Source: Nemertoderma westbladi (lineage: Eukaryota > Animalia > Xenacoelomorpha). From it: a stretch of 46,201 bases of DNA. Positions 1 to 46,201 of this stretch are shown here, one piece after another (within the stretch, counting starts at the first letter, position 1; each line of letters starts with the position of its first letter). The DNA is taken from contig JAUCBJ010002031.1 of assembly GCA_032718475.1 (NCBI GenBank), positions 1-46,201 of the forward strand, read 5' to 3'. The translations under genes and the position numbers were made by a program. The notes under the pieces are model-generated. The model searched no databases. It saw only the letters and a list, made by a program, of their open reading frames with translations, and had not been told where the DNA came from.

Positions 1-2577
1 GTCAAGTTCAATGGAGATGAGATGAAATGGTTACCTTTTAATGAATATTACAAAGATAACATACAGAACTCTGTACTATCTAACGGAGAGAAACTTAGAT
101 TCCTCATCGAATGTTTGGAAGGACCTCCCAAGTCAATGGCGTTAAAATTTATTAGACATCCAGATGGATTAAGACAAGTTTGGGATACACTAAACATCAG
201 GTATGGTAATAGGACTAACATAGCTAGGTATTTATATGCGAAATTAATGGCGCCCCGAAAGTTTCTTAGCAGCGGGATTATAGAGTTTTCCGATGAGATT
301 CGGGAGATCTGTAGACAACTAGATTGGTTAGGTAAGTCTCATGAATACCATAATTCTATGGTTGTAGGAGCCTTAGCATCTACTTTGCCCAAGGGTGGAG
401 TAGGTACACGCTGGGATAAGAAGGTGTTATATATGATGGAACAACAACGACGAGACCCTACCATGACTGATCTCATGTCATTCTTAGATAGAGAAGTGAA
501 ATTACAGCTCCTAAGGCAGTCCAGAGAGAAGACATTGGAAAACAAGGTAAGTGAGAAACCCGTTTCTAGGAGAAGGGTAACACCAGTATGTTATACCGAC
601 GACGGTGAAAGCCAAACTTCTCAAGGAGAGGACAGCGGGAAAGACACTGACAGATCTTATTATGTCAATAAAATGCCTAAAGATCAGGTAAGTAAATCCG
701 AGTCTCGACCCAATGACAGAAGGGAACCGGTACAAAAAACCCTTCCTACGTCTCCTAAAAGAATTCAGGTGAGAAAGCCCGAGGAAAGAACAAGTGTGCA
801 CCACATAGCACAGGTTAAAGTAAGTAACATCAAGCCGAAATGTGTGCTGTGCGACGGGCCCCACCGTTTAAATGCGTGTGATAAATTCCTGAGGAAATCA
901 CTAAAGGATAGACGTGAAGTCATGTGGGATAAGCGGTTATGTTATAATTGCCTCAGACGAGGACACCAACGGCGAACCTGTTACTCCGACGCAAGGTGTG
1001 CAAAGTGCGGCGTAAAACATAATATCTTGTTACACACGGAATTCGAACGAAACAGCCCGAGTCAGGTAAGTGAGTCCGAACTACATGTCCAATTCAGTGA
1101 TGTGAACGACACTGATCAATCTGAGATGGAAGGATTCTATATGGACGAGTTCTCCGACGAAAACGAATCCTGTTACATGATAAATACCGCAGTGTATCGA
1201 GCACTCACTCATGAAAAAGATACAGACAGCGACCTTACCTTAACTACTTCCGATCAACAACCATCTTGGAAAGCGCCAACTTCCAATATAGGGATACGAG
1301 AATTTCCTGTAGTCCAGTTACGGGTCCACGGACCTCAGAAGAGCTATATAGTGAACGCCCTCCTGGACTCCGGCAGCACAGGAACATTCATCGATAAAGA
1401 ACTAGCCGAAGACATCTTTGCTGGACAACCCAAGTTCCGAACCAAGCTAAACATGTCAGGGATCATGCAGGTTTGGAATTCTACTGTAGCTGCCGACTAT
1501 TATATAGGTGAGTTGTCCACTCCACAGGATAAACTAGGAGAATACAGTATAAGGTCAGTAAAAATGGTGGCAATAAAGAACTTCGCTACCACCCAAGTGG
1601 AACCTTATAATTGGGACGAAGATGATCATGCCCAACAACTTAACATCCCTAGATTCGACACCGATTATCCTGGAGTACAAATATTAATCGGTCAAAACGC
1701 GCATGAGGCGCTGGAGACATTAGAGAAACGACCTACCCAACCGCAACCACTTCAGACCTATGCGGTAAGAACTAGAGTAGGTTGGTACCTTACTGGACCT
1801 TCCCGTAGAACGCTCAGGGAAAGACTGCTTCAAGATCGCGTCTGCCAGGTGAGTGAATGGGAAGATGATACTAGTGAGGGAGACGACCCAACTGAGGGAA
1901 CACCACACTCCTCAGATAATGACAATCTTAGCTCCAATGTAGATCAATGGAGATATTGCCCCAAGAAGTTTAATCCAACTGACATCGCTTCCAGAGGAAC
2001 AACTCCTCAAGAACTGACAGATACTACAGACCGGTTAGGTGAACCCGACTTCCTGAGTAAGGAGGATGAATGGCCTCCCCATCTTACTCCGACTGAGATT
2101 AGACCAGCCAAGGGAGCGGAGAAAGTTAAACCTAAAACCCGGACGGGTGGAGCGGAGTTATTTGAACCCGGGATAGATCTGTCGGTATTACATATTGCCA
2201 GGGACGACGCCGTGGATCTGGACCTCCCCACCGCGAGTGGATCCTTCATGAAGATCAGAGAGAGCGATTGGAGCTCTGGAACATCAGACGTCTCGCAGGG
2301 ACTCTCACCTCTCCTGCAGAGAGCGACGGACCACTATAGCTCCTGGAATCGGCTTTGTGATGCCGTCATATACTTTGAGCGATGTTTCTATCGTCACTAT
2401 TCCAGGACGAAGAGGAAACCTGGAATTGTATTCAGGATGCAGCGACTCAATCACCCAGTCGGTCGTTTGTGTTTACCGGAAGGGAATGGAGGACTCTCCG
2501 GAAACTGTGGAAGGCAAGATTCTCATCCCACGACCACCTCCCTAATCCTTCAAACATCTAGGGACTCCATAACGTAA
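1..2577 (+). CDS. BEL/Pao Gag + aspartic protease fused in frame to short RNase H-end and integrase C-terminal remnants; RT core absent
   Basis: The frame is open from base 1 (VKFNGDEMKW). Knuckles CVLCDGPHRLNAC / CYNCLRRGHQRRTC / CAKCGVKHNILLH; protease ALLDSGST; GWYLTGP. It then jumps to QWRYCPKKFNPTDIASRG (RNase H end), HYSSWNRL and NHPVGRLCL (IN C-terminus-like). Confidence 0.85.
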   Translation, partial: VKFNGDEMKWLPFNEYYKDNIQNSVLSNGEKLRFLIECLEGPPKSMALKFIRHPDGLRQVWDTLNIRYGNRTNIARYLYAKLMAPRKFLSSGIIEFSDEIREICRQLDWLGKSHEYHNSMVVGALASTLPKGGVGTRWDKKVLYMMEQQRRDPTMTDLMSFLDREVKLQLLRQSREKTLENKVSEKPVSRRRVTPVCYTDDGESQTSQGEDSGKDTDRSYYVNKMPKDQVSKSESRPNDRREPVQKTLPTSPKRIQVRKPEERTSVHHIAQVKVSNIKPKCVLCDGPHRLNACDKFLRKSLKDRREVMWDKRLCYNCLRRGHQRRTCYSDARCAKCGVKHNILLHTEFERNSPSQVSESELHVQFSDVNDTDQSEMEGFYMDEFSDENESCYMINTAVYRALTHEKDTDSDLTLTTSDQQPSWKAPTSNIGIREFPVVQLRVHGPQKSYIVNALLDSGSTGTFIDKELAEDIFAGQPKFRTKLNMSGIMQVWNSTVAADYYIGELSTPQDKLGEYSIRSVKMVAIKNFATTQVEPYNWDEDDHAQQLNIPRFDTDYPGVQILIGQNAHEALETLEKRPTQPQPLQTYAVRTRVGWYLTGPSRRTLRERLLQDRVCQVSEWEDDTSEGDDPTEGTPHSSDNDNLSSNVDQWRYCPKKFNPTDIASRGTTPQELTDTTDRLGEPDFLSKEDEWPPHLTPTEIRPAKGAEKVKPKTRTGGAELFEPGIDLSVLHIARDDAVDLDLPTASGSFMKIRESDWSSGTSDVSQGLSPLLQRATDHYSSWNRLCDAVIYFERCFYRHYSRTKRKPGIVFRMQRLNHPVGRLCLPEGNGGLSGNCGRQDSHPTTTSLILQTSRDSIT

Positions 2578-4229
2578 CAACATATGGAGTGGGCGTGTGA
2601 CTCTATTATTTTATATTATTTTATTATTTTTATATTTATGTATGTATTACTATGTAATTTTATTATAATCGTTTTATTTAATTTAGTAGAATATTATTTA
2701 GCGATTATTTTGTAGAATAGTGCAATATATTCGTGTTTATTACGTACGTAATTACTTATATTATATTTCGTGCAACGGCGAAGAAATAATTATTTTTCTC
2801 TTTCCTTACTGTCCGTATTATATTATAAATACGTAACTACAGTAAGATGAAATGTCCGTACTTATTAAAGTACAATAAAGCCACTACTATATTTAAGTAT
2901 TATTGGTAGGCAGAGTATTAGGAATGCAAAGTTCAGATCCTCGTGTCTCGGCTAAACCAAGCTCTGGGTAGACCTTGGAAACGACTTGCCTCTTCACACT
3001 GACATTGCTTCGTGCGATATTGCTCTCATACCGTATATTAAATAATACATATAGTAGCGTGATGTCCCTTTAACAGTAGCGTATAACGCAAAATAAATCT
3101 GTTAAACCCTTTGACCATCTGTAATTCTAGTCGATTAAGATATCGTGGCACCCACCGATATACTTGAAAGACAAATTATAGAATCAGTGGTTAACGTCCC
3201 CAGACAAGTTCTGGAATAAATCGGTGCCCATCTCAAATATTAATTAATTAATATTTGCAAAATCTAATAAATCAAAATCTGTAAAATTCAGATCCTGCAA
3301 TAATTCTAGTCAATTAAGATATCGTAGCATTTACCGATATTCTTAAAAAGACAATTGTCATAGAATTAAGGATCTTGTGTCCCTAGACATGTTCTAGAAT
3401 CAAAATATGTCCATTTAATTATCAAATAATAAAATTTCAGGGAATAAATTTAAATTCATGCCTTTAATGAATTTAATAAATTGCCATTTTTACGCAATTT
3501 ATAAAGTTCCCAAAATTCCATTAATTAATAGATCAAGGGAGCGGAGATTTATCTTATCATGCGTATGAGTGTGTGAAAGTCTCCCAAACATAGTCAATAG
3601 CCGATAAAATTCATAAAGTCATGTATAAAACAGAACATTGACTATTAAAGAATACTATTAAATAACATCCCAGATCTGTATGCATTGGAATTACCCTAAT
3701 TCTACCGCTAGCTTTGCATAATGTCACCATAGCAACAACCACGCTAGAATTAGAATTGAGTTAAAAGAACAATAGAAAGCTTGTCCCATTGAATAGCATA
3801 GGGAATAAATAGCGCACTACTAGTATCCAAGGATACATAATAATACAGTGACATTCTGGAAGGCATTGACTAACGGACAAATGGCCCGAATGTGTGTAAT
3901 TTGTGACAAGTTGTGTGTGTGGTATTTGTGAGTTTGTAGGTGAATGTTACTGCTAAGGTGTGTTTACAGTAGCTAGTCGCAATCGTAAAAGTAACCTAAC
4001 TCTCCAAGGAAAACCTGAAGTACATCTAAGTCTTTGGGACGGACAGTCGAGTGACTTGTGTCGGTTGTCGTTGTCGTTGTGCGGCTACGTCGTTGGCGAA
4101 AGTACAGCGGCGACGACACATCGGCGCTGAGGATCTCGTACTGTCCGGGGGTTGATTGGGGTAGGCAGCGACGCCCGCTCGCCTAAATATAAACTCATTA
4201 TAATATGGATAAACTCATATATAGCAGAT

Positions 4230-4535
4230 ATGACGGAGTTGATAGAAGATGGTCTTGGTATCGGGGAGCGATATACTCTACTTTTGCAAGCGTTTGTTGA
4301 TAGCTTAATACGCGGCGACGTTAGTCCAACTGCTGCAGAGGACGATGGTCGTTATATCGAACCGCCAATGTCCCAAGAGCAGCTCGCGCGCGAGTTGGAC
4401 TATAGAAAATTCGCTGCTCGATATACGCAGCGTAATGGTACGTATATGGTCTTCTTAACTACTGGTCATCCTATCGATTTACACAATACGGACTATGTCG
4501 ACTATATATCCTGCCCAGCGGAGTCGGAACCATAA
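4230..4535 (+). CDS. Small orphan ORF (~101 aa) in the extra 3' region of BEL element 1
   Basis: ATG at 4230 within tracked ORF 4152-4535; GC-richer island; no recognisable domain. Confidence 0.3.
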   Translation: MTELIEDGLGIGERYTLLLQAFVDSLIRGDVSPTAAEDDGRYIEPPMSQEQLARELDYRKFAARYTQRNGTYMVFLTTGHPIDLHNTDYVDYISCPAESEP

Positions 4536-5638
4536 ACTGAAATTCGAATGCGAAAATTCTATTCGAAATCGACTCGAAAGAAAAGACACTAAAGAAACAA
4601 ATAAACGCGGTAACTCCAACGTATATTTGGAATTCTTGATAGAAGCATTGTAACAACAAATAAATATCACCCGCGTTTCCCCTACCAGACGTGCGTCTTT
4701 GGTATTATTACGGTAAATGCCCTAGACCCAGCCAATAAACGGAAAGACATAAACATCCACGGAAACGTTGTGTTAAACACAGTTGTGTTCGTTATATTTA
4801 CTGGAGTTTCGAGCGAAACTTGTTTGACGTATCACCTATGCTCACTCGGCTCTAACGATCCTAGAGTAAACCTACGATCAGAGTCCCGGAATACTCGGTC
4901 AAACCTCCTCATTCCTTAGTTGGACCTCAGACCTGCGATCCTGGTGGTGTCGCGGATCCTCGCGGACGGTATTCACTGTTCAAGATCTAGTGCTACCCTA
5001 ACAATTAATCGGTAACACTCCGACAGTGATTTCTAGCTAGCCGCCCATCTTACCTAGCTGGATTATGACGCAGACACCTAATATCACTATCCAACCGTAT
5101 GGTCGTCCCGTTTAACGCGATACAACCCTTCATCAAGGTGAAGGAGAGCGTTGTACGAAACGAGTTAAACGCTATTCTATAAAGATCAAAAAAGAAACCT
5201 GCGTTTGTTCAGATAAACGTAAGTTATAACAGTAAGTCCAATCGATAAACGAATTGGCCTTATCTCAGTTCGATTGGGAAACCTCGAATCTCAAAGAAGA
5301 TATCAAGCTTAGAAAACCCTATTCTCTGCGAGAGTTTTGGACGAACGTATCCCATGACAAGCGGAGGAAAATCAGCTCGAGGAGAAGCATATCGAAATGG
5401 ACGAGACACCGACCGTAAACCCAAACCTTTTAATGCAATCATATTGCACCCTTCACCCAGGAGTTATGGCCCTCCTAGTAAAGTGGCTCCCCCCAAAGAG
5501 AAAAGGACTCTTGCTAGCCTCAAAAAACTGCGTAAACGCCGTCTGCGTAAGAAAGGCTAACTGTTTAGAGTATCTTTATATTTTAGAAACTGTGATTTGT
5601 TATATTTTATAGACTTAAATCCCATTTTCTGGGAGCGG

Positions 5639-6776
5639 TGTAAAAGCTTTTGCGTAATTAGCCGGTTATTTTCCCTTAAAGTACTCTGTAGTTGGTTTGC
5701 CAGGCATAAAAAGGCCGTGTCCTTGCTGTACTGGTGTTTTAGAGGACATAAAAGTCATTTCTTATGTATTTGTACTGTATTTGTACTTTAGAGGACATAA
5801 TCCACAATCTCGTGACGCAATAGCTGGATACTTTGAAAACAGTGTCGCTACCATGACGACGGCTAGCAGCTGATATTGCCACGTCGACGTTTCTTTGTTT
5901 CTTTGTTCTCTCGTTGTTCAGGTTGACCAATCAGAGCGTTTGTTGTCTCTGTGTTGGAGGTATATACAGAAACTCAGTAGTTCAGTGTTATGTTTTTGCC
6001 CAGAGCCTAAGAACCGGCTTTTGGCACCTCCGTGTTTTCAGTTTTTAGTCTTACACTAGTAGGTTTAATTATAAGGGCATATATCCTTTAACTCATGGAA
6101 TCACTGATCTGGGAATACACTGACTGCTGACACACGGCTTTTAATAACTGCTGAAACTGCTAAAATTACCTGCTCAATCGATACTGTATACTGCTATTTG
6201 TTGTCGGTTATTCATTATATTGGTTGATGAATTATTATATTGGAATAACGAGAAATAACCCCGAAAACCCAATATTCTTGATGTACCGAAGGTAAGAGAG
6301 AAAGGTTACCAATAACGATTGTGACTTATGTTAAAGTGGTTTGAAGTGAATCTAATGTTATTTGATAGACCCTACATGAGTCAGTCTGTGTTCCTTTTAT
6401 ATGTGACTAAAATCAGTGAAGATTGGCAGATTAGTGTGCAGTATTGTGCAGCATTGTGTATGAGTGAGTCTGTTAAAGAAGCAATTCCTAAAGAATGCGC
6501 CATATATGTGAATTATAATTAAGCCATATCGTTGTGAGTAGTTTAAGTCATAACTCTGTTTATATAGATAAAGCGCCACGTCCTAAAGGAACTGTTAATA
6601 TTCCCCGAAGGTGAATAATATTGTCAGAGATTATATAATACTGTCAGTCGAATAATACATTAGGCTTACATAGCAATAAAATTAAACCGTCGAACCCAAT
6701 CTCCCGGGAATATCCAGCGGGTGAATGATCGCGCACAGATTGGTTTCGACTAGTGTAGTGAATCAAATATTTGTCA
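5639..6776 (+). repeat. Probable 3' LTR of BEL element 1
   Basis: Starts TGTAAAAG directly after GGGAGCGG, matching the GGAGCGG|TGT junction proven for element 2. End at ...TTTGTCA is a best guess. Confidence 0.55.
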
Positions 6777-6924
6777 TAGGCTAAAAAGCGATTTAATATC
6801 TAGAAGACATCCTAATTTGGCGGGTTAAACTGCCAAAGGTCTGAAAGCGCGAACAGAAACATTCAAAATTATATAAAAATTTCCACATAATTTTATAATA
6901 AGCCTTTACAGAGAACATTAAACT

Positions 6925-7115
6925 TTGCGCAGCACGTGAAACCTTCGCACAGCACGTTGAGGTGAAGGTTTCACGTAGCACTTAAATACTTTATAAAGCA
7001 CGTTAATTAATCGAGCACCTCGGAAAGCTTCTTATTTTAATCAGAATGAGAAGCCTTCACGCGGCACATGAAAAGTTCATGCTGCACATGAAGACTTCGC
7101 GCAGCACGTGAATTA
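6925..7115. repeat. Cluster of degenerate ~20-bp GCAGCACGTGAA-type repeats (probable subterminal repeats of a DNA element)
   Basis: gcgcagcacgtgaa, gcacagcacgttga, gcggcacatgaa, gctgcacatgaa and gcgcagcacgtgaa recur. Confidence 0.5.
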
Positions 7116-7301
7116 TTCTCAGAGCCTGCGGAATTAAAAAAAATTAGTTTATGGTTGTTTCCCAGAATAATTATTACTAGCTATTGTTATATGATGGTTC
7201 ACATTTGTTATTACTAGTAGACAACTAGTCTATTATACAACTGTCCAATATGTAATACAAAACTCACAAATATCTATTAAATATATATTAATTAAAATTT
7301 G

Positions 7302-7508
7302 ACGGACATGTTGACAGACAGACAGACATACAAACAGATAGACAAACTGAGAGACAGACTGAGATACAGACATAGTGATTAGATAATTCCAAATATTAAA
7401 ACAGACATCGACATTAAGAAAAATCCTAACAGTAAACATTTCAGATTGCTTATTTTATGCCCTTTTTAATATTTCGATGGACAGACAGACAGACAGACAT
7501 ACAGACGG
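7302..7508. repeat. (CAGA)n-like microsatellite patches
   Basis: gacagacagacagacatac at ~7313-7372 and ~7480-7508. Confidence 0.8.
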
Positions 7509-7638
7509 AAAACCAGCCATTACTCGAGAAGTAAAAGAGATCTCGCTAAGCCGTTTCCAGATTTGAAATCCGCATTAAATTCCAATCTAGATGAAATAAA
7601 AAAACAAAAAATTAAAATTTTGACCTGAGGGGGTGTGT

Positions 7639-7681
<43 letters not shown>

Positions 7682-8239
7682 TTAAAGAGAGCCTTGGCTA
7701 ACAAGGAAAATTAACTCAATTGAATTGCTTTTTCAATTCAAATGCGGATGGGGATCCTGCTTTCCTATTTACTATTATGATCCTCTATTGCATACAATGA
7801 ATTGCCTTTACGTTGCATGCTTTACCGTGAAATTTATTATAATTATTATTTTATATTGTTTCGCTGTTGGAAGAATTAATTGTTAATTTGGGTGGCGTTT
7901 CCATTGCATAGAAGCCACGTTATACAGTAGTTACCATACCATATGTATTTCCTGCATTTTTCTATCTGGTGTATTTTTCCAAGAAGTTTAATATTACAGT
8001 AATTGTTTCGTATTGTTATTATTATATTAATTTTAGGAGCAGCAATTAATAGAATCCCACGATATTTATTATTATTAGTTAATTCAATAAAATACCTATC
8101 CGTATAAACTACCTACCCTACGTTTCTTTATAATATTTGTGTTCTACTTACTGGTTTATCTTAAGTGTATTTATTTTACTTTATTATATTTGGTCCGACG
8201 TCAAGCCTTCTTCAGTTGTTGTGATATTGTTTCACATAA

Positions 8240-8492
8240 TGGGGGGGGGGGGGGGGGGGGGGGTCTTCGGAATCCGGGGGGTGGGTTGGCTAAATTCGGA
8301 CAATTATAGTATCAGTCAGTTACCTTTTTTGTCCTGTAAATTCGGACGTCCGAAGTGGGGGGGGGGGGGGGGGGGTGTTGGCCTAAACCGGTCAAGCTTG
8401 GACAGGGGGAGGGGGGTGGTCTGAAATTGGAATTTGGTGGAAATTGGAACTTGGTGGAATTTACTCGGACGCCCTTTACGGATGCCCCCTAT
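8240..8492. mobile_element. Partial Harbinger-like MITE with poly-G tracts
   Basis: The right end CGGACGCCCTTTACGGATGCCCCCTA resembles the end of the MITE at 10325-10639; no left TIR found. Confidence 0.4.
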
Positions 8493-8898
8493 GTATAAAT
8501 ATAACATTGCCGCTCTTTCTGTCATCTGAAACACATAATTACGATAATATAATTATGTCTGCTTACAAAAGCGATATCATGTTTCTTTTCATAATTTAAT
8601 GATTCATTTCACGATTTGTATGATGATTCATAAATACTTCCCCTCACTAGAGAAATACTTTCCCTCACAAGAAATATATATATTTATGTTATATTATTAC
8701 GTTATATATTTACATTATTTATATTTAAGTTTATGCATATATTACAATTAGATATAAAGTTGCACAAAACCCGTTTCGTACATATACCGCAACATGTACT
8801 GAAAACGTGTAATTAATAATGTACCATATAAGTATTTCAATTACAAAATGTGCCGGTTTAATAAAATAAGGTACCAGGGGGGGGGGGGGTGCTTACAC

Positions 8899-10184
8899 GG
8901 TATACAGACGTTTCGGCCTAGGACGTTTCGGTCCAGGACGTTTCGGCCCGGACATTTCGGCCCGGACGATTCGGCCCGGACGTTTCGGCCCATGACTGTA
9001 ACCGAATGAAAAGGCCAACTTGTTTGATATGATAATAATTATTCATTAAAATTATAATTATTTCACAATAACATACAAACACTTAATGAAATATCTTTCA
9101 TGAAATGGCTATTTAATTTATTTAATCAAAATAAAATAAACATTATGCATGTGGTGCTCTGCCCCATTATGTTTTGCGGCCGAAAAAATGCAAGTCAGAA
9201 CAAAACGTTTGGTACCGAGTACCACATTGCTAATAAACTACTAAAGCGAATCAATTTCACGAACCATTTAGGGCTTAAATCTCGTCTGATCGATATATTT
9301 TGGAGATACTTCATTAATTTTAAACATTACTCAATTGATAATTCTTGTAGCTGGACAGTGTATTGCAGCTATGTCTTAATGATCTGTTGAAACAATAACT
9401 CTCATCTCGATGATAGATGATTTATACCCATAGATAACGACGTATAATGCTTTTATTAATACATATTTTATTTCACTTCACATCCACTCTGGTCCTTTTA
9501 ATACGCATATATTTCCTCTAAATTTAAATTTAATACCCATATATTTCATCTAAATTTAAATTTAATACGCATATATTTTATCTCATTCCATATGACATCC
9601 AGTCTGTCTCATAATTATTAGCAATGCCCCTTTAATGGAATATTTCTTATCTATTATATTTTTAAGTCTAACATTAAAATACAGTAATAATTTTAATTCG
9701 GTGTATTTTAATGTACTTTATTTATTGACTCACATTTTAAAAGTACGTATGTTTTTAACTATTACTTTACCTTTATTACTTTACCTATTACCTTTACTAT
9801 TACTTACTTTTAACTATCTAACTGTATTAACTAAAGTTAATTTGTCAGCATATGTTATCTTTGTTCTAAGTTACAGTATGGTGTAAATTTATATTAATAA
9901 ATAATAATAATAATATTACATTAGTTATTATTTATAAATATAATGTAGAACTTCGATCTTGACGACTTTCAAACAGGTGTCGGAGCAGTTCCTACTGACA
10001 ACTCCTCTTGTAACGAACGTAACAACTACAAAACAAATATATTGAATAACTTATTATTAATAGCTTATTTAAGGGAGTAAAGTGAATCTTTGGGCCAAAA
10101 CGTCCGACAAGCAAATCTTGTATTTCATTTATTGGGCCGAAACGTCCTAGGCCAAAACGTCTTAGACCGAAACGTCTGTTACCC
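8899..10184. mobile_element. Non-autonomous TIR DNA transposon with 8-bp TSD and modular GACGTTTCGGCCC arms (Merlin/MULE-like; superfamily uncertain)
   Basis: TSD GCTTACAC at 8891-8898 and 10185-10192. Left end GGTATACAGACGTTTCGG; reverse complement of right end GGGTAACAGACGTTTCGG; tandem ~14-bp units in both arms. Confidence 0.85.
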
Positions 10185-10324
10185 GCTTACACACTCATAA
10201 AAAATAATGTAATAGATAAGGAATATAGAATATAAAATAAGTGTGATACATTTTTTAAAAACAATAACAAATACACCAAACAATTTAATGTAAGACAATT
10301 TATTGCAAAACGTAATTACACTAA

Positions 10325-10639
10325 GGGGGGCGTAAAGTATGTCACGCACCAGCAGAGGTTGATCCAGGAATTAATTTTCTATGGTGCGCCCAAATTGCGC
10401 ATATATATACATATGAGATGCGCATACATATGAATTGGCAAAGCATTTAACACAAGTACGGGCAAATATACACTCACCTCATACATGGCAAAATATGAAA
10501 TTGTGGCAAAATGGATTGTGGTATCTATGCTTTGTTATTAATGTGACAGGGGGGGGGGGGGGGGGGGGGGGGGCGAGCTAGCGTGACATACTATACTCTA
10601 CTATACTAAATTTGCGTGACATACTTTATGAACGCCCCC
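10325..10639. mobile_element. PIF/Harbinger-like MITE
   Basis: GGGGGGCGTAAAGTATGTCACGC ... GCGTGACATACTTTATGAACGCCCCC, flanked by TAA at 10322-10324 and 10640-10642. Confidence 0.75.
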
Positions 10640-10729
10640 TAACTGTATGTACAACTTTACAGAACAATTTATTATAAAACGTAATTACACCTAGATAGTA
10701 CCCTCAATATTTATTATACGGCCACTTTC

Positions 10730-11543
10730 AATGATTAATTCATTACACAGATCAACAAGATGCTGTCGTAAACTTTTTAGCATCTTTCAATTTGTCTTTA
10801 TACTTTGCGGCAATATCTGGTGGAAATTGTTCTAACAATTCTCTAAATTTTAGTCTCTAAATCAGATTTTGACCAATTTTCGATTCGAGATCGAATATAC
10901 AGTTCTTCCTCAGTAACAGGAAGTTTTTGAAAGTCTTCCACTTTCGAATACGTTGGTCCATTGGCCAGAAAGTTTCTGGTTGTAGATCTCCGTCTGTCAC
11001 GGCCGATTGACTGAAAATCTGTGAATGTCGTTGACAGCTTGCCACCAGATATACCAAATGGGGGTAAGGACAAGCTGTCGTCACATAACGCCGACTTCCG
11101 CACCGTTTCTTGCCACCCCTCCAGTAGCCCAGATAAATGGCGTTCATGAGCAGATTCCTCGTGCTCAGCACTACCTGACTGCGCATCGTGGGTGTCGGCA
11201 GTTGCAAGTAACGACTGGCGAAGGTCAGTGACCACTCCGACAAGACCATATAAATTATTCCATCGCTCCATGTCTCGAGGGATTCCATGCGGATGGAGCA
11301 TCTTAAGAATCTTGTGGAATCCTTCCAGTAGATAATCTCCTGCTTCTCCATTTGATGACTGTGGTGTTCTCTTAAACGACACGTATTCGTCCATGAATGT
11401 GTTGATCGCTTGTGGGAGTCGCAGTCGTTGAGCTACGATATAAGCAACGATCCGTTGATAGTGATTATTTCCACGAACGAAAAACAATCCCGCGAATTCC
11501 AGCATCGAACACAACACCAAGTCTATTCGATTTCGGCGAATAC
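10730..11543 (-). pseudogene. DDE-transposase-like gene, last exon (frameshift/stop near 10843)
   Basis: Acceptor CCATAG|GTATT at 11543. Joins the previous exon to give VFRIG|IRRN; carries GNNHYQR and GDYLLEGFHK (candidate catalytic E). Confidence 0.7.
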
Positions 11544-12277
11544 CTATGGTGATAAAATAATTGTGCAACAATAAAAGTAACAATACACATTTTTTCAATA
11601 AATAACCATTTTACCCTTCCGTTACACACGGGACACTTAGATTGCTGGGCATGAAATTGTTATATACAATCTAATTCGGGTATTAACTAAATACTTCCAA
11701 TGTCCTTCATATATCCTTCCATAGCCTTGGGGTATAAGTAACAATGTTCTACTATACGAGTATACCTACACCAGTGTAATACCAGGGAAAGCCCAAATAT
11801 TTATTGCTTATTAACTAATATAATATAATAGCCTGCTGTGGGCTTTGACTCTTGACTGTCAAGGGATTTTTAGCTTTGGGGTGGCAGGCTCTAACTACTG
11901 GGAATGTATTTTACCAGTTAGTAGTTGGACTTAGTTGAATGGGAAACCCAGCCAGCTGTTATCATTAATTTTTCTTATCTTTGTAATAAATAGAGAAAAC
12001 TATAGAAGCCAGCGCAGCGGGCCAGCCATCAGTGCTCCCAAGTGACACTGGTTCTCAGTCAGAACTAGTAAACAAGACTCATACGTAGTTAGGCTTAATT
12101 GTACTTAAGCTTAGATTACTGGCAGACCATTCACCATTAATATAATGAGTAGCGAAACCAGGTGCCAGACGAGTGGCGTCAGAAATTGGACTCTTATAAA
12201 GATAGGTGTAAAGATGATAGAAAAAAATAAAGTATTGAGGGTCTTTAGCTGGTTATATTATATTAGATAAAGATACA

Positions 12278-12317
12278 ATAGTAAACGTTTTCGACCTACC
12301 GGTCTGCATCAGACTAT
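12278..12317 (-). ncRNA. Minimal type I hammerhead-like ribozyme in a Penelope-like pLTR remnant
   Basis: Minus strand reads ATAGT CTGATGCA GACC-GGTA-GGTC GAAAACGTTT ACTAT: stem I ATAGT/ACTAT, stem II GACC/GGTC, palindromic stem III AAACGTTT. Confidence 0.65.
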
Positions 12318-12520
12318 GTACTGGCAACTAACGCTGCCGCTGGTGAATGCCTACCACTTCATCCGTTCGTATAAAGATAAGTGCTTTCAAATAACTATAT
12401 TAATATTTATAGCCCCCCTCCCCACACCCCCAGCCGCCACGACGTTCAGTTACTACTTTTGTCTTGGTGCGATAAATGTAACCCGCTGTAATAGTAATGT
12501 TAATTAAATATTAAACTAAC

Positions 12521-12694
12521 CAATTCGAAATACCCCGATGGCTAGAAGATAGGTGAGGTTAAAACGAAACATAGCCACGAACCCTTCGTTGGGGCAACTC
12601 TCCAAATAATTATCTAACTGAGATAATACGTCGGTTTCATCAATTGTTTCTTCCAAACTAGATAAGAACCTGTTAAGCTGTTCTCTAACGCAAC
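12521..12694 (-). pseudogene. DDE-transposase-like gene, internal 174-bp exon (not in the ORF track)
   Basis: TTTTCTTAG| acceptor and |GTTAGT donor, phase 1 at both ends, stop-free: CVREQLNRFLSS...NLTYLLAIGVFRIG. Confidence 0.75.
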
Positions 12695-13326
12695 CTAAGA
12701 AAACAATTTATTACACAATGCAACAAAATTACATTTATATCTGGTAGAATGGGACGGTGGGTGAAAAAGCCGCTAACTTACAGTATAGTACTTTTGTTCA
12801 ATACTACATTGCGGTGCAGTTTCAATTAATGGTTATAGGTTATACTTACAAAAAATATGTTAACTAATTTGGGGAAGGTTGCTTTACTTACACTATTTGT
12901 GACAAACCCTGTGACCAATGCAAATAACGGAGCACTTTGACAGCAAGTGAAAAATATGTTCTTCAGTGCAAATTGACCGCAAGAGAAATAAAGTTTTGTT
13001 TATTGTTTTGGTTAGAAAATGTCAACACAGTAACCTGTTCCTTTCACTTAGTAATTTTAATTAAATTTAATAATATTATAGGCTACACCACTGCACCTAC
13101 TGTAAGTGTGATATGTAGGGTAGGTAGTGCTGCAAACTGAAATAATATTTTACTTGTTTCGGTTTCAGTGATAATAAAAATATTCATTTCAATTCAAATT
13201 TCAGTTCCAGCTCCCAGAAAATAATAATTTCAGTTTCATTTTAAATTTTTAGTTCACAAAAATTACCAAAAACAATTTCAGGTCAGTTTTAGTTCGCAGC
13301 TCTAAGGTAGGTACACGTACACTTAC

Positions 13327-13588
13327 CAGTGAGTACCTCTGTTATAGATTCCCACGCTTTGTGGTGACCCGATGTATCCTTAAAATAAGCTGCGGCCTTA
13401 TCGGATTCGAACCCACAGTCCTCGGCAAATTGTTGAAACTGGAGATCCCATGAAGCTCCAATGGCGGCCTTCATCATGATCTTCTCCATGTGGGCATATC
13501 CAGGCACTAATAAAAGTTTCTTCACCCAGTCAGGATGGTCACTTAGCAAGTTTAAGGCAAGGGACATAGGACTCCCATCCATTACCAT
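13327..13588 (-). pseudogene. DDE-transposase-like gene, 3' half of the exon split by the Sola insertion
   Basis: MVMDGSP...LVPGYAHMEK...GHHKAWESI; donor ACTG|GTAAGT at 13327. Rejoins 38994-40250 in frame as REWVA|MVMDG. Confidence 0.75.
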
Positions 13589-14069
13589 AGCCCGGCCCTT
13601 ATATTCCAAAACCGTGTATCTCAATTTTTGGCATTTTGAGAAAATGGCCAAAAACCATTCCGGTTTTTTATGGTTATTCATTTTAAATTCTTACTGGGAT
13701 TAATTCGGGAAATTTCCATATTAATATTCAATATAGGGTAAACACATGTGCCAAATCCACCTGAGGCAAAATTAAGGCATGAAAATAAAGGGAAATATGT
13801 TAAAAACACCATAGTACACCGATAGTACACCATAGCAGGTATTGGTCAATATACTTGCGCCGCAAACATGTAACTTTTTTTGGATCAAAATCGGCTAACT
13901 CATTTTTTATTCTTCAAAACCAGCTATCTTTTATATTTTATTTTTTAACAAAACCGTTTATCTCTATGTTTGAATTAGACTTTTATTTTATTAATTAATA
14001 ATTACCATTAATATTGAAAACCATTAACTAATAAACTACAATTTGTGGTAAGGGAATAAAATAAAATGA

Positions 14070-14412
14070 ACAGTCAGTTTAATGTAACGATCAGTTTAAT
14101 ACATAGATCGGTTTTATACAAATATGAGTTTAATATATACTGTAGATCAGTTATATACAAATATGAGTTTAATAATAGATCGGTTTATACAAATATGAGT
14201 TTAATACATAGAGCAGTTTTATACAAAGATGAGATTAATACATAGATAAGATTTAATGATCAGTTTTTACAATTATGATGAGTTTATAGCGATCAGTTTA
14301 ATACAATTTATAGTTAATTAAACAGTTCAGTTTAAACAAATATGAGTTTAATACATTGATCCGTTTTATAGAATAATGAGTTTAATAAATCGATAAGTTG
14401 TATTCAATACAG
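14070..14412. repeat. Degenerate ~33-bp tandem repeat in the Sola 3' arm
   Basis: atacaaatatgagtttaatacatagatcggtttt-like units. Confidence 0.7.
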
Positions 14413-14459
14413 ATCTACTCATTAGCTAAAGAGTGATCGTAGCCACTATTAAGGTCTGT

Positions 14460-15053
14460 TTATGATTGTTTCGATGTCATCGATAACCAGAAAGACGATC
14501 TGTTTCCTGGCATGAGATTAACAAGTTTCTTTAGGATAATCTCCTTCTTTGCTGTGTTAATTCCCCGTACACCTTCTTTCTTCTGTGGAATTTCTGGCTG
14601 ATACCTCTCTTGAAGGAATTCTACACACTTCTCTGCTTCTTTGAAGTCTCTTTTATAACCATCTTGCGACACCCTTTGTTAAATCTCACCTGGACTACCT
14701 CTGTAATATAGGGAAGCGCCTCTTTCAGCTTCTTGGAATACGTTAGTTTCTTCAACCACTTGTGGAATTCCGGGGTTAATACAACCAAATATTTTCTACT
14801 GTTGGCCATAACCATAGTGACGTATTTCAAATCATACATTGCTGGTTGTCTTTTAATACTCCTCTCTATATTTCCATGAACCGAATCGGCTAACATGTCC
14901 CTTGGTGAGGTACTTCAATGTGATTGACTGTGGCCCCCCTGTGGCATTGACAATCGCTACACATGCGCCAAAGAGCAACCGTTTTTATTTTGACCCGTAC
15001 AATTATCCAGCCAAAATATAAACTCTTTGGAATCCTGCTCTTCTCTGATGATC
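14460..15053 (-). pseudogene. Sola-type transposase, C-terminal part with frameshifts
   Basis: FIFWLDNCTGQNKN, KYLTKGH..MLADSVHGNIE, GINTAKKEII. Continues across the BEL insertion from 31811-31878. Confidence 0.8.
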
Positions 15054-16203
15054 TGTTACGGTATATGGCGCTGTATCCACAGTATTAGTCCATTATGCAG
15101 TATGCAGTATTAGTCCATTATGCAGTATGCAGTATTAGTCCGTTATACTGTACGTAATATTAGTCCGTTGTGCAGTATAATTATTTAGATAAGGCGCAGT
15201 GTGGTGACATTTAGGTAAGGAAGTTAAAACGCCCATATATTTTGCATCCATTCATTTTGTATAGTATGTAGCCCTACCTACGTAATTTTGTATTAGGATA
15301 TATGTAGATAGTTCCAGGGTAGCGAGTTTACTCGGACCCTGGATTTTGTGCTTGCTGATATTAGTTTGATAGGGCTAGCATATAGGGACGCTGTCCTGGC
15401 CATTCAGCAGCCAGAGACGTGATCCATTACCATATATGGTAATAATTTGAGGGCATAGGGCTACAATCTGGTCTCCTTATTGGATTAACTGCTTCCAGGT
15501 TGGTTTAATGCTAGCATGGACTGGAGAGCCAATGGGAGAGCGATTGAGTCACCTTATTGCATCACCCCATCCGGATCACCTATAAATTGGCGGTGTGCCG
15601 GTAGGGCCTTTGTTGTTCATATATTTGTTCATATGTTCATGCTTTATCACATGACACACCCCTGTTACAATTTACTTGCTGAGCTGTCTCTAATTTTGTA
15701 TTAGGATATCGTATTTTCTGCAATTTGCTAATTTTGATTAATTTCTTGGAATGATTTACTAGTGCGATTACTTTGCTTGTGTTTCTCAATAATTCCTTCG
15801 ATTACTGCAAATTACAATCGAACTATGATTTCTACCTTTGATTGATGGTTCTATGTGATTCTTTTCTGCGCAATAATCCCAAGGGATTCCTGAGACTGTC
15901 AGACTTTGTGATTTGCATGCGCCGCTACGGTAGCTATTAGCATAATGAAGGGCTAAGGTGCCAGTGGGCGGTGGGCACATCGGGGGGTTGAGCGACTAGG
16001 GAGAGCGGAGGATTCAAAAGCGGGCGACGCTGGCGGGGGTCAACGTTGCGGTCGGGCGATTTGGACTGTAGGTTGGAGACCGCTCGCTGGTACAGTAATT
16101 AGGGGGCTGATGATCCAGGTTTTGTCTCTATTTAGTATTAGGGGGCAGGAATTGGGTTAGTTAGGAAGCCTAGATGTACCCGGGAGGGGCCTGCATACCT
16201 TAC

Positions 16204-16234
<31 letters not shown>

Positions 16235-17252
16235 TGCGAGTAAGTAGATTGCGAATTAGTCAATTGCGAATTATTATGTTGCGAATTATATAATTGCAGA
16301 TTGTATAATTGCAAGTCGTGCTATTGTGATCTGTGATTGCTGACGCTGATTGGTGTGTTACTAAAGTGTGCCTATGATTACGAATGCTTAGATAGGCGCT
16401 CTTTTCCCTTTGATTGATTCTATCTCTTAGTTTACCGTAAATAATTACTGATTAGGTCAAAGTAATACAGTATTTTAGGCTGTTACATATTTGTGACTGT
16501 AATTAATTAGTAAAATTAAGAATTAGTACGCAGCATAGCGGAGAGTAGCTAAGGTAATAATTTAGAGTACCGTAAACTATTCACGCTAAGCGGTTATTTG
16601 CATTAGCGGGCAATAAGCTAGATCGCAGTAGTCAGTACGCAAGACACTAGTAAGTTGCTGGCCTAAAGCCAGCTGCAGGCAAGTTTAGACCCAGAGCGGT
16701 ATCACCTACGAAAGACATTGTACTGTACCAATTTTGATTATTTTAAATATTCTCGCATTCACACATTCCGTTAGGGAACCCTCAGTATTCGCGATTAGAA
16801 AAGACGTAAGCATTGGCGTATTTCAGTAGTAAAATTAGGCGTAAGAATATACTCTGAGTGCAAAGCCCCTCGCACTCGTCTTAAGTAAGCTTAGGGAGCC
16901 GACTCGGGTTTATTGTTTTGGTTATTCCCGCGTGGCTCATAGATTCGAACAGTTAGCTCTCTATCGAGCGATCGGTAGAGAAAGGAACAAGCGATTTTGC
17001 AGGAGTTGTGTAAATTTAGTAAAATATATTAGCGGACGGCAGATTAGCGCCATCCAACGGTAAGTAGCGGTTTTGTATTTAGCAACCCTTACAATTTAGT
17101 AATAGCACACTCCTGATCCCCTTTACTTAACAGTAGAGCAGTCTTTGTGTCTTATTGGTTAGGCGAGAGCTCATTAGGTTGGCAGAGAGGTATACGGGTA
17201 TTTGTCTGTTCAACAGTTCTGCTGTTAGTATAGGTGTCGCGGTTGTTTATCA
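15054..17252 (+). repeat. 5' LTR (2199 bp)
   Basis: Matches 29612-31810; the only mismatch noticed is G16770 vs A31328. Contains 25-bp tandem units near the start and (GTAA)n at ~16205-16233. Confidence 0.97.
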
Positions 17253-18358
17253 GTAAGGTATGTTTTGTTTGCTGTAGGCTGTAGCGTACAGTAGAACATT
17301 GAGTATATTCTTTTAGGCTGCTAGTTTAGATTACTGTATTCACTGGTTGCGTACGATAGTACAGTAGTACATTAGGCTGATTGCTGTTACTGCGTACGGT
17401 AGAAGGACATTTGTTTGCCGTACCACACACACAGTATCATTAGGCTGTTAGGTTGGTGTACTGTTTTACTTACTGTACTGCGTACAGTGGATGTACGGTA
17501 GTGCGTTTTTACTAATTGCGAATGCAGCAGTTCCTTACACCTTAGGCCTTAGGGCAAATTGTAATTAGTAAGTTTTTTGAAAATTTTAGCTAGGTTTGCG
17601 AGAATTCAGTTTCGGTCAAAATTATTTGTAAAATTCTAGAGTTTTGTACCGGTATGTTAGGTAACCGCTTAGTTATTTTATACCATCTGGAGATACATGG
17701 CAAGACGGAACTTCTGAGTTTGGGGTTCGTGTGGGTCTGCGGGTTCGGTTTGCAATCAGCGAAGGGCCTGAATCTTTGGACGCGGACGTGGAATCTCACA
17801 GCAAACAAGGTTAGTTGTTCTGTTGGCACCGGTGTGTTTGTGGAAGCAGTAAAAAATTATCGGTTGTTTAACTGCGAAGCTGAACTCAATTTATTAGTTA
17901 GGCTGTTAGGATATTTAGGTTTAGCCGGCCATGGTTTTTTGAATCGCTCAAGTTAGAGAGAGAGTTAGAGAGAGTCGCAACCCGAAGATGTAGCCACGCG
18001 CTAGTGGATACATATAATATTTGAAATTAAAATTACGTTGATTAGAGCTATATATAAAATTAGAAATATTCGGGCGGCAAGTTTATTTTGAATATTTTGT
18101 ATTAGATTCAAAGTTATTTTGTGCTATACCGGTATTTAATACTATATAGTAGCTATATAATAATATTTTTGTTTAAATATTGTGCTAGTATTTGCTATAA
18201 CTATACCCCATTAAATTCACAATATTGCATTGCGAATTTATTTGACATTTGGACCAACTGATTATTTGACAATTAATTTGACCGTATTTCGGTTAAATTA
18301 TAATTATATCTCGAACTTTTGCGAGATATTTTGCCGGAAGGCAAACATTATTTAGACT

Positions 18359-21300
18359 ATGAGTGTCTCAGACAAAGAGGCACTAGAGGACAGCTATGAG
18401 ACGGCGGCTGGACCGCCGACTGACGATAGCGTAAATATTACTGTTGATGACAATGCCGACTATGACGACGCAGCGAGCGACGCTGACGTAAGTGAACAGG
18501 AGGACGAGACAGTGACTAGTGAGGAAGAACAACAACCTCAAGTAATAGTATTAGGATCCCCTACCGCTACTGTAAGGAAGGATTGTACAGCAACCCGGAC
18601 AGAGGTGAGTGATAGGGAGGGTAGTGTAGCAGAAGCGAGAGCCCGGAGCCCGGTTTCCAGACCTGTGGGTATGGTAAGTGCCGTGGTCCCGACGGCTGTA
18701 AGGAGTACCCGTAGTTCCCGAAATAATCCTTCAAGTCCACCGAGTGTAAGTCAGGTAAGTGATAGAGAGTTCGACATCGCGATAAAGAAGAAACTTCGCG
18801 CGCATGCCGGACATATAACTCGGACGGCGGACAAGGTAAGGAAGATGTTAGCTGATTCAGCCAACATCGGGAGGGTAGAGTTAGTAGAGATTAGAAGATG
18901 ATATAACTCAGCGTTATTCAAGCAGACGGAGGAGCTTGCAGTCCTAGCGAAGAAGGCAGTAGAGTCTCAGTCGAGCGACGTGGCGACGAGGATTTACGAC
19001 AGGGTTTTAGCAGCCTTGTTGGAGCACCGCGAGTTATCGGAGCAATTCCGACGAGTTAGGACGGAGAACTGGCTGCTACGGACATCACAAGCGCAGGCGA
19101 CTCAAGTGAGTGACGCAGAGTTGAGAGAGTTAGTGGAGCGAGAAGAGATCCAAGACAAGGAGGAGCGCAGGTATCAAAGGGAAGTTACTAGCTGGCTGAT
19201 GCAGAATGGAGTGGTGGTACCAGGCCAGGTGCTACCGACGACGGAGAACATCCAACAGAGGACGTTGACTCCACCCGACGACGCATCCAGAGACAGCGGC
19301 GATTCCCAGGTTAGTCACGCGCGAGGGAAGGTTATTTGTGCTAGATCCCTTGTTTCTCACAACTCGGCGGAGGAGAGAAGATGCCAACTGGACGAACAAC
19401 AGGCGGAAGTTTTGCGTGCATCGGAAGCACGGAAGGAAGCCGAGCGGGAACGGGAGCGCACACGTAAGTTAGACGCAAAGTTGCGAGAGTTGGAAGAGAA
19501 AGGTAAGCGCGAGCAAGCGGAACGCGAACGCAAGGAACACGAACTCAAGCTTGAACGCGAACGCAAGGAACGCGAACTCCAGCTCGAACGCGAACAAAAG
19601 GAATATGAACTTCAACTCGAACACGAGCGCAAAGAACGCGAACTCGAGATCGAGAAGGAGCGACGGGCGTTGTATGAAGAGAAGGCGCGGGTGGAAGAAG
19701 AGAGCGCAGCGAGACGAGCGAGGGAAGAAGAAGAACGTAAACTGGCGCAGTTGGAAAGTGCGAGATTAAGTTTAGAGAGCGAAGAACGGACTAGGAAGGC
19801 GAATGAAATCGCCGAGAAGGGGATGCGAATGATCGAAGAATGTGGGGCGAGTGTAGGGACCGAGTTGCGAGAACTGTTCGCACTGCAGAAGGCCGAACAG
19901 GAAGCGAGAACTCCGACCATACGCGAGTCGACGACGACCAGAATTCCTATACCCGGTCCAGCTATTACGAGTACACGGATCGCTAAACCATTCTCTACAT
20001 ATCGCACGCCAGTTGGTATTAGTGCTTCACCTATCGCGCAGAATCCACGGCATCAGAACACCGCACCACTATACACCGAACGCGACAACGAAGAATTTAG
20101 AGAAGAAACTCCGACGGGCCGAGTATTGGGCGAACCGAACCCGCGGGTTTGGAATATGCGGACGGAGCGCCGACCCAGTTCGACGGAGAACTTCCGGGTT
20201 AAACCGGAAGAGGGATCATATGAGAGACAGCGGATTACTCAGATAGAGCCGACTATACAACAGAACCCTAGCCAGGAATTTATTACGAGGGATGAGTTAA
20301 GTGCTAGTTTAGCGCAAGCTATATCGCCGCACATCCAACCTATAACGGACATGCTTAGCAACCTACGGTTAAAGGAAGCAGCCCAGGTAAGAAGTAATTC
20401 TAATCCTAGCAGGCCTGAGTTAGATAAAGTCCAGCCTAGTCAACGAGTACGCATATCGGAGGAGACTATACCACATAGACCTCAGGTAAGGACGCCTGTC
20501 CCGAATATTCATAATCCCAACTTCGAAAATTCGGCCGAGAAATTTATTGAGGAGGCTTGGATCAGGGCCTCGGCGCGCAAACCATCGCGAGCGCTAAGGA
20601 CTGACACCGAGTCAAGCGATGAAGAGGAAGAAATGAGACGTCAGAAGTCCCGAAACTATAAGGAAAGAAGGACGGACGCGGAGCAGGTAAGTTGGAACCA
20701 CCGGGAAAGGACCAGACTTAACAACCCTGCGGAACTAAACCATTTGTTAACCCGGAACGACGCAACCCTTAGGGACATAGGTAAGTTTGCTGCTAGGCAA
20801 GGACTGCCGACGCAACAACCCCAGAAGTTTATGGGCAACCATAAGCACTGGAGGACCTTTAAAACCTATGTCGACGAGCAGCTAACCAACAGCACCTTTA
20901 CTCCCAATGAGAAGTTCAACTATTTGCTTCAAATGCTCCATCGAGAACCTAGAGCGATTGCTGATAACTTCGTCGGCAATGAAAGAGCATTCGAGTTAGC
21001 GATGAAGACGCTTAGCGACATCTACGGGAATAAAACCAAGATGGCACAGTCGATAGTAGAAGACTTGGGTAAGGGCGGAAGGATTACAACTCCGTTAGAG
21101 CTGTTGAACTTAGCGAACGCTATTTCGAACGCATTGGACATCTTGAGGACGGTGAATCTACCTCATCATGGTGATCACGCCGAAGTTTTGAAAAGCGTAA
21201 TAAGACGTTTAAACATGCGTTACCGACAGAAATGGCGCAAATTAGAGAATAAGTTGGAGGGCCAAGGTAAAGTATTGACACTTCAGCATATTCATGACAT

Positions 21301-24300
21301 GATAGCCACAGACGCAGTAGCAGAGATGAAATCAAACTTCTCAGAGGAGAATATGAGGGAGTCTAAACCTGTTACCGGTAAGTCTATGGTAAGTTTTGAC
21401 GATGATAGGACCACTGTGACTTATAACTCAGTAGACAGATATAATTCGAGTACCCCAGCCTTTAGATCAGACTCGCGAGTATGGTCAGGTGAGCGGTTAG
21501 ATAGACCTAGGTTAAAGCAACAGGAGTTGCCGGATGGATTTGCAGGTTGCCAATACTGCTTACTAAAGGAGGTAAGATCTGACGACCATAAGTTAGATAG
21601 TTGCAGACGGTTCAAGGAATTAAATTCGGAACAGAGAAGAGTTCAAGTGCGGACGTTGGACACCTGTTGGGCTTGTCTTGCGCCAGGACATGTACGGCGG
21701 CAGTGCCCGAACAGCAAGGACGGATGCATGGAATGCGGCAGACTACATCACAAGTTGCTACATGCGGATTTCCATACCCCAACGGACCGTTACTTACAGC
21801 GAAATCCTCAAAGGAAGGGGAGCAAAGAACCCGTATCGATAAGGAGGAATACGTACACTGGCATCCAGGACGATGGTTACCAACCAGGTTCGTCGGACGA
21901 GGATGGCGAGTCGAGCGCGAGAGAAGTGACCTGCCAAGGTTTCACCGCGGATAGTTCATCGACCAGCGCGCGGACGTATTTATCATCGGCCACGTCGGAA
22001 ATATTTAGCGTGATTCCGGTGAAACTCACCGGCGATAAGGGATCGAAGAGAATATATGTGATGTTGGACACTGCGTCCACATTATCGTATATCGACGAGG
22101 AAGTGGCGAGAGCTGTTTCTAGCTTCCAGAACGCTGAGGAGATCCAAATAGAGTTGAAGTCTATGCACGGGGTAGGAGACCTCAAGGGACACAGAATTTC
22201 GGTAGAACTAGATTCCCTACTTCCGAGAGACCAACACACTCGACAAGAACGGAAAGCTTTGCCATTGGACGGATTTAAGTGTCTAGCTATGAAGGGATTC
22301 GGCAGGCAATTAGGTAAGGTGCCGCCGATGAGTCCCATAGCACAGGAGTATTTTGACAAGCTCAGGATACCCAGACATCAGGTAGGTTATAGGAATGTTT
22401 CTATGTTGATTGGTGCAGAACAGCTGATCGCACACCAAATATGGGAAACGAGACCAGCTGAGCCGCATGTCAATGGACCACATGCCCATAGGACTATATT
22501 AGGTTGGTATACACGAGTACCCATGTCTTATGAGTTTACAGGTGGCGACAAGCCAATAGACAGATACGACGAATTACAGCCTATAACTCAACCACCGTTA
22601 GTAGAACCACCAGACATAGACGAGTTTAGGAGAACCTGTATTGACCACTATAGTGACTTTAGCGAGTCAGACGAGGAGTTGATTCCCGATAATGTTAGGT
22701 TGTCGGAACCACTTCATAATGACCGGACAGATAGTGAACCCGAGGACTACTGTTATCAGACCCGTGGGTCTGGTTCAGCGGCCCACACTACCTATTTGAC
22801 TAACGTTTTGACTTATACTGACATAGTGGAGGGTCAAGTGGCTAAATATCGAGACCTAGACATTTTCCAATACAGTGAGGAGGAATTACAGAAGGAATTG
22901 ATACGCCAGGACCTCGAGACAGGAGCCAGAACCGTCGAATGGCTGGATAGGGACGCAATGGAACCCGGTGGATATGACCTAGCCATGTCTACTGATGAGA
23001 AACGGTCGTTGGAGATGATGGAAGATACCATACGTCTACTACCGACTGGACATTTTGAAGTTGGAATGTTGTGGCGTCGACAACCACCTAAGTTGGAGAA
23101 CAACTACAACTTAGCCTTGAAAAGATTGAACGGAGTAAGGGCTCGGTTGTTGAGGAATCCAGGCATTAGGGAGAAGTATTGCGCCCAGATCAACAACTAT
23201 TTCGCCAAGGGATTTGCTGGGAAGGTAGAGGACCCTGACTTAGTGACAGACCAGACTTATTACCTTCCACACCACTATGTGACTCACCCTGACATGCCAG
23301 ACAAAGTCCGAGTAGTCAACGACTGCGCAGCAGTCTATAGAGGTATGTCCCTGAATTCAGAGTTGATGGATGGTCCCAACCTGAATAACTATTTGATTGG
23401 AATACTGTTGCGTTTTAGACAGCGGCGATTCGCATTTACTTGTGACATCGAGGCGATGTTCCACCAGGTAAGAGCCTGTAAGGCAGACCAGGATAGCCTT
23501 CGCTTTCTCTGGTATGAGAATGAAGACTTATCTGGCCCAGTGGTTACATATCAGATGTACGTTAGGATATTTGGCGCCCGCGATAGTCCGAATGGCACGC
23601 TGTTTGTTCTAAAGAAAACGGCAACAGCCCAGATTGGTAAGTATCCAGTAGAAGTAATCGAGTCTATATTGAGAAACTTCTATATGGACGACGGATTGGT
23701 GTCCAAGGACACGGCGGAACAAGCCATAGAAGTGGCTCACGGCCTGCAGGAGTGCTTGGCTACAGGGGGTTTTCCTCTAACCAAGTTCACTACAAACTCG
23801 GAGGCCCTATTAGAATCGTTCCCGGTAAAAGATCGCGGGAGCGGAGACATAGAATTGGGGGTAGAACCAATTCCCATGGCGCGAGTACTGGGACTCGCTT
23901 GGAATCCGAACTCAGATAAGTTCCAGGTAAGAGTTAGATTTGAGCCCAGTAGCCCAGACAAAGTTTTGACTAAGAGGATTTGCTTATCGACATTGAGTAG
24001 ACTATTTGACCCGATGAACTTTATCAGTCCGGTTATATTACAGGCACGAGCGTGCATGAGGAAAATTTGGTTGTCCGACTTAGAGTGGGACGAACCAATA
24101 TCTCCTATACATGCAAAGCAGTGGAGGGAGTGGGAAGCCGAGTTGCATCTATTGAAAAATATAGATGTACCCCGTTCCTACTTTCCGAATCAGCTGGTAT
24201 TTCCAGCTGATCTCGAACTCCACTTATTCAGTGACGCAAGTGACACCGGCTTTGGTATGGTAGCCTACCTTCGCCGAGAGGTAAGTCAGGACAAATTTGA

Positions 24301-25237
24301 GACGGCCTTTGTGACTTCTAGATCAAAGACAATGCCGGTCAAATACATGACTGTCCCTCGTGCAGAGTTACAGGCGGCTGTAGTTTCGGTCGAGGTAAGT
24401 AAACAAATAATTGAGGAGTTAGACACGACATTGACCTTATTCTATTGGACGGACGCATCCTTGGTGTTAGTATACATTGCGGCCGACAATATTGCACTAA
24501 AGACATTTGTGGCCAATAGACGCGCTCAGATCGTTGATTTTTCGACGAAGGAACAATGGAGACATTGTCCGGGAGTGTTGAACCCGGCCGACATAACTTC
24601 GAGAGGTGCAATGCCGGCGGAATTCTGTCGGGAAGAGTCGCAGGAGTTTTGGTTGCATGGACCTGATTTTCTAACGAGGACACAGGAACATTGGCCAGAG
24701 CGACTAAAGATAGTGACCAATCCGATGCCTGAAGATGCAGAAGTCAAAGTGGAGAAAGTCTCTAAGTCGAAGTCTAAAGCCAAACTTAAGTCATTGGAGC
24801 GGCCTGAAGAGTCATTGGAGCGGCCTGAAGAGTTATTGGAGCGGCCCGGAGACCTGTCAGACCAACAGACTTACGTGACTACTAGGTCAGGAAGGGTAAG
24901 TTACGACGTAAAACCGCCCTTACAGACTAAACCGGAGTCACAATTGGTAAGTGACGGACAGAAAATGACCGACACAATGGATCCTTTGGTTTCCAAACCT
25001 GCGGGTTTGGATTCGAAACTTCCATTAGTTAGCGGACAACCGTCGCTGGCATTAGAGTCATGCAGTGTTTATGACAAATTACTAAATTCGTCTGCCTCTT
25101 GGCTGATAATTTGTAAAAGAACTGCGTGGTTAAGCCGATACGTTTCGTACCTTTGTATAAAATATTCGAAACATTTGAGAGAACCATTGAGCACCAATAG
25201 TGAGCGAATTCGGAAATTGAAACAACCTCTGACATAG
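18359..25237 (+). CDS. BEL Gag-PR-RT-RNase H polyprotein with one in-frame TGA at 18899-18901
   Basis: ORFs 18359 and 18980 share a frame. Coiled-coil E/R/K region, QKFMGN Gag, three knuckles, MLDTAS protease, YYLPHH, DIEAMFHQ, NFYMDD, LFSDAS, FYWTDA, NPADITSRG. Confidence 0.92.
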
Positions 25238-26621
25238 GATGAGATTGATCAAGCGGAATTAAAGCATTTGAAACATTATCAAATGTGTGCCTTCCCGAAA
25301 GAATTCTATCTATTATCGGCTCAACGACCAACCCGATAAGGGTTTGATTTGTCATAGATCGAGAATCCAGACTGTCGACATAAACTCACAGTTTAGGTTC
25401 CCAGTGATAATCCCTAGTCACCCGATAGAATTGCAAAGAGCGATTCTATGGGATATACACAAGAGGTTGCATCACGCGGGAAGGTTACACTGTCTGTCGG
25501 CAGCGAGACAGCGATTCATTCTATTGCAGCCAAGCAGGGCAGTAGGCACTATGTACGACGCCTGTCTGGTTTGCAAGAGGGTGAACGCCAGAGTATTGGA
25601 ACAGGAGATGGCTGAACTCCCGGAAGCGAGAGTGCAGGCATATGACCCACCCTTTACGAACACAGGGGTGGATTGTTTTGGTCCGATTGAAGCAAAGAGT
25701 GGACGGCTGACCCACAAGCGATGGGGTCTGCTACTGACATGTATGGCGAGTAGAGCCATACACATTGAGCGTGTGGCAGACATGTCGACCAAATCTCTGC
25801 TCCTGGCCTTAAAGAGATTTATGGCCAGGAGAGGACTAGTAAAGGCGTTCTACTCTGACAAGGGTACAAACTTTGTCGGAGGGAATAGCGAGTTGAACGC
25901 GGCTCATAAAGCAGCACAGAATAAGGAAATTTCTGCAGCACTTTTGCCGCAACGAGTAGAATGGAGATTTAATACTCCAGAAAGTCCTTGGAGAGGAGGA
26001 AGTTGGGAGCGTTTGGTTCGCTCTGTGAAGCAGGCCATTGCCAAAACATTGCCTGTGAACAAACAACTTACCGACGACGAACTGGTCACAGCTTTCATTG
26101 AAATCGAGCATACCCTAAACTCGAGGCCGATAGCTATGTTGCCAGACGGTGTTGCATTAACGCCGAATCATTTGCTAATGCAGAGTCCAGCATTTCTTGT
26201 GCCGGCATCAGAACCCATTAGTGCCGACCTATATAGTCGTAAAAGCTGGAAAGTAACACAGTTTGTGGCGTACACATTCTGGGAATATTGGCGGGAATAC
26301 TATCTTCCCACCATATCCACCAGAACAAAGTGGTACAAAACGGTTCGGAGTCTCCAAAGGGGAGATTACGTATTGATAACCGAACCGATTGTCAAGAGAA
26401 AGTATTGGGAGACTGGAGTGATCTTGCACACACACCCAGACGTGCAAAACATAGTGCGCACAGTCACTGTGAAAATTAGGTGCAAGTGTCCGCACCCAAA
26501 GAAGTGTAAAACTAATGGTTTACACACCTTGGACCGACCAGTCCAAGATATCGTGTTATTAGAGGAGACACGTATCGAGACGGGAGATTATAATTTGTCT
26601 CCTGCCTCAAAACAGAATTAG
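25238..26621 (+). CDS. BEL integrase, cut off from Pol by a TAG and a frameshifting deletion near 25300
   Basis: After the TAG the frame reads DEIDQAELKHLKHYQMCAFPKE, then shifts to KNSIYYRL. HHCC zinc finger (IHKRLHHAG...CLVC), GVDCFGP, SDKGTNF, GGSWER, LNSRP. Confidence 0.9.
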
Positions 26622-26731
26622 TGTTGGACGCAACTCACTTCGTATGCATTCCTCGTATGCAAATACAAGGAAATGCATAGGAGCGGGGTTGTGGTGATTT
26701 GCGTTGAGTTTTGTCTGGTGGGTATCAAAAC

Positions 26732-27080
26732 TGGTAAACAACCGCGACACCTATACTAACAGCAGAACTGTTGAACAGACAAATACCCGTATACCTCTCT
26801 GCCAACCTAATGAGCTCTCGCCTAACCAATAAGACACAAAGACTGCTCTACTGTTAAGTAAAGGGGATCAGGAGTGTGCTATTACTAAATTGTAAGGGTT
26901 GCTAAATACAAAACCGCTACTTACCGTTGGATGGCGCTAATCTGCCGTCCGCTAATATATTTTACTAAATTTACACAGCTCCTGCAAAATCGCTTGTTCC
27001 TTTCTCTACCGATCGCTCGATAGAGAGCTAACTATTCGAATCTATGAGCCACGCGGGAATAACCAAAACAATAAACCCGA
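26732..27080 (-). repeat. Internal inverted copy of the terminal 349 bp of the LTR
   Basis: Reverse complement of 16904-17252 (and 31462-31810) with 3 mismatches seen. Confidence 0.95.
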
Positions 27081-27723
27081 CCACGGGTATTGTGGGAAAA
27101 TTAGAAAATTTTAAAAAATTAGAAGTGAACCCAAGACAATTCCAGACGCTGTGTATAGACGCGTTTTTGAATTCGTCTATAGATAAACAGTAATTCAAAA
27201 GTCGTGAAGCCTGGAAAATAGCATTTAGAAACCATGGTGACGGCTATATTACGTAGGAGTGTAAATTGAGTTTAGCAACTTCCACAGATTGGTGCCAACA
27301 GTGCAACTAAGGTGCTAAAGGTTAGTAGCACCAGAGGCGTACATGGACCCCACTCAGTAGTTTGCAGGATGTGTGATGTTCGATTATCAAACCTGTGGGT
27401 TTGGTATAGTCGAGTATTGTGGCTATGGTCCTTTCTAACTACTGTAGTTTAGTACGAGTAATGGGAGTAGTTTGGGCATCAAAAAGTGAGTTGGTCACGG
27501 CCAGTTTATCTCCAAAGTTTTTGCGCTATGCATGGGAATAGGTTAGAGGATAGTTAGTTAGGAAGAGACGGGATCTAGAGAGTCGAACCTGAACTGCTGG
27601 AAGGCAGCTGGAAGGGGGGTTCGGGAAGTCTGTCCTTCGGCGACATCTAACTGATTACCCACGGTGTAATTGGTTTGCGTAACGGAACACTTATTGGGAT
27701 ATATATGTATATACGCGGGCATA

Positions 27724-28792
27724 ATGGAGAAGGATATTAGAGCGCAACCGTGCAGAGGATTTACTGCCAGAGAGGAGGCGGAGTTACCATTCGCGCGACC
27801 GGGATGTAAAGATTCGAACGTTTACTACCATGGGCGGTCGGTGATGGAGCTAAATGGGAAATACAAACCCACGATTCCCGACCGACTAGACGAGCAACAT
27901 CCAGAACCGATATTAACGCGATGTCAAGCTCACCAGTTCCTTAGATATAACGAGGGAGGTTACCCGATGAGCAACCCGATGATCAGTATCGACTTCAGCG
28001 GAAAGCGACCTCCGAGACCCATTACGCCGACCGTTACAACATTAGATCCGTATACGGAGATTAAACATGTTCGACACCCGCTTTGATAGACACGGCGGCG
28101 GCCATTTCGCTATACCGAGCCTATAAAGACCTAGAGGCGCGGCGCGAAGCGGCACGGGACTCGAGTTCCTGGACCACGTTCACTTCGCTTCACCAGGAAA
28201 GGAAGGTCACGCCTGAGTATCCAGACGAGATTCGCGCAGTCCATCCGTCTACTAACCATACCCACGATCCGCGATTTATACGATATTTACTCCAAATTAT
28301 TTCGGGAAGTTTCGACGAACGCATTATTAAGCCCGAATATGTCCAATCCTTTATATATCATCGTCGCTCTGATATATACGTCTAGAATTATTACCCAGCG
28401 CACAATTGGCGGCCTAAGGAGACTCGTTTGGGGTCATTGACCTCTGAACGAGTGGAGGATCAGGACCGCCGCGCCCACAGCGACAACAGCCGGAGCTCAC
28501 AGCTCGCGGCAAGTACCAGAAGGAGGAGTCCTTGGCAAGCGTCAAGCCAAGGACGAGCAGTCCCATTCTACTGTTGAAGAAAGAGGAGTTGGCGGAGGCG
28601 CCCACAGGGACACGACAAATGGGACGAGGCCGAGGGAGGAGCACCAGTCGGGAGATAGTCGGTGCCCAGGGAACGTCGTCGCCGGTTCCGGGAAGTGACG
28701 CCTCAAGGACGCCGTCAACAGAGTCTACAGGGGGTAGACTGGTGTATCTGGAGAAGGGAGCGAGCCCGAGAGACCCAGGAGCTAGCCGATGA
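27724..28792 (+). CDS. Cluster of small orphan ORFs (27724-28086, 28083-28385, 28532-28792) in the env-like position
   Basis: GC-rich island of consecutive plus-strand ORFs; first two overlap at TTGA; no recognisable domain or transmembrane segment. Confidence 0.35.
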
Positions 28793-29603
28793 GACTATAA
28801 TATCACGGAGCGACAAACTCTAGACATATACATCATCGTCGCTCTGATGTATATCGTAGGTTTGATAAACATTCGACTGGACTCATATACACTAGTCGTA
28901 TCCATGTTTTAGAATTTTATTTTCGAAGGCCAAAAATATTGAAAGTAAATACTTTAACTTTGTAGTCCGATTGGAAATAGTAAATACTTTAACTATATTT
29001 GATTTTGTGTATATGACTTTATTTGCTCTAAAGTTTATTGAAAGAGGCAAAGGAAATGATTGGGGAGACGAACCCGCGGGTTTGGCTTACTCCTTTCACT
29101 TACCTGAGCAATCATCAAACCAAGATGATTTGCGTTTTTTATAAGAAATTAAGTAAAGTCCGAAAATGAAAGAAATTATTACGTATTTTATATTTAGTTT
29201 GATTATCGGCCTTTAATGCAATTTAGTTAAAAATTTAGCCTCAAATACGTTTATATTTAGTTTATCTTGTTAATGTTGATCGTTAATTGAGATGGGAAAT
29301 GGGGGACATTGTCCTAGCCATGTTCCATTTCAATAAGTAGATCGTTAATTTGTAAATAAATAAAGGAAGTAATATTTTTGTAAATTTAATTTGTATGTAG
29401 TAATCATTATGTAGTAAGAATGAACGAGAAACAATATTTTGTAAATTTAATTTGTATGTAATTCATTATGCAATATCTATAGCAATATTTGTAAATAGTA
29501 GAATTATTGTGTTATTTAGATTAGTTGGAAGAAATTTATTTTGTTTTGTATACATCACCTTATACTCTTCTACAATTGGAGGGAAACATTATATGATTTC
29601 CCT

Positions 29604-29611
29604 TGGAGCGG
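29604..29611 (+). promoter_or_regulatory. Polypurine tract (TGGAGCGG) abutting the 3' LTR
   Basis: Directly precedes TGTTACGG at 29612. Confidence 0.8.
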
Positions 29612-30761
29612 TGTTACGGTATATGGCGCTGTATCCACAGTATTAGTCCATTATGCAGTATGCAGTATTAGTCCATTATGCAGTATGCAGTATTAGTCCG
29701 TTATACTGTACGTAATATTAGTCCGTTGTGCAGTATAATTATTTAGATAAGGCGCAGTGTGGTGACATTTAGGTAAGGAAGTTAAAACGCCCATATATTT
29801 TGCATCCATTCATTTTGTATAGTATGTAGCCCTACCTACGTAATTTTGTATTAGGATATATGTAGATAGTTCCAGGGTAGCGAGTTTACTCGGACCCTGG
29901 ATTTTGTGCTTGCTGATATTAGTTTGATAGGGCTAGCATATAGGGACGCTGTCCTGGCCATTCAGCAGCCAGAGACGTGATCCATTACCATATATGGTAA
30001 TAATTTGAGGGCATAGGGCTACAATCTGGTCTCCTTATTGGATTAACTGCTTCCAGGTTGGTTTAATGCTAGCATGGACTGGAGAGCCAATGGGAGAGCG
30101 ATTGAGTCACCTTATTGCATCACCCCATCCGGATCACCTATAAATTGGCGGTGTGCCGGTAGGGCCTTTGTTGTTCATATATTTGTTCATATGTTCATGC
30201 TTTATCACATGACACACCCCTGTTACAATTTACTTGCTGAGCTGTCTCTAATTTTGTATTAGGATATCGTATTTTCTGCAATTTGCTAATTTTGATTAAT
30301 TTCTTGGAATGATTTACTAGTGCGATTACTTTGCTTGTGTTTCTCAATAATTCCTTCGATTACTGCAAATTACAATCGAACTATGATTTCTACCTTTGAT
30401 TGATGGTTCTATGTGATTCTTTTCTGCGCAATAATCCCAAGGGATTCCTGAGACTGTCAGACTTTGTGATTTGCATGCGCCGCTACGGTAGCTATTAGCA
30501 TAATGAAGGGCTAAGGTGCCAGTGGGCGGTGGGCACATCGGGGGGTTGAGCGACTAGGGAGAGCGGAGGATTCAAAAGCGGGCGACGCTGGCGGGGGTCA
30601 ACGTTGCGGTCGGGCGATTTGGACTGTAGGTTGGAGACCGCTCGCTGGTACAGTAATTAGGGGGCTGATGATCCAGGTTTTGTCTCTATTTAGTATTAGG
30701 GGGCAGGAATTGGGTTAGTTAGGAAGCCTAGATGTACCCGGGAGGGGCCTGCATACCTTAC

Positions 30762-30792
<31 letters not shown>

Positions 30793-31810
30793 TGCGAGTA
30801 AGTAGATTGCGAATTAGTCAATTGCGAATTATTATGTTGCGAATTATATAATTGCAGATTGTATAATTGCAAGTCGTGCTATTGTGATCTGTGATTGCTG
30901 ACGCTGATTGGTGTGTTACTAAAGTGTGCCTATGATTACGAATGCTTAGATAGGCGCTCTTTTCCCTTTGATTGATTCTATCTCTTAGTTTACCGTAAAT
31001 AATTACTGATTAGGTCAAAGTAATACAGTATTTTAGGCTGTTACATATTTGTGACTGTAATTAATTAGTAAAATTAAGAATTAGTACGCAGCATAGCGGA
31101 GAGTAGCTAAGGTAATAATTTAGAGTACCGTAAACTATTCACGCTAAGCGGTTATTTGCATTAGCGGGCAATAAGCTAGATCGCAGTAGTCAGTACGCAA
31201 GACACTAGTAAGTTGCTGGCCTAAAGCCAGCTGCAGGCAAGTTTAGACCCAGAGCGGTATCACCTACGAAAGACATTGTACTGTACCAATTTTGATTATT
31301 TTAAATATTCTCGCATTCACACATTCCATTAGGGAACCCTCAGTATTCGCGATTAGAAAAGACGTAAGCATTGGCGTATTTCAGTAGTAAAATTAGGCGT
31401 AAGAATATACTCTGAGTGCAAAGCCCCTCGCACTCGTCTTAAGTAAGCTTAGGGAGCCGACTCGGGTTTATTGTTTTGGTTATTCCCGCGTGGCTCATAG
31501 ATTCGAACAGTTAGCTCTCTATCGAGCGATCGGTAGAGAAAGGAACAAGCGATTTTGCAGGAGTTGTGTAAATTTAGTAAAATATATTAGCGGACGGCAG
31601 ATTAGCGCCATCCAACGGTAAGTAGCGGTTTTGTATTTAGCAACCCTTACAATTTAGTAATAGCACACTCCTGATCCCCTTTACTTAACAGTAGAGCAGT
31701 CTTTGTGTCTTATTGGTTAGGCGAGAGCTCATTAGGTTGGCAGAGAGGTATACGGGTATTTGTCTGTTCAACAGTTCTGCTGTTAGTATAGGTGTCGCGG
31801 TTGTTTATCA
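29612..31810 (+). repeat. 3' LTR (2199 bp)
   Basis: Direct repeat of 15054-17252, followed by TSD TGATC. Confidence 0.97.
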
Positions 31811-31878
31811 TGATCCTTAACATACAATCGGCCAATGAGTCAGCATCCCGACCTTGCAGCCCCTCATGCCACACCACA
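31811..31878 (-). pseudogene. Sola-type transposase fragment upstream of the BEL insertion site
   Basis: Reads VVWHEGLQGRDADSLADCMLRI and continues in frame into IREEQDSKEFIFWLDNC once one TSD copy is removed. Confidence 0.8.
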
Positions 31879-31881
31879 CAA

Positions 31882-32034
31882 TTCATCCCCCCTCAAACGT
31901 CACCACTACCAAACCCCTCAGTATGTCCCCCTCCAATGCACCACTCCCCTCAATATGTCCCCCTCCAACGTCACCACTCCCACTCCCCTCTGTATGTCCC
32001 CCTCAAACGTCACCACTCCCACTCTCCTCTGTAT
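31882..32034. repeat. 39-bp C-rich minisatellite, left part (inside Sola)
   Basis: atgtccccctccaacgtcaccactcccactcccctctgt units; resumes at 37935. Confidence 0.9.
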
Positions 32035-32234
32035 TCTCAGTATAGTATAGTCAGTACAGCAGCAGGACAGTTTACATTAAATATTGAATTATTATTAGAT
32101 ATTGAATTAAACTATTTGACTTTAAACTGATTCTGATTTTGATATTGGTTTTTTATTGATATTGTGGAATTCAACGCCTAGTTGCACAGCAAAGCACAAA
32201 GCGACAGACCCTAGCAAAAAAGTAAAGAGAGAAT

Positions 32235-33437
32235 ATGTCCCACTCGCAACCGACTACGGGTGGGGGCCGCCGGTCAAGCATTGCTTCTGACCATCGGCAA
32301 AGCTCATCCGGATCTATACACACCACCATGCAGAAGAAACGGGAGGTTAAGTCAGCAAAGATAACACCTCCCGCTAACGTTGAAGCTGTTTCGGTACCTT
32401 CAAACCAAAGAAACGACGGTAGCGAAGAGATAGAAGTTTGCTGCTCGGGTGCGAACTGCGAAATTTCGATGATATGTATCGCCGCGAACGGAACAGACTT
32501 TGGCCGAGTTGACTTTTATTGTGGTCGATGTGTTGGGCGATGGTTGTCTCGAACATCAAAAGATTTAGAAGATTTGGAGTCTCGCATAGACGATAAACTT
32601 CTTGAATTTCAGCAACAACTTGATGCTGCTGAAGACAAGTCGACCAATATCGAAAAAAGTATAAATGACAACCGACAACTAGTAAATACCAGACTTAAGG
32701 AAATGCGAGTTGAGATTGAGACCAGTGTGGAGGATCTACATGGGAAACTGGACGGACTTGATTCCCCCTCGATCTTAATAGATGATGGCGAATGGAATGA
32801 AGTTCCATCCTCCCGTAAGTCCAAACGCAGCAATAACTCCCACGAACCTTCTAATCTAGCTCTTCTTGCGCGCAGAGTTAAGAAGGGTGAAGAAACAGAA
32901 CAACAGCGTCGTAAAGATAATATTGTTGTTAGCGGAACCTCAGTAGAGGACGATGATAACCAGCTTGTGATTGATATTGCCAAATCTATACGCATTGAGT
33001 TGGTATCCACGGATATATCCACTAAACGGGTGGGTAAAATTAAAGATAACGGGACGCAAACAATGGTGGTCACCTTATCTCCAAATACGAGAGCAACCTT
33101 ACTTCGGAAATCGCGCGAGCTGCGTCAATCACAACGCTACAACAACGTATATATATCGCCCGATTACACTCCTGCCGAATCCAATTATCAATACCAACTA
33201 AGAGAAGAACGCCGTAATCTACAGAAATCACATCCTGATAAACGTTGGGTTATATACAGGAGCGAAGTTATAGATGCTGCTAAACTGAACCATCGTAATG
33301 CGTCTCCTTACGGAACTCAGGGATCTCTACCAGTTCAAAAGGAAGTCCCTTCCAGCCACCGTTCTAAGACCATCTACAGATCTAAGGCGGCACAGCCATC
33401 CGTGACCCCTGTATCGCCATCCAAACGTGTAGACTGA
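32235..33437 (+). CDS. LINE ORF1 protein
   Basis: Cys cluster (PHD-like ...FYCGRC), coiled coil, RRKDNIVVSG and VYISPDYT motifs typical of CR1/L2-group ORF1. Confidence 0.85.
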   Translation: MSHSQPTTGGGRRSSIASDHRQSSSGSIHTTMQKKREVKSAKITPPANVEAVSVPSNQRNDGSEEIEVCCSGANCEISMICIAANGTDFGRVDFYCGRCVGRWLSRTSKDLEDLESRIDDKLLEFQQQLDAAEDKSTNIEKSINDNRQLVNTRLKEMRVEIETSVEDLHGKLDGLDSPSILIDDGEWNEVPSSRKSKRSNNSHEPSNLALLARRVKKGEETEQQRRKDNIVVSGTSVEDDDNQLVIDIAKSIRIELVSTDISTKRVGKIKDNGTQTMVVTLSPNTRATLLRKSRELRQSQRYNNVYISPDYTPAESNYQYQLREERRNLQKSHPDKRWVIYRSEVIDAAKLNHRNASPYGTQGSLPVQKEVPSSHRSKTIYRSKAAQPSVTPVSPSKRVD

Positions 33438-36400
33438 CTATCTGGCGAGTCTCCAGAAACTGACGGGTCTGAGGGAGCAGTCGAGTCTCCAGAGGCTGTC
33501 GGGTCTGAGGGGGCGGTCGAGTCTCCAGAAACTGTCGGGTCTGAGGGAGCGGTCGAGTCTCCAGAGACTGTCGGGTCTCAGGGGGCGATCGAGTCTCCAG
33601 AGACTATCGGGTCTGAGGGGGCGGTCGAGTCTCCAGAAACTGTCGGGTCTGAGGGAGCGGTCGAGTCTCCAGAGACTGTCGGGTCTCAGGGGGCGGTCGA
33701 GTCTCCAGAGACTGTCGGGTCTGAGGGGGCGGTCGAGTCCCCAGAAACTGTTGGGTCTGAGGGAGCGGTCGAGTATCCAGAGACTGTTGTGTCTCAGGGG
33801 GTGGTCGAGTCTCCAGAGACTGTCGGATCTGAGGGAGCGGTCGAGTCTCCAGAGACTGTCGGGTCTCAGGGGGCGGTCGAGTCTCCAGAGACTGTCGGGT
33901 CTGAGGGGGCGGTCGAGTCCCCAGAAACTGTTGGGTCTGTGGGAGCGGTCGAGTATCCAGAGGCTGTCGTGTCTCAGGGGGTGGTCGAGTCTCCAGAGAC
34001 TGTCGGATCTGAGGGAGCGGTCGAGTCTCCAGAGACTGTCGGGTCTCAGGGGGCGGTCAAGCCTCCAGACCCTATCGGGTCTGAGTGTGCGATCGAGTAT
34101 CCAGAGACTGTCGGGTCTCAGGTGGCGGTCGAGTCTCCAGAGACTCTGCATACTGCATCCCATACCTCACCAGATGTGCCAATTATATCTCATGTCACTG
34201 CGAACTTATTGCTATATAATGCACGTAGTCTCCTCAATCTACACAGACGTAAAAGTTTAGCAAATTTAATTTTATTACATAATTATTGTATATTGTGTAT
34301 AACTGAAACGTGGTTAACGACTGATATCCTAGATAGTGAATTGTTTTTCTCAGGTTATAATTTAGTACGTACCGAGCGCGAAGTGAGTGAGAATGGGGTG
34401 TCTTCTCATGGTGGTGTCCTTATTGCAATAAAATCTGGGATTAACTACACCACGGAAGAGATCCCGGGTGCTTCTAAAACTCTTGCATCATCTGTTGCGA
34501 TTTGTAAGTGCAATTTTAATGCTTGGCGTTGTTTAATTTTGTGCATATACAACCCCCCTGAAAAGAGCCCATATCGCTTACCCGTTACAGACTTCTTCAC
34601 ACTATTTGAATACATACAATCGTGGAGAAGTCGTGTTGACGAAATTATTTTATGTGGAGATACTAATCTGCCACTAATAAATTGGGAATCACATTTTTCA
34701 GCTGACGATTATGAAAAGTCAATCTTATCTTTTATTGATAAATACAACCTTAAACAGCACGTAACATTCCCTACTCGCGGTACTAATACCCTTGATGTTT
34801 TTATCACACTTACTGATACTACAGTTCTCAATACGGAAGTTGACAATAATCTTACCAGACAGTTGAATGCATATCAAATCAAATCGGATCATGACCCTGT
34901 CGTCTGCTTATTAGACCTACGATCTGTGAAGAGCACACAAACACAGCGCGAATATGATTCACATACGATGGTATATTACAGTTTTTGCAAAATCGACGTA
35001 CTGAAAGCAACTCAAGTTTGCGCCGCACATCCATTTGTGTTAGAATATCCTATAGTAGATAATGTGGTGGATTATGACTTGATTATTGAAAAGTGGTACA
35101 AATGGATATATAAAGTAATTGACAGTTGTGTACCAAAACGGACCATCCACAGGGCATCTCAACCACCATGGATTTCACAAAAAACATCCCACAAATTAAA
35201 ACAGCTACATACAGTACAACGGAAAATCTCTAAATATAAATCACCTGCACTTACATTACAGATGAAATTTGATCAACTCCAAAAAGACATTGAAAGTGAC
35301 ATTATAGAAGATCAAGCGCAGTATGAGACACGCCTTTCAAACTCGAGATCGATGAAACACTTATTTAAATACTTTAAAAGTCTCCGCAGATCATCACAAC
35401 TACCACCAGTTTTGCATTACAGAAATCACATTGCCTCCACGGACATTGAACAAGCTGAGCTTTTTAATGCATTTTTCCAATCTGTCTTTAAAACACCTCG
35501 ACTACCTACTAGCAAGGTCTCCCCTCCAATTGATATTGTTGATCCCCCTAACTTCACAACGTCCAGCAACTATGATGTATCGGTAGAGACCGTGGAGAAT
35601 ATTCTGTCCGCTCTTGATGTTACTAAATCCCGAGGACCAGATAATATTTCGCCTGGGTTTCTTAAATCGTTAGCGAAAGTCCTTGCACCTTCTTTGTCTA
35701 CAATATTTAAAATACTGAAAAAAGTCAACTATTTTCCGATTTTGTGGAAACATGCGTTAGTAAATCCCCAACATAAAAATGGGAGTAAAATTAAAATAAT
35801 TTTATACCGTCCGATTTCACTTCTCGCAATCCCAGGGAAAGTATTCGAACGGTGTATATTCATTGCGGTATATGAACAGGTGAGGGAGCGACTACACAAC
35901 GCCCAGCATGGCTTTAGAAAATGTAGATCAACAATTACACAACTTCTTATTTTTTTGGATAATGTATATAAAGGTATGGATGATGGACAGTTGGCGGTGG
36001 AGACAGTTTACTTGGATTTTCAAAAAGCATTTGACTCAGTTAGCCACGAATCCCTACTTAAAAAGTTGTGGAGAATAGGAGTACGAGGAAATCTCTGGTA
36101 TATTATTCGTAGTTATTTATCTGGAAGAACTCAATCTGTAAGGGTTGGCAAGGCGACATCCACCGCTAGAGACGTAGCTAGTGGCATGGCTCAGGGATCT
36201 CTCCTGGGCCCCCTGCTTTTCCTCATCGAGGACAATGACCTCCCAGAAGTCTGTGGTGTCAGCATTCCTTATCTTCTCGCAGATGACTGTAAATTAATGT
36301 CAATATCACCGATAAACGATACGATAAACACCCAACTCGATATTGATCAACTTGTTACTTGGGGTCTGGAAGCCGGATTAGAATTTAATGAGTCGAAGTG

Positions 36401-37187
36401 TAAGCAGATAGTATTTCGTGGGGATATTGAAGGGCGCAGTATAAACTCAAAATTAATATCGCGCGTTGATAAAGAAAAAGATTTGGGAATAACAATTACG
36501 TCTAATTTGTCCTGGACGGCGCATATCAAGGAGAAATGTAAAAAGGGAAATAATGCATTTCAATTAATCCGAAGAAATTGTGCAGCAACACTTCCTATTC
36601 TGGCAAAGTTGAATTTGTATAAATCCATGGTGTTACCCATAATTCTATATGGGTCGGCCTGCTGGTATCCAAACAAAACTGATTCCCATCTGGTAGAAAG
36701 CATCCAACGCAGAAGTACAATTTGGATATTAGGCAGTGATGAGTATACATACAAAGAAAGACTATTAAAACTAAATATACTCCCAATATCTTTATACCTC
36801 CAATTATGTGACCTTCTAACACTATCAAAAATAATAAATAATAAATATGACATCGACTGGACGCAGCACGCCAAAGTAAAGACGCACAATCGGGACAGGA
36901 ATACTCGTAGTACAGATCACCTTACATTCGATATATCGCAACCACGGAAATGCATTTCGAAGCAAAATTTTTGGTTCCGTGCGCCGCTTCTAGCTAATCA
37001 GTTACCATCGCGAACTGAATTTTTTAACCATGTTGGTCTAAAGGCTCGACTCCTAGACCTATTCTGGCGACACTTCCATAAACGATATGACGTAGATAGC
37101 AACTGTACATGGAGATTAAACTGCGATTGTGTCCAAATGAATTGTAATTTGTGTCTCCCGAATCTTGATGACCTACTCAACCCATAA
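33438..37187 (+). CDS. LINE ORF2: acidic repeat linker + AP endonuclease + reverse transcriptase
   Basis: YNARSL, ITETWL, GDTN, SDH; GPDNI, YRPISLL, QHGFR, LDFQKAFDSV, QGSLLGP, LADD. Open from 33438 with no AUG before the endonuclease. Confidence 0.92.
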   Translation, partial: LSGESPETDGSEGAVESPEAVGSEGAVESPETVGSEGAVESPETVGSQGAIESPETIGSEGAVESPETVGSEGAVESPETVGSQGAVESPETVGSEGAVESPETVGSEGAVEYPETVVSQGVVESPETVGSEGAVESPETVGSQGAVESPETVGSEGAVESPETVGSVGAVEYPEAVVSQGVVESPETVGSEGAVESPETVGSQGAVKPPDPIGSECAIEYPETVGSQVAVESPETLHTASHTSPDVPIISHVTANLLLYNARSLLNLHRRKSLANLILLHNYCILCITETWLTTDILDSELFFSGYNLVRTEREVSENGVSSHGGVLIAIKSGINYTTEEIPGASKTLASSVAICKCNFNAWRCLILCIYNPPEKSPYRLPVTDFFTLFEYIQSWRSRVDEIILCGDTNLPLINWESHFSADDYEKSILSFIDKYNLKQHVTFPTRGTNTLDVFITLTDTTVLNTEVDNNLTRQLNAYQIKSDHDPVVCLLDLRSVKSTQTQREYDSHTMVYYSFCKIDVLKATQVCAAHPFVLEYPIVDNVVDYDLIIEKWYKWIYKVIDSCVPKRTIHRASQPPWISQKTSHKLKQLHTVQRKISKYKSPALTLQMKFDQLQKDIESDIIEDQAQYETRLSNSRSMKHLFKYFKSLRRSSQLPPVLHYRNHIASTDIEQAELFNAFFQSVFKTPRLPTSKVSPPIDIVDPPNFTTSSNYDVSVETVENILSALDVTKSRGPDNISPGFLKSLAKVLAPSLSTIFKILKKVNYFPILWKHALVNPQHKNGSKIKIILYRPISLLAIPGKVFERCIFIAVYEQVRERLHNAQHGFRKCRSTITQLLIFLDNVYKGMDDGQLAVETVYLDFQKAFDSVSHESLLKKLWRIGVRGNLWYIIRSYLSGRTQSVRVGKATSTARDVASGMAQGSLLGPLLFLIEDNDLPEVCGVSIPYLLADDCKLMSISPINDTINTQLDIDQLVTWGLEAGLEFNESKCKQIVFRGDIEGRSINSKLISRVDKEKDLGITITSNLSWTAHIKEKCKKGNNAFQLIRRNCAATLPILAKLNLYKSMVLPIILYGSACWYPNKTDSHLVESIQRRSTIWILGSDEYTYKERLLKLNILPISLYLQLCDLLTLSKIINNKYDIDWTQHAKVKTHNRDRNTRSTDHLTFDISQPRKCISKQNFWFRAPLLANQLPSRTEFFNHVGLKARLLDLFWRHFHKRYDVDSNCTWRLNCDCVQMNCNLCLPNLDDLLNP
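33445..34146 (+). repeat. 36-bp coding tandem repeat, ~19-20 copies (VESPETVGSEGA)
   Basis: gtcgagtctccagagactgtcgggtctgagggggcg units. Confidence 0.95.
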
Positions 37188-37934
37188 TCATTAATCATAA
37201 TCAAACGCCTTACTTAGACCTAAGTGTTGTTATTTTGATGTAAATCATTAACCATTTTAAGTAAATACTGTACATATATAATTTTAATGCAATCGTTTTA
37301 TTTAAAAACCAAACCATTTTATATTTTACTGCACTATGAAAATTTTATTGAATTTTTAGTCTTTTAGTAAATATTGTTATATTTTTCATAATATATTTTC
37401 AATTTCATATAAATGCGTGTGACCTCATAATTTTATAGTATTGTACTTTGTTATTTTATGAAATTTTACAGAATTTTGAGTCTTTTAGTAAATACTTTAC
37501 ACTATATAATTTTAATCCAATCATTTTACTTAGAAACTGTTTGTTATTCTTATGAATTTTACTGTATAGCTAAACCATTTTAAATACAAGCACGTTGTCA
37601 CAATTTTATAGTACTTAGTTCTGTTATTTTTATGAAATTTTATTGAATTGACCTACTGTACGTGTAATTTTACTTAATTTTATTGCATAGCCAATACACT
37701 TTACTGTATGATTTATACAATGAGATACTGCTTGACATTTTATTTGTTTAACATCTTAATGTACATAAATAATCGATCCTAGACATGTGTTATATTGTAC
37801 AATATAAACTCTCTTTCTCTTTCTAATTTCAATACCGTAAGATATTTTAGATATATTTGTGCGTTGTAATCTCACTAGGGGGCGACCCCGTCACGTTATC
37901 GTGTAAATCCATTTTAATAATAATAATAATAATA

Positions 37935-38150
37935 ATGTCCCCCTCCAACGTCACCACTCCCACTCCCCTCTGTATGTCCCCCTCCAACGTCACCACTCCC
38001 ACTCTCCTCAATATGTCCCCCTCCAACGTCACCACTCCCACTCTCCTCAATATGTCCCCCTCCAACGTCACCACACCCACTCCCCTCTGTATGTCCCCCT
38101 CCAACGTAACCACTTCCACTCCCCTCTGTATGTCCCCCTCCAACGTCACC
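37935..38150. repeat. 39-bp C-rich minisatellite, right part
   Basis: About 5.5 units of the same motif as 31882-32034. Confidence 0.9.
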
Positions 38151-38993
38151 ATTTACCAGAAGCATTGGAATCATTAGGGGGTATAGCCTTCCTCCGTAAA
38201 GGATATTGTTTGCGTGTGGTAGACATTGTTTACTTACACGAATATCAGTGCTATGCTTTATATAAAATAAACAAACTGGCTTGCTACCAAGAGTCAAGAA
38301 AGTGTTTAAAAAAACTGTTGTTCTGATTCTTTGATCGATGAATTGCTTATAGATGACAAAACGTTATGGTACAGTAACACTGGTAAACTCTTGTTACCTA
38401 AGCTCTCATGGTTGTTTACCTAAACTGAAACTTTACAATATGTTATCATAACGCTTTGTGTAGTTTGTTAATGCCTGAATTGTTGATTTATGAATTAACT
38501 ACCGGTAAACGGTAGCTGGCCGCGACAATTGCAAATGAATTGTTCAGACTAAATGACCGGTTAACTGTGTTTTGAAATATATCTAGAACATTTATTGAAC
38601 ATTGAATTTGTAATCAAAACCGTCTATCTGAGAAAGATTTGTTCTAGAGGTGGTCCAAAACCGTCTATCTCCAGATAGATGGTTTTGATCAATTAAACGA
38701 ATTTCCGAAACAGAGATACACTGTTTTGATAAATTAATAATCATGGAGATCTTGCATCCTATTGGTCAGTTAATTTTTTTCGGTTAATTTTTCTCAGATA
38801 AATGGTTTTGATTAAAAATTGCTTCAAAAAATATCGAGATACACGGTTTTGGTCGCAAACTATTTTCTTTGCATTTGATTTTCAAGCTTCGGGACCTGGA
38901 TAGAAAGATGCGCCTTGAAATTCTGATTCCAAATATATAAATATGTCATTTTCGTCAAAAATCGAGATACACGGTTTTGGAATATAAGGGCCG

Positions 38994-40250
38994 AGCCACC
39001 CACTCCCTACTGCAGCTCGCGTCACAGACACCTCTATTTTGCATTGTCTTCTCCATTATAGACTCCACAGCAGCATACGAGCTCGGATCGCCTTCAATGG
39101 GTGAATGGACCTGTACATCCGCAAACAGTGGACCAGGGGTGGCTTCAATGGTGCCTCGATCCTCCAACAATGATATGAGTCTTTCATACGTTTTATCATT
39201 GAATATCGTTGACGATGACTTGGGGTGACCCTTCAGGACAGATAATTCCGACAGGACATACAGAGAACGAATCGAACTAAACAATGTTTTGTTTTGGTTC
39301 AAAAATGAGTCTAGTGTGCTATCTAATTTTTGTCCAAGCTCTAAATGTTTCATGTTCACCTGTTGGAATTTATGTTTTGGTGGGTGATTAATCGAGACGA
39401 CGGTTGTGACCTTTGATACAGGTAGATGTTTTTGATTATATACATGGTACGTTTTACCAACAAACTGCATGTTGTCAATTAGTACTGAAATATCTCCATC
39501 CCCAAATGATTGTTGAGTATTTGCTGAATATTTCAGCATCCTAGTTACCGTCATGTAACTGGGGTGAGCTGAATGTGTACTCCGAACATGTGTGGAAAGT
39601 TTGGAGTTGTCTGCTGAGTAACACACTACATTCTCCAAAGTTGCTAGTTTACCATTATATTTGGAGTGTATTGAAGATAATATAAGTTCGTATAATTTGA
39701 CAGCAATAGTTTTAGATCTTTTCGTTTTAGAGGTCGTTGAATCTTTACTGTCCACACCAGTCAGGTCATACAAAAAATCCCGCACTTCACCTTCCGGAAT
39801 CACCTTGTCTGGATCATATTCCAACAAATCATTCAAATCGTAGCGCGATCTGTTCAACTGGGCGGCACAAATTTCCCGCAGCTTGCTTCCTGGTGATTTA
39901 GATCCAGCAGCCGCGGTATTATTACAAATGGTGACCGGAGGGGATTGTGATACAGTAGGTTGATATTTCGATCCAACATCGCTTGTCTTGGGCAGGTTGG
40001 TAATGGGCAACGAAACAGAAGGACCAGATGGAGCAGCTACCTCGTTTACATATACCCTCCATTCTAAGCAGCAGTCAAACTCTGTTCTATAAATTGCGGC
40101 GATATACATACTAGCATACCACCAACAGCCAGGAACACAATGGGAGTTATATGCAGTCAATAGCAAACACTGGCCAGTGCCCAGTCCCAATGACAGTTTG
40201 TTTAAGCTAACTTGATCACGTATTTTCATGTGGTCGCAAATATCTTTCAA
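38994..40250 (-). pseudogene. DDE-transposase-like gene, 5' half of the split exon
   Basis: Open ~419 codons from a probable acceptor TTTAG|TTG at 40250; contains SVLIDNMQ (candidate first D) and ends REWVA at the Sola TSD. Confidence 0.7.
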
Positions 40251-40915
40251 CTAAACTTGATAAAGTCTTATTTATGTAGGGATGCCATATACAATAACTT
40301 AAATAAATATAATAAATCCAGTATAGAAGTGAGAAAAGGTATATTATTTCTTAAACAAATTAATTATTAGTGATATACCGGCAATACAAACAAGATCGTT
40401 ATTATTTCTATATTACAAATCGTGATGAAATTTATTGTATGCAATAATGAATAGTATTTCTGTGTTTTTAATTAATTTTTTATTTTATTTATTTATTTGA
40501 TTCGCTTTTAATGTCACAGTTTTTATAGATTAATTTTAAAGTGTGAACTAATAATGTAATTTTAATCGAGTTCAGGATATTAAATGAAAGTAAATACGCT
40601 TCTTGTTTACTAATAATGTAAATTAATACATTTTTTGTTTATAACCGCGCCCTTGACATGAATTATGGTTTATTATGAAAACATGTAAAACATTATACAT
40701 TATAAAGGCACAGGTGGAAGGAAGACTAGAGTAGCAGCAGTGCACATAACATAGTTAGCTAGCAGTTAGCAGAACCAGCAACAGTGGCGTGGTGGGAACA
40801 AGTGAGGGGCCCGGGAAATCCCAAAATAAGGGCCCATTTATAAATGCCAGACCACCTATAATTTTGACCACCCCCCCCCCCCCCCATCATCATGTATAAA
40901 ATATTTCTTGAATAA

Positions 40916-43090
40916 TGATTATATGCAGCTATTATATGCAGCTTAGTAAACGTCACCTGTTACAATATTATATGCAGCTTAGTAAACGTCACCTGTTACA
41001 AGATTATATGCAGCTTAGTAAACAATACATGTTACAAGATTATATGCAGCTTAGTAAACAATACGAGTTACAAGATTATATGCAGCTTAGTAAACAATAC
41101 GAGTTACAGGATTATATGCAGCTTAGTAAACAATACGTGTTACAAGATTATATGCACCTTAGTAAACAATACGTGTTGCAAGATTATATGCAGCTTAATA
41201 AACAACACGTGTTACAAGATTATATGCAGCTAGGTAAACGTCACGTGTTAAAGACTATATGCAGCTTAGTAAACAATAGAGTGTTACAAGATCATATGCA
41301 CCTTAGTAAACAACACGTGTTACAAGATTATATGCAGCTTAATAAACAACACGTGTTACAAGATTATATGCAGCTAGGTAAACGTCACGTGTTAAAGACT
41401 ATATGCAGCTTAGTAAACAATAGAGTGTTACAAGATCATATGCACCTTAGTAAACAACACGTGTTACAAGATTATATGCAGCTTAGTAAACAACACGTGT
41501 TACAATATTATATGCAGCTAGGTAAACGTCATGTGTTAAAGATTATATGCAGCTTAGTAAACAATAGAGTGTTACAAGATTATATGCACCTTAGTAAACA
41601 ACACGTGTTACAAGATTATATGCAGCTTAGTAAACAACACGTGTTACAATATTATATGCAGCTTAGTAAACAATACGTGTTACAATATTATATGCAGCTA
41701 GGTAAACGTCATGTGTTAAAGATTATATGCAGCTTAGTAAACAATAGAGTGTTACAAGATTATATGCACCTTAGTAAACAACACGTGTTACAAGATTATA
41801 TGCAGCTTAGTAAACAACACGTGTTACAATATTATATGCAGCTAGGTAAACGTCATGTGTTAAAGATTATATGCAGCTTAGTAAACAATAGAGTGTTACA
41901 AGATTATATGCACCTTAGTAAACAACACGTGTTACAAGATTATATGCAGCTTAGTAAACAACACGTGTTACAATATTATATGCAGCTAGGTAAATGTCAT
42001 GTGTTAAAGATTATATGCAGCTTAGTAAACAATAGAGTGTTACAAGATTATATGCACCTTAGTAAACAACACGTGTTACAAGATTATATGCAGCTTAGTA
42101 AACAACACGTGTTACAATATTATATGCAGCTTAGTAAACAACACGTGTTACAATATTATATGCAGCTTAGTAAACAACACGTGTTACAATATTATATGCA
42201 GCTAGGTAAACGTCATGTGTTAAAGATTATATGCAGCTTAGTAAACAATAGAGTGTTACAAGATTATATGCACCTTAGTAAACAACACGTGTTACAAGAT
42301 TATATGCAGCTTAGTAAACAACACGTGTTACAATATTATATGCAGCTAGGTAAACGTCATGTGTTAAAGATTATATGCAGCTTAGTAAACAATAGAGTGT
42401 TACAAGATTATATGCACCTTAGTAAACAACACGTGTTACAAGATTATATGCAGCTTAGTAAACAACACGTGTTACAAGATTATATGCAGCTTAGTAAACA
42501 ACACGTGTTACAATATTATATGCAGCTTAGTAAACAACACGTGTTACAATATTATATGCAGCTAGGTAAACGTCATGTGTTAAAGATTATATGCAGCTTA
42601 GTAAACAATAGAGTGTTACAAGATTATATGCACCTTAGTAAACAACACGTGTTACAAGATTATATGCAGCTTAGTAAACAACACGTGTTACAATATTATA
42701 TGCAGCTTAGTAAACAACACGTGTTACAAGATTATATGCAGCTTAGTAAACAACACGTGTTACAATATTATATGCAGCTTAGTAAACAATACGAGTTACA
42801 AGATTATATGCAGCTTAGTAAACAATACGTGTTACAAGATTATATGCACCTTAGTAAACAACACGTGTTACAAGATTATATTCAGCTAGGTAAACGTCTC
42901 ATGTTAAAGATTATATGCAGCTTAGTAAACAATACGTGTTACAAGATTATATGCACCTTAGTAAACAACACGTGTTACAAGATTATATTCAGCTAGGTAA
43001 ACGTCTCATGTTAAAGATTATATGCAGCTTAGTAAAAAGCCACGTGTTACAAGAGTATATGCAGCTTTGTAAACGTCGTGTTACAATATT
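40916..43090. repeat. 36-bp satellite, ~60 units, with higher-order structure
   Basis: gattatatgcagcttagtaaacaacacgtgttacaa, with recurring adjacent 35-bp and 37-bp variants. Confidence 0.95.
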
Positions 43091-43123
43091 ATTTACACTT
43101 TTTAACGCGGAGTTTCGATTTAG

Positions 43124-46100
43124 TTATAATTGTAGCAAGGCTTTAAGTGTGGTGCTTCCTTCGCAAAGTTTTTCAATTATAACCGATGATTCAATTCCCT
43201 CAGTCCAACACCTGTTTAATTTCATCAGGAGAAATGCCTCCAAATGTTCCTGAGTCAACGTACTGCGTAGACGAGTTAAAATAAGTTTCAACTGAGAGAA
43301 GACTCGTTCACAGCAAACCTGATAAAATAAAATTTAGTTATTACAATTAATAAAATTACCTACAAAAGAATACAGGTAATAATTATGTAGGCTACTCAAC
43401 TTATCTTCAGTAATTAGTTTCAGTTTCAATATTTTATAACAAACTCTATTTTTCTATAATTCTATTTGTAAATTTTACATAATGTATTTATTATTATTAT
43501 TGGTGAATTATATTACGACAAATGATGTATATATTTATCTGTCTCACACTCACATTACCTGGGTCATGGGTAGAGTTAGAACTGTTCTGTAAACCATGCA
43601 GAGAGTCTCATATGCCGAGGAGAAAAAATTATATTCGACCATAACCTTTAAACAACCGACGAGGCAGTCGCCAAGGCATTTCCCAGGATGTTCCACACAT
43701 ATATCGTCTTCACATTCATCGACATCAGTTATTGGTTTGTATGGAATCGTAGGTTGTTTGAGTAGGGACCACTCATTGGCAAATTGGGAAAGTTCACTTC
43801 TAAATCTGTTCAAATCAAGATCAGGAAGGATGGTGAGAAATCCTTCTAAGTGTTCTACTCTCAATAGTTCATTATTTGAAGATATTTTTCCAAAATTCTT
43901 TGGATCTAAGAGTTCTAAGCTCTGATACAATTTTCCATGTTCGGAAAAGCGATTAACAATTTGATTAATAGCCGTATCTATAACAACATTGTAGACCCTT
44001 GCTTTGAACTCATCCTTTGGATCTTTAAAAGGTTCATCGCTTGCCATTTCGCCAGGCATTTTTTTCTTTTTTCGGCAACGTTTCTCTAGAAAAGTACTGC
44101 TAACGATAACATCAGAGTTCAAATCTTCTAGTTTCGAGTTCATCTGTGAGACAAATTGATTGGCAGTGTCCTCAAGTGTCACGAAATCTCTTGAAATTGA
44201 CTGTAATTGATTCTTTACAGTTGAAACTTGGCGCCAGGCTTGGGCATAATCCATACCACTTGATTGAAGGTAATCAGATAATGGTGTCGTGAACATGAAA
44301 ATCCTGAGAAAGAGAAACGCCACCATAACAGTCTCATATTTAAGCAAGTTTTCACACAAAGATTTCGCTTCTGATCGGTGAATGGCTTTAAAATGATCAG
44401 ATTTTGAAATTTCGTCTAAACATAATACTAGTACAGGATACAAGCATGTACTACTTTGATCACCAGCAGAGTGATAAGTACCAAAAATCTTCACTGTGGC
44501 ATTGTTTTTGGCTCGCCAGCGGGTTTTTCCAAGATTTGTTAATCGTTGCATGCATCCTTCTCCCAACTGTTGCTCCAAGGTTTTCTCCCAAACTGCCATA
44601 CGCTTGTAACTATCAGCGAAGAACACATAGACTGCTTGCAACAACCCAAAGAATGAAACACATTCCAAAGAAGAACAGCTGTCGGTGATCACGAGGTTCA
44701 ACACATGTGAATAGCACCATGTGTGGATGTGGTTTGGAGATACATCTTTCAGTTTAGCTTGTAGCCCATTGTACTCGGCACTCATATTGGAGGCACCATC
44801 AAAAGCATCTGCAATGCATTGGCTCAAGGGAATTTGAAACTTCTCACAAACCTGATTAAGTGCATTAAAGAGGCCTTGTGAAGAGGTGTCAGAGCTCGTA
44901 TTAACCAGAGCCAACATTTTCTCATAAACAGTAGAACCTACCACATACCTTACTGCAATACAGCACTGATCTTTAGTTGTAATGTCCTGAGTACTGTCAA
45001 TCATCAATCCATATATACCAGCCTCCTTGATATCAGTAACAATTTTCTGCCGTAAAAGATCACCTATGATATTCACTATGGCTGTAAACGTATCTGAACT
45101 GAGAAACGAAACAAATGAACCCCGCCCTTTTACTGTATGTTCAGAGCCACCCTTTCTTGCTTTGTCCGTCGAATACTTGACACACTTGTCAACATGGCGC
45201 TTTAGAATATCGTTGTGTTTAGCCAACTCTTTTATGAGTTCAAGAAAGTTGCCATGGTTAATATCATTATTCAATGAATGTAAACCTTCCCCCCTGTGTG
45301 ATCTAGATGGAAGACCTTGCTTACCAATAAACTTTACAGCATCTATGATTACAGAAACAACAGCTCTTCTTTCTACAACTTGTCGGTTCCTTAAATCCCA
45401 ACACTCTGTTGTTAGCAATTGAGGCAATGTCATTTTAGCTTTAAAAGCAAAGAATTGTGATGCTGATCTGTGATGATATTGTGAACTTTCATGTTCACTT
45501 ATACGTTGATATGTATGACTCCAATCAGAAAAACCATCAATGGAAACAAAGGGTGACTCACTGTTTACTTCTCCAAATGCTAGACAAACAGAACAGTACA
45601 TAGCTTGCTGATCTACAGAGTAAGAAAGCCAAGACCGTTGAAGGACATTAGGATTATTGTTCTTACACTGTCTATTGTAAGCTTTAGAAACAGAAAATGG
45701 TAGGCCAGGTAAAACAGGATGTATTGGATGTTTCTCCATAAACTCAAGTCTCAAAGAAGCCCCAGGTCGTCGAAAACAGTGAATATGTTCAGTAGAATTA
45801 ATAAATCCACTGATAGGCTGTTCTTCAGGCACAACACCACTAAGAGGAAGAGCAGCATCTCTAAAGCTAACCACAATAGCGCTGGTACTGGTACATACTC
45901 TGTCATCTCCTTGGTCATGATCATCCAACGAACTGATGTGATCCAGTGATGTTTGATTCTGACCAATTGCAATGTTATCATGGTCATCAAGCCTACAAGG
46001 CTGACTATTTGGCATGCTCGTCCTGGTAGCTGCAGATCCACCTACAGGATTCCAAAGTTGAGTTAGTTTGGCACACTTTACCGCTTGTATCGATCTTTCT

Positions 46101-46147
46101 TTTTCGCTTTTTTCTTTTCTCTTCCTGGAACCACTTTTACATGACAT
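43124..46147 (-). CDS. hAT transposase, two exons (46147-43559, 43318-43124), apparently intact
   Basis: WLSYS..MYCSVC and HE..HH zinc finger, GNFLEL, LMIDSTQD, FDGASNM, CYSHVLNL, TRW. Intron CAG|GTAATG...TATCAG|; exon 2 VCCERVFSQLKLILTRLRSTL (catalytic E / dimerisation domain). Confidence 0.9.
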
Positions 46148-46201
46148 TGTTATTATTTGAATTAAATTAAATTGGCAGATATCCAACAGTATAATTAATA
46201 C

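Follow-up and report, generated by a model that had tools for sequence, protein, structure and literature searches.

Consensus 5' splice-site motifs are concentrated on the sense strand of gag-pol in an oversized BEL/Pao element of Nemertoderma westbladi

The major splice donor of HIV-1 suppresses polyadenylation in the 5' LTR through U1. In foamy virus the major donor is likewise bound by U1, and this binding is reported to suppress 5' LTR polyadenylation independently of splicing and to yield full-length RNA, with a single donor lying next to a single poly(A) site that is within or close to the LTR (PMC3694450). Strong 5' splice sites also guard transcripts against the Restrictor complex (ZC3H4-WDR82) and Drosophila Su(s)-Wdr82. 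Restrictor is described as acting within several kb of the start site and as being blocked by a strong 5' splice site independently of splicing (PMC12211998), and a consensus 5' splice site is reported to have shielded TE-containing fly RNA from Su(s) (PMC4691828); the protection described in these two reports is promoter-proximal and concerns host genes and reporters. A host RNA-processing motif can run throughout transposon ORFs, as in the coding sequence that SAFB binds in L1, Tigger and LTR elements; this sequence is purine-rich, and its GAA-rich enhancer, found in many families, is reported to suppress the element (PMC10901741). The Cer1/CERV system of C. elegans is an LTR retrotransposon with splice signals in a genomic RNA that is exported unspliced, and a few defined exons are described as serving an export protein (PMC10309623).

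We analyzed a window of 46,201 nucleotides from Nemertoderma westbladi (contig JAUCBJ010002031.1) containing two BEL/Pao elements, of which element 2 resembles each of these systems in part. Unlike foamy virus, it has about 20 donor motifs across 6.3 kb of coding sequence, at a cost in codon and residue choice, and no assigned target poly(A) site. Its array is encoded by the element and runs the length of the gene, in contrast to the promoter-proximal sites of the Restrictor and Su(s) reports; the motif is a donor consensus that most BEL families avoid, unlike the motif of SAFB; and in contrast to Cer1 there is no acceptor excess and no demonstrated splice product. With BEL/Pao elements (Belpaoviridae, Semotivirus) element 2 shares domain order, Pfam families, LTRs and a target site duplication, while it departs from typical members in size, in LTR length, in having no evident tRNA primer site and in donors that are enriched rather than avoided.

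Element 2 is a 16,757-bp (16.8 kb) LTR element on the + strand, flanked by the 5-bp duplication TGATC (15049..15053 and 31811-31815). Its 2.2-kb LTRs (15054..17252 and 29612..31810; 2199 bp, TG...CA) differ from each other at one position. Both measures fall outside the ICTV ranges for the family (4.2-10 kb, LTRs 0.2-1.2 kb), and we file it on its domains and tree as an oversized BEL/Pao element. It contains DUF1759, Peptidase_A17, Integrase_H2C2 and DUF5641, with LDTAS, YMDD, FSDAS and the integrase motifs in order. Among the matches listed, all homologues have BEL-type Pfam families and the best are BEL polyproteins of marine invertebrates at no more than about 43% identity. The 5' LTR has a TATAAA at 15581, which presumably marks the start site, and no sense AATAAA or ATTAAA. 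A (GTAA)n array at 16205..16245 (+) contains 8 GTAAGT words, mostly with 7 contiguous U1 pairs, that may serve as donor-like sites; the donor-like count of the LTR is not above shuffles (9 vs 5.6, maximum 13). Directly 3' of this LTR, at 17253..17265 (+) where the tRNA primer-binding site is expected (in this family 18 nt for tRNA-Arg or tRNA-Gly), we read a donor-like AAG/GTATGT, and no TGG start of a primer-binding site stands behind 17252.

The first part of gag (18359..18901, +) ends at an in-frame stop (18899-18901) and has donor motifs at 18604 (GGTGAG), 18673, 18754 and 18835. It is followed by a gag-pol ORF of 2111 aa (18902..25237, +) with DUF1759, Cys/His knuckles, protease LDTAS, RT YMDD and RNase H FSDAS (Peptidase_A17), in which 17 GGTAAG and a GGTGAG at 21488 span 19502 to 24951 and a stop precedes integrase. 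The integrase ORF (25272..26621, +) lies in a different frame and has H2C2, GVDCFGP, SDKGTNF, GGSWE and DUF5641. It contains no GGTAAG, which is not significant against its own shuffles (0.07-0.38) while about 4 would be expected at the gag-pol rate; GTRAG is absent vs 3.3 expected, with 24/2000 shuffles as low. Downstream, 351 bp from the 3' end of the LTR recur in inverted orientation (26730..27080, - strand; 99% to 16904-17254), which brings a sense-strand AATAAA to 27070. One contig of the sequencing run X1 departs from the window sequence at 26731, so we dropped this inverted copy as a family-wide feature and regard it as probably specific to this element copy. The long 3' region (27081..29604, +) has an AATAAA at 29355 and no sense donor motif, where 4.8 sites of at least 7 U1 pairs would be expected. 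The final 4.6 kb ahead of the 3' LTR is almost devoid of motifs, with a single site of at least 7 U1 pairs in 25238-29611 despite the AATAAA at 27070 and 29355. A polypurine-tract-like GGAGCGG (29605..29611, +) is 7 nt long with one C, compared with about 10 nt in the ICTV profile; GGAGCGG followed by TGT recurs in element 1, at 5631-5640.

Positions 18359-25237 contain 20 GGTAAG on the + strand, at 18673, 18754, 18835, 19502, 20386, 20485, 20686, 20780, 21068, 21377, 21388, 21571, 22313, 23467, 23636, 23926, 24280, 24394, 24895 and 24946; 11 of them are GGTAAGT. The antisense strand has none, with about 1.0 expected. A sequence-only reading had counted about 20 by hand, about half of them GGTAAGT, and had judged the reverse complement rare and absent from the integrase ORF; our counts agree, and the 11 sites that it named are all GGTAAGT. 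Its estimate of roughly 2 by chance is close to the expectation from codon shuffles (2.33, with 0/2000 reaching 20) and from Markov orders 1-2 (1.9-2.0), rising to 4.83 when protein and codon usage are kept in synonymous shuffles (0/2000 reach 20). At Markov orders 3 and 4 the expectation climbs to 7.0 and 15.6, but GGTAAG itself inflates the sub-words of these models. Phase 0 has 14 GGTAAG vs 3.1 expected (0/1000 shuffles), or vs 8.1 when dicodons are preserved (0/2000 as high), and phase 1 has 6 vs 1.7 (1/1000); phase 2 would create a stop codon. GGTAAG ranks first in over-representation among 4096 hexamers (Poisson p 2.4e-7; best of 500 null shuffles 1.3e-5). None of its 18 one-mismatch neighbours is comparably enriched in element 2, GGTGAG included (2 vs 2.5 expected). 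The recurring QVS, EVS and QVR peptides that had been ascribed to the motif bear its spelling, since 10/16 [QEK]V[SR] tripeptides are written GTA-AGN behind a G-ending codon; 6/9 GK dipeptides are encoded GGT AAG. Spacing of the motifs across gag-pol was tested for evenness and found random (CV 1.01, largest gap 1154 nt).

The context of the motif extends to (Y)AG/GTAAGT, with A at -2 in 22/30 and T at +6 in 18/30 GGTRAG sites of elements 1 and 2. Scored against the U1-complementary consensus, element 2 has 19 sense sites with at least 8 contiguous U1 pairs vs 5.6 expected, and 1 antisense. A test for compensation between -2 and +6 was borderline in element 2 (p 0.059) and showed no effect when pooled (p 0.43), and the motifs were not found to be more accessible (unpaired 0.42 vs 0.38, p 0.63). 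Acceptor-like sites and CTRAY stand at expectation (7 vs 8.2, 24 vs 23.8, 21 vs 20.3), with no acceptor- or branch-like enrichment in element 2, element 1 or L046, a further BEL family, by a crude score that may miss single real acceptors. The motifs therefore do not appear to be those of ordinary introns. Acceptor depletion was not found either, a TTTCA dip failing to generalise, and the ORF stays open through every site, the order of its domain motifs intact. The 26 X1 contigs on 17260-29600 show 4 joints, none GT..AG; that X1 is RNA is a guess, and the joints are no evidence on splicing. In the related X1 copy, 0/33 differences listed for three contigs fall in 11 motif windows vs 1.5 expected, which is uninformative.

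Element 1 (1..2577, +) is a distant BEL/Pao ORF, 23% identical to element 2 in gag and protease and missing RT and most of RNase H. It had been said to show the same pattern, and it does: eight GGTRAG (1.6 expected, 0/2000 shuffles) lie on the + strand at 331, 546, 687, 768, 1065, 1507, 1764 and 1848, those at 768, 1507 and 1848 being GGTGAG. Sites with at least 8 contiguous U1 pairs occur at 2.76/kb in element 2 and 2.72/kb in element 1, each with 0/300 shuffles. By comparison, the neighbouring LINE and hAT ORFs have 1 site in four ORFs, no excess, and 55 control BEL families are depleted, the opposite of element 2 (39 sites vs 84.9 expected; median 0, maximum 0.73/kb). L046 is the one further BEL family enriched (1.59/kb, 0/300 shuffles). 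It is of ordinary length, its terminal sequence being repeated about 6.8 kb apart, and half its sites are in integrase. Its clade shows a matching peptide signature: at one aligned site five proteins have GK and two have EVS (either codon phase) while a sister protein has GR, the DNA being seen for L046 and the others at the protein level. As a proxy the peptides are weak alone, for among 75 loci L046 ranked first and four loci without DNA excess scored similarly. A search of genome contigs gave 8 loci, 7 with ORFs and none enriched, and scans of viral contigs gave no relatives.

We infer that selection has acted at the nucleotide level for a U1-complementary motif. This is well supported because the motif is sense-only, fills both usable phases, has a U1-like context, hardly occurs in the LINE and hAT ORFs and is depleted in the control BEL families. 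Neither outcome named beforehand as a refutation, loss of the excess under shuffling or an equal frequency in unrelated ORFs, was seen, the unrelated ORFs compared being those of the LINE and hAT. To that extent the earlier proposal of U1 sites embedded in coding sequence stands; the purposes proposed for them are unproven. An origin of the excess in chance, in codon usage or codon-pair bias, or in constraint on the protein is largely refuted and barely tenable as an alternative. Site 23467 does lie in the conserved RT peptide HQV[RK], and Val and Ser are most often encoded by GTA and AGT, but the excess survived the synonymous, codon and dicodon shuffles (0/2000 each) and correction for 4096 hexamers, it recurs in element 1 and L046, and at 4/5 RT/RNase H motif sites most homologues have other residues. 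It is improbable that the hexamer is read by a factor other than U1, be it an RNA-binding protein that recognises donor-like words, the Gag encoded by the element or an oriented DNA-binding factor. AGGUAA is a target of RanBP2-type zinc fingers such as ZRANB2, and exact GGTAAG alone is enriched in element 2, near matches not. Against such a factor, AGGTAA is followed by G in 13/14 cases, 7/20 GGTAAG sites are without A at -2, T at +6 and pyrimidine at -3 are preferred in keeping with the 5' end of U1, and element 1 and L046 employ GGTGAG; the strict strand asymmetry disfavours most DNA-binding factors.

Another explanation is that the motifs are real alternative donors joined to a downstream acceptor, yielding subgenomic RNAs for a gag-only product, an accessory or export protein, or non-coding RNAs that limit element activity. 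There is precedent in CERV, reported to be made from spliced mRNA (PMC10309623), acceptor-like sites occur at 24365 and 25529, and each of the two window elements carries 2.5-3 kb of 3' sequence holding short ORFs without Pfam matches, whose only likeness between elements is 11 residues (E 0.24). Moreover, of five comparable L046 sites four map no more than 10 alignment columns from a site of element 2 (1.0 expected, P 0.006, post hoc), a proximity that may stem from linkers common to both and from the conserved QV[KR] of RT. However, no single acceptor could be joined in frame by all twenty donors, which occupy two phases, acceptor- and branch-like words show no enrichment, and the sites of elements 1 and 2 are not co-located (2/8, P 0.32), so that we consider this rather unlikely. 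Distinctly unlikely is a selected effect of U1 in nuclear retention, with genomic RNA held for packaging or regulated export, or the element damped in somatic cells. Retention needs neither nearby poly(A) sites nor even spacing, which fits both observations, and a 3' ORF of element 1 (5249-5557) ends in a basic run. In human reporters 5' splice-site motifs are described as retaining mRNA in nuclear speckles, an effect that runs through U1-70K and ZFC3H1 (PMC9074902), and coding-sequence motifs for the host suppressor SAFB are reported in autonomous transposons (PMC10901741). Yet most BEL families avoid the motif, the retention described in the human system is accompanied by decay (PMC9074902), and no export factor was found among the 9 short ORFs of the 3' regions (no Pfam match at E 0.001; ORF 4131-4532 without Atlas hit). 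We find it very improbable that the motifs let an intronless element pass as an intron-containing gene, the evasion of silencing proposed from the sequence. Intronless mobile elements are reported to be silenced by HUSH, but in the experiments described intron protection persisted when the 5' splice site was deleted, and a spliced stuffer with splice sites on either side did not protect (PMC8770142).

The reading we tentatively favour, at a little under an even chance, is that the motifs are selected U1-binding sites that act without splicing to shield nascent RNA from early termination. On nascent RNA, host U1 snRNP would bind the roughly 20 sense-strand consensus motifs in the part of the element that encodes gag, protease, RT and RNase H. 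These sites would stay unspliced, and bound U1 would keep RNA polymerase II elongating, sparing the intronless transcript early termination and decay. The pathway countered may be of the Restrictor/Su(s) type, cleavage-polyadenylation or Integrator, and selection would work through the choice of codons and of amino acids. Protection of a very long RNA, the purpose first suggested, does not seem to be required because L046 is enriched too. For classical telescripting the excess of U1 sites is there, but the ORF offers little to suppress (AATAAA 1, ATTAAA 1; A[AT]TAAA 2 vs 2.9 expected, weaker variants being present), and hardly any sites occur in integrase or in the 3' UTR, which contains two AATAAA. 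The scarcity of poly(A) signals, the random spacing, the donor-poor 3' part and the ordinary size of L046 count against the preferred reading, as does the reach of the motifs, about 9 kb from the inferred start and beyond the several kb described for Restrictor. So does the borderline or absent compensation between -2 and +6, which pairing with U1 would lead one to expect. The retention and decay caused by 5' splice-site motifs in the human reporters would be a cost, and the precedents for U1 protection all come from mammals or flies.

Strong donors are expected to be avoided in unspliced retroelement RNA, and the 55 control families conform. On a wider reading, possible but doubtful, several BEL/Pao lineages separately reversed this avoidance and built U1-site arrays in gag-pol as a counter-defence against host termination surveillance. 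Taken jointly and equally doubtful, at least three groups (the window's elements, the L046/P0101 clade and the P0092/P0091 clade) may have done so in parallel, traceable by QVS/EVS/GK peptides alone, with amino acids even chosen to build U1 sites and surveillance of intronless RNA as the target. A 2026 paper, which counts against the reading we favour, argues that suppression of intronic poly(A) sites comes from competition with splicing and not from splicing-independent telescripting (PMC13322065), and elements of this kind would be a natural experiment on the protection by U1 that is now disputed. They suggest that selection can favour unspliced U1 sites over the full length of a gene and may point to an invertebrate host-transposon conflict at transcription termination or nuclear retention, and a simple sequence score would allow whole TE libraries to be screened for the hosts and clades involved.

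The gag-pol of element 2, a BEL/Pao LTR retrotransposon (15054-31810, plus strand), has a real and strong excess of the 5' splice-site (donor) motif complementary to the U1 5' end. Its sense strand (18359-25237) holds 20 GGTAAG, 11 of them GGTAAGT, and its antisense strand none, in agreement with the sequence-only reading, which had counted about 20, roughly half GGTAAGT, and called the reverse complement rare. That reading expected roughly 2; codon shuffles give 2.33 and shuffles keeping protein and codon usage 4.83, and 0/2000 of either kind reach 20, so that an artefact is hardly credible. The k-mer comparison it proposed, against codon and dicodon shuffles on both strands, leaves the excess standing on the sense strand only: with dicodons preserved, phase-0 GGTAAG number 14 vs 8.1 (0/2000), phase 1 lying outside that test. 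Both usable codon phases are enriched (14 vs 3.1 and 6 vs 1.7); the third is a stop. GGTAAG ranks first among 4096 hexamers, exceeding the best value in 500/500 null shuffles, and of the 18 words one mismatch away none is enriched to a similar degree (GGTGAG 2 vs 2.5).

The context of the 30 GGTRAG sites in elements 1 and 2 is the donor consensus, with A at -2 in 22, C/T at -3 in 19 and T at +6 in 18. Valine is spelled GTA in 19/27 cases before an AGN codon vs 37/112 elsewhere, six of nine GK dipeptides are spelled GGT AAG, and the residues at 4/5 RT/RNase H sites differ in most of 39 aligned homologues. Both the codons and the residues chosen thus appear shifted toward the motif.

Element 2 is flanked on either side by a TGATC target-site duplication, and its 2199-bp LTRs are a single base apart. 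Gag, from 18359 (plus), runs into a stop in its own frame at 18899-18901; the 2111-aa ORF at 18902-25237 (plus) encodes DUF1759, Cys/His knuckles, protease, RT and RNase H, and the integrase (25272-26621, plus) lies in another frame, beyond a stop and frame change at 25235-25272. Judged by its LTRs the copy is young, yet broken at two places, which represent either damage or recoding despite the near-identical LTRs. Its length of 16.8 kb lies above the 4.2-10 kb given in the ICTV BEL/Pao profile (PMC8742986), and its protein is at most about 43 % identical to the best database relatives. No TGG (tRNA-type primer site) is seen at 17253-17275, directly behind the 5' LTR, the expected position being occupied by a donor-like AAG/GTATGT. 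A (GTAA)n array in each LTR (16205-16245 and 30763-30803), about 600 nt downstream of a TATAAA, holds 8 GTAAGT words. Just 3' of the integrase lies a 351-bp inverted copy of the LTR 3' end (26730-27080), which begins at the LTR terminus and might base-pair with the portion of the RNA that stems from the 5' LTR. Since one contig of a related element copy diverges from the window at 26731, the inverted stretch may have arisen by rearrangement in this copy alone, e.g. as an autointegration or template-switch product. Also 3' of the integrase (26680-26700), a second GGAGCGGGG then TGTGG resembles a PPT-LTR junction, possibly a central PPT or a remnant of another LTR.

Element 1, a distant BEL/Pao element (1-2577), had been read as likewise enriched, and this holds: sites with at least 8 contiguous U1 pairs occur at 2.72/kb, compared to 2.76/kb in element 2 and 1.59/kb in the metagenome BEL locus L046 (each 0/300 shuffles). 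The BEL ORF of element 1 has 23 % identity to element 2 across gag and protease. RT and the greater part of RNase H are missing from it, with an 858-codon frame open across the deletion; element 1 is likely a non-autonomous derivative. The long 3' regions of both elements (2578-5640; 27081-29604) contain TATAAA words and short ORFs, one (5249-5557) terminating in a lysine/arginine run; no Pfam family matched these ORFs at E 0.001, and the Atlas search gave no hit either.

Other ORFs behave differently. The suggested comparison with neighbouring LINE and hAT ORFs gave no equal frequency: LINE ORF1, non-repetitive LINE ORF2, hAT and ORF 38955 contain one GGTAAG in about 8.2 kb. The hAT-like transposase ORF (43550-46201, minus; DUF4371, zf-C17orf113) is open at the window end. 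Two 36-bp tandem arrays keep open frames: the first (33438-34260) opens the LINE ORF2 frame, and the second (40912-42996) forms a 694-codon repeat ORF. From the best 80 of 527 confirmed metagenome matches, 77 with an ORF of at least 300 codons formed 49 clusters, whose representatives contain 22 sense GGTAAG vs 60.5 expected and 67 antisense vs 61. In ordinary BEL ORFs (loci L001-L087) donor-motif avoidance is confined to the sense strand, and AAAA and TTTT runs are avoided as well. The proposed comparison with other BEL families agrees: 55 control families, made up of 48 metagenome clusters and 7 of 8 genome-contig loci and not independent because their hosts are probably few, have 39 sites with at least 8 contiguous U1 pairs vs 84.9 expected (median 0, maximum 0.73/kb).

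What the motifs do is less certain. The element 2 ORF is open through all donor sites and acceptor-like words occur as often as expected, so these are not ordinary introns. On the simplest reading, host U1 would bind without splicing and shield the element RNA from early termination, a benefit drawn from precedent; we hold this tentatively, at a little under an even chance. A strong 5' splice site is described as blocking Restrictor with splicing not needed (PMC12211998), as shielding TE-containing fly RNA from Su(s) (PMC4691828) and as suppressing 5' LTR polyadenylation in foamy virus (PMC3694450). Against protection, gag-pol has only two A[AT]TAAA, donor-site spacing is random, 25238-29611 has one U1 site despite two AATAAA, and sites extend far past the promoter-proximal zone; -2/+6 compensation was tested and none was clear, the motifs show no added accessibility, and splicing-independent telescripting is disputed (PMC13322065).

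Real alternative splicing is unlikely: in its favour, Cer1 provides a precedent (PMC10309623), and 4/5 comparable L046 sites co-locate with element 2 sites (a post hoc observation), against which stand acceptor-like words at expectation. Slightly less probable is nuclear retention or self-damping; in human reporters these motifs retain RNA in the nucleus (PMC9074902), which also counts against protection. Binding by a factor other than U1 seems improbable. The suggested evasion of intronless-transcript silencing fares worst among functional readings: its HUSH-type form is contradicted in the relevant part of PMC8770142, and we consider it very improbable.

U1 use by retroelements is already known, as is motif tuning of TE ORFs (PMC10901741). 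Among the matches listed in full-text literature searches (titles and opening abstracts, in a library with few subscription journals), we found neither donor-motif enrichment in a retrotransposon ORF nor a gene-long array reversing family-wide avoidance.

L046, with terminal repeats about 6.8 kb apart, is a third enriched family (GGTRAG 10 vs 3.7, 8/10 in AG/GT context). At L046:6750-6810, a strong acceptor-like TTTGCAG/ATG precedes the AATAAA of the LTR by about 45 nt, an arrangement like that of a terminal exon. A peptide proxy ([QEK]V[SR] plus GK[SFYLCW]), noisy on comparison with DNA, scored 7/366 proteins of at least 1000 aa at p<0.001 and 13/366 at p<0.01, including two cluster duplicates. 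A FastTree tree held 107 RT/RNase H sequences, element 2 plus 106 of 110 chosen proteins (three had short matches, one no usable match). All 7 members of the L046 clade (support 0.995) score 2.07-3.54, vs 1.27 for the sister protein P0156; another clade of BEL proteins (P0092/P0091/P0206, support 0.996) scores 2.44-3.26, and element 2 lies elsewhere, adjoining mostly unenriched elements. At one aligned site, five L046-clade proteins have GK and two EVS, each able to spell the donor motif, where the sister has GR. Because searches seeded with top proxy scorers sampled both clades, it stays a lead that donor-motif enrichment may have originated repeatedly across BEL lineages.

Follow-up and report, generated by a model that had tools for sequence, protein, structure and literature searches.

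A BEL/Pao retrotransposon with a likely self-primer and an inverted LTR segment probably acquired by template switching

The window analysed here, a stretch of 46,201 nt of Nemertoderma westbladi DNA, contains a retrotransposon that raises the question of how reverse transcription starts in an element that has no recognisable tRNA primer-binding site (PBS) and carries an inverted copy of its own LTR end, and whether this copy takes part in priming. The preliminary description had called the element a BEL retrotransposon, and its Pao pol domains, direct LTRs and target-site duplication confirmed this. Domain searches matched PF05380, PF03564, PF18701 and PF17921, the protease, YMDD, RNase H and integrase motifs followed the BEL order PR-RT-RH-IN, and homologues carried the same domain set. 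Judged by its proteins and ends the element is a BEL/Pao member, having in common with Belpaoviridae a DUF1759 gag, the PR-RT-RH-IN order, Peptidase_A17, DUF5641, TG...CA LTRs and a 5-bp target-site duplication, while it differs from them by the lack of a TGG PBS, by its 2.2-kb LTRs and by a 3-kb 3' region with the inverted LTR segment. The integrase-to-LTR distance is ~3 kb, compared with a median near 200 nt in relatives. The two LTRs differ by 1 mismatch over 2199 bp, and the coding frame of the window copy is broken by a stop at 18899-18901 and by a frame break near 25237-25272. The best protein matches were ~42% identical and were mostly unnamed or from marine invertebrates or fish; no close relative was found in the metagenome, viral or prokaryote contigs searched, and exact element sequences had no match in the sequence collection searched.

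Table 1 Coordinates of the element and its parts within the window.
Feature	Position	Strand	Basis or remark
Whole element	15054-31810	+	LTR and target-site duplication comparison
Left target-site duplication TGATC	15049..15053	+	right copy at 31811-31815
5' LTR, 2199 bp, TG...CA	15054..17252	+	repeat scan and end comparison
3' LTR, 2199 bp	29612..31810	+	repeat scan and end comparison
Candidate self-primer (10 Watson-Crick pairs and 1 G-U with the PBS)	16193..16203	+	complement search
LTR 3' part complemented by the inverted segment	16904..17252 (also 31462-31810)	+	repeat scan
Putative non-tRNA PBS, adjoining the LTR; overlaps a splice-donor-like motif at 17258	17253..17263	+	sequence
gag-PR-RT-RH reading frame: DUF1759, zinc knuckle, LDTAS, YMDD, Peptidase_A17	18360..25237	+	domain and motif search
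Integrase part: Integrase_H2C2, DUF5641, DDE-type motifs	25272..26621	+	domain and motif search
Inverted copy of the LTR 3' end (LTR sense on the minus strand)	26732..27080	-	repeat scan, BLAST
12-base tail with the second TGG, probable distal junction of a 361-bp insertion	27081..27095	+	inferred
Long 3' region: hairpin motifs, short orphan ORFs and, ahead of the LTR, a short purine tract	27096..29611	+	sequence

Several further features of the element and its surroundings were recorded. The hairpin CCAAACC-YGYG-GGTTTGG recurs at least four times, in gag, pol and the 3' region (~20136, ~24994, ~27388 and ~29070, with a weaker form at ~18652), and is a candidate packaging or dimer signal; a looser version of the pattern is expected 0.14 times per element-sized sequence, a figure for a pattern picked after the matches were seen. 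Two copies of a 9-10-bp hairpin (28352-28378 and 28827-28853) differ by a compensatory pair change, and the overlapping short ORFs 27724-28083 and 28065-28382 are possibly one split accessory gene; neither had a family match, the best Atlas score of 0.88 for 27724-28083 being a lead only. Outside the element, the window holds a LINE-like element with endonuclease and RT (32226-37187), including a 36-bp coding tandem array (33446-34145), and at 40931-43092 lie 60 copies of a 36-bp unit that is open throughout as a 694-codon frame.

As had been noted earlier, a TGG-type PBS is missing: GTAAGGTATG comes after the 5' LTR, TGG first occurs at 17344, 92 bases downstream, and in the window tRNA and Rfam scans found neither a tRNA gene nor any other RNA family. 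We found that the 10 bases after the LTR are perfectly complementary to 16194-16203 within the LTR (11 with a G-U pair), and that the match starts at the first post-LTR base. Such a 10-mer complement arose in 0-12 of 3000 Markov resamples per order, and in 2 of 500 resamples when offsets of 0-4 were permitted, and 16193-16203 forms the most stable PBS duplex along the whole LTR (-14.4 kcal/mol). Comparison with the element itself gives a weaker contrast, with an LTR complement for 13 of 1094 leader 10-mers (1.2%; the leader is GT-rich) and 26 of 9464 internal 10-mers. Reverse transcription in this element is likely primed by an 11-base piece of its own LTR transcript. The tRNA-free priming proposed in the preliminary description is likely, but through 16193-16203 and probably not through the inverted segment; this primer would require a transcript that extends upstream of 16904, and the transcription start proposed near 16904 was not supported. 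The RNA start site is putative, since no TATA box lies at -30 of 16193 (TATAAA is present at 15581) and the primer would sit 1049 nt from the LTR end, compared with 62-275 in relatives.

Directly after the primer come 7.8 AGTA repeats (16204-16234), in which GTAAGT motifs resembling splice donors occur several times; another donor-like motif, AAG/GTATGT, overlaps the PBS. An LTR intron would shorten the 1049-nt loop between primer and PBS. A U5-side duplex seen on cofolding was matched by 45 of 1000 shuffles but also by 162 of 213 LTR windows, and was rejected as evidence for a pretzel-like fold. One match to the PBS complement (44943) and another to the leader (11742) were dismissed as short and outside the element.

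The inverted copy of the last 349 bp of the LTR proved real. The repeat scan returned the inverted pairs 16904-17254/26730-27080 and 26732-27080/31462-31810, both 99% complementary, and, apart from 3 mismatches to both LTRs (26734, 26978 and 27034), 26732-27080 reads as the reverse complement of 16904-17252 (BLAST E 5e-179). A TGG stands at both 26732-26734 and 27093-27095, and the inserted block is better read as 361 bp, consisting of 346 bp of inverted LTR, a 12-base tail and one TGG, in which case the mismatch at 26734 belongs to the flank. CAAAAC (26726-26731) does complement GTTTTG (17262-17267) as described, but the hexamer is also the closing part of a local 7-bp hairpin right upstream, and its pairing with the leader is worth only -3.7 kcal/mol. 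AATAAA is present at 27070, but it is simply the complement of the LTR's TTTATT, which any such inversion would bring along. In sequence the segment does correspond to a minus-strand strong-stop product; its far end coincides with the midpoint of a short LTR palindrome and so need not mark a transcript end. Hairpins flanking the segment were borderline on the left (44/1000 and 142/2000) and non-significant on the right (612/1000 and 454/2000), and were rejected as relics of fold-back. Between segment and LTR we counted 2 differences in 346 bp, against 1 between the LTRs, which exceeds the prediction from the age of this insertion (P 0.003 at the LTR-pair rate, 0.05 at the private-site rate) and suggests that the segment is older than this insertion, i.e. 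inherited.

The panhandle RNA envisaged earlier was also predicted by folding, with a U5/segment duplex of -681 kcal/mol compared with -177 for the two parts folded apart. This duplex of ~346 bp is predicted to end within 3 bases of the primer 3' end; because the primer and segment helices form a large pseudoknot, the three-strand fold cannot show both together. In full-length RNA, such a duplex would be either a brake or a source of dsRNA: RT would have to displace it, and it would be a Dicer substrate.

An alignment-based metagenome scan matched at least 599 stretches, of which 592 were confirmed and the best 80 of these 592 retained (33-43% identity), and one further locus from viral contigs brought the set to 81 relatives. 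No LTR-derived inverted copy between integrase and LTR was found by self-BLAST in any of the 81, many of which are partial. A purine tract or LTR start after the integrase was recognisable in 51 of 80 loci (median 197 nt), and in 38 of these 51 the LTR starts within 346 nt of the integrase, too short a space for such a segment. A 459-bp inverted repeat in L054 was rejected as a parallel, since it lies outside its element.

Among the 24 loci with direct repeats that we inspected, 9 had a readable 5' LTR end (L036 was left out as uncertain), and TGG was absent in 7 of the 9. Three of these 7 have an 8-11-base complement in their own LTR, namely L065 with 11 bases (2/500), L015 with 10 (7/500) and L042 with 8 (9/500); three related loci have 7 bases (56-61/500) and L026 none. 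The TGG-type relatives L024 and L032 have no self-complement (255/500 and 436/500). In L016, L058 and L060 (also L036), a common PBS core GTTCGAATT just past the LTR end pairs with AGTTCGAAC of the LTR; this pairing, 7 Watson-Crick pairs or 9 with G-U, is partly palindromic and non-significant alone. An RT-RH tree (77 sequences, FastTree, midpoint root) grouped the element with all TGG-less loci at a support of 0.976, on a long branch (1.29), whereas an integrase tree of 93 sequences placed it among tRNA-PBS elements instead (0.83-0.99).

Other copies of the element were found in 6 of the 7 sequencing runs listed, from 4 studies, and contigs of four runs (X1, X3, X4 and X5) were compared with the window. 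Matching contigs numbered 21,385 in X1, 9,069 in X3, 29 in X4 and 136 in X5, and summed contig depth over the coding body, which is no copy number, was mostly 40,000-100,000 in X1 and X3, pointing to many copies in these runs and a highly amplified family. At 27034 every contig of all four runs has the LTR-matching letter, which makes the mismatch of the window copy private or rare, and at 13 or more of the listed sites the window copy departs from nearly all contigs. Coding contigs of X5 are 2.5-6.5% different from the window, while the segment is 99% identical to the LTR. In the 3' region, summed contig depth over 28052-29302 drops to roughly one quarter of the body value in X1 and X3, and in X5 it increases several-fold; this stretch varies among copies and probably travels in non-autonomous derivatives.

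A form without the segment is implied by contig coordinates. X5 record 29 (1034 long, depth 31.5) covers 25767-26731 and has 47 further letters; the next contig, record 30, is of equal depth (32) and begins at 27110. Assembly with 31-letter words is expected to leave a 30-letter overlap, which puts the 47 letters at 27093-27139. Position 27093 starts the same TGG as 26732, a start found at 14 of 520 nearby positions, and since joints are assigned to the earliest possible position, a skip from 26732 to 27093 would be placed at exactly 26731. X4 record 24 likewise stops at 26731, with 18 letters left. We infer from this deduced joint that a copy without the segment exists in X5 and perhaps in X4. 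The other way of reading these contigs, as running on into an LTR-identical inverted copy, fits worse, because the joint would then sit at 26729. In X1 and X3, no joints or loose ends at 26731-26734, 27080 or 27093 were among the rows listed; a segment-free majority should give deep ones, and the deepest joint listed there reached ~300, against the 40,000-100,000 of the body. Detection is patchy, a loose end at 28163 appearing in X3 only, and among the contigs listed none bridges either segment junction in the window's form. Depth over the segment was rejected as proof of family-wide presence because solo LTRs give the same. It is fairly probable, on this reading of the joints, that the segment is common in the amplified subfamily, and copies with and without it, which appear to exist, would form a natural control.

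The implied segment-free sister and the absence from all 81 relatives indicate that the inverted segment is probably a template-switch product and not a primer, and probably an acquired, dispensable insertion; together with the separate self-primer, they also speak against the segment as a priming device, a role suggested in the preliminary description. We give an even chance to the full reading, in which a self-primed element carries an inherited 361-bp template-switch insertion that does not serve as primer. The RNA would start at, or be cut near, 16193, and RNase H would free the primer as in Tf1, whereupon 16193-16203 would pair with the PBS at 17253-17263 to start reverse transcription. 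On one occasion RT may have switched to a U5 template at the LTR/PBS junction, which has 4-5 bases in common with the flank (ACTG occurs both at this junction and in the left flank, and the flank's CAAAAC may in turn be shared with the leader). The nascent DNA end may have reached the priming site and gone on to copy U5, or RT may have run along strong-stop DNA; it would have copied 346 bases and then jumped back at TGG. Much of the amplified subfamily would now carry the segment, which would pair with U5 almost up to the primer 3' end and act as a brake for RT or a dsRNA source, tolerated but not required.

A doubtful but serious alternative keeps the same self-priming and template-switch origin but makes the segment private to this copy or to a small dead-end sublineage, without function. 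The segment-free form in X5 and perhaps X4, the 81 relatives without a segment, the broken reading frame and the sites at which the window copy departs from nearly all contigs are all in keeping with it, as is the expectation that a 346-bp duplex over U5 should hinder RT. Against it, X1 and X3 should then show the deep joints or loose ends that are missing from the rows listed, patchy as sensitivity is, and the mismatch count suggests that the segment predates this insertion. If the segment is private, it would be no more than a readable fossil of an RT slip; if most copies carry it, the question becomes how the element multiplies with ~346 bp of duplex RNA before its primer, a duplex that should block RT and feed RNAi. 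In an unlikely variant of the self-primed reading, the captured inverted U5 would be an RNA clamp that times or assists RT initiation or tunes host silencing, the clamp-bearing subfamily having amplified massively while segment-free sisters stayed rare. Such a clamp, if true, would be a newly evolved cis-element caught early.

That the priming RNA does not come from the RNA 5' end at all is improbable. The PBS could instead pair with half of a tRNA, an RNA end produced by splicing or polyadenylation at 16203-16205 or some other RNA, with transcription starting at TATAAA 15581 or near 16904, and the lack of a TATA box at -30 of 16193, the long primer-PBS distance and the position of the primer stretch at a splice-acceptor-like/donor-like border would suit this; what weighs on the other side is the exact 11-long match from the first post-LTR base, as in Tf1, and the relatives that are alike with other letters. 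We consider it quite improbable that the segment is a working replication part, whether as an RNA strong-stop ended by the AATAAA at 27070, as a fold-back primer or as a DIRS-like template that rebuilds the LTR end in step. It ends at the LTR terminus, beside the primer 3' end, its 99% LTR identity stands against the 2.5-6.5% of X5 coding contigs in a highly amplified family, and DIRS-1's internal complementary region (ICR) is described as essential for retrotransposition (PMC7192593). But a separate self-primer exists and the terminal bases are common to the flank, the element has direct LTRs, a target-site duplication and no tyrosine recombinase, and its junction hairpins are borderline or non-significant (44/1000 and 612/1000). 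Given the implied segment-free sister, the high identity needs only a young age; a young segment makes concerted evolution of segment and LTR superfluous. An assembly or chimeric-read artefact, to which the lack of a bridging contig among those listed might point, is very improbable: the segment departs from both LTRs at sites where these are identical to each other, stands 9.5 and 4.4 kb away, and is followed by a 12-base tail and TGG repeat found in neither LTR.

Neither self-priming in BEL/Pao nor an internal inverted LTR (U5) copy was reported in the mainly freely accessible literature searched, and the main texts of PMC554778 and PMC3118150 hold no mention of a PBS. Template switching by RT at short homologies is described in PMC6894440 for same-orientation recombination; the window junctions likewise have 3-5 bases in common, whereas the window segment is inverted, unlike the cases described there. 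In DIRS-1, a tyrosine-recombinase element with inverted LTRs, the ICR measures 88 bp and corresponds to both of their outer ends; PMC7192593 describes it as essential. The window element resembles DIRS-1 in that an internal stretch downstream of its coding region complements the end of a terminal repeat, but its segment is 346 bp, matches one end of direct LTRs, sits in a DDE-integrase element and seems dispensable, and five short 3' ORFs of the element gave no match; by these features the element is not DIRS1-like. A close parallel in priming is Tf1, whose primer is the 11-base start of its own RNA, released by RNase H cleavage (PMC7175516); this happens within a structure of three duplexes (10.1101/2022.12.06.519325). 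With Tf1, Tf2 and Tj1 of the Tf1/sushi group (Ty3/gypsy), the window element has in common a PBS complementary to 11 bases of its own LTR and no tRNA site (PMC7175516, PMC4600332, 10.1101/2022.12.06.519325), but it differs by its BEL/Pao proteins, by the lack of a chromodomain match and by a primer ~1050 nt from the PBS, and its counterparts of the flanking duplexes of the Tf1 'pretzel' are not above background. At the PBS it would operate in the manner of Tf1, without belonging to Tf1/sushi. Self-priming has been reported for the Tf1/sushi, Tcn1 and TAR lineages and for some plant copia lineages (PMC6317226), and self-priming in BEL/Pao would add an independent case beside Tf1/sushi and plant copia, with a long distance between primer and PBS.
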